From Haliotis rufescens (lineage: Eukaryota): 64,000 nucleotides of DNA. The stretch is taken from NCBI RefSeq assembly GCF_023055435.1, contig NW_025963864.1:62001-126000 (forward strand), in the 5' to 3' direction. The position numbers were made by a program, and so were the translations under genes. A model generated the notes under the pieces. It had not been told where the DNA came from. It was given only the letters and a program-made list of their open reading frames with translations, and searched no databases. Of this stretch, positions 1 through 64,000 are shown in pieces (within the stretch, counting starts at the first letter, position 1; the number at the start of each line of letters is the position of its first letter).

Positions 1-1
1 T

Positions 2-1192
2 AAAGCAGAAATTAAAGCACAGTATAATTTTAGGTTCCTTATGCAAAAACAAAAGTCACAACTAATTGAAATCACCAGTTCAAAATTACTTGTATATAAC
101 TCTCCATTACTAACACTCACTTGCCCTGATGGACAAAGAATCATCACGGGTTGTTCCTTTTGCATGATAAAACTACCATGCTTGTGTTCCATCTCAACAC
201 AAGACCTCACATTTCCTGCACATCTGGGAACATGTCAAAACCTTACCCACCAGGATATCACCTACCTACATCCTGTAAACTTAGCTTTATTACAGCATTT
301 TTTTGAAGACTCTACTTTAGATACGGTTGCTGGTAATACCCTTTATAATGAACCAGTTAATGTCAAGATTCCGGATTTTCATTTTTATACACACCAGTTT
401 GCTAAAGTTATTGCTAATGACCACAAGGATCACCTTAGTCTTAAACGTATGGCTACAAGTGTTAAAAAGAATGAGGTTATCTTTCAGAGTCTAACAGACT
501 CCCTTTTGGATGGTAAAATTAATGTTCAATCTTCCTGGTTTGATCTTAGCTCCATCATTCCTTTAGGTGCGGCAGTTCTATCAGTCCTAGCCATAGCTGC
601 AATTATTTCGATGTTCTTTAAGATAAGAACTTTAACTGCCACTATCACCATCCTTCAAGCTACTGTTTCAGTAAAATCCACTCCTATCCCATCGTTCGAA
701 TATCATGATCCCACTCCACCCCCACCCAGTAATGTCTATACTATTCTTAATACAATGTATGACCACATTCCTATGATAGTTATTTCCATATCATTCGTAC
801 TGCTTTTGGTTATCCTATATAAAGTATTCACTAAGACATCAAACCATACTTTGATCTCGTTAGAACTTACCACTGGTTCTCTATGCGAACTAGTGCCAAT
901 AATGTCTCTATCATTGTGTCCATCATATTGGGATATTCACCCACCTTCCATTGTCAAAAATTTGTACATATCAAGCTACCTTAGACCTACTCTCAACGTT
1001 ACCTGGCCCCAATTCAAAATTTCTAACAAGCTTACCCAGCAATCGTTGAAGATTCCGCTTTCAGTTAGAATCTCACCATTGATGGCAAGACGTATAAACG
1101 ACATACTCTCTCAACCCTTTGCCACAAACATCCTCATCTCTCATCATGGTTTGTATGAAGTCCTTCCTATGGAGGACTACCTTCATCATTAA
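2..1192 (+). CDS. C-terminal part of an env-like membrane glycoprotein ORF of an LTR retrotransposon (5'-truncated by window edge)
   Basis: Frame is open from position 2. Cys-rich segment (CSFCMIKLPCLCSIS), N-glycosylation sequons (NLT, NHT, NVT), two hydrophobic spans (IIPLGAAVLSVLAIAAIISMFF; IPMIVISISFVLLLVILY). Intronless and lies directly upstream of a PPT and LTR. Confidence 0.7.
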   Translation, partial: KAEIKAQYNFRFLMQKQKSQLIEITSSKLLVYNSPLLTLTCPDGQRIITGCSFCMIKLPCLCSISTQDLTFPAHLGTCQNLTHQDITYLHPVNLALLQHFFEDSTLDTVAGNTLYNEPVNVKIPDFHFYTHQFAKVIANDHKDHLSLKRMATSVKKNEVIFQSLTDSLLDGKINVQSSWFDLSSIIPLGAAVLSVLAIAAIISMFFKIRTLTATITILQATVSVKSTPIPSFEYHDPTPPPPSNVYTILNTMYDHIPMIVISISFVLLLVILYKVFTKTSNHTLISLELTTGSLCELVPIMSLSLCPSYWDIHPPSIVKNLYISSYLRPTLNVTWPQFKISNKLTQQSLKIPLSVRISPLMARRINDILSQPFATNILISHHGLYEVLPMEDYLHH

Positions 1193-1318
1193 TATGATTC
1201 AATATGTTCGTTGCATTTGTAATTTTTACATGTTAGAACCTCATCAAGTTGGTTCAAGACAATAATTGTCTCTTTATATCTATTTTTGTGAACAATATTC
1301 TCATAGATCATTATTTTT

Positions 1319-1356
1319 GCTTTTGAGGACAAAAGCTTCTCGAGACAGAGGGGTAT
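1319..1356 (+). promoter_or_regulatory. Pre-PPT hairpin plus polypurine tract of element 1
   Basis: GCTTTTG-AGGA-CAAAAGC stem-loop, then GAGACAGAGGGGTAT abutting TGTTATAGTGC. Same arrangement at 63352-63389. Confidence 0.75.
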
Positions 1357-2940
1357 TGTTATAGTGCGCAAACTTGCTTAATAATTCAAATTAAAATATA
1401 AAAATAATATTCAAAATTTATAAAATTAACTCACGTATCTTTACAGTCAAATCTCGGACATCTCACATATATGGCAGTAACTCACTTAGGTTGTAAAAGC
1501 ACGCCGCGAGACATAATTTAGACAATAGATGTCCGCTCGCATTACAGTCACCGGCTGCGTGTCAATTCCAGATTGACACGCTGACCAATAACAGTAATCC
1601 CCGTGACAAGTCGGCGGTCAGTCTAAAATGCCGACGGCTCAACTAAACGCCATGCTTTGTTTTTTTTATTACCTTATCCACTATAGGTAGACATTAGTTA
1701 GGTAATCTATGAGAATATTGTATCAACCCGGAACAACACATGAAATAACAAAGGAAGTAATTGTGACAATAAAATAAAATAATGTTTTCAAAACTAAACC
1801 AATCAGAGTTTGCTATGCGTCCCTCCACTATATAAGTAGGTGCAGGTTGACTACCAAGTCACACTGCACCTGAATAAATCTTGGAACGCTAGCAGCTCTG
1901 ATGTCATCATTTATTCTCAATTCTTCCATTCTATTTTAAGGTAAGACATTTTCATGCGTTGTTTCAATGGTTGTTTTCATTCATGTTGAATGTGTATTAT
2001 GCTTTTTGTCTCAGATTGTTTTAATTGTTGTTTTCAAATATGTTGAATGTATTTCATGATTATTGTCTTAGATTTCTTGAACATTGTATATTTTCAACCA
2101 CATGCGTTGGTTCATTATTAAGTTATTGTTTAATGTATTTTGAATCTTCAATAACGTTGCGCACTATGCCACTATAGGTGTCACTTATGAAGGTTGTAAT
2201 CAATTATGTAGGTTGTAGTAATTTCGATCAATAAAATATGAAATTAATTATTTCTGATCAACCTCTTGATAACCGTTTGATAAATAAGAAATCTAGTACA
2301 ACTATCAACAACGTCATGTCGTCAATATGTGTAGATTCATTGCTAGCAGTAATGCTGAACTTAGTTAATAGTCAGTCAGCTTTGTTCTTGATAGGAAATG
2401 AAATACCTGTAACTTGATGTTAATAGTTGAATGCACAATGCTCGTATGCGAGCTCTGCATAAAGTAGCTAAATGACACTTGTATTAGAAGAACTACGGTA
2501 ATGCGCGAAACTGCATTACCGTAATATATCTACAAATACGTCTATCATTAATGTTGCATTATTTCAGCTGACATTGGTATTGTGAATCATATGTATTGTC
2601 TTTGTTATTGTGCCGTTATTTAAAGTTCCATCCTGATCTATTTGTGTATAATGTAATGGTGATTATTTGACATGTTATAAGGTTGAAGCGAAATGCTTAT
2701 TGATTTATATTCTGAGTAGTTATGTCATAAGAAACCACGACGTTATGACAATTATTTGTAATGATATAATTTATGATTATTAGATATGATTATGTGATTA
2801 ATTGAATTGAAATGTTTATAACACACTGCACCTGAATAAATCTTGGAACGCTAGCAGCTCTGATGTCATCATTTATTCTCAATTCTTCCATTCTATTTTA
2901 AGGAAAAATTACCGTGAGACAGCACGTTCTCAATACATAC
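1357..2940 (+). mobile_element. 3' LTR of Gypsy-type element 1 (right boundary approximate)
   Basis: Starts TGTTA after the PPT. CCAAT at ~1799, TATATAA at 1829-1835, AATAAA in both internal repeat copies. Architecture matches the LTR at 53919. Confidence 0.75.
1860..2903 (+). repeat. 82-bp exact direct repeat (1860-1941 / 2822-2903) bracketing a predicted 962-nt GT-AG intron (1941-2902)
   Basis: Both copies are identical. Copy 1 is followed by AAG|GTAAGA. Copy 2 ends TTCTTCCATTCTATTTTAAG|G. Confidence 0.85.
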
Positions 2941-3892
2941 AAGTTATAAAGTGTATCTTGATATCCTCCCAAATTGTCAAGTTTGAAAATGCTAGTTCTA
3001 TACCAGTTATGATCTATTTTATCGATACTATTAACAAAATCCTATGTATAGAGTGATCTAATCTTCAAGCAGGGTCTGTTTAATATTTATTTACCGGTAT
3101 TTCAAGGTCTCTTGACAAGAGGAAGTAATCTAGTTGAGCTTGTTTTATGGGTTTGTTTTGTCTCCACGTATATGTTCTCTTGTCTGGGTTCTTGTAAAAT
3201 GTCTGTACAAGGGTAAAAACAGGATTGTTCATCCATGAAATCTAATACTTTGTCTCTGGTATTTGGGGTTGTTTGCGTTTTTTTAGTTATTCATATCAAT
3301 CAATTATTACTGCATAATCTTGTTTATTTCTGCAATGTACATAACAGCTTTTAAAGTTTGGTCATTCTCTTTCCCAGAACTGTTGACTTTTCACAAACAT
3401 CAATCACGCAAACGATCACTTGCCTATAGATGTGTCTGTTCACATCTGAGTCAGAGTCAGAGTGATAATTATAAGATGATGAGCACCGCAGGCTCTCCCT
3501 TATCGTATACCAAGATTTAGTAACTCAGCATGCACTTTTTTTCATAAAAATGTTGAAAGATGTATGTGAAATAGAGAAATGTATCGCAAGGAAAAATAGT
3601 AGTATTAATAGGTTTGACAGAACATGGAAGGAATTATCAGCCTACTTATTATAATTTCTCAGTCAATCAATACCCATATCTGATCATGTTTTAAGACTAT
3701 GAATTGCTACACTTATATACCTCCCTCATGTACCAATGTTATATGTCTATTGGTTAAAAAGGAAAAAATCAAATAAAAAAAATCAGCATGCACCACGTTT
3801 TTCAACTTCAATACTGTGAGGGTTTCGTAGGTTCAATTTCCACAAAACCTAAAATATTTGAAATTATGTCAACGTTATGTCCGTTCCCAGCA

Positions 3893-6800
3893 TTACTCAC
3901 ATGTCTGGTTAGGCCTGCAGGGAGAATGTTGACATTTCATCCTTAAGAACATTAACCCAACTGAAGGTACGCAGGTACACAATATTCCAGTTGTCTTTTT
4001 ACCACGTGCACTGAGCCAGGACTTTATCTTGAACCTTCTTTGGCCTCTTTTGCCTGTCTCCATCTCTTCAGTGTTCACTAGCACCTAAAACACGACAGAA
4101 CCACTGAGATTCCCAGCTAATAGAATGTTCAAATCGCAGAACCATAATATCTTGGTCAGTTCAGGTCTTGGTCATAGGTGGAGGAAGTGGCAGTCAGTCA
4201 TTCGACATAACTCAACTTAACCTCACATTAAAGAAGCAACACTAAATCCTGAAAACGTCTGTTAATACTCTATATTCATAACACTAACGTTATTCATATA
4301 CTATTTGTTTGCTTATAAATAGAAGATTACACCATATACAGCTTTTCCATTGGACGAGATTTCGGTCACATGACACTATTTGAAGTTTATACATTCTTGT
4401 AGACTTGTTCTTGAAATGACATAAACAATGACGGAATACTTCCACATTCCTGGGGGAACCCAGGGGAGTTAATCTTGAACTCAATGCTTTAGTATACATT
4501 GAGAAACATTGAGTTTTACTGCATTGTCGTTACGAATATCATAACTACATCATCCTAAAACTAACACATCCTAAAAGGAAAATAACAAAAGGAAGATATG
4601 CACATCCAAACTATCGTTGTATCGACTCGATCCGTGTCTAGGCTGACAGTGACAGTCTACAGCAATCTATGAATTTATCTCAGTGTCTATTTGACACACT
4701 TAAATCACCGTCCAGTGATCGGCTAATTGATCAATGATGACTAAAACATGTTACCGTCACAGATTCATTAACACCTTCCGAAAACACTCCGGTCACGTTT
4801 ACTGTGTCGGCTATATTGGCGTCTTGTTCTTCATGTAAATGTATTATGACGCGCTGTCATTGTGACTTTACAAATATTTCTCATCTAATGGTGATATTAT
4901 TCGAATATATGTGTTGTGTCGGATGTTGTTTTAAAAGCAAGTTTGAGCATACATATGCTCATGTCTTCTCTCTTTTTGAGGAACTATTTTATTCCGCGAC
5001 ACAGCTGGTTGTCGTATGGCTGTAAACGTGGCGTCAAACGTACGGAACAAAATTTTATATTGATCTAGGCCTACATCCTTTGAGGTAAACAATTGTAACG
5101 AATTGTAAGTAGAGCTTGCGATTCAATACTCCAATGAACTCATACAAAGTAGAAGTAAATTCTGAATTGACTAGTGGCAGAATAAGTCAAATATGCTAGC
5201 ATTTGATTTATTATTCATGACATTGTGAATATAATTCTGAATATAAAGTGGGTGTTTCTTTTCATAAATACATTGTGAATATATGTGTGAACACAATGAA
5301 CCCCATATGGTTTATATAGTATTATTTCGAATCTTTCTGCTTTACAGTTTTCGTTTCTGAATCTGTTTAAATTAATATTTGCTTTCGTCCCTTTATGGCT
5401 TAAATGGTGCTGATGTAAAGTGCAGTCTAAACTCATTCCCTCACACTGAGGCTGTACTAACTCACATAATGACAAGCACGGAAACTCACATATTCAACGA
5501 ACCAATCATCTTTGTGGCAGGGGTCAGAAAAGGCAAGACCAATTGCCCTCACACCGCAGACAGAATCGGATTTGAACTGAAAGGATTTGTTCCACAGATA
5601 AGTACCTGTACATACTTGAATCTGTAGGGATTGCAAATAAAAACATCTACAAACATAATTAAACGTAATCAAAAGAAATGCATTGTACGATCCCTGCTAT
5701 ATCCTACGCATGTGGCTATGAATCATCAACATCCATTTATCTTGGCACTGTCGGAAGAAATAAGATCATCTTTTGCTTTGCAGTTAATTACGTGCAACTT
5801 CAAATTTGCATGCTACATGTAGCTGGAGTAACCCATATTATCGAGTATTTTGCATCGAAACGTTCACCCACATACTCTAGGTAGGTCCTTGAACACTGTG
5901 ACGAGCGTGGATTTTACATTCTCATGGAGAACAGTTACTGTACCTTTCGTAATTTCTTTCGGCGTCCACTCTTAAGCCTGATATCTTTCCCATTTTTCAG
6001 TTCTTTATCAATTTGTCCACACCGCCCTTTGATGATTAGCACCAAGTCAGCTTTGGAACCAGCGCCTCTTTCCTTTCCAGTCTTGATATGTATCCTGTAA
6101 GTTGCTTGTTCTGTGGTTTGAAAACGACATTGAGAACAACCATGAGTTGCCTAAGCACAAAGGCATTTTTCTCACTCACATGTATGCCAATATCTTATTT
6201 CAAAATTACCACGTGAATGAGATAAATGTTTAACAACGGACATTGAATGACAGCAACAACTTCAGGGCGTGCCGGGGGCACGGGTGGCCCAGTCGTCTAA
6301 GACGCCGCGATTCGCTGTGCAGAGTTGCGTCCCTTAGGCACGCCAGAAACCTATGATTGTCGGGTTCTAATCCCGGCTCACCCCGATGTTTATGTTTATG
6401 TTTCTCGGTTTGTCAACACCATACCCATGCTCGTGGGTTTCATCGAAGTGGTTAACGTCTGGAATCTGCATGACTTCGGGCTTTCCTCCAACATCCGGCT
6501 GACACGCCGTGATATAACTGGAATACTGTGAAAAGCGGCGCTAAACACAACTCACTCACTCTAGTGTGTGCCCACTTGTGTTTGTTAGTATGCTTAGCGG
6601 GAAAAGACTAAATATGTGTTCCTTTATCATCACTTATATTTCCCCTCATCACTTGTGCTTGAAATATATACTAGTTCCTGTAGCCTCACTGCCGCGTAGT
6701 GATATGTGAACTGCATGGCGAGGTGATTTCAGAGAATATTGTCAGGTGAAAGCGACATGCAAAACAGCCAAAATGCTAATGTCATATAGACGTTATTTTT

Positions 6801-9800
6801 ATTCCCTGTTCAAACGAACTTTGTCAAGTTCATAATAGTCTGGACTAGTGTTCAATAAAGGTGTTCATGATTAGTGTTCGTACGAGTGTCCGTGACAAGT
6901 GTTCGTGACCAGTGTCTGTGACCAGTGTTCGTGACTAATGTTCGTGACTAGTGTCCGTGACAAGTGTCTGTGACCAGTGTATGTGACCAGTGTTCATGAC
7001 CAGTGTCCGTGACCAGTGTTCGTGACCAGTGTTTGTGACTTGTGTTCATAACAATTGTTCATGACCAGTGTTCGTGACCAGTGTTCATGACCAGTGTTCG
7101 TGTCCAGTGTCCGTGACCAGTGTCCATGACCAGTGTTCGTGACCAGTGTCCGTGACCAGTGTCCGTGACCAGTGTCCGTGACCAGTGTCCGTGACCAGTG
7201 TTCGTTACCAGTGTCAGTGACAAGTGTCCGTGACCAGTGTTCGTTACCAGTGTCAGTGACAAGTGTTTGTGACCAGTGTCTGTGACCAGTGTTTGTGACT
7301 AATGTTCGTGACTAGTGTCCGTGACAAGTGTCTGTGACCAGTGTATGTGACCAGTGTTCATGACCAGTGTCCGTGACCAGTGTTTGTGACCAGTGTTTGT
7401 GACTTGTGTTCATAACAATTGTTCATGACCAGTGTTCGTGACCAGTGTTCATGACCAGTGTTCGTGTCAAGTGTCCGTGACCAGTGTCCGTGACAAGTGT
7501 TCGTGACCAGTGTCCGTGACCAGTGTCTGACCAGTGTCCGTGACCAGTGTTCGTGACCAGTGTTCGTGACCAGTGTCCGTGACCAGTGTCCGTGACCAGT
7601 GTCCGTGACCAGTGTTAGTGACAAGTGTTCGTGACCATAGTTTTTGACCAGTGTTCGTGACTAGTGTTTTTGACCAGTGTTCGTGACCAGTGTTCGTGAC
7701 AAGTGTTTGTGACAAGTGTTCGTGACCAGTGTCCATGACAAGTGTCCGTGACCAGTGTCCGTGACCAGTGTTCGTGACCAGTGTCTGTGACGAATTTCCA
7801 TGATCAGTCTTCGTGATCGTGACCAGCGTTTGTGACCAGAGCATGCCTTATAACTGTTGCAGTATTTATCTGTAAAACCTCCATTATGTCACATGTACTC
7901 ACAAGCTTTCATGACAAATTTGCACATACATCAGTCGTTTGCTGCACGGGGGTGTGCTTTTTACATTGATGATTTCTTAAATTGTATTCTGTTTGCAAGG
8001 TCACACACACAACAAAACAATCTAGAGGGCACGGGATGCTGCTGACGTCGACACAGTTAATGTTAAGAATATTCTCACCTTCACATTTAAAATATGTCGA
8101 CCAATGGTATCAATTGAGCGTAACAAATGTTTTCATCATGTCCCCGCAAATGTGTTATCGGTTGACGGCATGACGTTAAATTTACACCAGAATATATGAA
8201 TAGCTAAAAAGCATAAAAGCGACATCAAACAGTATACTTACTTGCGCATCTTTTCTTGCACGTGTGTTTGTACGTCAAGTCACCGGCACTCCTTCTAGCT
8301 GCTTCTCCGTCCTCCCCACTGTCACAAACTGCAAGAGAATTTAGTGTGAACGGAAAATACATCAGCCATGACAGCTACACACTGACCACAGAATAAGACT
8401 ATGTCACTTGTTTCGCACTTTTGTTGTAAGAGTCGACTAAATAGATCGGGTATTGAAGTTGGGTACCATTGTTAATTGCCGGTAATTGTTCCTTGAACAA
8501 GACATTGCTCATGATATCAACCATTGGTTTATCTGGTCAACACTCGACAGAGCCACGATGTTGTTGACAATGACGTCACCTAACATCCGTTCTGATCAGA
8601 GGAGCAGTTATATCGGGGTCATTATATAATCAACTTTATTCAGTGAATGAGTGAGTTTATTATACGCCGTTTGGAGCACAATTTCCAAGAATGAAAGAGG
8701 CGGACACCATTCATTCAGCATCCTCATTAAACAAATGAATTTATTGGCAACAGTGATGACTACTTTTATCAACTTGAATCAGGTTATATTAAACTTAATT
8801 ATAACAGTTGACTATGTAACTTACAGTGTGAACTGGTGTGATCTGTAGGAGGGCAATTTGGGATTGCTGTGACTTAGGAAGTAAATCTAACGATCAATGT
8901 AGAAGAAGAGCCCCCTGAAGACATAATTGCGAACATGTGGACATTCTCAAGAAGATTCAAGGTCATAGCGACTGGTATCACACTCAACTACATGTATATA
9001 ACAAGGGAAATATCGTTCATTTCCAAAGTTAAAAGAAGACGGTTAAAACTGTGTATAATTGTCCCCAGCTGCACCACCCCTATAAAGTTGATATTGTCAG
9101 CTCGAAGGCGTGACGGCCTGGTAAACCCTCCCCATATCCCCATCTCCCACCCCCGATCTGAAGAAACGTGTGTATTAGCTTCCGATTTACGATGTTACCA
9201 TCGCATCGTTTGTTATATGTGTTGTGCCCAAAAAACAAAAATAGTTAAGCTGTGTCACAGGCCAAAGCAATAACCAGATTATTCTCAAAAATAGAATATG
9301 ATGGTTCTGCTTGATCATCTCTGATTATATCCTGTTTTCTGCATTTATGGGACGTTTGATAAACACTGCTCCGAACGTAAACTGTCGAAATGTTCCCAAC
9401 ATGGAGGAGATTCTTCCGTGCACAGGATAGAACATACACTGTGAAAAAAGCATCATGATTAATAAATAACTTTAATATTTTTCCTCACACAAATGGTTCC
9501 AGAAATATCGCCTGCTAAATTAAATGTCATACATCCAGCTATTTCTGAAAAAATAAGATGATTTGATGAACAAAATGTGTTTCAGGTGAATGGATACAAT
9601 TAACATGATTAAATCAGGCACGAGACCTGATGGCATTTATTGATGTATGAAAGAGTAATCTAAATAAAATGCGTTCCCTCACACAGTTGATATGCCTTGG
9701 TACAATCAGTTTGTCCATCTGCCAGAAACAGCATACGTCTATTAACATTGAGATCATATATGGCAAACAAAATATCCATGGTGCCTTTCACGCCAACGAC

Positions 9801-12800
9801 TGCAAGTATTGCATCAGCATGTATGTCAATAAATGCGACAAAACCCTTCCACAGCCACACGTAATATCTGCTGGTCGATCGTATCAAATTTTGACCCGTT
9901 GACACTTATCGGACTTTCAAAAATAAAATAATGTATATACTATTAACATATTTTCGATTTCACCTCTTCAAGAACAAGATATATTATCAAAATTGTGAGC
10001 ATATTATTAAAACAAAATGAATCTATGAATGGGTCACCGAAATCGAATATATCTTTGTGTATGAGGTTCATTAAAAATAATGGGAGTTGGTGGATGCTGT
10101 GTGGTTTGGTGTTTTTTGTCACATTTTAATATTTTACGCTCTAATGACTTCTTGAATCTACTGATACAGCATACTTCTAATAAGTGAGTAGGGGTGTGTA
10201 AGTTAGTTTTAGCACTGCAGAATACACCAGCATACCCCGACAGCCAGTAATCTAATCAACACAACTAACAAACTAGCATGTGTTACATTCGACCGCGTCT
10301 GAATAGGATGGCCAACATCCCACGAACGTCGCCTAGCCTGACCACAGGTCGTCTCTTTTATGTAGACAAACGTTTACATATGTTACTGTAGGCCAGGTTT
10401 ATTCCAGATTTCCCACACGGGTCCCTTCGCAATACCACACCCTACATGCTGACCACTATCATCTGTTATGTTGGTGATATGTCTTTCTAGTTGATAGCTT
10501 GTTTCCAATTCTAGCTGTACGCTGATTTTTTTTTTTCAACTTAAGGAACTAACCTTTTTGCCACAGCATATACATATTAAATAGCAGACACATTGGTAAA
10601 TGTTTAAACCAAATCGCCCCTGATGAAGTCAATGATGCGACACAAATAGGCATACACATGATACTTTCATCTCTGTCTCCTTCCGGTACATATGTACCAG
10701 GAAAGGCAGGTCGACAGAGCTGCCTGTTTCCGGATTGACTTATGGTTATCACAAATGCATCTTTGTATTATATTTAGAATTTCAATATATGTACTAGACA
10801 AAGCACTATCCATAACCAAAAGAATATTTCAGAGTCAAAAAGAGTCCATTCAACGAGACTGACCACATATGTGTTTGTGAATCATTATACCGAGCTTGTT
10901 TCTTATTTAATTACAAATTGAAGAAAAAGCTGTTGTTAAATTTGGTTGTTAAATGGATGGTTTCCCTGACTGAATTAAGGTTTTGAAAACTGGATTTACA
11001 GACGGACAGACAGACGGACAGTTTATTCAGTAATTTAGGCATCAAGGCCCATAGCACAATGCAGTTTGGATATTAACATTTGTCACGTGATGTACATGAT
11101 TAGATTTTAAATCAAGTTACACATTCCTCATTATAAAGACATGTTTTAAGAAAACAAAAACATCATGGATCAAATCAGGATTTTCAGAGTTTAGAAGATT
11201 TATCATTAACCGACAGTCTTTAAAAATACCTTGCAACATGGGGAGAAATTTGTACCCTTGATGGGAATACGTTTCACATATAAGTAAGACATGGTATTCA
11301 TCCTCTACTTCTCCGGATGAACAGTTTGTTTAAATAAAGATCACAATATCATCGTCTTCGGACCTGCGACATATATTTACATTAAAATTATGCAATGAAA
11401 TTACAAGTTCCAATAAGCTCTGATTAAACTTTTATCATTTAAACAAGTTAAATATCTTTCAGTTTGTAACAATGATTTTACTTTGCTGTAATTGCTAAGA
11501 TAAAGTGATTTAGAAATACTTTGGTGCCACTTAAACCGGCAGCCCAGAGCACTTTGGTCAAACGAACAAGGTACCAATATCCGAACACAGGAACATTTAC
11601 TGTGTAACCCAACATATTCATATATGGATGTCTGCCGGGGAGCCCCTGCTGCGTGTGGCCCCTGGCCCCCCAAAAGAAGGGGCCATTCAAGGGCTGGATC
11701 AAACATTGGAGGTACCACATGAAAGTAAGTGTAAATGAACTGGTTCATCTCACAGAGTACAGAATGGGCCACGCCAGACAAATCTTCCTCTGTTTAAGGC
11801 CTGCCAGACACCCCCAGAGAGGGTCCAAAATTTGGGCTGGGTTAAACAATGGAGGTACCACATGAAATCAACATAAAATGAACTATTACACTCTACTAAG
11901 TATGAAATACCCGTTGCCAGACAAATCGTCTGCTGCATAAGGCACGCCAGACACCCCCAAATGTTGACCCTTAAACGCACTCAGTGGACACTCTGGTAAA
12001 ATTTGACTAGAGTATACATTCAAAGTACCAGATGAAAGTAAGTTTAGATGAACAGGTACATGTTACTGAGTACAACACGGCCCATACCTGACAAATATTC
12101 CTCTGCATAAGGTCCGCCAGACCACCCAGAGAGGGTCCCAAAATTTGGGCTGGGTTAAACATTGGAGGTACCACATGAAACCAACATAAAATGAACAATT
12201 GCACTCTACATATTACAAAATACCCATTTCCAGACAAATCTCACCCTCACCTCTCCCCACACAGTTGACCTTCTGTAATCCCAGTGTGCATAATGAAACA
12301 TAGGAGGCAGAAGAGCATTGGACATCAGCTCTGAGAGTCAACAGATGGTCAAATTTATGTTTTGTTCTTAGGCTTATCAACGATATGCCTAATCTATGAT
12401 ATCAATACTAGTATTCAGAGACCTGATTTTATAAATACGTGATTTTAATCTCAATAAAATCCTTCCATCTTTAAGAACAAAACATAAATTTGACCATCTG
12501 TTGACTCTCAGAGCTGATGTCCAATGCTCTTTTGCCTCCTATGTTTCATTATGCACACTGGGATTACAGAAGGTCAACTGTGTGGGTTGGGGTGAGGGTG
12601 TGTCTAGCGGGCCTTATGCAGAAGAGGATTTGTCTGGAAATGGGTATTTTGTAATATGTAGAGTGTAATAGTTCATTTTATGTTGGTTCCATGTGATACC
12701 TCCAATGTTTAAGCCTTATGCAGAGGAAGATTTGTCTGGTGTGGCCCATTCTGTACTCTGTGATATGAACCTGCTCATTCAAACGTACCTTAATGTGGTA

Positions 12801-13879
12801 CAATCGATATATATTCCAGACCAATTTTACCCGTGTATACCTGAAGGGTAAACTTTTTGTGGGTATCTGGCGGGCCTTATACAGAAGATTATTTGTCTGG
12901 CAATGGGTATTGTGCAATAAGTGCAATTGTGCAATTGTTCATTTTATGTTGGTTTCATGTGGTACCTCCAATGTTAAACCCAGCCCACATTTTGGGACCC
13001 TCTCTGGGTGGTCTGGCGGACCTTATGCAGAGGAAAATTTGTCAGGTATGGGCCGTGTTGTACTCAGTAACATGTACCTGTTCATCTAAACTTACTTTTA
13101 GTCAAATTTTACCAGAGTGTCCACTGAGTGCGTTAAGGGTCAACATTTGGGGGTGTCTGGCGTGCCTTATGCAGCAGACGATTTGTCTGGCAACGGGTAT
13201 TTCATACTTAGTAGAGTGTAATAGTTCATTTTATGTTGATTTCATGTGGTACCTCCAATATTTAACCCAGCCCAAATTTTGGAACCCTCTCTGGGGGTGT
13301 CTGGCAGGCCTTATGCAGAGAAAGATTTGTCTGGCGTGGCCCATTCTGTACTCTGTGAGATGAACCAGTTCATTTACACTTACGTTCATGTGGTACCTCC
13401 AATGTTTGATCCAGCCCTTGAATGGCCCCTTCGTTTGGGGCAGACATCCATATATGAATATGTTGGGTTACACAGTAAATGTTCCTGTGTTCGGATATTG
13501 GTACCTTGTTCGTTTGACCAAAGTGCTCTGGGCTGCTGCTCTAACTCTTGACAACTCGTATATCCTTTAGTCGTTGCTTAAATGAATAAACAAATAACAA
13601 TAAGGGGAGGATAGACTATGTCTACTCACGCTTCTCATTGTAACCATCGCATCGCTTGTTGTGTCTGTTGTATACAAAATACATACAGTCGTATTCTGTG
13701 TGACAGGTCACAGCACATAATACCAGGTTATTGTAAAGAACAGAGAACCCTGGTTTTGCTTTCTCATCGCTGTTGACATCCTGTTTTCTGCATATATAGG
13801 ACGTTTGATAAACACTGGTAGAGTTAACTGTCCAAGAGAAGCATATGCAGCAGAAGGTCCCAACTCCGAGGAGCTTCAT
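3893..13879 (-). CDS. Gene A: secreted PAN/Apple-domain + PLAT/LH2-domain protein, ~260 aa, 5 exons
   Basis: Exons 13879-13630, 8328-8242, 6110-5944, 5576-5490, 4084-3893; all GT-AG, phases 1,1,0,0, total 783 nt. Signal-like N-terminus; PAN motif CAVTCHTEYDCMYFVYNRHNKRC; PLAT motifs TYRIHIKTGKERGAGSKADLVLIIKG and DDWFVEYVLV...WLS. Confidence 0.75.
4280..5150. mobile_element. Dispersed ~0.9-kb non-coding repeat, probably a non-autonomous DNA element; other copies at ~19590-20420 (inverted) and ~47520-48430
   Basis: Shared blocks such as GTATCGACTCGA(T)CCGTG, TGATCAATGATGAC, CAGCTGGTTG, TACTCCAATGAACTCA. Confidence 0.65.
6275..6560 (+). mobile_element. tRNA-derived SINE, family B (copies 23176-23435 +, 50334-50410 - partial)
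   Basis: A-box-like TGGCCCAGTCGTCTAAG, B-box-like GGTTC(G/T)AATCCC, (CACT)n tail. Three recognisable copies. Confidence 0.7.
6870..7840. repeat. 13-bp minisatellite (GTGACCAGTGTYC)n with a higher-order 364-bp duplication
   Basis: About 70 units. The variant block TGTGTTCATAACAATTGTTC recurs at 7041 and 7405. Confidence 0.95.
9190..9760 (-). pseudogene. Dead duplicate of promoter + exon 1 (PAN exon) inside gene A intron 1
   Basis: Translates as TVYVRSSVYQTSHKCRKQD..., but ATG is changed to AAG, there is an in-frame stop at 9245 and a frameshift. 9660-9750 resembles 14115-14180. Confidence 0.65.
11000..11538 (-). mobile_element. 3' fragment of a non-LTR retrotransposon (LINE)
   Basis: Minus strand encodes NCSSGEVEDEYHVLLIC (C-terminal Zn-knuckle motif) and ends with AATAAA plus a (CTGT/CCGT)n tail at ~11000-11027. 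Confidence 0.65.
11539..13536. mobile_element. ~2-kb foldback / long inverted-repeat element with internal subrepeats
   Basis: 11539-12370 is the reverse complement of 12472-13536 (right arm has extra subrepeats at ~12600-12900). Central loop ~100 nt. Confidence 0.85.
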
Positions 13880-14299
13880 CTTACACAGCATGGGAAATAC
13901 AAAGAGACAGAATGTGCAAATATCTGTAAGACCTAATGGTTTTCTCACACAGTAAAACGTATAAATGTCACTGGGTCAAGGAATTTTGATACTCATACAT
14001 TTTTTGTGAATAAAAAAAATCACAAGTAATGTGATTTGACAAAAACACAACATTTAATGTATATTAATCATGTCAGTGCTATTGTCATTTTAAAATATAT
14101 GAGGGTTGAGTTCAAATATATGTTCCTCATCATACAGTTGATGTGCCATGGGGCATGGTCTATCTGTCAGAAACAGTATATTATTCCGACGATATGTTTC
14201 TATTTCTACTCTCACAATTCCAAGCAAATATCTATCATGAGCACACTGTTACATGGTTCTATTACTGATATTTTGGTTCATTCAAAAGTTATTGTATGT

Positions 14300-14550
14300 T
14301 GTGAACCGGAGTAGGATAGGTCTGCAGCAACTCATGCTTGCCGTGAAAGACGACCATGCTTGTCGTAAGAGGCGACTGTCGGGATTAGGCTCGCTGTCTT
14401 GATTGATGTATGACCTCGATCTCAGTTATGTGGATCGATGCTCATCATATTTATAACTTGATTGTCTTGTCCAGACTCGAATATTTACAGACCATATCGC
14501 TGGAATATTGCTGAGTACGGTGTTAAACAACAAACCAAACAACAAACAAA
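14300..14550 (+). mobile_element. SINE-like dispersed repeat, family C (also 42290-42548 +, 43770-43995 -, degenerate copies near 8430, 10300, 28550, 30080, 33700)
   Basis: Shared TGTCGTAAGAGGCGACT...GGCTCGCTG...CCAGACTCGA...ATATTGCTGAG with (AAAC)n tail. Confidence 0.7.
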
Positions 14551-15029
14551 CTATTGTATGTTGTATGTTTCGCTTTTATTACTTTCTAAATGACGTCTCA
14601 CAGATTCCTCTCAAAGATGAACCATACTCCCTAAACAGTCGTGGAAGGAGTCTCGACACATTCAAAGAAAGTATTGAGACACGTGGAAATAATACCATGT
14701 GGATTCTAAAGAAAATATAATGATTTGCTATACTTTCTATAATATCAGAAAAGAACCATTGTACACCATTATCCCACATAACCAACTTAAGGAAAACACT
14801 TCATTTCTTGATCCTTTGGGCTTTTATTACAAAATGTGGTTACAATTGATACAGTTTCACGTATATCTTCAACGGTTAGGGGCAATTTGTCAAAAAAGGA
14901 AAGCAAATGCCATCTGAAGTTTCCTGGGAAAACAATATTTTTGTATGTGAAATCTTGTACTTCCTCATTTACGTAAAACTGTTTGTAACATTTGGGCATT
15001 TGGGCGGGAAGTGTTCACTCAATGTTGCT

Positions 15030-15400
15030 GATTTGTTTAGTCATATTTTCTGCAAAGATTGGCAAAGTCAACAGGAGTTGATTTGACTAAGAAGGTTAGC
15101 ATAAGCTCAGGTATATCGGTGATCTAATATCGTCCAATAACAGCCAAATAGCCAAATCGTTTCCACTGATTTACCCACCTGAACTAGAAAGCTATAAAGA
15201 GACCAGTGAGACCGCCTCATCTCTTTCATATTTAGAGCTAAGCATAGACTTATGGCAAGAGGGATGAGTTCAACTTTCTAATAGTCAACGTTCCCTTCCT
15301 GTTCAGCAATATTCCAGCAGCTACACCCATTGGTGTGTGAGCATGCTCTTTCCACCAAGATTTCAAAGAGCGCCATGATGTCCGATGCAATTCGCTGTTT
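15030..15400 (+). pseudogene. Decayed Penelope-like reverse transcriptase fragment
   Basis: Homologous to 21640-21960 (CAGGTATATCGGTGATCTAATAT; CTGATTTACCCA). Confidence 0.55.
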
Positions 15401-15949
15401 TGACACACCATATGTTTTACATGAAGGAGGGAATCATTTCTAAAGATGTAATATGACGATTAAAGGTGTATAATAAATGGCCTGAAATACCATACTGTAA
15501 TAGTGTATTAGTGTAAGGTAATAGACTTATTTGTCAGATGCATTTGACAAGGTATATTTGTCACGTGTATTGTCTGGGTCAAGAGAATTAAACTGTTCTT
15601 GCAAATTGTGTGAATGGCGGGTGCCGTATTTTAGTTATCTATTGATATAATGTATTCCTTTCTATAATTAAGCAAATTTGCTGTATGGTAATATTGTTTT
15701 CCCAGGAAACTTCAGATGGCATTTGCATTCCTTTTTTTCCTAATATAAGGGGCAATTTGTCAAAAGAGAAAGCAAATGCCATCTGAAGTTTCCTGGGAAA
15801 ACAATAATACCATACAGCGAAAACGCTCAGGCAAATATTCTGACTAACTCCTGTTTCAGAGAGCCATACCAAACTCTGTGCGCTTCAGTACATATCATGT
15901 TTCTGTGCTCTTGAAGGAAATATACAAAACAGAAAAAGAAAAACAATAT

Positions 15950-16258
15950 CTTGTAACCAGCGGTGCTTAGAGAACCATGGTTTTGTGTTAACATTGGCAA
16001 GGCATTGCAACCTAAGGGGCTGTAGCCAGCGGTGCTTAGCAAACCGTGGTATTGTGTTAACACAGGCAAGGCATTGTAACCTAATGGGTTGTAGCCTGCA
16101 GTGCTTAGCAAACCGTGGTATTGTGTTAACACATGCAAGGCATTGCGACCTAAAGGGTTGTAGCCAGCGGTGCTTAGCAAACCGTGGTATTGTGTTAACA
16201 CAAGCAAGGCATTGCGACCTAAGGGGTTCTAGCCAGCGGCGCTTAGCAAACCGTGGGT
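15950..16258. repeat. 69-bp tandem repeat, ~4.5 copies
   Basis: CGGTGCTTAGCAAACCGTGGTATTGTGTTAACA... with period 69. Confidence 0.9.
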
Positions 16259-16522
16259 ATTACAGGCACGATTTGGTCGTAAACCGATGAACAGGTCTTG
16301 TGAACATTATTCATTTTTATTCAATAATATCTCAGATATATCATTTATAATGTTGAGCAATACATTTTCTGAATAAGCAAACGTTCCATTCTCAATTAAA
16401 ATACTGTTCGGAATCTAATATAATCGGCTTCTTCAGAGACAAGCATGAGGACCGAGCAATGACATGGTGATCACTGCACCGTGATTGTAAATATTAATCT
16501 GTGATAGTTTCTATTTTCACCA

Positions 16523-19500
16523 CTATTCACATATCTGGACAGACGAACATTCAGTAGAGGATTCTTCAACTGTGTCAGACGGAGGTACACAGCTGCATCT
16601 TATTCCGGTTGTCGGCTCATCCTCATGTGAACTGAGCCAGTAGGATGGCTCAAAACTCATTGTGTGTCTGTCACCTGTCACCATGTCTTCAACGTCCAGG
16701 TCCACCTGAAACTCGACAAAAACACTGATATTGACTGACTGATGAAAGAACGGAGCATTCATATGTTGGACAGTCATAGGAGGCGGGGGTTTGAGCATTA
16801 TTTTCTTATCTGTGATTGTTGAAAGGAAACTTTGATTCAAAATGCAATCATTCAGAATCAATCTAAATCACTTCTAACAAACATCAAAAAAAAAAATAAA
16901 TTTGATACTCGTTACTATAAATAGTGACCTTGATCTTCAACGTCCTTTTGCCACACAAGGATCTGCTGATGGTGGAATCTAACCTCATATCGTCCAAACT
17001 GTGGTGCAATGTCTGTCTAACATAAAGGTCAGGCAATGTGCCATAACTAAAATGCTCAACTTGGTCGGTTTTAAGTAACGTTTAGCTGTGTTCAATAATC
17101 TCAAACTAGAAAACATAATAGTTTATCTTCATCTACCGTAACTACAATGTATTCTTTGAAATGAACTATCTCTTCTTGTTGCGCACATTGTGACTGAATT
17201 GATGCAGTTGGAACGTTTAACTGACATTTATTGAAATTTAAGGTACCATCCATCGTTAGATGGGGTACCCCTTGAGACACACTAACTGAACAATGGGAAT
17301 GCCTTCCAGTCTTTATAGCTGACATCATTGTACTTGTAGTACACAATAACCAGGGAATAATATAACATTCAAATGATAAAATGATTGGTCCAGGATCTAG
17401 TTTTGACTCGAGCAAGCCAGACGTTTAAGCCATCATGTATACTCTAACACACATTAATGCTGTTGGTGTTGAGGACACACCTGGGTTGGCAGTTACAGCA
17501 ACATTGCTGCTAGTATTTGAGCAGTATTTTGATCAACATTCTGCAATAACCGAGTTAAGGCGTTTCTGAGCTCTGCTAAATAAGGACAAACTTCGTCCTT
17601 GATGATTCGTGTGGTCTATGCTCGTGACTTTTTCCCTAGCCTCAATCCCAGCATTTGACTACAGAAAAACAGTGATTTCATCATCTAAACAGGCATATTT
17701 TCCAATCATAATTTGTATCAATAGTTACGCAAATCAAATGTTTTAACATATTTTATTGAACAAGTTAGCAACTTTTCAAGCGTATGTAACAATGTAAGAG
17801 CACGAATGCACGTGCCCGTTTTTGAAAAAAACTAATGTAGGCGTGACGACAAACCTTTTTTTTGGTACATTCTTGACTCTTTCCTCACACTGAGGCTGTG
17901 CTGACTCACATATTCACAAGCGTGGTAACTCACCGTTTCAACGAACCAGCCGTTACTGTGGCAGCGATCAACAAAGGCAAGGCCAATTTCTTTCACTTCG
18001 CAGATATTATCGTTAATAAACTGAAAGAAATCATTTCTACAGATAAAGTACGTTTAAAGTAATTAAATCTATTCAAAGGGGGATTCCAACTATAAACCAC
18101 AAAACTGCATACTTGTAAGAAATTAGTGTTGAAAGCAGTCTCTATGGTAGAAGATCTAAACAAATCGTGAACGCTGTGACAAGGCTACATTTGAAGTAAC
18201 GTTAACAGTGGTTGGGTCATCAAACGGGGATTGTGGGGATTCTGGGTAAGAAAGGAGGGATGTCTCACTCGTTTCCCAGTTTCAAGAATCATGGACCACG
18301 GTGTCACTCTCTGAATTGTCAGGTCCAAACTCCGATGTTTCCCCACCGTCATATAGGTGTGATATTGCTGATTGTGACGGAACATTATATCTAATGAGAT
18401 CTGAGGATCACCTTACAATTGCATCATCTGAGGAAGATACATCCTAAATAGCATTCAGACGGTTAGCACTTTCGTTGGTACAACGTTGGCTGTCAACGTT
18501 GGTCGAACGCTGTTTTAACGTTCGGCCTAATGTTAGGCAAATGTTGACTTTGTATCGTTTTCCCAAAGTTTGTAAAGAAATGTTGGCCCAACGTTGGATC
18601 AGTGTCTGTTTTATTCTCCAATCCCATCAATATATTACTAAGCAATAAATACATAATACAATTAATATTCATTTGCATCTCTACGTGAAACAGGGGGGGG
18701 GGGGGATGCTGACGAAATAAAAGTAGGGTCATGAAGAAAATCAAGATTGGTTATTATAATAATTATAAAAACAATTGTCAAGTCTATGTGCTCATACTTC
18801 ACTACGGTTTCAGTGCAATAAAAACATGTTTCATTTTCTAAAAAAATGCACAATAAAAACGCTCAAAAGTATCTGCCCAAAGCTCCACATAATGAAGTGA
18901 AGCATTCGAATCTCTTGGCCTAATCCTATCTATTCAGGATTAAGGCAACATGTAAACCAGGTCAATAGTCTATACACTTTCTGCCCACGTTATATTTCCT
19001 CGATAGATTAAAACAATCGCAAAGGTGAATACCCCAGCCACATAATGAAAACAGACAAATTTCGTAGAGTTAGATTTATTTGTAACCTGACAAGTCATAA
19101 CATATTGATCTTGGTATGGTCTTCAACTGTATCCACGATCTCTCTTTGTACCCTGACCACTGAAATAAACAATGACACAAATAAAACATATTGACATGAC
19201 AGGAAATATGTTCTTGGATATAAACAAAAATGGGTTCTCTTCTCCGTTCAGAAAATAAAAAAAATGTTGAATGTCCGAATCCTAGCCGTCCATTTTCCCT
19301 AATAGTAAATGGTGAAACTGCCATAAAAGGGCGGTGTACTTTAAGTAATTGATAATAGTAGAATGAGTGAGTGAGTGGGCATGGTTTTACACCGCTTTCA
19401 ACAATATTCCAGCAATATCACGCCAAGGGACACCAGAAACAGGCTCCACGTATTTCACCCATGTCGGGAATCAAACCCGGGCCTTCGGCGTGATGAGCGA

Positions 19501-22500
19501 ACGCTTTAACCACTAGGCTACCCAACCTCCCCTCATGGGAGAATGACCAGAATATATCTTTCAACATTTGAATTGTTTAATATGTCTCTATTGAAGAATT
19601 GACTTTTACTTTGGGGGAGTTCATTGGCGAATGAACCTTCATAGAGTGAGGGCCAAACTGTGTGAACGTCAAGAGACAAAGTGAAAGTCAATTCTTATAT
19701 ATTTTGTCATAATTTCTTACCTCAAAGGATACAGGCCAAGATCTATACACCATTTTATTTTGTACGCCGGGCTTCAAGTTTACACTGACAGCCATACAAC
19801 AACCAGCTATGTTGCACAAAGAAATAGTTCTTCAAAAAGAGAGGTGACATCTTACGCAACACACGTATTCAAATGACGAGATAGGTCGGTTAAGAACCAC
19901 CTCAGTAAGACAGTCCCAATGACAGTGCGTCGTCATACATTTACATTAAGTACAAGACGTGAAAATGGCCGACACGATAAACGTGACGGGAGACATTTCG
20001 GGAGTTTCTAATGAACCCATGGCGGTTACATGTTTCAGTCATCATTGATCAATTGTCCGATCATTGAAATGTGATTAACATATGTCAAACAGACACTATG
20101 GTATACTCAAAGATTGCTGTAGACAGTCACCGCCAGCCTTGACACGGATCGAGTCGATACTACCATATTTAGTTTGTATGTGCATTTCTTCGTTTTGTTC
20201 ACTAGGATGAGTCGTAGCGAGGATATTCGTGAACGATCATGCAGTCGAGCTCTGACGTTTCTCAATGTAAACTGAAACGCTCAAGATTAAAGTGTCTAAA
20301 TGTTATAAATGATCAGAAAGAACGCTTCTATACGTATTCGTCTAGGAAATTCCAAGGGATTTCCCCAAGAATGTGGAAGTAGTCCGTCAGTGTTTACTTC
20401 ATTTCAAGAACATGGTCTCTTAAAATAGTATGGACGTCACATTATGTGAAGATAAATCACAAAGCATCACATTCTCATATATATAAATAAAGGTAAATCC
20501 TATTTACCAAGAGTATGATGTATTGGCAAACAGTTTAATCAGCAAATAAAAATCAACTGTTATTATTCACAGATACTAATTATTTACCTTTCTGTTGCAC
20601 CTCAGAAGCTAGTGATTCCAAATATTAATGCAAATAGTTTCTCAAACTGGTGTGATAAAAATATAGATGCTTATATAGCTAATATATAAAATAGTTTGTA
20701 GAGCATGAAAGTTGAGTATGAATAATGAATTGACATTCCGATGATAAAGTGATACAATTTTTTTGAAGCCGTGCATTGATCAGGAGTCAACATGCCATCA
20801 TCAGTATATCATGTGCACGTGATGCCTAGAGTTGTAGAAAGCCTCATTCTGAATATCATTTAATTTGATTAATATAAAAAATTTATTTAATTTATGACCG
20901 CTGTCACAAGCAAATGCGAGGTGGATCTTTTCAATTGAGATTTGTTTCGATCTTCCGCGAGAATAAAAGCAGCCAATATTCACACCTTCAGTATCTCCAA
21001 GGCAGTCATTTCCTCGCCTGAAAACAAAGTGTCCACTGAGACCATTCGTTTTAAAACTGTCTTACTTCTCCTTCATGAACCTTTGGGACTGCACGAAGTA
21101 AGAACAAGACTATTCATACTGTCACTGAAAGAAATCAAACGACTCGGCTACCCTACATGAAACATGTACCCTACATGTGTGTGGTTGATCAAAGAACTTG
21201 ATATAAGTCACTATCAAACAATGCCACATGGAAGTCCAGAATGGTAAGTGATGACGCCATGAATCAGCACTATGAACGTTCGACATAACTCTAAAGCCTG
21301 AAGACATGTCAATTCTTCTTTTGAAAATCTGTTCAAAGAGAGACATATTGATGAGTTTGCCAAATGCCAAACCCTGTCTCAATGATTATCCATAATCCGT
21401 TATACAATCAAGGAATGACTGTTTATAAATTCACCTATATTATTTGAGACAAACGGACTTACTAACATGAGGATTCTCAAAAACTCAAAGGATTTGCTTT
21501 ATTTTTTAAAAATAGAAAATAACCATCTTCAGTTCTGTCAAAACATTTGATTGTTTAACTTATACATATAGGTACAGTTTTTGGGTTATACAATAAGGCA
21601 AGAAGTAGGCATCACCATGGGTATCTATTGTGCTCACCTCCTCGCTGATCTGTTTCTTCATGCACGTGAATATCTGCTCGGATTGGCAAAGTCGAAAGAC
21701 GGTAATTTGGCCCAGAAGTTTAACTTAAGCTTCAGGTATATCGGTGATCTAATATTGTTCAATGACCAACAGATAGCCATTTCCCTTCCTCTGATTTACC
21801 CAACTGAACCGGAAATATATGCATTAAGACTCAGTGAGAAAACACAAGACTAGACTCCACAAGACTAGACTGTATGGCAAAGAGGTATGACTTCAATTTT
21901 CCATTAATCAACTTTGTTTTTATGCCCAGCAATATTCTTGCAGCTCCATCTTTTGACGTTTATATTTCCTACTTTCTGAAGTACAAACGAGTACAAAAAA
22001 CAGCGTCATAAGATTCTTACTCATAAATTTCTTGATCAAAGATACAATAGCCAAGGCCTGAGTAAAATGTTCACAAAGTTTTATGTTAGACACGAATTTG
22101 ACTCTTCAGTGACAGCAAATTAGGTGAATTTTGGACTTGCCTTTGCATGTGTTTGTGACGAGTGAGACCAGTTGGTAGGATACGTTCACATTTTCGCGAA
22201 ATCTGGCATAATTACTAGTTGATAGAGATTCAGAAGCACATGCTCATCATGTAGTTGGAATCAAACACTCGACTCTGCTTTTGGCAACGATTTCTGATGT
22301 ATACGTAAAAGGTCGCGTCGCTTTTAATTAACTAAATCATCATATTCATTGAACGTGAACAACAACCACTAACACCTATGTGGAATACATTCAGGATGCT
22401 TATTTTGATGATGCTCAAAATTTAAAAATAAAACTACATATAAAAACTGGCTTTTGGGATACAAACAATGTTACAGGCAGGTCCGGTCATTCTGTCATTA

Positions 22501-25500
22501 CATGCTGACAACATTTCAACAGGCATTATCTCAATACTGTGGTTGTGGGAGTCCACCACACTGGTGTTCAGGCGACGATGTGGTCACTCGCTGTTCGTTG
22601 ACCTTTCACTGTTTGAACTTAAACGATTGACACTGCAACTTAAGCGATGTCTAATCAGCTGCCAGGCGCATATCACTTTGCACTAACTTGTCCTCGCGAT
22701 CACGACCAGCCATATGATACTGACAAACTCGAATATCTTTGGATGTTATTATATGTATGCTACATTATGCCAGCAACAGTCATGATGGTTGTGAAAGAAG
22801 ATGTTGTCAATTTCCTGAAATCGGTTACACTTGCTATTCTGAATGAAAATTGAAGGGGTATATTTATTCCAAGGTACTGATTGGAAATAATTTTGACCAT
22901 TACATTAATAAAACACTTACCTCTACATACAAGGAAAACAGTACACAGATAACCAAGCTTGTGTCCTCCAGCTCGCCTCGTTTGCATGACAAGACGCGCA
23001 AAAAAGTGTCCTCTGGGAGAAGCTGTCTCTTAAATTTCTGAAATGTTATCCTTCGGTAACAATATTGGACCAACATAGGAACCTGTGGGCGAAATTTCCA
23101 GTCACAGCCAACGATACCAAGCGTCTTAAGACCATCTGGGATGTCGTGCACAGTTTTATAAAGTCATTTTATAATCCTAGTCGTCCAAGGCGCCGCGATT
23201 CGCTGTACAGAGTTGCGTCCCTTGGGCACGCCCGAAAACTATGGTTCGCGGGTTCGAATCCCGGTTCGCTCCGATTATGTTTTTAGGTTTGTCAGCACCA
23301 TACCCGTGCTCGTGGGTTTCACCGAAATGGTAAACGTCTGAGACCTGCATCACTTCGGGTTTTCATCCCACAGTAAGCTGATACGACGTGATATAACCTT
23401 AATACTGTTAAAAGCGGCGTTAAAACCAAACTCGCTTTTCTTTAGTGGAAGAGTGAATGTGATTAGGGGATATATTTGTTATATTTTCCAGCAATTTTCC
23501 AACAATGAAAAATGTAACCATTCGCTTGGATATAAACTAAGCGCCACCTTTGACGGCGCTCCAGTCGGAAATCGTGTAGTTACCTGCAATGTGCATCATC
23601 GTTCTTCAACTACATTCTAGTCGGGAACAGTTTAGTTACCTGGAATGTGCATCGTCCTCCTTCAGCTTAATTCCAGTCGGAAACAGTTTAGTTACCTGGA
23701 ATGTGCATCATCGTTCTTCAACTACATTCTAGTCGGGAAGAGGTTAGTTACCTGGAATGTGCATCGTCGTTCTTCAGCTAGATTCCGGTCTGTAACAGTT
23801 AAGTTACCTGGAATGTGCAACGTCGTCCTTCAGCTACATTCCGGTCTGTAACAGTTAAGTTACCTGGAATGTGCAACGTCGTCCTTCAGCTACATTCCGG
23901 TCTGTAACAGTTAAGTTACCTGGAATGTGCAACGTCGTCCTTCAGCTACATTCCGGTCTGTAACAGTTAAGTTACCTGGAATGTGCAACGTCGTCCTTCA
24001 GCTACATTCCAGTCGGAAACAGTTTACTTACCTGGAATGTGCATCGTCGTCCTTCAGCTAGATTCCAGTCAGGAAGAGTTTAGCTACCTGGAATGTGCAT
24101 CATCGTTCTTCAACTACATTCTAGTCGGGAAGAGGTTAGTTACCTGGAATGTGCATCGTCGTTCTTCAGCTACATTCCGGTCTGTAACAGTTAAGTTACC
24201 TGGAATGTGCAACGTCGTCCTTCAGCTACATTCCGGTCTGTAACAGTTAAGTTACCTGGAATGTGCAACGTCGTCCTTCAGCTACATTCCGGTCTGTAAC
24301 AGTTAAGTTACCTGGAATGTGCAACGTCGTCCTTCAGATACATTCCAGTCGGGAACAGTTTAGCTACCTGGAATGTGCATCATCGTTCTTCAACTACATT
24401 CTAGTCGGGAAGAGTTAAGTTACCTGGAATGTGCATCGCCATTCTTCAACTACATTCTAGTCCGGAACAGTTTAGTTACCTGGAATGTGCATCGTCCTCC
24501 TTCAGCTTAATTCCAGTCGGAAACAGGTTTGTCACATGGAATGTGCATCTTCGTTCTTCAGCTACTTTCTAGTCGGGAACAGTTTAGTTACCTGGAATAT
24601 GCATCGTCGTTCTTCAGCTACATTCCGGTCTGAAACAGTTAAGTTACCTGGAATGTGCAACGTCGTCCTTCAGCTACATTCCAGACGGGAACAGTTTAGT
24701 TACCTGGAATGTGCATCGTCCTCCTTCAGCTACATTCCGGTCTGATACAGTTAAGTTACCTGGAATGTGCAACGTCGTCCTTCAGCTACATTCCAGTCGG
24801 GAACAGTTTAGTTACCTGAAATGTGCATCAATGTTCTTCAACTACATTCTAGTCGGGAAGAGTTTAGTTACCTGGAATGTGCAACGTCGTCCTTCAGCTA
24901 CATTCAAGACGGGAACAGTTTAGTTACCTGGAATGTGCATCGTCCTCCTTCAGCTACATTCCGGTCTGATACAGTTAAGTTACCTGGAATGTGCAACGTC
25001 GTCCTTCAGCTACATTCCAGTCGGGAACAGTTTAGTTACCTGAAATGTGCATCAATGTTATTCAACTACATTCTAGTCGGGAAGAGTTTAGTTACCTGGA
25101 ATGTGCAACGTCGTCCTTCAGCTACATTCCAGTCGGGAACAGTTTAGTTACCTGGAATGTGCAACGTCGTCCTTCAGCTAGATTCCAGTCAGAAAGAGTT
25201 TAGTTACCTGGAATGTGCAACGTCGTCCTTCAGCTACATTCCAGTCGGGAACAGTTTAGTTACCTGGAATGTGCAACGTCGTCCTTCAGCTAGATTCCAG
25301 TCAGAAAGAGTTAAGTTACCTGGAATGTGCAACGTCGTCCTTCAGCTACATTCCAGTCGGGAACAGTTTAGTTACCTGGAATGTGCAACGTCGTCCTTCA
25401 GCTAGATTCCAGTCAGAAAGAGTTTAGTTACCTGGAATATGCAACGTCGTCCTTCAGCTACATTCCAGTCGGGAACAGTTTAGTTACCTGGAATGTGCAA

Positions 25501-28500
25501 CGTCGTCCTTCAGCTAGATTCCAGTCAGAAAGAGTTAAGTTACCTGGAATGTGCAACGTCGTCCTTCAGCTACATTCCAGACGGGAACAGTTTAGTTACC
25601 TGGAATGTGCATCGTCCTCCTTCAGCTACATTCCGGTCTGATACAGTTAAGTTACCTGGAATGTGCAACGTCGTCCTTCAGCTACATTCCAGTCGGGAAC
25701 AGTTTAGTTACCTGAAATGTGCATCAATGTTATTCAACTACATTCTAGTCGGGAAGAGTTTAGTTACCTGGAATGTGCAACGTCGTCCTTCAGCTACATT
25801 CCAGTCGGGAACAGTTTAGTAACCTGGAATGTGAAACGTCGTCCTTCAGCTAGATTCCAGTCAGAAAGAGTTTAGTTACCTGGAATGTGCAACGTCGTCC
25901 TTCAGCTACATTCCAGTCGGGAACAGTTTAGTTACCTGGAATGTGCAACGTCGTCCTTCAGCTAGATTCCAGTCAGAAAGAGTTTAGTTACCTGGAATAT
26001 GCAACGTCGTCCTTCAGCTACATTCCAGTCGGGAACAGTTTAGTTACCTGGAATGTGCAACGTCGTCCTTCAGCTAGATTCCAGTCAGAAAGAGTTAAGT
26101 TACCTGGAATGTGCAACGTCGTCCTTCAGCTACATTCCAGACGGGAACAGTTTAGTTACCTGGAATGTGCATCGTCCTCCTTCAGCTACATTCCGGTCTG
26201 ATACAGTTAAGTTACCTGGAATGTGCAACGTCGTCCTTCAGCTACATTCCAGTCGGGAACAGTTTAGTTACCTGAAATGTGCATCAATGTTATTCAACTA
26301 CATTCTAGTCGGGAAGAGTTTAGTTACCTGGAATGTGCAACGTCGTCCTTCAGCTACATTCCAGTCGGGAACAGTTTAGTAACCTGGAATGTGAAACGTC
26401 GTCCTTCAGCTAGATTCCAGTCAGAAAGACTTTAGTTACCTGGAATGTGCAACGTCGTCCTTCAGCTACATTCCAGTCGGGAACAGTTTAGTTACCTGAA
26501 ATGTGCATCAATGTTCTTCAACTACATTCTAGTCGGGAAGAGTTTAGTTACCTGGAATGTGCAACGTCGTCCTTCAGCTACATTCCAGTCGGGAACAGTT
26601 TAGTAACCTGGAATGTGCAACATCGTCCTTCAGCTAGATTCCAGTCAGAAAGAGTTAAGTTACCTGGAATGTGCATCGTCGTTCTTCAGCTAGATTCCAG
26701 TTGGGAAGAGTTTAGTTACCTGGAATGTGCATCGTCATTCTTCAACTACATTCTAGTCCGGAACAGTTTAGTAACTGGAATATGCATCGTCGTCCTTCAG
26801 CTAGATTCTAGTCGGGAACAATTTAGTTACCTGAAAATGTGCATCGTCGTCCTTTAGCTACACTCCAATCGGGAACAGTTTATTTACCTGGAATGTGCAT
26901 CGTCCTCCTTCAGCTTAATTCCAGTCGGAAACAGGTTTGTCACATGGAATGTGCATCTTCGTTCTTCAGCCACATTCCAGTAGAGAAAAGTTTAGTTACC
27001 TAGAATATGCATCGTCGTCCTTCAGCTAGATTCTAGTCGGGAGCAATTTAGTTACCTGAAAATGTGCATTGTCGTCCTTCAGTTACATTCCAATCGGGAA
27101 CAGTTTAGTTATCTGGAATGTGCATCGTCGTTCTTCTGCTATATTCTAGTTGGGAACCGTTACAATACCTTTGGTGTGCTTCGACATACTTCAGCTTTCT
27201 TCTGGCTGGGAACGGTTACAATACCATTGGTGTGCTTCGACAACCTTCATCTGTCTTCTTGCTGGGAACAGTTAAAATACCTTGGGTGTGCTTCGACATC
27301 CTGCAGCTACATTCTGGTTGGGAACAGTTAAAATACCTTGGGTGTGCTTCAGCTTCCTTCAGCTACATTCTAGCTGGGAACTGTTACAATACCTTTGGTG
27401 TGCTTCGCCATCCTTCTGCTACACTCGACCTGGGAACAGTTACAATACCCCAATTGCTCCTGTAATCATGATTGTACTATATGCCTGTGGCCTCCTCAGT
27501 ACGTTGAATAAAGAAAATGAATTGAACAGTTACAATACCTTGGGTGTGCTTCGCCGTCCTTCAGCTACATTCTGGCTGGGAACAGTTACAATACCTTGGG
27601 TGTGCTTCGGCTATCTTCAGCTACATTCCAGTAAGGAATCGGCAGAATACCTTAAAAGTACTTCGGTGTCCTTTCCCTAGTGTGATATCTTTCCCATTTT
27701 TCATTTCCATAGCAACGCTTCCACAGCTCCCTGTGATGTTTAACCACAAGTCAGCATCAGAATCAGAAAATCGTTTCCCTCCAGTCTTGACGCTTAGCTT
27801 GTAAGTTGCTGTTTTCTCTGTGTTTTGCGAAAAAAATCAGTACAACCTCATTGTGTGTCCTGCTGTCTGTGTTGGTGTGCTGGGTTTAGAAAGTATGCAT
27901 AGTGTCCTCCCTCATCACGTTTAAGAAATATGCGCGTGATATTAAACATCTATCTTTTCTGCAGCTTAACACAAAGAGCATGCATTGCTTCCGAAAGTGC
28001 ATGACCACATGATTTTTGAGAATATCGTTTGATGAAAGCGACATCTAAAGCTGCAAAAAGATTCATTCTGATATATTTTGAATTTTTGGGGTTCATGTTC
28101 AAAGCATAAATTTTAAACACTCACGCTTTCAGGAAACAATGTATATAAAATCTGCCATTCTCCTGGTTTGTGTTTCTTTGCTCTTTGGGACTACCCAGCA
28201 TGACTCAACACACAAACAATCCCATTTCTTATAATCGTTTCAATATTTATGTGTGAAAACAGCATTTCAGGAAACTTTAATCTCAAAATGTACCTTTAGA
28301 TGCTACAGTAGAATATACGGAGAGCTAATAATTTATGGATAATTTCCTAGCAGCCAACATATCAAATATACCAAGACAGATACTCACTTTGGCATTTCTT
28401 CTTGCACGTGAGTTTGTACGTCACGTGATTAGCTGTTCCATTGGTCCTTCCATTATCACAGACTTCACGAGTGTCTAGTGTAAAGAGGAAATAAGAGAAA

Positions 28501-31500
28501 ACATGACAGATGCACATTGAGTTCCGGGTAAACCTATACCCCCATGCATTTGTTGAAAGAGGCAGTCTGGTTCAGTACCACGCCTAATTTTTATTGTAAT
28601 TGTATCTGAAGCAGGACATTGCTGATAATATATATCAACGAATGGTTTATCTAATCTGCACTCGATTATTTTCAGGCCATCGTGATTATTGTCACATCAG
28701 TGGAGAAATTAAGTGTCTATATTCTGATGTTGCAAGTTGAAATGAAGAGCTGTTTGTTCACTATTGATATCCGAATAATTATATGTTCGACTCTATTCAG
28801 TGGATGGTTGAGTAGGTATCTACGCTTACACACCTTTAGATGATCTGATCTGTGCATGAATAGCTGTTTATTTCCCATCATTGATGTACTGTGATGTCTT
28901 CAGTTGGTTTAATATTGCCCCCAGGCGATATTGCCTTCAGCCTTCATGGCTTAAATTCGCCGTCAAACACCTGGCGAAATTCTTTATATCAAGGGCTTTT
29001 GAATTGCCATTATTAGAAAACACTTAGATGACATTTTGGTAAAGTTCACTATTAGTTTTTTATCGTCCCTGGACAAACCTACGCAACCAGAAGGAGAGTG
29101 GTGTGTCATCCATCCGCTCTGTTTGTTGTTGCGGTTGTTATTTTTCCTAATCGCTCAGTCGCTGAATGTGTTCACATCCCACCTGATTCTTTGACACGTG
29201 TTCTTGGATACAGTGCAATGTGCTCAGGTAGAGACAAATTTGTACTAAGTATTTTCCGCGGTGTCATCATCACTGACACCATATCAGCAGATATTTCCAG
29301 ATTATTTGGAGATTCGGGGCCCACCACAAAACCGAAATACCCTAAAGTCTGACTGCCAACTCCGTCAACATTTTTCACTCGACTGAAACTTTATTTGAAA
29401 ATAAACATGTGTTTGCGTTGAAGTTATACTGTTGCTATTTGTAGGATACTTTTGTTTCTGATCACAATGCTTTTTTGGTGCAAACAAAACAAGTAGTAAA
29501 GGTGTATATGAGCTAAAAAAGTAATTTCGATAGATTTCTGCATGTTCATTTAAAGTGGTGATTAAAACATTAACATTGTTAATAACGTTTAAGAACAACT
29601 TTTAGGAACAAAAATAACAGTTTTCAAACGTGTTTGTGTGCCAAAGCACACCATAAATTGGCGGTTACCATCCATCATCTGCACGTGGATGAGGTGGGGG
29701 CAGTCGAATTACATTTTTTGGAAAAAGTACAAAGAACTGAACATGAACATTCTGAGAACCATTGCAATGAAATTGACATGAACATGTCTTTGACATTTAT
29801 TTACCTTCTACTGTCAATGTTTAAATTTGAATTGACCATTTAAACACATAGCGTATATATGCGCTGAAAGTTTATTTATTAAACATGTTCAATTGTTCAC
29901 TTCGTTGTGTAAGTCGAATAGAAACTAGCGTCACGGTTGATCTGTGAAATATACACGCACCTCAAGCGGGTTAATTTCACATATCAAGCGTTGGTCGATT
30001 TCCTATTTAATACTTGTTGCACATTTTCCAATTATTGTAACTACACCTAAAATAGGGATAAGTTTACATGCATCAGCCAAGTCAGAGATCCTAACCACAC
30101 GATGCCGTTTGTAACCTCATATGGCAAGCAAGTCGCCTCTTGGTAGACACAATTTTATGGATAACAACTTCTTTTATACTGTAAAGGTGACGTTTCGATA
30201 TAGATCCTTATACCGTTGTCCACATTCGCCGCCACAAGCCATCAATCAACAGAGATCAAGGCTATTTCATCCCATCGCTTATCCTGTTTAATTGGCTTCA
30301 TGTCCCATTGGCTTCCACCTATGTGTTCTCTGTCCATCGTGTTGTGACAGTATTTTCCTTCTGCTGTCAAGACTTTCATATGTTATCCCACTCATGTATG
30401 CAATTTCTGTACCTCGACCTACTATATATATCCTGTACAGTGTCCCTCATTCAGTCTTACTTGACAACAGTATAAGGATCTATACTGAAACGTCGCTTTT
30501 TACAAATATAAACAAAGTTTTTAATCCATAAAATTGTGTCTACCTTGTCATCCGTCAACTTCTCAGTAATGCCTATCAAACAATTTAAGTCGCCTCTAAT
30601 GTGTTGTTGAAGACCTATTGACCTACACTTGCAATGGTGTGAATTACAGGTCATTCTCGTGATTGGTGGAACGTAGCAAGCAAGAAATTAAGTTCAAAGA
30701 TGTGTGGGTATAAAGGTCAATGTAGGAGATATCCCCGAAATATACTAGCCACATAAAGAAACTGTGCACGGAGAAAATATATTCTGGATTGAAATACAAC
30801 ACAGCAAGAACAAAATGATGCAGACGCTGTAGCAGCTGAATGATAGGACCATAAGAAAATGTCAACGGGACCTGAACAACATCTGTTACGATGACGTCAG
30901 CAGATCAAAATGGAGTAGGGGCTCAAACGACAAAGTCACAAAGTCAATAACGGGTATGACCACCCTGTGCGTGAATCACAGCAGTCCATTGGCGACGCAT
31001 GGAGTCCACAAAATGGGCATGGAAGGCCTTGGGAAAGGCCTGCCATATCCTCCTCAAATCCTGTGCCAAGTCACGGACGTTATGTGGAGGATGTGGAAGA
31101 CGACGCAGACGGCGCTCCATTTCATCCCACACATGCTCTATTGGGGAGAGATCTGGAGAATTTGCAGGCTATGGCAGTAACATGACATTGTTATGGTAAA
31201 GGAAATCCATTGCGACCCTAGCCGTGTGAGGACGAGCGTTGTCCTGTTGAAATGTCATTTCGGGCCATGACGTTGCAGAAAGGAATGACCACAGGCCTCA
31301 GAATCTGATCTCTGTAGCCAACACCGGTGAGATTGCCCTGAACAACCACCAAAGGGGTTCAGTGCTGTGCTGTTATCCCACCCCAAATCATCACAGAGCC
31401 AACTCCAAAACGATTCCTCTCCACAATACAGCTGCGTGCATAAGGGTCTCCCAAACGCCGGTAGACACGTTGGCGCCTGTCACTGTGGGAAATATTGAAC

Positions 31501-31767
31501 CTCAATTAATCTGTAAAGACAACATTTCTCCACCATATTCGAGGTTGGCGAACATGATTTCGACACCATCTTAGACGGTTGACGTGATGACGGTGTGTCA
31601 AGATGGGACGTATTGCAGGGCGTCGTGGTCGAATCCCGTACTGTCTTGTGACAGTGTTGGTATGGGTACGGCGCAGTCCAGGAACTGGGACGTCGTTACT
31701 GCCGTTTGGAACCTGTGTCGGAGATGTGTAACTCGAATCCAACCGCCTGTCTTGGCGTCGTCACTCG

Positions 31768-31832
<65 letters not shown>

Positions 31833-32308
31833 ACACACATGTCGCTGTATAAGTGCAATAATCTTGGGCGCGACGTTAAACCCATATTCACCTCACCTCC
31901 TTCGGAATGATTAATAAAGCTTGTTGGTACTGATCGTGATTATGCCACAATGTTTGCTGTATCGTACAAAACTGGATTATTATACCCAGAGAGATATCGT
32001 TCAAGTCGGCGGTTAAAACACGACGATAAGCTAAGGACCGAGCATAACTACTTACCGTCTTCATAGTAACGATCACATCGTTTGTTGTGTCTATTGTACA
32101 CAAAATACAAACAGTGGAAATCTGTGTGACAGGTCACAGCACATGAAACCAGGTTATTGTCAAGGACAGATAATAATGTTTTTGTTTTCTCTTCACTGTT
32201 CATATCCTGTTTGCTGCATTTATAGGACGTTTGATAAACACTGCTACGAACGTACACTGTCCAAAAGACGCAGATGCACCAAATACTCCTAACACCGAGA
32301 AGCTTCAT
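16523..32308 (-). CDS. Gene B: paralogous secreted PAN + PLAT protein, ~258 aa, 5 exons
   Basis: Exons 32308-32056, 28474-28388, 27817-27651, 18020-17934, 16705-16523; same phases and internal exon sizes (87/167/87) as gene A, total 777 nt. Motifs TYKLSVKTGGKRFSDSDADLWLNITG and NGWFVETVDL. Confidence 0.72.
19365..19532 (-). mobile_element. tRNA-derived SINE, family A (copies 35287-35458 -, 52103-52266 +, 53791-53918 - interrupted)
   Basis: Minus strand GGGTAGCCTAGTGGTTAAAGCGTTCG...GGTTTGATTCCC with (CACT)n tail. Confidence 0.75.
19590..20420. mobile_element. Inverted copy of the ~0.9-kb dispersed repeat
   Basis: Reverse complement of blocks in 4280-5150 and 47520-48430 (e.g. CACGGATCGAGTCGATAC). 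Confidence 0.65.
21470..22100 (+). pseudogene. Decayed Penelope-like element RT
   Basis: RQEVGITMGIYCAHLLADLFL and FRYIGDL match PLE RT motifs (Q..GIPMG..CAP.LA.LFL; RYIDD). Frameshifts and stops present. Confidence 0.7.
23176..23435 (+). mobile_element. tRNA-derived SINE, family B
   Basis: Collinear with 6290-6555. B-box GGTTCGAATCCC. Confidence 0.7.
23561..27650. repeat. 56-bp tandem satellite (~70 units) in gene B intron 3, with 560-bp higher-order repeats
   Basis: Unit GAATGTGCAACGTCGTCCTTCAGCTACATTCCAGTCGGGAACAGTTTAGTTACCTG. Identical ORF-track translations at 25381/25941 and 25493/26053 (offset 560). Confidence 0.95.
27450..27523 (+). mobile_element. Very short LINE-like 3' tail inserted in the satellite
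   Basis: Ends AATAAAGAAAATGAATT and is flanked by a duplicated GAACAGTTACAATACC. Confidence 0.45.
30142..30544. mobile_element. Penelope-like terminal repeat remnant: inverted ~80-bp repeats carrying a minimal hammerhead-like motif
   Basis: 30142-30220 is the imperfect reverse complement of 30463-30544. Motif TTGACAA-C-AGTATA-AGGATC-TATACT-GAAACGTC. Confidence 0.5.
30944..31770 (-). pseudogene. Tc1-family transposase remnant
   Basis: Minus-strand motifs WRNVVFTD, FQQDNARPHT, SPDLSPIEHVWDEMERRLR. Frameshifted. Confidence 0.85.
31771..31838. repeat. (CA)n microsatellite
   Basis: Direct reading. Confidence 0.98.
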
Positions 32309-34199
32309 CTCACACAGGATAAAGCATACAAACTGTGGGTGACTATCATGATCAGTGCAAATATCTTTAAGAACTAACTTCTATTCTCATAAATTCTGTA
32401 AATGTCACTGGTTAAAGGGATATTGATACTCATACCTATTTTCTGATTTGACTAAAGCGTTTAATGTTTTATAACCATACGATAGTGCTGTATGAGGAAT
32501 ACATATTTGGACTATGCTTTCCTTTATATATATATCCAAATATACGTTCCTTTTACAGCACTATTGCATGGTTAATAAACATTGATAATATGAGGAACAT
32601 ATACTTAGACTAGTCTTTCATTCATATATACATAGGAATGAAAGTATAGTGCAAATATAAGTTGCTCATCGCCCAGCAGAACTGTAAGAAACTGCATATT
32701 ATTCCGACAATATCACCATGTGGATTCTACGAAAATGTCAGGATAGTCTTTACTTTCTACAATCTCAGAAAATAACTAAGTTTTGTTTTGTCATAGCATT
32801 ACATTTTACACTATTCCACAAAACAAACTTAAGAAAAAAACACTGTCGAACAATTCTGTAATAAACGTGACAGGTACGTCAGAAGGCGACCAGTACAAGA
32901 TGTCAAACGTCAAGACCTACAGTGATGTCTTGTCAAGAAATTCCCGCTAAAGTAATCCGGCGTTTGGTGTAATCGGTACGGCGGTATCATTCTGCGATTC
33001 GTGCCTTACCAATGGTGTTTTGTAGCAGATGTGCCAATAATCTATAGATAACAATAGCAGCCATACATCTTGACCAATAAATGCTCCAGCCACTCGGCTG
33101 CCTCATTAACAACAGTTACTGCAAAGATGAATGCTATGTCCTACGTGATCTATCAGGATTACCTATATAACATACACACGGAAGAAAATGTGACGATTCT
33201 TGCATATTGTTATTTATTAATAGAAGCAAACTGACTGTCGAAATGAAGTATTTGATTTCTTTCTAAGGTAATAAGATACATTTTTTAATATAGTTTTTAT
33301 TCTGGTGATTTTATAAACAAGTTTTCTTTTAAGGTGAATATATAAAATGATTATTTTTATTGATCGTGCGCCGGTGCTCTTGGCATTTATTTATCCATAT
33401 TTTGTATTGCGATCGTTGACACTGATATGAATCTAGGAATCGCCCAAACAAATTTACGACGTCTTTTAGATTTATCATTCACAAGACTGATTTGTTGTTT
33501 GTTGTTTGTTTTCATCTTCTGTTGATATTTTACACTTTAATGGCTGTTTAATCAAGTGATATTTTGATGATAAGTGAATGAGGAGAGTTGATGTGTTAGT
33601 CTACCGTCATACTCCATATCCATATGTTACAACAGACATGTAAAATGATGGACTCTTGAACAGACAAACTAATGACTGAAAGCATGAGGAACAACCAACG
33701 ACGACGTCTGGATAAGGTGACGGACATCACCAAGACCTTGTAGTTGACTCTTCATGCAGACAAGTGTACCCATATTTTGCTGGAGTCGAATTCTACCAAA
33801 GCATCCCGACAACTACAGTGAAGTGGATAATTTCAGACGACAAGTCTGGCCTATTGTGTTGTTCCTCCAGCGAGTCAAAACTATTATAATCATGTTGATT
33901 GTTTTACTATTTCAGGTTTTTCTTTCACTGAATATTTGAGAACATTCTACATTTCCGTGTCATTAATTGTAATGAGAAAGTCATTGGCCCAGGTGAACAT
34001 AGCATGTTCTACAAGATAACGTCTCTGTGATACTTTTAATTTTAAGAAATTAAATTATTCTGAGCACGACAAGCAATCCTCAAATAACACGGACATTCAT
34101 GAATGTTTTAACCAAAAGTTCATGTTTCCCGATGAAGGTAATCATGAGTCTCAAATGGTGGTAACACGACACTTCCACGAACCTCAGCTTGGATTAACT

Positions 34200-34480
34200 C
34201 CATTGCTCACACACATCGACCAGGGATACCAGATGAACAGAGCAGCCTCCGCTTTGGTTGATGGATTTCACAAATGCGTCTGTCTCTTATCTTTTGCATT
34301 TTGACATAAATAAAATCGACACAATAATCAAAATGAAATCCGTGTCCATTGTTCGATCTGACTCCATCATCAGCATGTGTTAAGGAATCACCATCAATTA
34401 AAGATGCTACCAGGTGTTTGCGAATATGTAAACGTATCCTGCCCCATCGAGGGCACCCGCTACACACAAATATGGTCTAA
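34200..34480 (-). pseudogene. Possible PIF/Harbinger transposase remnant (heavily deleted)
   Basis: VAGALDG, PGS and GDS-like motifs in the expected order on the minus strand. Confidence 0.35.
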
Positions 34481-35286
34481 TTCTAAACATGTGGGCATCA
34501 CCCCTACATAATCGAGTCCAGACAAGACAAACCATTGGAAGAGCAACGGCCCCTGACAGACAGGTAACCAAGTCACCGAGCCAGATCATACCACCCAAAT
34601 AGTCGCCTCTCAGGGAGCGACCGTTTTACATTCTGCGGTTTGGGTTGTAGGGATGAGGGAGTATTTTGTTTTGAAACCAGATGTATTCTTTCTCGGGTGC
34701 AGCTTCAAAGCCATGTAGCTTTTGATTTAAAACTATGAGACAAAATATTTTTCTCTGAAACACACATTGTAGCAATGTCATTCCTGTAGCGGACATATTT
34801 TGTTCCCCATCAACATAAAGCCTAATTATTTTCGGGAACAATTGATTTTGTTCGATAAAATCCCGGCACACCTTCCACACCGGCAGTGACCACATGTACA
34901 AGTGATTGAACGATGATGTGTCATTCTGGTCTGCGCAGCATTCACATTTGCTGCACTGTTTGCCTTTATTGAAATATATATTTTATATACACTCGTCAAG
35001 AAAAGAGACACGCACAGGTAGATTTTTCGAATATATTTTGTACCTCGATATATTTAATTTAATATCATAGATACAAATATGCATCTTTGGAGGTCGATAG
35101 TCACATGTCGTTGAAAAATGGCATTGCAAACTGTTCATTGTCATGTGACATTAAGCCACAAGGTTGCCCTGAACTCAGTATCTCGTGTGAGCGCCCCGGG
35201 CAGCAATCACGGCCCTGTATCTCCTCACTGACTGGATTATTGCGGAATTCTGCGCCATTCTGCTTGTAACGCGTTGGTCATTTGAG

Positions 35287-35458
35287 AGTGAGTGAGTGAG
35301 TGAGTATTGTTTTACGCGACTTTAAGCAATATTCCAGCAATATCGCGGTGGAGGACACCATAAATGTGCTTCAGACATTGTACCCATGTTGGGAATCGAA
35401 CCCTGGTCTGCAGCGTGACGATCGAACGCTTTAACCACTAGGCTACCCAAACCGCCCC
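35287..35458 (-). mobile_element. tRNA-derived SINE, family A
   Basis: A-box TAGCCTAGTGG, B-box GGTTCGATTCC, (ACTC)n tail. Confidence 0.75.
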
Positions 35459-35459
35459 T

Positions 35460-36048
35460 GGCCAGTTATGGGAGTGTCTGCGGTGTTTTCTGACGTTGAC
35501 GTACACGTCGATCGATTTCATCCCAGAGATGTTTGATTAGGTTGAGATCTGGAGATCTCTACGACCAGGGCAAAGCGTTGACGTTGGCACTATGAAGGTA
35601 GTCTACCGTGACACGAGCTGTGTGCGGTGAAATATTGTCCTGTTGAAACAGCTCTCTCTGGCGGCCAAGGATAGGAAGAAGGTGAGTTTGAATTTGATTC
35701 ATTTAGTGATTTGCTGTCACAACCAAGTCAGTTCTCGTGGTGTAGGATATGCATGACAACTTATTGGCATATGCTTACCTTTTTATAGCAACTACCACGA
35801 GTTATGAATGCCATAACGTGCACGTGCATTTTGCTTTACTGTTTTCCTCCACGACATTTTTTAACAAGTATGAAAACAATGCACTTAATGACATTGCAAA
35901 TCTACAATGGCTGCGTTTTGACGCACCCTTTGTCGTACGTCTGGCCATTTTCCAATAACACAAAAATCGAATTTATATACCAGATTTGTGTGTAGTCAGG
36001 TTCAATGAACTACATACTACATGTGCGTTTCATTTTTTTTAAGAGTGT
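35460..36048 (-). pseudogene. Second, more decayed Tc1-like remnant
   Basis: FQQDN-like (TTGTCCTGTTGAAA) and PDL.LI..WDE-like blocks similar to 31120-31250. Ends in GAGTGTA. Confidence 0.5.
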
Positions 36049-37079
36049 ATATAACATTACTGTGACAAATATGTACCAACATTCTGACTAATATACCATA
36101 TGATGAACATGACAACTATATATCATACCACACATATGACAAATATATTTTAATCAATTAGCATCACAATTATATATATTGATATTGAAAATCACATTGT
36201 TCATAATACACATGACAAATCCATCTTATACCATCTTATACCATATACATATTGTAGATGCAAGATTTCCTAATGTTTGAAAGTATGAACTGTTAGTGAA
36301 ATGACATGAAAACAAGTTAAAATTGTTACAATTCAGTTAACTTATTATTCATGGTGGTCCAATGACTAAGACACTTTATTATTACACTAATGTTCTAAAG
36401 TTCAATTTCCACGTAATATTTATCAATTCTAAGATACATGTATACAATGTTTACATGTTCTCAGTAACTTTCCACTACCTCGTGACCTTAACCTTCATGT
36501 GCAATGTCAAAGCTCACAGGTCATGTCGCGACCTCTTCAAAGCTCATGCATTTTGAAGCACATGCTCACCAGTGTGTATTGGACCTCCATGCTGCCATGT
36601 TCTCACCCTACTGCCTGCTATATTTGAACTATGTAGAGACACATGTGAGTACCTTTCCCTTTCATTGTTAGGTTTTATGTTTATTTCTGAACACCCTGAA
36701 ATTGTATATATGCCAAAATATTAATTTAGTGCAAAATTGTTTAGATATTTCACACAACTGTTACATTGTATTTGCAAATGTGTGCTTGGTAATTTTGCAT
36801 AATTTCAATGTAGTCAATGTATTTATTGCTTCATTTGGATGTAATTTCGAATGAGTTAAATACTAGGAAAATTTGTAGATGTTTCTGAATTTAAAGAAAA
36901 CTATTGTTTATTGTAGTTTTCTGAACCTCATCAACTTGTCGGCGCCTCAACGTGTCACCAACTTGTCACCAATTGTTCCTAAAGCCATGGCTCTGACTAT
37001 AACTGTATTATGTTTAACGTCAGAAAATAAACCCTGTTGATGCGAGTGTTAGTTTTGTCGTCTTGCATCCACACACATA

Positions 37080-37565
37080 TTATACCATATACATCTTATA
37101 CCATATACATCTTATACCATATACATCTTACACGATATACATCTTACACGATATACATCTTATACCATATACATCTTATACCATATACATTTTATACCAT
37201 ATACATCTCATACCATATACATCTTATACCATATACATCATATACCATATACATCTTATGTCATATACATCTTATACCATAAACATCTTATACCATATAC
37301 ATCTTATACCATATACATCATATACCATATACATCATATACCATATACATCTTATGTCATATACATCTTATACCATATACATCTTACACGATATACATCT
37401 TATACCATATACATCTTATGTCATATACATCTTATACCATATACATCTTATACCATATACATCTTATACCATATACATCATATACCATATACATCTTATG
37501 TCATATACATCTTATGTCATATACATCTTATACCATATACATCTTATACCATATACATCTTATAC
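37080..37565. repeat. 16-bp minisatellite (CCATATACATCTTATA)n
   Basis: About 30 units read directly. Confidence 0.95.
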
Positions 37566-37799
37566 GAACCCTCATAACTACATCTATTAAAACACATATT
37601 ATACAAATGCATGACAATTTTTTTTTATAAAATACACATGATAAATACTTTTTATATAATGAATGATAAATGCACACAATACATGACAAATATCTTATAC
37701 AGACCATGACAAACATATTGTGTACAAATCAAATGTATTCATGTCCTGTGCACTTAATTAAGTGTATGTGTTTGGTTTTTTTCTAGATTAGGTGCGCTA

Positions 37800-38300
37800 C
37801 AAAAACATTATTGAAGTAAATTGTCAATTAAACACTATTCCTAATGCTCTCACATTTCCTTGGTCGAAATCATTTTCCACAAATTGTATATTTCTGAAGA
37901 AGCTGAACATCTACACGCCATGTCCGGTTGCCATACCTGCTACAAGGGGCGGCCGACTTGTATAGAGCCTAACTGATGGACAACATTATTGCTGCAGTGG
38001 GTTGTTAACTTGTTTCACTGCAATACCTTTCCACACACTTCTGCCAACAATGCTGGAATATGTGGATCCAACTTATGTGCAGAATCCTTCCTCATTGCGT
38101 TATGAAACGTGGTCCACAGCAGAAATGACGTCAAACTCATTTGTATAATGCTTGTCAGACCGTTCCTTCTTCAAGTTTATGAAGAGGTGGAACTCTGATG
38201 GTGCAGAATCGGGGGAGTACGAAGGATGTTACATGACTTCCATCCCACAGTCAGACGGACACCGTGTCCGCAAGGATGGTTGTTGCCCGATTGTTTGGAG
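37800..38300 (-). pseudogene. Mariner-like transposase remnant
   Basis: Minus strand HPSYSPDSAPSEFHLF matches the mariner YSPDLAP.D motif. Confidence 0.55.
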
Positions 38301-39145
38301 GTGTTCATTTTCATCATCAGATATCACTCAGTCTCAACAACGCTTTCAGAAACATGTCGTTTGTGCATTAGGTAAAAGAAGCATGCAAGCTTGGAGTGTG
38401 TGTGTTTGTTTTTTAGCAATATTTCAGCACGGCAGTGAACACAAGATTTTAAGCTTGGAAGTATTGCACTTTATACATGCAAATACCCCGAAATTAAATT
38501 TCAGATCTCTCAGTCAGAAAGAAATCCAGAGTCTTCATGTCCTAGTTAAAGTCAGAAATGTCTTTACACCCTGGTTCTGTAGCAGTCTCTGTAGGGAGCT
38601 ATGACATAATGTAATGCCCTTCCGAGAGTGAGGGCAAAACTATATGAACGTGGGAGCTTGCAATTCAATTATCAAATGATTCCTAACGGAGGAAATGTGC
38701 ATGTACATATGTCGATGATTATAAACAAAAATATAGATACAAAACGTCGACCACATCAAACAATCAGTCTCCATCATTTGCCAAAACATTCCATCGGGCG
38801 TAAAATGCACAATATCAGTCAAAATTAAAGGACTAATCACTTATAATCAGTGATGAAACCAGGTGTTTGCAAAAGGAGTAGGCTTGTCCTGCTCCACCCT
38901 TATCACGCACAAATGTGACATAATGTTAAATGATGTTTGCCAAAATGTTAAAACTTTAAATCTTTGAGATAGCATATGTGCACGATTCCATGCGACATGG
39001 TAGGTGGGGATAAGCAAGCATTTATTGGCTTCATTCCGTGCGAGGACTTGCATTTCGGAATAGTTTAGTAGCATGGCCAAGTGGCATGTGTCTAAACAAG
39101 GACAATATGAAGGTAAAGGCCAACTGTCGCAAAATAAATTAACAT

Positions 39146-39513
39146 TCACAGTACTAACAACACCTACAGAAGATAGCGTAACAGTACTAACAACACCTAC
39201 AGAAGATAGCGTCACAGTACTAACAACACCTACAGAAGATAGCGTTACAGTACTAACAACACCTACAGAAGATAGCGTTACAGTACTAACAACACCTACA
39301 GAAGATAGCGTTACAGTACTAACAACACCTACAGAAGATAGCGTCACAGTACTAACAACACCTACAGAAGATAGCGTTACAGTACTAACAACACCTACAG
39401 AAGATAGCGTCACAGTACTAACAACACCTACAGAAGATAGCGTCACAGTACTAACAACACCTACAGAAGATAGCGTCACAGTACTAACAACACCTACAGA
39501 AGATAGCGTCACA
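39146..39513. repeat. 33-bp tandem repeat, ~11 copies
   Basis: ACAGTACTAACAACACCTACAGAAGATAGCGTH. Confidence 0.95.
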
Positions 39514-40259
39514 GTTTCTGAAGTCAACGTTTACATGTTGGCTAAAGTGAAACTATATTCAAATATCTTGAATCTGGTATCTTTAGTCCCACAGCATTTT
39601 GTGAAAAAAGCAATCATGTCTCAACAATTAACAATTAACTACAATCACAATACAACCAAAACAACTTGAAACTGAGAATTAATAATTACTACGTTGTTTT
39701 TCAATATCTGAAGAGTAAATACAATTAATCATCTCATAACATTTTATTTTCAACTTTGTGCACCACAATCCACACTTAAGGCACAAATTCATGTCTCAAT
39801 CATTGGTCGCTAAACGTGGTGGCCATATATATAGCTACATCTCTATCTTCGAAGGTTCATGAACATTTGTCAAAAATTAAAATGGGTGTTATCGGAAGTT
39901 TAATGAAAATAATGATGTTTGACGCGTCGGTATTCCTCATATATAAAACAAAACATCTGAAATTTCGGGATGTTACATTCAGGTAAGAAACAGACATGCA
40001 TATGGTCATCAACTGTGATCCCATTCTTGCTGACCCGTTTCTTTTTGCATCTGAATCGGAAGACGGGAAAGACATTTACCATACGCTTCAGGTGTATAAA
40101 TACCGTTCAATAACCATCAACTAGCCAATTGCCCTCCAGTGATTTACCCATTTGAACTAGTTGTATAGGAGACCAGATAAACCGCCTCATCTGTTTCGTA
40201 TTGTGTGATATGCATACAGAGTAAACAAAAACAAGACTGAGGGTTCACTTTCCTATCAT

Positions 40260-43200
40260 TTACGACCATTCACATTTTTGGCAAGGTGAGCAGTCAGTAG
40301 ATTTGACGCTAGTGAAGAGGGAAAACATATCCATAGGCATGTAGATGCATATGATTCCGGTTGTCTGTTTGCCATTACTATGTGCATTGAGCCAATACTC
40401 TGTCCTGAATATCCAACTGCCTGCAGTGCCTGATTCCTTCTCTTTTGTACTCACTACAACCTGAAACACGACAAAATGATGAGGAAATAAAAAAAGAAAT
40501 AAGATCACATAGCTGTTTCATAATGTCGCATTAACCCTCAATGATTGATGTTTTGTATACAAACGTCCTTCTCTGTGATTTGCTAAACTGTATTATCCCA
40601 CAGCAGTCCTGTTTAACCATCAGTAACTGACGGTGGTGTATGTGGTGTCTGTGTGCACAATTCCTGCTTTTGCGATTACTAGTTTGTCTTCAATTTGTCT
40701 GGAGATGATATATACATGTTTTGTTTGTTCTGGTCACCGCCAAGCTGAGATGAGACTGTACAGAGGAACATACATGCAAGTATAGGTACTCCACATGCAA
40801 ACATCTGGGTGTTAATCTTGCCAGCTCAGGGTCATGTATACAATTCAGAACAGGAATGGAAAGTTATGCTCATACTAAAATCCTTAATTTCTTTAATTTT
40901 GCACATATTGGACATAAAGATTTTATCGATCCCCAAGGACGGATCCGAGATCTGTTGTTTTCATGCTTTATCCATGTGAATATCCATGCCAAGCTATGCG
41001 AGCCCGTTTACACATAAATGATCAGGTTAAGTCTCCTGATAAGTTGTGAAAGATAAGATCCATTTTGTAAAATCTGGTTTGGAATCCGATTATCATGTTT
41101 ACCCTGTTTGCCCATTGTATGATGATCCTGGGCAACACACTGTACCTAAACATCAATGGCAGTGTCCATCACAAAGTATACAACTGTTTAGATCGTTTCG
41201 TCCTGACAAAATGTTTTTTTTCTCAGCTGTAAAGAAACAGATCTCTTGCTGCCCATAACTTAAAATGTCCATCTTTATAAGTATCTGCTGTTGTGCTGTG
41301 AGCGTAGCTAACTCGGTTGTAGGCTTTCACTGTTGTACAAAATGTCGGTGGCCTATTTGCTGAATACAACATTCATTGATTCGTTAAAAGGAACGGTACT
41401 CACATATTCAACGAACCAGTCATCTGAGTGGCAGGGGTCAACAAAGGCAAGGCCAACCTCTTTCACGATGCAGACGGAATCCTCGACAAACTAAAAGGAA
41501 AAGTAATAAATAAATAAATGATATACGCGCGTTCTAAGTCGACCTGCACTGCGGGCACCTCCTCACATTGAGCTGACACGGCCGTGATATTGTTGGGATA
41601 CTGCTCATTGGGGCGTTAAACCAACTCATTCACTCGCCTCGCGAATGCCCTTGTTTGTGAATGTGTGTTTAAGGTCCGCAATTCATGTAGCCTTCAGATC
41701 CAGTCACATATTCCATTGAAACTTAAAACACTGCTGGAGGTTTTTTTCTTAAGTAACTTTGACTTCTCAGATGACTTGTGGGACAACGTTACAAGAAAGT
41801 CATCGACTGTTGACCGAGACACTTATGTTCAGTAAAGAATACGACCGATCTATGTTTTACAGGGAGATGTTCAATGTTATACCATTTGCTGCTTTAACCT
41901 CACCTTTCATGTTCATGATTATATCTACTCCCATATGTAGCTAGTTTGTACCCTGCCCAATGAGGGTGTTCTTTACAATAAACATGCATGATTCTTGACT
42001 CTATATCTTATACTACCAAACCAAAAATGACAAAGCATCGACCTTATAGCAGTGACCTTGTAGCTGTTCCATTATTTATTTCACTCTGTATAGTGAAGCA
42101 TCACAGCCCAACCTAACCTTTTCTCCATTAGAAATCAGACCCGCACCAGTACCCCAATCATCAGCCACTAGCCTTGCTCCAATGCTGTATTGAAAGAAAT
42201 GACCATGGCTGTATTGTAATTCTATCTTCTGTTCAACCTTGTCTTATTCTTGACATAATCTAGAACCTATTATTTAAACTAATGATTAGACCCCTGAAGA
42301 TCCGGGGTAAGTTGGTCTTCAGCAACCCATGCCTGCCTTAAAAGGCGACTATGATTGTCGTAAGAGGCGACTAACGGGATCGGGTGCTCAGGCTCGCTGA
42401 CTTGATGTATGTCATTGTATCCTGATTGCATGGATCGATGATTATGGTGTCAATCACTGGATTGTCTGGTCCAGACTCGAATATTCACTGACCGCCGTCA
42501 TATAGCTGAAATATTGCTGAGTGCGACGTTAATCAACAAACAATAAAACAAACATATAAACTAATAATGACAATACACTACTATAATAAAAAGCCAAAAG
42601 GTATCACTAATTGTAGTTCGTTATAACCGTGGTTTGTTATAAGCATATATACATAATTTATACAACAAATGACCGGGACCAAAAAATAAGTTCGTTATAA
42701 CAGTCAGTTTGTTAGAAGTGGGTTCGTTATAAACGTAGTTTAATGTCTTGCCTTAGAGACTTGAGCAAGTCTAATCAACCTCCAATCTGCTTCTACAACT
42801 GGTTCCCCGATCAAAGGAGACGTTTGTTCAGACAAAGATATGTGTAACAGACCTTCAATATTATATCATTTGCCAGTTGTATAGATATATATACACACAC
42901 ACCCAGCAATAGTGCTAACTGTGGCTCTAATTTGTTCCAATCTCCAGACATCTTGGCTTAGGCCATACTTGTATACTGATGCACAAACCCGTGTGTGCTG
43001 CAAACACGAAACAGTGGCTCCCTTCCAAAAATGAGTTTGACAATATCGGCAACATTTCAGCCATACGAAAGTGTCCCTGTGTTCTCTTATTCTCTAAGGT
43101 ATCCTTCTCTATCACATGGCTTGGGTATGATGATGTGTGATACGCAATTGCAAATGTGTATATTCATCTGAACGTTTACACACAATTCGATATCGTTGGA

Positions 43201-46200
43201 CGTTGTAGAACAATTTACCTCCCAAAATGGAATGGGCTTGACTGGTGGTGGTTGAATATTCATAATATGTCAGTGTCACGTATGTTTGATTTCTCGTATG
43301 AACGTCTAACATCTGATACAGCCAAATGCAAACGTATTTGGAAGGGCCCTTTTAAAGGTAAGTGTGAATAATTTGTACGATATTGCAGCAGCATAACGAA
43401 AAGTGACAGTTCAACTGTGTTGCATACGTTGTACTTGTGAGTACGTGGGTATGAATCATCATGCTGCTGCCCCGCCATGCAATCGACATGAACATGTGTC
43501 CCAAACTTCTACACATTCAGTTTCGAAACTCGAGTCCTTGACTACACCAAACCAAACGTGTTATTTATAGCTAAAGTGAGTAATATTCCTGCCACTGTTT
43601 AATGTCTCATGTTTCTCTAACTATGTTGTATACATATCGACCTCATCCACATAAACATGTTGCTATATCCACACAGGTTCATACAAATCCCTACTAACTA
43701 CCCTGACAACGTTATATTGGCACCACGACGAGTGGCACTGGAATTGTTGATCGTTATTTGTTATGTCTGTTAGTTTGTTGCTTAACCAGAAACTCCATCT
43801 ATTAATACGGTGGCCCACAATAGTCGAGTCCTGACCAGCTTATCCAGAGATTGAAATCATGAGTATCGATCCAGGCAATTGGGATGTGGTGTCATGCATC
43901 ATTAAAGTCAGCATGCCTGACCACCCGATCCCGTTAGTCGCATCGTACGACAAGCATAGTCGCCTTTTACGACAAGCATGGGCTGATGAAGATCACGTCA
44001 AACGCTGATATTTTACAAATAGTTCTTATATGAGAATTGAAACCTGTGCTTTGAATAATTACACTTTGACATCGTACTAATAATACGAACGTGTGTTGGT
44101 TCCAAAACGTATAAACATTCCGTTCGTGGACATGGATGCTCGACTTGGCCAAACAAACATGTTATTCAATGCTTCAGTCAGTATTATTCCGGTGTAATGT
44201 CACAGTTGTTGATGTTTCGACCAATCAGAACAATCAAGGTACCTTTACTGAGCTTCGATGTCCTTTCCTCAGCTTTATATCTTTTCCATTCTTTAAGTCT
44301 CTTCCAACTTGTCCACACGTCCCTCCAATGGTCAGCCGCAGGTCAGCCGAGGAACCAGCCTTTCCTTTCTTTCCAGTCTTGATTTTTATCTTGTAAGCTG
44401 TTCTTGGTTCTGAGCATTAAAAACACACCGGTTACAACCACACGATGCCACATCTTGTTATACATAAGTATACACATATTGCTACACATAACCATACATA
44501 AGTATATAAATAATGTTCACACATCCCTCCACAAGGAAGCTAATCCAGTAACTGATTTCAGAGATGTCCCACTCACACCACTCACACTGTTGGTAACAAT
44601 TCCCCACATACTAATTAAGTTCACAGTGTATAACTGAATAAACTTGAAGTGTGCATTTAAGATAAACAACGATGCATTAAAAGACAAAATACATGCACTG
44701 CCAAGTGAATCAGTTGACTGAAATAGGGTGCAACCAAGACTCAATAAAATATAAAATGACAACCACGTGGAATATTTGTTGATGTCCAGAGCCCCAAATG
44801 TCTACTCCCATTTTTACCACCCATGACTGAAACATATGGATAGAACTAAAATGTAGGATAACATGAATTTGAAAATAAAATCTGTTTACCACCAAGGAGA
44901 ACAACACTGACCACAATGCAATGAAACCTCAAGACTCAAGACAACTGCCTAGCATCGTATGATTTTCCCGATGTTCGCTTTTGGAATGCTGCGTTTTTCT
45001 TCTTGAAGATGTTAGAAGTGTTCATGAAGACTTTGATCGTTACCGGTTGGTTGGTTTTGTTTCGTTTTGTTTTGTTTGGGTTGGGTTGAAACAAAGATAC
45101 TTACTTCCAACCTCACATCTCTTGATGCACTTGTGCCTGTACCCCTGGCCACCGGCTCTTTCCCCCGCTGTCATATCGTCCTCATCGTCATCACAATCTT
45201 CTGAAAGTATTAAGTGTAAATACACTGACATCACATCAGACTCAAAAGATCCGATCCTCTGATCTCTATTCGCTTATTCGTGAGACAACATCCAATCAGA
45301 CTAGGGAAAAGCACTGTATCAACAGGAAACAGAAGTCGGGCGCTTGGCGAGATGGACAAATACCTCAACATAAACGAGTTGCCTGCACTGAGGCTGATGG
45401 TTACATCCAAGCAAATTCTATACGGAGTTCATCTTTCTTACTTGTAACATATACAGGGTTCACCATTTCATCGTGTAATATATACAGGGCTCACCATTCT
45501 CACTTGTAATAAATACATGGTTCACCATTTTATCTTGTAATGTATACAGGGTTCACCATTTCATCTTGTAATATATACAGGGTTCACCATTTTATCTTGT
45601 AATGTATACAGGGTTCACCATTTCATCTTGTAATATATACAGGGTTCACCATTTAATCTCATAATATATACAGGATTCACCATTTCATCTTGTAATATAT
45701 ACAGGGTTCATAATTTTATTTTGTTATATATACAGGGTTCATAAGTTTATCTTGTAATATATACAGGGTTAACCATTATAACTTGTAATGTATGGGGTTC
45801 TCCATTCTCACATGTAATATATACAGCGTTAACCATTCTAACTTGAAACGTGCAATCAGTAGGTTGACATCTATGGAACCCATGATGGAAGCTGGTGTAC
45901 CAAACATATACTTACTGTATTCCACGTAGCCGTCACACCTCCTGTCAGCGCCGTTATACACAAAATACATACATCTGCTATGATGGAAGCTGGTGTACCA
46001 GACATATACTTACTGTATTCCACGTAGCCGTCACACCTCCTGTCAGCTCCGTTATACACAAAATACATACATCTGCTATGTTTGTAACAGGTCGCAGCAC
46101 ACAAGGCAAGGCTAATGTCAGGAACAGAAAATATTGGTTCTTTTTTGTCTTTCTGTTTTCTGCTACGGACGTGAACTGTGCAAAGGATGAATATGCACAA

Positions 46201-46227
46201 CATAATCCCCAGTAAATGATGCTTCAT
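40260..46227 (-). CDS. Gene C: paralogous secreted PAN + PLAT protein, ~254 aa, 5 exons
   Basis: Exons 46227-46014, 45200-45105, 44409-44243, 41490-41404, 40460-40260; phase-consistent, total 765 nt. Motifs CAATCYKHSRCMYFVYNGADRRC, AYKIKIKTGKKGKAGSSADLRLTIGG, DDWFVEYVVV. Confidence 0.72.
42290..42548 (+). mobile_element. SINE-like repeat, family C (most intact copy)
   Basis: Collinear with 14300-14550. Confidence 0.7.
42612..42745. mobile_element. Small MITE-like fragment
   Basis: Repeated GTTCGTTATAAC subterminal motifs around GGGACC. Confidence 0.4.
45440..45840. repeat. 31-bp minisatellite in gene C intron 1
   Basis: TATACAGGGTTCACCATTTCATCTTGTAATA, ~12 copies. Confidence 0.9.
45883..46079. 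repeat. 98-bp tandem duplication spanning the gene C exon 1 donor site
   Basis: 45883-45980 matches 45981-46078. Both contain the minus-strand A|GTAAGT donor. Confidence 0.85.
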
Positions 46228-47519
46228 ATTTGTAACAGGCTCTCAAAACAAATGGCGGGAAGGGCGACAAGCTGATCGCTTTGTGTGCTCAGTCATTAAT
46301 ATTAGAACTAATCGTTTTCTTCACACAGTGTATTTCTAGAAATATCTATCTTTGGGGGAGAGTCAATGGCCTGTTTAAAAATACTACTTTATTTAGGAGC
46401 CGTTTTCCCCAGCAGGACATTTAGCATCCCAAGCCAGACAAACGTTCTTACATCGATCTTGAAAATAACTATGTCTACCTCCCACAAACCATATATTACA
46501 CATTGCAAGTATTGACACATTAATATGTTATGATATGGGGTAACAATTACATGGGCAATTTTTTTTTTAAAAATTCAGGTATTTCTTTTCAACTTTGTCA
46601 GTGATTGACCTTCGCGGCAATCCATCGGTCCGATCGCCAGGGTATCTGCTTTAATCTGCCTGCCTTATTCTTTGGTAACCACAGTGTGGAATGGCTCGCC
46701 GGCAGATTTGAATTACATTCTCCATTTTCAACGTGTTACATGATGCATTGTGGCATTTGACATGACAGGGTAAATACGCTCAATTAGGGCCAAGTTTATG
46801 TAATATAATTTGTGCAAACACATGGCTTAAAAAATACACTTTACCGTGTAACGTAACGATGTCTATCAACAATATGTAATTAAAAGATCAAATTAATTAT
46901 TTGAGAAAAACACACACATCATCATAATCTATAAAACAGAAAATGAGAAAGAGAAAATGTTCACAATAAATTGTATTATCTGAATAAACATAATCCTCAT
47001 TCGAAACTAAGAAACTAATTACGGAGTCAAAAACAGCTACACTCCTACAGTTTCACGAACAAAAAACACCATCTACAATTTAAGTGATTGAACGAATTAT
47101 GTGAACATTTTTTGCATGACATTTTCAGGCATCATTTACAAAATACGATTTCTTCTTGTCTTACCACAACATGAATCAAATAAAGACAGACTTATTTCTT
47201 TTCCTACTCCTCTCAGCATCGATTCCTTTCAAGAAGTAATACACAACTATATATAGGCCCACAGTTGCGAACCACTCGGGATATGACTTTCTCTCGATCC
47301 TGATACTTAAAAGCAACTGCACCAGTCCGTAACTACTTTGTGATGTCGTCTCGATCCTCCACAATACATCAGTGACAGTGTTTCAACTGTTTTGATCATT
47401 GAATTCTTTTTTATTTGATTCAAATCAGAATAATGTTGTTTTTTATTTGAAGTTAACATGATATACGTTTTTTTCATTGGACGAGAGGTCGGTAAGTGTA
47501 TGAACGACACAATTTGACG

Positions 47520-48430
47520 TTCATACGTTTTTCACGAGACCGTGTTCTTGAAAGAACATAAACACTGACGGACTAATTGCACATTCCCCTGGGAATTCCC
47601 TTGTACATATCCATACAGAAGCGTTCTTTCTAATCATTTTAATCTTGAACTCGGTGTTGTAGTATGCACGGATAAACGTCAGAGGGTTTGACTGCATGAT
47701 TGTTCACGAATATCCTCGCTACGATCCACCCTAGTGGACAAAACGAAGAAATGCACAACCGAACTATTGTAGTATCGACTCGATTCGTGTTTTGGCTGAC
47801 AGTGACAGACTACCGTAATCTGTGAATTTACCTTAGTGTCTATTTGACACATCTTTAATCACCTTTCAATGATTGGCCAGCTAGCTGATCAATGATGACC
47901 AAAACAGGTAACCGCCACAGGTTCAAAAACAACTATCTACATCTCTCCCATCACATTTATCGTGTCGGCTATTTAGACGTCCTGTACTTGATGTAAATGT
48001 ACTACGGCGCGCTGTCACTGTGATTGACTTACAGACGTAGTCATTAACATACCTTTCTCATCTAATGGTGATATTATTTGAAGACGTGTTGTGTAAGATG
48101 TTTTTGAAGAGCAATTTGCGCATACATACGCTGATGTCACCTCTCCTAACGAGGAACTATTTTGTTCCGCGATACAGCTGGTTGTTGTATGGCTGTCAGT
48201 GTAAACATGAAGTCACAAATACTAAATGGAATTGTGTAGAGATCTTCACGTACATCCTCTGATGTAAGAAATTGTAATAAAACATTATAAGAATTGACTT
48301 TGTGTGAGTTCATTGGAGTAGGAACCTTCACAGAGTGAGGGCCAAACGTTGTCGCAAGCTCCGAGGTTCATACAGTCCCTCATTCTGTGAAGGTTCATAC
48401 TCCAATGAACTCACACAAAGTCAATTCTTA
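47520..48430. mobile_element. Copy of the ~0.9-kb dispersed repeat ending in a 54-bp-arm palindrome (48288-48430)
   Basis: Collinear with 4280-5150. Terminal inverted repeat arms read directly. Confidence 0.65.
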
Positions 48431-50099
48431 AATGAATAGATATGTTTATGTCCACATTATGCACCTTTATTTGCGTGAGAAGACAAAATACGCTTAAAAT
48501 GAATATACTGATTTCCCTACTTTTCTGCCACATCAAACTGAAAAAGAAATATGAATTTAAAATAGATAGGTGTATATGTGTATGTATCTTCTTTAGTCTG
48601 TGATTCAATGAAGAGATTATAAATAAGTTGTTGAAACACAATGCACAGTGAAAGAACAATATCTACCATTTTCTTGCAACAGTATATTAATGTAAATGTT
48701 AAATATCAAGATCATACGAAGAAAATGAAACGTAAATAACAAAATGTCACAAAATAACTATCAGTTTCAAGACAGTTTGAGGAAATAGATAAAATACCAA
48801 AACACAACAAATTTCCATGATGAACCCCCAGCACGTGAGTATGTCAATGTGTCTTTTTACAAAAAAAGCAAGTTCTGTACTAGTATCTCCGTTCCCGAGA
48901 TTGTCAAAACTCAAATATGTAGCACATGACTATATTCTTATTGCTGAGGTTTGAGGTTAATACACATCTCTTCTTCAGGTGAAATGATGAAGGAGTAAGG
49001 ATATAATAAAGCGGTTGACAACCATTAATTATCTTCCTTTGTGAAATTTATTGTTAAACAATGTTGTAATTGTATTACATTGTTCCTGTTGAGATTATGT
49101 TCCAGTTCATAGCATTGTGTTTTAACTATAATTAGTTGGCAGGAGTGTAGTATCATCCATTATTTCATCTCACATTGTACGAATAATTTGGCTTTCAGCA
49201 GAGATTGTGTATGAGACTCTATTGTTGTTTCATCCCCGACATTGAAAATAATAAACAGAACGTTCTGTTTAGTGTTCTTAGGTCCTTAGGTGCACATGTC
49301 GGCATTTCAGGATGACCAGGCGCTGAATCTGATGCTTGTGCTCACTGGCTCATAGCTTATGTCTAAGACAATGTTGCCTGTGAAACCACTGATTTTAATC
49401 TCTAGGATAAGATATGTGAAAAAGACTTACAACATGTCTTAGTAATGGAGAGAATATAAAAAAGTTATGTACACAGCTGAAAACCACTTATCCAGACCTT
49501 CATGATATCCATACTCGGAGACAGGATAATCACGCCCCCAAAGACGTAAATGGATTTATCAGGCGGTATTTATGTCATCAGTTATATAAAGTACAAGTCT
49601 GGACATATTCGGTTAAATCTATCTCCTTCCTTTCTTTTACCCATTTAAAACCGAATTAGTAACTCTCAGTATTATTAGTCATTGCGTACAGATTTCGGCC
49701 TGATGGCACGATGCACACATCTGGTGAGCTAAGACGATGATATTTTGATTGTTTGCAAGTCTTCATTTCTGGTACGCTCATTTCAACATAAAAAGTGTGT
49801 TTCAAAACTGCAATTTAGCGATTCCATACCGCGGAAACGTGATTTCAAAATGCAGTCAGATACAAAACACAATGACAAATATTGAAACAAGGCCTAGTTC
49901 GAACACATTTCAGTTAAAGCCATCTTTTTTCTCTTAAGATAAAAATAAATGTCCAAAATGGCATCTGTATCCCCGGTAACATCTGTCTGAACGAATGATC
50001 CAAGAGAGCGTGTATCTTAAATTGCTCACAACATCCCCATTCTTTTCAATCATGACTGACAAAATAACTGTCGACTTCTTCACCATGACTATGTATCAG

Positions 50100-50330
50100 T
50101 TGTCAACAACAGGGCTGCCTCTTGCATTCCATCGTATCTCAGTTGTGTAAATGGGTGCTCATGTTGTCAACAACAGGGCTGCCTCTTGCATGCCATCGTA
50201 TCACAGTTGTGTAGATGGGTGCTCATGTTGTCAAAACAGGGCTGCCTCTTGCATGCCATCGTATCACAGTTGTGTAGATGGGTGCTCATGTTGTCAACAA
50301 CAGGGCTGCCTCTTGCATGCCATCGTATCT
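50100..50330. repeat. ~64-bp tandem repeat, ~3.6 copies
   Basis: TGTCAACAACAGGGCTGCCTCTTGCATGCCATCGTATC... Confidence 0.9.
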
Positions 50331-53300
50331 CGGTTTCTGACGTGCCCAAAGGACGCAACTCTGAACAGCGAATCGCGGCGCCTTAGACGACTGGGCCACC
50401 CGTGCCCCCCGAGATTCCATAGACGTCACCGAGTGGAGGATCTCTGGAGTCCCGCGGCACTCAGTCAAGTAAGTATTGTGTTTGCGTAGATGGTGAAGGA
50501 GGATAGTGTCACTGGGACATTGTGTGCCGTTCACGCTGTCGTGTGCAAACATTTCATGTTTAAGGGGAAAATGTGTGTTGTTTTAGAAGATGAATAAAAC
50601 ATTTAAAAATCTTCAGACATTTTATGTTTGGAACTTCAGGTGAGGGGATGTATTAACTGAGAGTAAACAAATATCATGTGTGATTGGTATGTAAACATTG
50701 CACCTCGTCATGTATATATTGACGCCGTTATATAATCTGTCTTAGCTGCGCGTCATAAGTATATTATTAGTCTCGAAACATAAAACATTTGTTTACATCT
50801 CGCTGCACTCTGTGACCTGAGGCTGAACTCAGCTGATGTGCAGCAAATATACACTTATAATGATGTCCCAATGCTAATGACATTACGGCATTGTCTAAAG
50901 GAGACGGTTTTCTCTGCCAAATACGATCTCAGTAATTCACAATATCGTCGTCATGGCATTTGCATACACAAATCGGCATAGTTTAACAAAGGCAAAATAT
51001 GTATCTTTTTCCCTAGATTTGGGTTGCAAATTGTTGGTGCTGAAATTTATGAAATAAATAAATACAATGAATATGACCAGTGAGGCATCTGTTTCTTACA
51101 CGTTTCACCATTTCACGATACAAACGTAAATGTCAAGCGAACCGAAAGAAAAGCGTTAACACCCTTTCCACAGCCAATATAAATCGAATGTACGATTCCG
51201 ACTATGTCATGAGCATGTGTTCATGAATCACTATCAAATAGCAATGAAACCAGGTGTTCGCGTAAAGGTGAACGCATCCTGTCCTACCGGTGGCACCCGT
51301 CACAAACGCATTGCAAGTCACTTGTTCGCCTGAAACAACACGGGAACAAGTAAAAATTGGGAATTGCATCGGACATCAATTGTGTGACTGATGCGTCAAA
51401 TTTGGAGAGGTCTAGTATAAAGCTTTACTGAGGCCTTGAATGTAGTAACCTTGATAAAACAACGTATGAGCAAGACAAGTACACAAACTGCGCGTTTTCT
51501 TAGCCCTGGGCGTATTACGGAATCAGCAGATTTTACCTGAGAATCACAATATCTAAATGTAAGGGCAGGGCTTAGGAACCACAGATGATCAAAGGAATAA
51601 TGACTATCACATGTGAAATGAAACAATACTCACAAGTGAAATAAGATAGCAACACTTTAACAAAATAAATTGTTTTCTTTTTCAACGAGTGAGTTAGTCA
51701 CCTGTCAAAAAAGTAACAAAAACCCCATAGCGCAATTTTGAGTGTTTGTCACATGCGTTAAAACTATCCTACTGAGTATCTAGAATATCATCTGTATTTA
51801 GGGCCCAATGTGTCATGTAAACATGGAAACCTCTAACAAGTATGGTGCAACATTTGGTCAAACTGGCCATATAGAAGCGTGCTACAACAATTCTTGAAGA
51901 TCTCCCGGTTTGGGAGATCAGTCAGTTTTACTATTTAATTTAAGCCCATGGGCATAAACACGTTTTAATATTGTTAATTTTTATGCGAATAAATAACAAA
52001 GAGGCTTAAAACGTGCACTCCCCGTGTAGATTCTAAGGGGTGGTTTGTTTTTTTCCAAAAGGACATTTCGCGTCTAATTCGCACTTTTGTCATTACAGCA
52101 ATGGACTAGCCAAGTGGTCAAAACGTTTGCTCGTCTCGCCCAAGGCATACATGTAACTTCGATTCCCCACATGAAAAGAAAGCGTGGGACGTATTTCCGA
52201 TGTCCCCCGACGTGCTACTGCTGGAATATTGCACATAATAAACGGCATAAAACCATACTCACTCATTCTGTCCCCGTAAGTTGGCATGTACTGTCACGCG
52301 TACATACGCGTTTAACTCACTTGGTGCCACGGGACCGTAGATGGAAATGACCCTTTTTATCTGTGCATTGAGTGCGCAAAATCAAAATTATAACCGTCAC
52401 CATAGCTTTAACACAGTGTGACTGACAGTTTACACAGTGCTTCGGATGTCGAACTATTGTGAGATCAGTAAAGTAGTTTCCGACCTTATTCTGCCTAGTT
52501 TAAATTTCAAGCGAATGACGGCGAATTTTGGTTATGCGCCCTTGTCACATACACGTAACTGTTTTAGTGTCAGGGAACCAATCTGAAAAAATAAATCTGA
52601 TTAGACTACTCAAAAAGATTTACTTTTCCTTACCGTAGAGTTATTGGCGTAAGACTACTGAATTGCCTCCGCAAGAGAAGTTGTTTTCAAGTATAACATA
52701 TTTTATCAAATGTGTGTCTTGGCGATTTGGCGGGCACTACACTCAAAAACATTGTGCAGATTATGGTAATGTTAATGACACTGATTGACAGAAAATATTC
52801 AAATCTAAGATATGTAAAGACAACTATGTCCGTTGATATAAATGTGGTACACATTAGAGGCAGGAAGTTCACGATCACCACCAAGTCCAAAGTGATCGAC
52901 AGGGAACATTTGCATCGTGGCTGTGCCGCGATTTATTGACTACCATTTGTCATATACATGCACGCCCGTCTTGACAAAAAAAACTGTTGATGTTTGTTTT
53001 TTATGTGGATTTACTAACAGTTTCGTGTTTATGATCTAACTACCTGACCGTGTAAATGAGTTTCCAAAACCATTTCACATTTTGTCGCAAAATGACATTT
53101 TAAAAATGTCCACAACATCTAAATGTGAGTCGACGCCATAATGTCAACAAATTTTGTCAACGTCGGTTTCACAGGTGGTAACTCGGCCCCAGTTTCTGTA
53201 AATGAAACACGCGGTAGAGAAATAATGCAACCACTATAAACATCTACTTAACTTGATGACAGCTATAGTTGACGAGTTAAGCAGCGATGGACTGAATGTC

Positions 53301-53918
53301 ACTGTAAAGTTCGATTTGCTTTTCTTTTCTTTGATACCGGGATAATGGCGTTATGATTGCTTTGCTGAAATAGTAAATATCGTTTGTATAATGTACATGT
53401 ACCATGTTTGATTGTGCAAGATAATTATTGATCACTATTTAAAAATGTATATACAATGTAATATAAAATCTCCTCCGAAAATAGAACATGTTATCATAAC
53501 ACAATATGGTTCGAATTTCCAACGTTTTGCATTTGGTATGAAAGGTAATTAAGATTACATTTACAAATTATTGATGTTCATTGAACTCTTGATTACCATA
53601 TGATATTCTATCGCAAGTCATTAACATGTTTATGCTGTAGATGTTGTGTTAGCAAGGAGTAAACACGTTGTTGTTGTTGTTATTTTTCGATGGCGTTTCA
53701 ATCTCCAATTGTGTTTGTATAAGCGAAGGACTTAGTCACACATTCAGGGCTTTTACCGCTGTCCTTGATAGGACTATTCCCGATTAAAATTGAGTGAGTG
53801 GGTGAGTGAGTGAGTGAGTGAGTGAGTCAGTGAGTCAGTGAGTCAGTCAGTGAGTCAGTGAGGTTCCAGTAAAATCACATCGGAGACTCCAGAAAAATGC
53901 TGCACACATTCTTCCTAT

Positions 53919-55860
53919 TGTTACAGTGCATATGTTTCATTACACTTTTTATATTTTTAACAAATTAAACTTAAACTAGGAAATTCTAAAATTCGAAAGT
54001 CGCTAGACCAGTATTTCTCGTTTTTATCACCACTGGTCGGCCATGACGGCTGCTCCTTGGCAAGCTCATTCACGCGAACAGTAAATTACGTAATCATAGA
54101 TAAAGTCGGCGCGTACGTCCGCCCCGGCCCTTGTTCTCTTGATAAATGTTTTGTTACCAGCTGGCGCAGGTTTTGACCACCATCTTAAACTATAATTAAA
54201 ATAAACTCTTCTCAGGCAATACTGATACCATTCTATTACCACCTGCTTTTGTGTAGTCAACTTTGACAGCCCAGGGCAGATAACAGAGACCGAAATTACA
54301 ACTTCAAAGTAATTGTTAATGTGATAAGAGTAGAGCTGTGGGGGTATATAACTCCTTGGGTTTTGGTCCTCAGCACACTTGCTTGAATAAACCCTAAGGA
54401 CCTCACAGCTCTCTTCTCTCTTGTTTCAAGGTAAGAAACATTTAAATATTCTTATTTTATGACTAAACTTCTTATTTCATTGTTATTATTGTCTAGAAAA
54501 TGTTATAGTTAAGTTGAATCAGTACTGCCATATTGTAACTCTCAATCTACTGTGTACAAGTTCTAAATGACTGTTCATTATATATATTATTTACTGTTTA
54601 ATACACAGTAACTTCCCGGTGTTATTTGAAGTGTAATGCGTCGTGGGCTCCTCCAGTTTATGTGTCATTAATATGCGGCACCAATAGTTCTCTCCTATAT
54701 TTCGACATCCATAATTATATTCCCCTTCTATGTCTAACATCATCTGTTCAAAATGCCAGATGCATATACAGTTTATATTTCCGTGCAGTAGCGTAGCGTA
54801 CATGTAGCTTAGTCACAAAACGGTTCCTAGAGTTAACACAACTGTTTCAAGCGAGATTTATTACTAGGTTGGTTATTCCATACTTTCCGACAGTCCACCA
54901 ATCAAAGGTTATATGTGCAGCTTTACCTTCCGTGTGCGCTTACAGAATAGCCTATAACAACGCATTCCATATTTCTTAGGTTTTATCTTCATCAAGTAAG
55001 TATTTGAATATATTGTAAAGAGTCCCGTCCCTCATATAGTTGCATACGCTGCAACACAGCCTATACCACAATTTCATTACCGTAGTCATTTAAATACTGT
55101 TAAAGTCATCTTTTATACTTCATAATGACGTACATTCAAACGCGCACCGTTCAAGTATACAATTGCCGTATTAACTCCATTAGCTGTTATCGTCTAGCTC
55201 CGTATATATGTAGGAAATGCGCGTAGTCAATAGCAACATAGCCGCGGTGATTCATTACCGTAGTCACCAAAGTAATCACTACTAAAACTAATAATTACTC
55301 TAACTAAAACTGAGCTATATCTTCTACCGCGTACATTCGTATCTTTATTTGGATCAAGTATTTACTTTCTGTATTTGCCGAAATTATTATGTTGTGATAA
55401 TTATGACTGAAACTACAAATATTAATTTTTATCGTCTTTTCATAAGTAAATGTCATGTTCCTCATCAAAGCAGTTGGTGCAGTCTACCGTACATGCTCTA
55501 TTAAAATGTTACGACTTCTCAATTTGGCTTTTAAGAAATGTTATTTGGCATTACCGTTATTATACTTGTAAATACCGCATATGTTGTATAATGTTACCGT
55601 ACATACTCCAATATTAATTACATTGCTTTTATTATTATGCCTTTATGAGATGGACACTGTGTTAGCATATTATGATCATTATTATCATTGTATGTCACTA
55701 TTATATATAAATTGATGTAACTCGAATGATACGACACTTGCTTGAATAAACCCTAAGGACCTCACAGCTCTCTTCTCTCTTGTTTCAAGGCTAGCTCCCA
55801 ATAGCTAATTCCCCAAACCGAGGCCTGACAGTATTGGAATCCCAACAAGGCTGTCTTAAT
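53919..55860 (+). mobile_element. 5' LTR (~1.94 kb) of element 2
   Basis: TGTTACAG start shared with 63390. TATATAA 54345-54351. Ends before the TGG of the PBS. Confidence 0.85.
54375..55790 (+). repeat. 57-bp exact direct repeat (54375-54431 / 55734-55790) bracketing a predicted 1359-nt GT-AG intron (54431-55789)
   Basis: Identical copies containing AATAAA and CTCTCTTCTCTCTTGTTTCAAG. Copy 1 is followed by GTAAGA. A third copy plus donor lies in the 3' LTR at 63846-63907. Confidence 0.88.
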
Positions 55861-55871
55861 TGGTGGAGACG
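55861..55871 (+). promoter_or_regulatory. Primer-binding site, probably tRNA-Ala
   Basis: TGGTGGAGA is complementary to the ...UCUCCACCA 3' end typical of tRNA-Ala and lies upstream of gag. Confidence 0.6.
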
Positions 55872-56059
55872 TTCGATCCTCGGTGCCTGGAGCCAGCCTT
55901 GTGAACTACAAGTTGAGACTGTGACGTTACCTGTACCTGACTCCACACTACCACCACCACCTCCACAGCTTGACACCACACTATGCCTGCTGACACCATC
56001 GTCCCCTACAGAAGCAACAACACAGTCAGTCTCATCTTACCCAGCAACAACCCCCAGTA

Positions 56060-59000
56060 ATGGCACAGATACATCTCCCTAAATACACAGGTCAGCAGGA
56101 TGCTGAAAGTTGGTGGGCAGATTTCTACAACTTCAACTTCCTTCATGGTCACACAGACACCCAATCCTGTAGAATTCTACCCTTCTACCTGGACGGAGCT
56201 GCTAAAGTATGGTTCAGGGACCTCCCTGCGCACACACAGCTGGACATCCACTTGCTGAAAGCAGCCTTTCAGCAACGATTCCGAAGTTCGCCAGCTTTCA
56301 ATTTGAGTCTTCTTGACATGACACAGAAGAAACAGGAGGACGTTGGAGACTTCATCACCAGGGTCCAAGCATCTGCGTTACACTCCTGCTTACCACAATC
56401 TGTGATAGTAGCCATTGCAATCAATGGGCTACTCCCACAGATTAAGCAGTGGGTGTATATGAAGGAGCCATTGACCCTGGATGAGGTTCGTCACCATGCC
56501 CAACTGGCTGTACAATCGCAGGCCCCAAGCAAGGAAGAGGTCAGCTTGGTCCAACAAGTTGAGCAATTAACGAACTTGGTGACCATGCTGATCACTACAA
56601 ACAAGGTCTGTGCTGTACAATCAGCAACTCCCTCATCCCACCATCAGCAGCACGAGCCCCAGGTCCAGCAACAGCCACCCTCCCCATCACCAAGATACCA
56701 CCAGCAACCACAACAGGAACCATACCAACCACAAGAGGATCCATACCAGTCACCACAGCAGTACCAACCACCACAGGAACAATACCAACCACCACAGGAT
56801 CCATACCAGTCACCACAGGAACTATACCAGTCACCACAAGAACCATACCAACCACCACAGGAACCATACCAGTCACCACAGGAACCATACCAACCACCAC
56901 CACAGCAGTACCAACCACTACAACATCAATACCAGATACGGCAGGAACAATATCAACCACCACAGCACTATCAGCCACCACAGAAGGAGTATCCAGTTCC
57001 ACCACCTCAGCCCCACCACACAGCACATCAACAACAACAGACGCCATCCTTCTACCCGTACAGCTCCAGCAACAGTCAAAGTCTGCCAATTCCACAGCAC
57101 CTTCGAGGCAGATGTCGCGGATGTGGTGAGTTTTTTCGGTTCCCTCACAATTGCCCTCATAGAAATACAGTCTGTAATTATTGCTCACGCATAGGTCACC
57201 ATGCAAAGGTATGCATGCGCGCATACTATGCACAATATCAACAGCCACAGGGACTCATACCTGATACTCAGCGTTCTGGGGTCAGGCAAGAGTCAGCCTT
57301 TGTATCACTTGTTGCTCCCTTGACAAAGAACACTGTTCATGTCAAGGTTAAACAAGTGAGAACTACAGCTCTTGTTGACACAGGTGCATCAGTTAGCTGT
57401 GTCAGCATGGGCTACTTAAATAAAGTTGGCATCAAACCCTCTCATTTACACCCATCTCACCTAACTGAAATCATAGGTGTAGGTGGTGAAAAACATTCTG
57501 TGCTAGGTTCTGTCTCTCTTGACATTAACATAGGGCATATCTACCTCCCCCAAATCTTTCATGTCTTTCACAACTTACATCACTCTCTCATCTTAGGCAT
57601 TGACTTCCTTGAATTAAACAAAGTCACTATAGACCTGCCCTCAAAATGTCTTCACATACATGAAGGTCTTGTTTCAGTCTCTCTGGCATCAATCAATGGA
57701 GGCTACGCAAGACCATGCAAGTCTGTAATTATTCCTCCACACTCTCAAGCTGACATTCCCATCAAAATTTCTCATTGTCAACAAGGTCAAGTTTTTCTTC
57801 TTGAACCAGTTCCGGCATTAAATGACATGCAGCTCCAAGGTGCTAAGTGCCTTATAACCAACAATCCAAAATCAGCTTGCATGAGATTGCTTAATGCTAG
57901 TGACAGCCAGGTCACTTTATATTCAAAAACAGTGGTTGCTGTAGCCTCAGAGATTGACCCCACATCTGTCCTTGACCTTCCTGACACTTCTGATTCTGAT
58001 CCTCCTACTACTACAAGTGCTAACACAACACATTCACAGGACATTGACTTTGATATAAGTGATGCAGACCTCACACATGAACAACAAACACATTTACGTG
58101 CATTTCTCCAATCACAAAGGTCAGTTTTTGCCTCAGATTGGTCAGAATTAGGACACACCCACTTACATCAACACAGAATAGAAACAGGTGATGCCAGATC
58201 GATTAGACTCCCTTTTTACAGGCAAAACGCAGCCATAAGAAAAGAATGTTCAAGACAGGTGAAAGAAATGTTAGATGCCAATATCATTCAACCTTGTTCT
58301 TCTGAGTGGCACTCACCTGTTGTCATGGTTAAGAAACGTGACAGCTCTTACCGCTTTGCCGTAGATTATAGACGTCTCAATGCAGTTACTAAGCCTATAT
58401 TTTTTCCTCTGCCACGTTTTGAAGATGTCGTTGATGCCGTAGGTGACAGCCATGCCAAAATCTTTAGTGTGCTTGATTGTGCTAGTGGCTTTTGGCAAAT
58501 ACCACTCCACCCAGATACAAAACACAAGTCAGCCTTCATTACGCCTGATGGTGTTTTTGAATGGAATCGCCTTCCTTTCGGCCTCAAAAATGCTCCTATG
58601 GCATTTCAGCAAACCATTTCAGAGGCACTAAAAGAGATGAATTGGCGTTACATATTGATATATGTCGATGACATAATAATATTTTCTAAAACCTTTTCTG
58701 AACATCTGAATCACCTCAAGGCAGTATTCCAAAAGATCAGTGAAGCAGGCCTCACTCTAAAACCCAGCAAATGTAAATTCGCGACAAAACAAGTTACCTA
58801 CTTAGGGCATATCTTCAGTAAAGATGGCATCCATGTTGATCCTTCCAAAATAGATTCAGTCACACAGATTCCACCTCCTAAAAATGTCCATGACGTGCGC
58901 CATTTCCTAGGTTTGGCATCATATTATCGGAAATTTGTAGCAAACTTTTCGGGCATTGCCTCCCCTCTTTACAATCTTCTTAAAAAAGATGCATCTTTCG

Positions 59001-61885
59001 AATGGTCATACAATTGTCAACAGGCATTTGAAAAGCTAAAACATGCCCTTACAACTGCACCTATCCTCGCATACCCTGACCAAAACCAACCCTTCATCCT
59101 CACAACTGATGCATCACAAACTGCAATAGGGTACATCTTAGGCCAACTTGATCCTCAAGGTAGAGAACATGTAATATGTTATGGCGGCCGCTCTCTCCAT
59201 ACTGCTGAAAAGAATTGGGGTATCACACATCTAGAATGCCTGGCCGTCCTAGAAGGTATTAAAAACTTCAGGGTGTACCTTGCAAATGGATCATTTTCTG
59301 TTTACACAGACCACAAAGCTCTGACTTGGCTTAAGAAAACCAAACATGACTCTGGTCGCCTTAGTAGATGGTCCCTCATGCTGCAAGAGTATGATTTTGA
59401 GATCATACACAGGCCAGGCAAAGCCAACACAAATGCAGATGCCTTATCTCGCATTCCTCATGCAGAGCAAGTACATCAACCTAACACTGATGATATACCC
59501 TCCCCACCCATTTCAACAGAACCCATCTCATCAACCCTCACATATGAACAAGTAGCTGCCACTGCTTCATCTCCACTCTTACCCACTCCAACTTCACATT
59601 CGATGTCACCATCAAGCAGCCCCAAAGTGTCATTCCCTCATCACCAAGGCAACATGAGGCCTACTCCCTCGACTGCCACTTCTCACCATTATGCCAATCC
59701 CAATACAGGCAACATGAGGTTTACACCCTCGACTGCCACTTCTCGCCATTATGCAAATCCCAATGCAGGCAACATGAGGTCTACACCCTCGACTGCCACT
59801 TCTCACCATTATGCCAATCCCAATACAGGCAACAAGAGGTCTACACCCTCGACTGCCACTTCTCCCCATTATGCCAATCCCAATGCAGGCAACAAGAGGT
59901 CTACACCCTCGACTGCCTCTTCTCTCCATTATGCCAATCCCAATACAGGCAACAAGAGGTCTACACCCTCGACTGCCACTTCTCACCATTATGCCAATCC
60001 CAATACAGGCAACAAGAGGTCTACACCCTCGACTGCCCATTCTTCCCATTATGCCAATCCCAATACAGGCAAAAAGAGGTCTACACCCTCGACTGCTCAT
60101 TCTTGCCATTACGCCAATCCCAATGCAGGCAACATGAGGCCTACACCCTCGACTGCCTCTTCTCTCCAACATGCTTATTCTCACTCAGCCAACAAGAGGT
60201 CTACACCTTCAACTTCCTTCACTCGCCAATATGCTTATTCAAAAGCAGGCAATATGAGGTCTACACCCTCAACAGCCTTATCTCACAAACCAGCCAGCCA
60301 TGCTCATCCAAGTCCCATGCCACCTACTGACAAGAAGACAAATAAGTCGGTCACCATTGCTACAAAATCCTCCAACAACAGTGTCCACACCAAACTACCA
60401 TTCATGTCTCGTCCCTCCAGCCAACTGAGGTCTTCTTCCTCTTCAACCAAATCATGCTCATCTCCACAAAACAACTTTCCAAAGCATACAAACATTGACA
60501 ATGACACTCTTGACTCACACAGTGTCTCATCAGAAGATATCAGTAGAGATGACATAACATCCTCTATATCTGTAGACTTTGTCTACAAGTCGGGTCCTCA
60601 CGATCCTCCTTCAGGCCCTATGGTCTTTGCTATAGGAACTGATCTTGATGATAAAGACTTGGCAGAAAAGCAACGTAAATCCCCTGACCTTTGTCCAATC
60701 ATGGACTACATTGAAAAAGGTGAAATTCCTTCCACCTATACAGATGTTCAAGTCAAGGGTCTAACTGGCCTTGCTCAAGAGTATGACATACGTGATGGTA
60801 TTCTGTACCACTTCTATCATGCAAAGCATCGAGGTCAGAAAAACAATCGCCCTCCTATGGTAACACAGCTAGCTGTCCCTGTCTGCTGTCGCAAAGAGCT
60901 TCTTTTTGCCTACCATGATTCCAAAGCTGGTGGTTGCCACTTTGGACGAGATGCCACTCGTCAGACAATACTCACAAAGTATTACTGGCCAGGCTTATAC
61001 CAGGATATTGAGAATTATGTCAAGTCCTGTGATGACTGCCAACGCTCCAAAAGAAGGACAAATGCTAAGCCAGCACCAATGGTGCCCATGCCTATTGAGG
61101 ACACATTCTCTCGTCTCCATGTTGACATCCTCGGGCCATTGCCTGAGACTAAGGAAGGTTATAAGTATGTTCTCCTTGCAGTTGATTCCTTCTCACGCTG
61201 GACAGAAGGTTTCCCTATGCGCACTCAAGAAGCCTCCGAGGTTGCATCAATCCTGTTCACTGAGGTTTTCTCACGGTTTGGTGCTCCCCGTACTCTTCTT
61301 ACTGACAGAGGTAGGCAGTTCACTTCCAAGCTAGTAAATGCTCTCTGTGAACTCCTCGATATCAAGCACTACTACACTTCGTCCTACCACCCCCAGACTA
61401 ATGGGATGTGTGAAAGGAGGAACAGTGTCATAGAGCAGGCTCTCCGAACATATGCTGACCCTGATCAGACCAATTGGGCCAAACTCATTCCATGTGTTAT
61501 GATGGCCATGCGCAATGTACCTTGTCAATCTACAGGGTATTCACCACACTACCTTCTGTTTGGAAAGGAAATGAATCTTCCTTTTGACACAACCTTGCTG
61601 CCTAAATCTACCCTCGGCAAAGATGCACAGGGTCATCTTCAAGATCTCTTGAAAAATCTGAATGTTGCAAAATCCCTTGCAAAGGACAACATGTCTGCTG
61701 CTCAGGATAAAAGCAAGAATCTTCAGGATATCAGAGCCAAGGAACCTTCATTTGCAGTTGGTGATCAGGTTCTCATGACTGATCCAACTGTCAAAACTGG
61801 CCTTTCCCCCAAACTGTCAAAGAAATGGACCTTACAGAATCATTCGCATCGGTCTAAACCATACATTCAAACTACTGAACACTAA
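56060..61885 (+). CDS. Gag-Pol polyprotein (gag, CCHC, protease, RT, RNase H, integrase); C-terminus frameshifted near 61827
   Basis: CNYCSRIGHHAKVC zinc knuckle; ALVDTGAS protease; RLPFGLKNAP/YVDD RT; TTDAS...TDHKAL RNase H; HHCC and D,D,E integrase (HVDILGP, TDRGRQF, YHPQTNGMCER) in Ty3/Gypsy order. Confidence 0.97.
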   Translation: MAQIHLPKYTGQQDAESWWADFYNFNFLHGHTDTQSCRILPFYLDGAAKVWFRDLPAHTQLDIHLLKAAFQQRFRSSPAFNLSLLDMTQKKQEDVGDFITRVQASALHSCLPQSVIVAIAINGLLPQIKQWVYMKEPLTLDEVRHHAQLAVQSQAPSKEEVSLVQQVEQLTNLVTMLITTNKVCAVQSATPSSHHQQHEPQVQQQPPSPSPRYHQQPQQEPYQPQEDPYQSPQQYQPPQEQYQPPQDPYQSPQELYQSPQEPYQPPQEPYQSPQEPYQPPPQQYQPLQHQYQIRQEQYQPPQHYQPPQKEYPVPPPQPHHTAHQQQQTPSFYPYSSSNSQSLPIPQHLRGRCRGCGEFFRFPHNCPHRNTVCNYCSRIGHHAKVCMRAYYAQYQQPQGLIPDTQRSGVRQESAFVSLVAPLTKNTVHVKVKQVRTTALVDTGASVSCVSMGYLNKVGIKPSHLHPSHLTEIIGVGGEKHSVLGSVSLDINIGHIYLPQIFHVFHNLHHSLILGIDFLELNKVTIDLPSKCLHIHEGLVSVSLASINGGYARPCKSVIIPPHSQADIPIKISHCQQGQVFLLEPVPALNDMQLQGAKCLITNNPKSACMRLLNASDSQVTLYSKTVVAVASEIDPTSVLDLPDTSDSDPPTTTSANTTHSQDIDFDISDADLTHEQQTHLRAFLQSQRSVFASDWSELGHTHLHQHRIETGDARSIRLPFYRQNAAIRKECSRQVKEMLDANIIQPCSSEWHSPVVMVKKRDSSYRFAVDYRRLNAVTKPIFFPLPRFEDVVDAVGDSHAKIFSVLDCASGFWQIPLHPDTKHKSAFITPDGVFEWNRLPFGLKNAPMAFQQTISEALKEMNWRYILIYVDDIIIFSKTFSEHLNHLKAVFQKISEAGLTLKPSKCKFATKQVTYLGHIFSKDGIHVDPSKIDSVTQIPPPKNVHDVRHFLGLASYYRKFVANFSGIASPLYNLLKKDASFEWSYNCQQAFEKLKHALTTAPILAYPDQNQPFILTTDASQTAIGYILGQLDPQGREHVICYGGRSLHTAEKNWGITHLECLAVLEGIKNFRVYLANGSFSVYTDHKALTWLKKTKHDSGRLSRWSLMLQEYDFEIIHRPGKANTNADALSRIPHAEQVHQPNTDDIPSPPISTEPISSTLTYEQVAATASSPLLPTPTSHSMSPSSSPKVSFPHHQGNMRPTPSTATSHHYANPNTGNMRFTPSTATSRHYANPNAGNMRSTPSTATSHHYANPNTGNKRSTPSTATSPHYANPNAGNKRSTPSTASSLHYANPNTGNKRSTPSTATSHHYANPNTGNKRSTPSTAHSSHYANPNTGKKRSTPSTAHSCHYANPNAGNMRPTPSTASSLQHAYSHSANKRSTPSTSFTRQYAYSKAGNMRSTPSTALSHKPASHAHPSPMPPTDKKTNKSVTIATKSSNNSVHTKLPFMSRPSSQLRSSSSSTKSCSSPQNNFPKHTNIDNDTLDSHSVSSEDISRDDITSSISVDFVYKSGPHDPPSGPMVFAIGTDLDDKDLAEKQRKSPDLCPIMDYIEKGEIPSTYTDVQVKGLTGLAQEYDIRDGILYHFYHAKHRGQKNNRPPMVTQLAVPVCCRKELLFAYHDSKAGGCHFGRDATRQTILTKYYWPGLYQDIENYVKSCDDCQRSKRRTNAKPAPMVPMPIEDTFSRLHVDILGPLPETKEGYKYVLLAVDSFSRWTEGFPMRTQEASEVASILFTEVFSRFGAPRTLLTDRGRQFTSKLVNALCELLDIKHYYTSSYHPQTNGMCERRNSVIEQALRTYADPDQTNWAKLIPCVMMAMRNVPCQSTGYSPHYLLFGKEMNLPFDTTLLPKSTLGKDAQGHLQDLLKNLNVAKSLAKDNMSAAQDKSKNLQDIRAKEPSFAVGDQVLMTDPTVKTGLSPKLSKKWTLQNHSHRSKPYIQTTEH
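59646..60275 (+). repeat. 60-bp in-frame tandem repeat (~10 copies) between RNase H and integrase
   Basis: Encodes GN(K/M)RSTPSTATSHHYANPNT-like 20-mers. Confidence 0.95.
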
Positions 61886-62417
61886 CACAAACAAAGAACA
61901 TAAATCCTTCATTCATGCCAACAGACTTAAAACTTATACACCTCCAACCCCTCGAAGACAACATGCACAACCAGCTCAGCATCTAGCAACACCCACTCAG
62001 TCGACGGCCTCCCAGCCCGACAATCCTCGTAGAGAAGCCTCACAAACAGCCCAGCATCAATCAAATCCAACTCAGTCAACATCCTCCCATCCTGACAACC
62101 CTACCACAACACAGCACACTTCCGTAGAGCATCCCATTATGATACCTCACCACTCGTCTGATAACTCTGACAATATTCCACAGAGTCCCACATCATCTGC
62201 CCAACCAGATGATCAACTTTATGCTGTAAAACGCATACACAAAGCTAAAAAGAAGTCAGGAGTAACTCATTACCTAATTGAATGGGAAGGTTACCCCCAA
62301 CGCACCTGGGAACCTGCCTCCAACCTTAGTGCAGAAATGATAAGTGATTACCATACATTTAGAACAGGATCTGGTCACAGACGGAAACGGAAACACAGAT
62401 ATTTTGCAAAATCATAG
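61827..62417 (+). CDS. Out-of-frame integrase C-terminus: GPY/F motif, linker and chromodomain
   Basis: Open frame from 61827: GPYRIIRIG...FIHANRLK...LYAVKRIHKAKKKSGVTHYLIEWEGYPQRTWEPASNL. Confidence 0.85.
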   Translation, partial: GPYRIIRIGLNHTFKLLNTNTNKEHKSFIHANRLKTYTPPTPRRQHAQPAQHLATPTQSTASQPDNPRREASQTAQHQSNPTQSTSSHPDNPTTTQHTSVEHPIMIPHHSSDNSDNIPQSPTSSAQPDDQLYAVKRIHKAKKKSGVTHYLIEWEGYPQRTWEPASNLSAEMISDYHTFRTGSGHRRKRKHRYFAKS

Positions 62418-63351
62418 GTCTTGACCTTCCATGCTATTCCTCCTGGCAACAAGTCATCATTTGTCAAGGTAGATGAGCTCTGACCACCCCCTACAGGTAA
62501 TCAAATTGCCTTGTGTTCTATAAGTGCTACGCAGTGAAATGTTGTGGCCACAATCTTCCTGCATCAATGGTCATCCCATCTGACTTGTACTTTGGTTTCT
62601 TTTTGTCTTTGGTCCATCATGGAGAGTCCCTATCCTTGAGTTCGGCTGATATTCGTGCCTCCTGTCCTGAGTGACCTTGCTTTGCCTCCAATACCTAACT
62701 AAGATACGTACACGTCAACTACCGTTAATCTCTCGTTGTCATCACCACCTTAACGGACTACAATGTCTCCACTCGTTAGGAATCTTGGCTGTTCCTTTGG
62801 CAGCATTTCTCATCCTTGTCTCAAAATCTCAACTGTCTTCTCCAAGACTTGAGTGTGCCACAATTCCAATTCTTCCACTCACTCTGTGTCCTTCCCATTT
62901 GCACATCCAACCTCCTTCTGGTGCCTCACTTCCCACACATTCACAAACTCTTTAAGCACCCCTTTGCCACCTATATCCTAATATTTCACCACGGATACTT
63001 TCAAGTCGTAGACCTAGCGTGATGTCAAATGTTTGACAGTGTAAGGGCAAATTGTTGGGGAACGCTAAAAACTCCCTCATCACACAACAACCTTTCCTCA
63101 TATTATGTATGTTCTTGTTAACCGGTTTCCTTTTCACAGAAATGCTTGTTCATTACTTCAAATTGTCATTTTTCTTGTAGTTTAATATGTAGGTATGTTT
63201 CAGAATCTTTGTAATGGAAATCGTGTGCCTTATGTTTTCAACTGATCAAACTATCTTCATGCAAACATTTGTTCATGTCCAACGTAATCTATTGTATCAT
63301 TGTATTCTGATTAACTATGTATATTCGCTTCATTTTAATCCTTTTCTTTTG

Positions 63352-63389
63352 GCTTTTGAGGACAAAAGCTCCATGACGCACAGGGGTAT
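63352..63389 (+). promoter_or_regulatory. Pre-PPT hairpin plus PPT of element 2
   Basis: GCTTTTGAGGACAAAAGC then CAGGGGTAT|TGTTAC. Confidence 0.75.
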
Positions 63390-64000
63390 TGTTACAGTGC
63401 ATATGTTTCATTACACTTTTTATATTTTTAACAAATTAAACTTAAACTAGGAAATTCTAAAATTCGAAAGTCGCTAGACCAGTATTTCTCGTTTTTATCA
63501 CCACTGGTCGACCATGACGGCTGCTCCTTGGCAAGCTCATTCACGCGAACAGTAAATTACGTAATCATAGATAAAGTCGGCGCGTACGTCCGCCCCGGCC
63601 CTTGTTCTCTTGATAAATGTTTTGTTACCAGCTGGCGCAGGTTATGACCACCATCTTAAACTATAATTAAAATAAACTCTTCTCAGGCAATACTGATACC
63701 ATTCTATTACCACCTGCTTTTGTGTAGTCAACTTTGACAGCCCAGGGCAGATAACAGAGACCGAAATTACAACTTCAAAGTAATTGTTAATGTGATAAGA
63801 GTAGAGCTGTGGGGGTATATAACTCCTTGGGTTTTGGTCCTCAGCACACTTGCTTGAATAAACCCTAAGGACCTCACAGCTCTCTTCTCTCTTGTTTCAA
63901 GGTAAGAAACATTTAAATATTCTTATTTTATGACTAAACTTCTTATTTCATTGTTATTATTGTCTAGAAAATGTTATAAAGTTGAATCAGTACTGCCATA
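63390..64000 (+). mobile_element. 3' LTR of element 2 (partial)
   Basis: Near-identical to 53919-~54531. Confidence 0.97.

What the first reader, a model, noticed from the sequence alone, without database searches (positions are those of the whole stretch)
1829..2903. Independent second example of the same intron-in-LTR architecture in a sequence-unrelated, env-bearing element
Seen in sequence: TATATAA at 1829; an 82-bp block from 1860 (31 nt after TATA) with AATAAA near its start and TTCTTCCATTCTATTTTAAG at its end; GTAAGA at 1941; a 962-nt intron; an identical second copy at 2822-2903. Apart from ACACT..TGAATAAA and AAG|GTAAGA, the blocks, introns and U3s of the two elements do not align. 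Conserved layout without conserved sequence argues for a selected, clade-wide mechanism rather than an accident. Both introns also end in AU/UGUA-rich DNA upstream of the second AATAAA, as expected of upstream poly(A) enhancers (inference).
Basis: partly seen in the sequence, partly recalled or inferred. Interest (0 to 1): 0.88.

Follow-up and report, generated by a model that had tools for sequence, protein, structure and literature searches.

The report
Self-rebuilding intron in animal retrotransposon LTRs
A group of mollusc jumping genes, including this envelope-bearing one, carries a long intron-shaped stretch inside its end repeats, bracketed by two copies of the short first exon, and copying marks in the DNA suggest the intron is spliced from the front of the RNA yet rebuilt from its back end, which would let a retroelement keep an intron; splicing itself has not been seen in RNA.

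Summary
Observation confirmed. The 3' LTR (1357-2932) of an F-type-env Ty3/gypsy element reads U3-TATA-R1|GT...intron...R2-AG|U5 with R1=R2, and its 5' LTR has the same layout. It is not an independent origin: both window elements share a clade (RT 66%). Eight families of this genome and three elements in other hosts' contigs have the layout, with unalignable DNA; seven more distant families lack it.

DNA marks favour a spliced 5' end. Lineage variants are shared by R1 and R2 along the whole block. The strand-transfer scar (hypervariability, extra G, captured U3 bases) sits before R2, not R1: clear in families B, D and F, weak in this one. Family E's only AATAAA lies just before R2.

Precise intron-less LTRs occur (25 of 129), so the intron is dispensable short-term yet has persisted. 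Available RNA contigs could not show splicing. The benefit is unknown. Not found in print. The scan noted similar modules before in other genomes, mostly short fungal ones.

The parts
2..1192 (+). 3' part of the env ORF (F-type fusion glycoprotein) of element A; the ORF begins upstream of the window
   Evidence: many homologues carry Baculo_F PF12259, closest named ones from abalones; Atlas top clusters Baculo_F
1347..1356 (+). Polypurine tract in front of the 3' LTR
   Evidence: sequence; stretch shared with element B
1357..2932 (+). 3' LTR of element A, TG..CA, 1576 nt
1357..1859 (+). U3 (promoter part)
1829..1835 (+). TATA box, 31 nt before block 1
   Evidence: TATA at -30/-31 in 7 of 8 families
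1860..1940 (+). R1: block 1, the predicted first exon. Start site at or next to its first bases (inferred), AATAAA at 1873-1878, ends AAG at the donor
1941..2902 (+). Predicted intron, 962 nt, GTAAGA..pyrimidine tract-AAG; its last 81 nt are R2
   Evidence: splicing not shown in RNA
2822..2902 (+). R2: exact copy of R1. Carries the AATAAA (2835-2840) inferred to end the RNA, and supplies the 3' splice site
2816..2821 (+). Bases just before R2, the inferred minus-strand transfer junction; variable among copies
   Evidence: 5 haplotypes in 16 copies, top 4.6% of windows; no extra G in this family
2903..2932 (+). U5, 30 nt; in the 5' LTR it is followed by the primer-binding site
2933..2936 (+). 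Target-site duplication ATAC, matching the 4 bases before the 5' LTR
   Evidence: 4-bp duplications also in two other copies
53919..55858 (+). 5' LTR of element B with the same layout: R1 54375-54430, intron 54431-55789 (1359 nt), R2 55734-55789, U5 55790-55858; primer site from 55861
55994..62417 (+). Element B gag-pol (RT, RNase H, integrase) and chromodomain frame; no env seen
63390..64000 (+). Start of element B's 3' LTR (R1 63846-63901 followed by GTAAGA), cut by the window end

Best explanation
The LTR is U3-R1-intron-R2-U5, and the intron is rebuilt in every retrotransposition cycle. (1) Transcription starts at R1 of the 5' LTR (inferred from TATA spacing). (2) The intron from the GT after R1 to the AG ending R2 is spliced out, so the RNA's front reads cap-R-U5-primer site (inferred). 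(3) In the 3' LTR the RNA runs through U3, R1 and the intron and is cleaved inside R2, upstream of the AG, so the intron stays at the RNA's back end. The AATAAA of R1 is probably muted by U1 on the neighbouring donor (inferred, by analogy to HIV-1 and foamy viruses). (4) Strong-stop DNA (U5-R up to the cap) jumps to R2 at the 3' end and copies intron, R1 and U3. The new R2 is therefore always a copy of a parental R1. This keeps the blocks identical and leaves the transfer scar in front of R2 (both shown in DNA). A jump to R1, or recombination between R1 and R2, gives the precise intron-less LTRs (shown to exist). Since that loss is one-way, the persistence of the intron implies a benefit. The likeliest is better expression and export of the genomic RNA, with removal of a poly(A) signal from its 5' end (inferred, untested).
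For: Layout in 8 families of this genome (A-H; introns 693-1982 nt) and in 3 elements from other hosts' metagenome contigs (L213, L214, L221; introns 218-479 nt; donors CAG|GTATGT and CAG|GTGAGA), where the repeat ends exactly at the AG. Concerted evolution: minor alleles shared by R1 and R2 of the same LTR number 18 against 4.0 expected (A, 21 LTRs, 0 of 20,000 permutations), 3 against 0.28 (B, 21 LTRs, p 0.0008) and 7 against 1.15 (H, 12 LTRs, p 0.001); they reach position 76 of 81. Scar: in B the 6 nt before R2 are the most variable of 1,935 windows (11 haplotypes in 22 copies), while the 6 nt before R1 are invariant. The base before the block is G in 20 of 32 R2 rows of B against C in 29 of 29 R1 rows, G in 8 of 20 R2s of D, and G in 19 of 20 R2s of F against C at R1. 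Two of 20 D copies carry R1's own upstream bases before R2. An untemplated G is attributed to copying of the cap in L1 (PMC9341517, passage). Family E has no AATAAA in its block; its only one lies 8 nt before R2, and is there in 20 of 20 junctions. RNA-type contigs run U3-R1-intron unspliced, as expected of 3'-LTR RNA.
Against: No spliced read, cap or poly(A) site was seen: 4 runs were laid, all as contigs, with no R1^U5 or R1^env joint and no poly(A) loose end. In family A itself the scar is weak (top 4.6% of windows, no extra G). Copies are related, so haplotype and G counts are not independent events, and F's G may be one inherited change. Intron-less LTRs are common (B 10 of 54, D 8 of 36, H 7 of 28, A 0 of 11). 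They include elements with both LTRs intron-less, one with an open pol frame and 100% identical LTRs, so the intron is not needed in cis for a cycle. Branch-point motifs are weak, and none was found in D or E. What makes R2 splice in the 5' LTR but polyadenylate in the 3' LTR is not explained by any result.
Confidence: 0.84

Rival explanations
1. No splicing. The RNA keeps the stretch at its 5' end, and reverse transcriptase hops from R2 to R1 by homology during strong-stop synthesis before jumping to the 3' R2. The splice-like ends serve only to bind U1 and mute poly(A) signals.
For: It gives the same scar before R2 and some homogenisation. U1-based muting without splicing is known for HIV-1 and foamy viruses (PMC12789967, passages). 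No spliced RNA was seen.
Against: It does not explain why the repeat ends to the base at a donor and acceptor in 11 of 11 cases, with a pyrimidine tract and AG. Homogenisation should fade toward the 3' end, but shared variants sit at positions 60-76 of 81 in A and 55 of 62 in H.
Confidence: 0.07
2. Transcription starts at R2. R2 is the ordinary R, everything upstream is U3, and R1 is an upstream duplicate kept alike by gene conversion.
For: A cap-type scar before R2 is also what a start at R2 would leave.
Against: TATA lies 30-31 nt before R1 in 7 of 8 families. Bases that precede R1 turn up before R2 in D. Conversion has no reason to stop at splice sites. In E the AATAAA would then sit upstream of the start and only 8 nt from it.
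Confidence: 0.05
3. The intron is real and self-rebuilding but neutral or selfish: a passenger with no benefit to the element.
For: Intron-less elements with both LTRs intact exist in B, D and H.
Against: Loss is one-way and 25 of 129 anchored LTRs have already lost it, yet 8 families 66-80% identical to B in RT keep it as the majority form. This concerns purpose, not mechanism, and is compatible with the best explanation.
Confidence: 0.2
4. Recent tandem duplications or assembly artefacts.
For: The blocks are 100% identical in young copies.
Against: The layout recurs in dozens of insertions on many contigs, in both LTRs, in unalignable families and in other hosts. Older copies share lineage variants between blocks.
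Confidence: 0.01

Closest known systems
Chromodomain-bearing 'ancient errantiviruses' of Cnidaria, Mollusca and Annelida (Chary and Hayashi, eLife, PMC13524379; abstract, passages and supplement look-ups seen)
   Same: Ty3/gypsy gag-pol plus F-type env, chromodomain after the integrase, molluscan relatives.
   Different: The main text has 0 hits for 'splic' and 1 for 'intron' (that passage was not displayed); LTRs are treated as plain repeats in the passages seen. I could not place element A in their tree, and 'Haliotis' has no hit in their master table as held, which may be cut.
Penelope-like elements with an intron in the pseudo-LTR (Craig et al., PMC8557442; passages)
   Same: A retroelement that keeps a 5'-UTR intron through retrotransposition, with the intron tied to a terminal repeat.
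   Different: They use a GIY-YIG endonuclease and partial tandem pseudo-LTRs. No duplicated first exon is described in the passages read. Here the element is a tRNA-primed, integrase-type LTR element and the intron is rebuilt by strong-stop transfer.
U1-dependent poly(A) muting at the 5' LTR of HIV-1 and foamy viruses (PMC12789967; passages)
   Same: A splice donor close to an R-region AATAAA.
   Different: Those have a single R, and their genomic RNA is unspliced. Here the donor would mute R1 in both LTRs and the genomic RNA itself would be spliced.
Standard U3-R-U5 LTR and minus-strand transfer (PMC3601003, PMC5371799, bioRxiv 10.1101/2022.12.06.519325; passages)
   Same: TG..CA ends, TATA, AATAAA, PPT, primer site, and a transfer junction at the start of R.
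   Different: R is present twice per LTR, and the junction signature is at the second copy.

Membership tests
Ty3/gypsy LTR retrotransposon (Metaviridae) | pol order protease-RT-RNase H-integrase | tested here: met
   Pfam order on element B; element A's frames show the same order and RT 66% to B
Ty3/gypsy LTR retrotransposon (Metaviridae) | Paired TG..CA LTRs, PPT, primer site, short target duplication | tested here: met
   A's primer site reads TAGTGGAGA in 3 of 3 5' LTRs; tRNA identity not tested
Env-bearing errantivirus-like element, F type | Third ORF related to F fusion glycoproteins | tested here: met
   Direct Pfam scan negative, but many of the 120 listed homologues carry Baculo_F and the Atlas top clusters are Baculo_F at 0.94-0.97, flagged weak by its recognition score
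Chromodomain errantivirus clade of Chary and Hayashi | Chromodomain C-terminal to integrase | tested here: met
   PF00385 over cut-off in A and B
Chromodomain errantivirus clade of Chary and Hayashi | Placement within their RT clade | not testable with these tools
Spliceosomal (U2-type) intron | GT donor, pyrimidine tract and AG acceptor | tested here: met
   11 of 11; pyrimidine share 0.55-0.86
Spliceosomal (U2-type) intron | Branch-point motif | tested here: inconclusive
   Loose candidates in 6 of 8 families, none in D and E
Spliceosomal (U2-type) intron | Removal from RNA | tested here: inconclusive
   Contigs cannot phase an 81-nt repeat; no joint
Penelope-like element | GIY-YIG endonuclease and pseudo-LTRs | tested here: not met
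   DDE integrase and true LTRs
DIRS/Ngaro split-direct-repeat elements | Tyrosine recombinase, split repeats, no integrase | tested here: not met
   Integrase rve present, no recombinase hit; the Ngaro layout is recalled, not looked up

The most novel reading that the evidence does not exclude
LTR retroelements can carry a long, non-coding, spliced intron indefinitely by duplicating their first exon. Because exons end in AG, a copy of exon 1 placed at the intron's end makes its own acceptor, so the device can arise repeatedly (molluscan gypsy here; fungal gypsy and copia in the scan's unchecked notes). It would let retroelements pass as intron-containing host genes and escape surveillance of intronless transcripts.
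Probability: 0.4. Interest if true: 0.92.

Novelty: new variant of a known kind. Interest (0 to 1): 0.8.

Why it matters
Reverse transcription of spliced RNA is expected to erase introns. Seczynska et al. (PMC8770142; abstract and Discussion read) build HUSH's self/non-self rule on this, and say retroelements would need to keep long non-coding introns to avoid it. These elements appear to do so by a change in LTR layout alone. That breaks the U3-R-U5 template, gives a new answer to the 5'-versus-3' poly(A) problem (clearest in family E), and means LTR annotation misplaces R and U5 in a whole molluscan clade. Natural pairs of intron-bearing and intron-less LTRs make the intron's benefit directly testable. 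Whether molluscs have a HUSH-like system was not tested.

Tried and rejected
RNA: no listed holder is on record as RNA. Three RNA-guess runs and one other run, all contigs, gave no informative joint and no poly(A) end; cover falls to near zero after the LTR, and one contig stops at R2 position 35 with an unrelated loose end. None of this is evidence either way. A linkage test between U3, intron, R and U5 distances was uninformative. UGUA enrichment failed for A. An intron-less LTR of family A was not found (0 matches against 11 for the control pattern; exact patterns). Viral-contig scans found no relatives. Of 30 further elements fetched, 4 had no recoverable LTR (L074, L084, L092, L096). Of 79 metagenome and MAG loci, those under 3 kb were skipped and most others lack a full LTR, so only 3 positives could be read. 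The careful tree did not finish; both trees are quick ones with SH-aLRT only. One versus two origins is unresolved: the two intron-bearing clades (99, 93) sit in an open fork with an intron-less family. PDB sequence search of env: 0 hits. Literature searches without a report of this layout: (0 papers). Searches for cap copying in LTR elements gave nothing usable, so that point rests on the L1 passage and on recall for Ty1. DIRS/Ngaro, Penelope, tandem-duplication and assembly-artefact readings were rejected (see rivals and membership).

Full report
Observation. The block 1860-1941 is identical to 2822-2903 and the match stops at both ends. Its last base is the G of the donor, so the exon-like unit R is 81 nt and the GT..AG stretch is 1941-2902, 962 nt. 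TATA at 1829, AATAAA at 1873 and 2835 and GTAAGA at 1941 are as stated. The stretch lies in the 3' LTR (1357-2932) of element A. The 5' LTR is upstream of the window, has the same layout with both blocks at 100%, and differs by 6 substitutions; the target duplication is ATAC.

What the element is. Element A has gag, pol and env frames, several broken in this copy, and a chromodomain after the integrase. Pfam does not hit env directly, but many homologues carry Baculo_F; the closest named ones are from abalones (97% and 73%), then other molluscs. The Atlas agrees weakly. It thus looks like the chromodomain-bearing, F-type molluscan errantiviruses of Chary and Hayashi (PMC13524379; abstract, passages and supplement look-ups). 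Element B at the other end of the window lacks env but is a relative: RT/RNase H 66% identical, with a shared pre-PPT stretch. The two are not independent origins.

Spread. I fetched 30 further gypsy elements of this genome. Six more families (C-H) have TATA, a 43-78-nt block ending AAG|GTAAG, a 693-1982-nt intron, and a copy of the block ending in a pyrimidine tract and AAG. With A and B they form one clade (SH-aLRT 98 and 99 in quick trees). Seven more distant families have no such repeat, and 4 elements had no recoverable LTR. Three elements in metagenome contigs from other hosts (L213, L214, L221; RT 51-53% to B) have the same layout with other donors (CAG|GTATGT, CAG|GTGAGA), and there the repeat ends exactly at the AG because the next bases differ. 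They form a second supported clade; one versus two origins is open. Blocks, introns and U3s of the 11 do not align.

Marks of the mechanism. First, R1 and R2 evolve together. Minor alleles shared by both blocks of one LTR number 18 in A (4.0 by permutation, 0 of 20,000), 3 in B (0.28) and 7 in H (1.15), and reach the block's 3' end. Some elements show a variant in R1 of both LTRs but not in R2 (L033/34, L045/48, L046/47, L043/49), or the reverse (L044/52). These are the one-cycle states expected if the new R2 is copied from the 5' R1 and the new R1 from the 3' R1. Second, the junction that behaves like the end of strong-stop DNA is in front of R2. In B those 6 bases are the most variable of 1,935 windows, while the bases before R1 are invariant in 22 copies. 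G replaces the C that precedes R1 in 20 of 32 R2 rows of B, 8 of 20 of D and 19 of 20 of F, and 2 of 20 D copies carry R1's upstream bases there. An untemplated G is read as a copied cap in L1 (PMC9341517, passage); for Ty1 I only recall this. In family A the junction is variable (top 4.6%) but has no extra G. Third, family E has no AATAAA in its block; the only one in the scanned LTR lies 8 nt before R2, and is there in 20 of 20 junctions, so its RNA most likely ends inside R2. Together these say that the RNA starts at R1, has one R and no intron between cap and U5, and ends in R2 with the intron retained. Splicing is the simplest way to get there, since the deleted stretch is bounded by donor and acceptor in 11 of 11 cases.

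Against and limits. No RNA evidence of splicing was obtained. The 4 runs laid are contigs, which cannot phase an 81-nt repeat, and the spliced joint is letter-identical to genomic R2-U5. RNA-guess contigs do run U3-R1-intron unspliced, as 3'-LTR RNA should, but could hold DNA. Counts come from related copies and the best-scoring hits, not from independent events. Precise intron-less LTRs (U3-R-U5) are common: B 10 of 54 (1 more ambiguous), D 8 of 36, H 7 of 28, A 0 of 11. They include elements with both LTRs intron-less, one with an open pol frame and identical LTRs, and one element with only one LTR affected. Such loss fits a jump to R1 or R1/R2 recombination and does not itself prove splicing. 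It shows that the intron is dispensable for a cycle, while its survival in 8 diverged families despite one-way loss argues for selection.

Comparison. It works like Penelope's intron kept in a pseudo-LTR (PMC8557442, passages) but is not a Penelope-like element. It probably borrows the U1 muting known from HIV-1 and foamy viruses (PMC12789967, passages), whose genomic RNA is unspliced and has one R. The LTR survey PMC3601003 has no hit for 'splice' (passages). Searches found no report of the layout. The library lacks most subscription papers and Repbase reports, and supplements of other papers were not seen. The scan's own unchecked notes describe similar modules in other genomes, three of them fungal with short introns, and an intron within a BEL/Pao LTR in an animal. 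I had stated my reading before seeing them and could not test them.

Verdict. The feature is real and clade-wide. The element is a new member of a known group, and the LTR layout is a variant that I did not find in print. A spliced, self-rebuilding intron is the best explanation (0.84); its purpose is open. Interest 0.8.

Noticed in passing
L012-L019, L022, L030 (family A LTR copies), at the site matching window 1849-1859: In 10 of the 30 family-A loci another element is inserted at the same spot, about 10 nt before R1, with a ~10-nt target duplication, different 5' truncations (80 to over 1500 nt) and different short-repeat tails. Longer inserts encode RNase H. It looks like a target-specific LINE, probably of the I group (recalled), that hits this LTR's start site. 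L018 has an 87-nt duplication that includes most of R.
   Followed up: partly
window 55802-55814; L064:4100-4110; L078:5324-5334: A CTAATTCCCC-type motif recurs in U5 of families B, D, E, F, H and near the LTR end of the intron-less outgroup family L078, though the DNA is otherwise unalignable. It may be a priming or packaging signal.
   Followed up: no
L031:2888-2900; L004; L006: Family A's primer site reads TAGTGGAGA in 3 of 3 5' LTRs, instead of the TGGTGGAG(A) of relatives.
   Followed up: no
window 59640-60290: Element B's pol has an in-frame array of about ten 60-nt repeats between RNase H and integrase.
   Followed up: no
L066/L067; G000:C614:174233-198582; G000:C112:37372431-37379631: Family D copies sit in a 518-nt satellite or in head-to-tail runs sharing LTRs; family F has tandem partial-LTR arrays.
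   Followed up: no
L059: A family B LTR with R2 twice (U3-R1-intron-R2...R2-U5), and L161 of family D with a deletion that removes the 3' half of R2.
   Followed up: no
window 23448-27000 and 11500-13550: A 56-nt tandem array of about 64 copies, and a nest of inverted repeats.
   Followed up: no
L284-L286: Gypsy relatives of this clade lie in bacterial MAG contigs, most likely host-animal DNA binned by mistake.
   Followed up: no

Follow-up and report, generated by a model that had tools for sequence, protein, structure and literature searches.

The 64,000-nucleotide stretch of Haliotis rufescens DNA analysed here (the window) contains a Ty3/Gypsy retrotransposon whose long terminal repeat (LTR) holds a predicted spliceosomal intron between two copies of a putative first exon, in the order U3-TATA-block-GT intron-block(AG)-U5. 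We consider it probable, at roughly 80 %, that the RNA of this element is spliced at its 5' end, that its strong-stop cDNA jumps onto the second copy of the block in an unspliced 3' end, and that the intron is regenerated by this jump. The textbook LTR is U3-R-U5, and the disappearance of introns during retrotransposition has classically demonstrated that an RNA intermediate exists and underlies the reporters that score retrotransposition events; a natural lineage in which a spliced intron persists by means of a duplicated R would be an exception to both. The wider proposition, that the LTR architecture has not been described before and has its intron regenerated, and the acceptor re-templated, by first-strand transfer in each cycle, that it defines an entire mollusc-type Gypsy subclade and that its solo LTRs are promoter-plus-first-exon cassettes for host genes, we regard as somewhat favoured by the evidence.

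The 5' LTR of the element (53919-55858, forward strand, like the other parts of this element and the second LTR given below; 1,940 bp) has the termini TG...TA and is preceded by CTAT at 53915-53918, a 4 bp target duplication that is present on both sides of the element. The U3 or promoter region, placed at 53919-54374 by the position of a TATA box (TATATAA, 54345-54351, 30 nt upstream of copy 1), is followed by copy 1 of the block (54375-54430), the putative first exon and R, which includes AATAAA at 54386-54391, a pyrimidine tract and AAG. The predicted GT-AG intron of 1,359 nt (54431-55789) is AT-rich (33 % GC), contains 30 ATGs, and ends in copy 2 (55734-55790), the candidate 3' R landing site and splice acceptor, with AATAAA at 55745-55750, AG at 55788-55789 and a hypervariable 5' edge at about 55728-55733. 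U5, which would form the start of exon 2, occupies 55790-55858. Positions 54375-54431 and 55734-55790 are identical over 57 nt and the identity extends no further on either side, copy 1 being followed by TAAGA (so that a donor GTAAGA runs from 54431) and copy 2 by CTAGC; AATAAA stands at block position 12, and a 20 nt AG-free tract (90 % pyrimidine) precedes the AG. The repeat is not a matter of chance, since its BLAST E value is 3e-23 and the layout is found again in all 30 LTRs fetched for the family and in six further families. A first-pass annotation had reported the TATATAA, the 57 nt exact repeat, the donor, the 1359 nt GT-AG intron, U5 and the primer-binding site, and all of these are confirmed in the sequence; the repeat length it gave also stands, although the exon that it equated with the block is properly 56 nt (54375-54430), the 57th base being the G common to donor and exon 2. 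No stable fold was found for the copy 2-U5-primer-binding site segment (z = 0.65).

Downstream of the LTR, a gag-pol ORF (56060-61885) encodes a product (P0001) with Pfam matches to protease (448-540), reverse transcriptase (RT; 779-940), RNase H (1029-1133) and integrase (1628-1800), an order that is that of Ty3/Gypsy elements (Metaviridae), and a second frame (61779-62417) carries, after the integrase, a chromodomain (PF00385, E 1e-7), which is a chromovirus feature. The 3' LTR, of which the first 611 bp lie in the window (63390-64000) with a third copy of the block at 63846-63902, a donor and the start of the intron, is preceded by a short purine-rich tract and continues past the window end with copy 2 and U5; it differs from the 5' LTR by four substitutions in 1,620 aligned bases, and its intron has deletions of 3 bp and 317 bp. 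An integrase is present and GIY-YIG is absent from the Pfam matches of the window element, which sets it apart from Penelope-like elements; nor is the LTR canonical, an R-like block occurring twice around an intron and the termini being TG...TA rather than TG...CA. The closest named proteins are molluscan (Haliotis, 74 %; Pinctada, Mytilus and Ruditapes, 52-58 %). By its predicted domains, then, the element is a chromodomain-bearing member of the Ty3/Gypsy group (Metaviridae) with a non-canonical LTR. The pol frame is broken at about 61830 (near 61.83 kb), before the chromodomain, in the window copy, and other copies of the family have longer open frames; the TG...TA ends at 53919 and 55858, with 4 bp target duplications, are also found at other loci of the family. 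An upstream ORF of 25 codons (55983-56062) terminates at a TAATG shared with the start of gag, which may allow translation to stop and restart there. There are in-frame tandem repeats between RNase H and integrase (10.5 x 60 nt, 59647-60277), and gag contains Q/P/Y-rich in-frame repeats of 21/63 nt (56705-56965).

The primer-binding site (TGGTGGAGA, 55861-55869) is a 9 nt complement of the 3' end of a genomic tRNA-Ala, and about 50 nt upstream of it, within U5, is an 11 nt stretch perfectly complementary to the host tRNA-Ala at its 5' end (55804-55814). The core of this second complement, TAATTCCCC, is shared by five of seven related families and by a 50 %-identical outgroup (L031, L032, L033, L052 and, as outgroup, L115 among them); because it also occurs in the outgroup, a primer-binding site in two parts seems to predate the intron layout. 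At about 221-278 kb of G000:C51, more than 100 tRNA-Ala genes stand in tandem at about 500 bp spacing (125 matches, 100 of them listed).

In the mechanism that we propose, transcription would start about 30 nt after the TATA box, at copy 1. In the 5' LTR the intron would be spliced out, with excision at copy 2, to give cap-copy 1-U5-primer-binding site, and this splicing would also remove the copy-2 poly(A) signal and the 30 upstream ATGs. At the 3' end the RNA would run unspliced through U3, copy 1 and the intron and end in copy 2, being cleaved after the second AATAAA. Minus-strand strong-stop cDNA would then consist of U5 and copy 1, to which a G copied from the cap or additional upstream bases would sometimes be joined; it would anneal to copy 2 and be extended through the intron, copy 1 and U3, rebuilding the intron in both daughter LTRs. 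Copy 2 would in this way derive from the 5' copy 1 of a parent, whether on the same RNA or on one packaged with it, and the transfer point would be the 5' edge of copy 2, and a cDNA landing on copy 1, or an RNA ending there, would yield an intron-less LTR of 582-585 bp. The weakest step is the choice of poly(A) site, which might depend on U1 at the donor together with cap-proximal exon definition and which we would put only slightly above even; silencing of the copy-1 signal by U1 is suggested by analogy with HIV-1 and foamy virus, and U1 at the donor is not enough to account for the copy-2 signal being passed over in the 5' LTR. The likely benefit to the element is a heritable promoter-proximal intron, with its effects on expression, export and a clean leader.

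The layout is common to a group of related families. The clade sample was made up of eight other elements from an RT search and of a second element found at the window's start, and the same layout is present in L031, L032, L033, L050 and L052 (RT 67-79 % identical) and in the second element of the window (RT 65 % identical, the link to this RT match being drawn from position), whose 3' LTR (1357-2903) has a TATA at 1829, a block at 1860-1941, GTAAGA, and an identical block at 2822-2903. L034 represents the L052 family in its short form; the region captured for L051 contained no LTR; and the 50 %-identical RT relative L049/L115 has an ordinary 907 bp LTR with no duplicated block (the L049 region itself being without an LTR). 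All seven families with a captured LTR (RT 65-100 % identical, the window family included) have the layout, and the sampled LTR of each contains an exact repeat of 45-82 nt, with copies 664-1,982 nt apart, a TATA 30-32 nt before copy 1, and a repeat end at AG/GTAAG. The proposal that identity runs from the predicted start site to the splice junction, made originally for one LTR, applies to the sampled LTRs of all seven: as far as start sites and donors can be predicted, these are what bound it. Between families the blocks are 33-75 % alike and the introns give no BLAST match; the copies are identical in the sampled LTR of each family while blocks and introns diverge between families, and the two copies therefore evolve together. 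AATAAA lies inside the block in six families, 33-60 nt before the AG, as had been described for the window LTR; it is not essential there, since in L031 the only AATAAA near the blocks sits just upstream of copy 2, a position which suggests that the working poly(A) signal is the intronic one, spliced away at the 5' end. A generic TATA-AATAAA-donor pattern gave 50 matches, mostly to known families, against eight in a reversed control. A metagenome scan yielded no donor-ended repeat at 61 loci, nearly all of which were less than 55 % identical or short, and the single 77 % match came without its LTR, so that this result says nothing about other hosts.

Within the family of the window element, in the 1.33 Gb host assembly, each of 30 fetched LTRs, chosen by similarity to the long LTR, has the layout, with AAG/GTAAGA after copy 1, AAG/GC after copy 2 and introns of 1,287-1,372 nt. 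Unselected exact-pattern counts across the genome, which are lower bounds, gave at least 41 long LTRs and at least 11 intron-less ones (52 matches, on many contigs); a majority of single-block LTRs, which the first-pass annotation had named as a sign of a one-off duplication, is not seen. Short LTRs anchored at both ends (n = 9) measure 582-585 bp, three elements carry two short LTRs each between matching target duplications, and the U3 sequences of short LTRs are scattered among those of long ones. Judging from these sequences, intron loss has arisen more than once and the system leaks, about one LTR in five being short, which hints at a leaky choice between 5' and 3' processing. A single lineage of intron-less LTRs was rejected by a U3 tree test (p-AU 8e-6; nine short against 28 long U3 rows), which left out L025, L030 and L047 as unanchored and L046 as divergent, and in which sister LTRs are non-independent and U3 recombines. 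One element (L043/L022; G000:C1, 47.817-47.827 Mb) combines a 5' LTR of the short form with a 3' LTR of the long form, T47C being common to both. Downstream of L022 and of L027 the primer-binding site is longer and matches the tRNA (TGGTGGAGAATCCGGG), as if primer sequence had been copied in. Tandem elements that share LTRs, three and four in a row, occur in two families (L009/L017/L029 and L013/L016/L020; G000:C614, 174-198 kb).

Transcripts were sought in public sequencing, of which 4 of 24 runs were covered; only small-RNA libraries are recorded as RNA, and three runs of contigs (X1, X5 and X6) are guessed to be RNA, with a depth that is flat per contig and contigs that cannot show ends. 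Two reads matched in the small-RNA run. In X1 a 1,727 nt contig spans U3, copy 1 and the intron unspliced at a depth of 92, with a depth of 0-7 over U5 and gag, and a loose end carrying the purine tract precedes the LTR; X6 and X5 point in the same direction more weakly (intron depth about 30-140, U5/gag 9-25). These depths are consistent with RNA whose 3' end forms without regard to the AATAAA of copy 1. One probable-RNA contig of X5 leaves the block at 54432, at the donor, and enters host sequence that in the genome is preceded by a pyrimidine tract and AG/GT. The host exon so joined has two genomic matches: one, with a single mismatch, lies 11.3 kb downstream of the solo LTR L024 on the same strand (rough chance 5e-4) and opens a fucosyltransferase-like reading frame, and the other, L035, is exact, the 9.9 kb upstream of it being free of any LTR of the family. 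This one contig of a probable-RNA run is supportive of use of the donor in RNA, and both donor use and the unspliced 3' end are supported indirectly by such contigs. The junction string TTTCAAG/GCTAGCT, which had been put forward as a test of splicing, is uninformative in RNA because it is already genomic, in copy 2 plus U5 and in the intron-less LTRs. At G000:C35, 26.637-26.649 Mb (L024, L036), the solo LTR appears to be the promoter and first exon of a fucosyltransferase-like gene, of which the L035 paralogue is without a nearby LTR.

The first-pass annotation had reported full identity of the two copies and had proposed that they would co-vary, and both hold in part. Identity is complete in the window LTR, and across the family the copies are identical from block position 3 on in 11 of 30 LTRs, the remaining 19 differing by one to three changes. 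In favour of co-variation, C20T is present in both copies in two insertions and C42T in both copies in one, and among 12 paired insertions of the L033 family the two copies carry the same base at the main polymorphic site in 9, while a single private change is found in both copies (scored by eye; related copies are non-independent). Against it stand the 19 non-identical LTRs, A33G, which is confined to copy 1 in two separate insertions (L009/L015/L017), and the three discordant L033 pairs; A22G/A23G of L002/L003 are likewise limited to copy 1; C42T is also found in copy 1 only and in copy 2 only in other insertions. No copy-2-only variant is common to independent insertions among the 30 LTRs. 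Discordant copies are accommodated by the mechanism, not predicted by it; they call for a lag of one generation, which the mechanism does expect, for subsequent mutation or for templates of mixed origin. Transfer from one co-packaged RNA to another is known (bioRxiv 2022.12.06.519325).

First-strand transfer leaves errors at the U3/R border, where mismatch has been reported for Ty1 and M-MLV (PMC5399748). Of 1,934 six-base windows, the one at the 5' edge of copy 2 varies most, with 11 haplotypes among 19 insertions, and nine junction types are seen there in 21 insertions. The 5' edge of copy 1 shares the ACAC context, yet 18 of the 21 insertions are alike at it, the others being one AC gain, one replaced upstream region and one unparsed. 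Directly before the core, copy 2 has a G in 12 of the 21 insertions and copy 1 a C. In the family of L033, scored by eye, CTTC precedes copy 1 in 34 of 34 cases and seven different 4-mers precede copy 2 in 33, with G at -1 of copy 2 in 12 of these 33. An extra G is what cap copying by the RT of LTR elements would give. The same origin of an extra G has been reported for L1 (PMC11702581). Sister LTRs agree on the junction in all seven multi-LTR insertions, and the junction must therefore form before integration. A test for a break in linkage at the edge of copy 2 gave r = -0.12, where 23 control windows ranged from 0.00 to 0.71; adjoining intron segments were likewise uncorrelated (0.07 and 0.11), which makes this weak evidence. 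On this pattern of variation the 5' edge of copy 2 behaves as the U3/R border, and hence as the strand-transfer point. The genomic tests bear out the core of what the first-pass annotation proposed: the anatomy is present throughout the family and conserved beyond it, the identity of the copies is concerted in seven families, the scar is found at copy 2 only, and variants occur in both copies.

Since an unspliced genomic RNA would scar copy 1, the RNA must have block plus U5 at its 5' end, which could arise by splicing from copy 1 or by initiation at copy 2. The latter is the basis of the alternative that survives best, improbable as we judge it, in which an ordinary LTR is transcribed from copy 2 and replicates without splicing, and copy 1 is merely a second R left behind within a long U3, its likeness to copy 2 being maintained through gene conversion or template switching. 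It too predicts the scar at the copy-2 edge, and the window LTR has a TATA-like TATATAAA 30 nt upstream of copy 2 (at 55704) that had gone unnoticed in the earlier annotation. A TATA at about this distance before copy 2 is, however, peculiar to the window family and lacking in the other six, whereas all seven have one before copy 1; the intron-less LTRs retain the copy-1 promoter and integrated with target duplications; gene conversion gives no reason for the identity to stop at GTAAG in seven families; and the donor appears to be used. A shade less probable again is retention in the retroviral style, with a packaged RNA that is unspliced (R being copy 1-intron-copy 2) and splicing of the translated mRNA only. 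Unspliced genomic RNA is the standard means of keeping an intron, as for those of Ogre and EVADE (PMC12786077), and intronic sequence is abundant in the probable-RNA contigs, but a scar at the copy-1 edge would be expected and in two families it is found at copy 2; moreover, a duplicated exon is superfluous on this route, which offers no means of holding the two copies identical as the families drift apart. A one-off duplication, nested insertion or assembly artefact, for which nothing speaks beyond the earlier view of a single copy, is refuted, with virtually no probability left to it, by the 41 long-form matches on many contigs, the seven families, the intact target duplications and the intronic sequence in independent public runs.

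Regeneration of the intron by transfer onto copy 2, which we prefer to these alternatives, can be set beside several known systems. The element shares with other chromodomain Ty3/Gypsy elements the domain order PR-RT-RH-IN-chromodomain, a primer-binding site, a polypurine tract, paired LTRs and a 4 bp target duplication, and departs from them in having U3-R-intron-R-U5 in place of U3-R-U5 and ends in TG...TA. Split-intron retroviral vectors (Ismail et al., 2000, as reviewed in PMC3182074) likewise have a functional intron assembled by reverse transcription, a splice site being moved through the LTR; as that review describes them they are engineered, work for one round and are self-inactivating, with the donor copied from the 3' LTR and the acceptor internal, whereas in the abalone LTR both splice sites are inside the LTR and the layout is self-renewing. 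Penelope-like elements also keep a promoter-proximal spliceosomal intron, in the 5'-UTR within a pseudo-LTR, and deletion of the Penelope intron abolished reporter expression; in the passages of these reports that deal with the intron, its retention is called unresolved and a duplicated exon goes unmentioned (PMC8557442, PMC2377424). They belong to a different class, described as having a GIY-YIG endonuclease and neither integrase nor strand transfer. The layout thus works like an engineered split-intron vector and parallels retention in Penelope-like elements, and belongs to neither.

Spliced transcripts contained within LTRs, with introns of mean 1.3 kb, are described for maize LTR retrotransposons, and the authors claim the first evidence of LTR introns relevant to element biology (bioRxiv 10.64898/2026.05.08.723830); the transcripts are treated as non-coding RNAs, and the main text of that preprint, in which neither 'direct repeat' nor 'strand transfer' occurs, proposes no duplicated R and no regeneration. 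In HIV-1 and foamy virus a donor beside the poly(A) signal allows U1-dependent occlusion of the 5'-LTR site, and in RSV, MMTV and HTLV-1 the signals are located in U3, so that the mature 5' end does not include the working signal (PMC12789967); by that account the HIV-1 and foamy virus donor is outside the LTR and acts at the 5' end only, whereas here it is inside both LTRs. No description of a U3-R-intron-R-U5 layout was found in the full-text literature searched, a body that lies apart from subscription journals, Repbase Reports, supplements and much older literature; it is absent from the available text of PMC10886601, PMC5542766, PMC10018344, bioRxiv 2022.12.06.519325 and PMC3061985.

If the mechanism is correct, the scar would mark the point of first-strand transfer in genome sequence, and cap copying and transfer between RNAs could be studied from assemblies alone. 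It would also offer a testable route to the maintenance of an intron, and perhaps to its origin through duplication of an AG/GT segment, provide a natural counterpart to engineered split-intron vectors, and explain how LTRs donate a promoter and first exon to host genes. Elsewhere in the window there are a 56 nt satellite of about 64 copies (23560-27653) and a nest of long inverted repeats (11531-13544).
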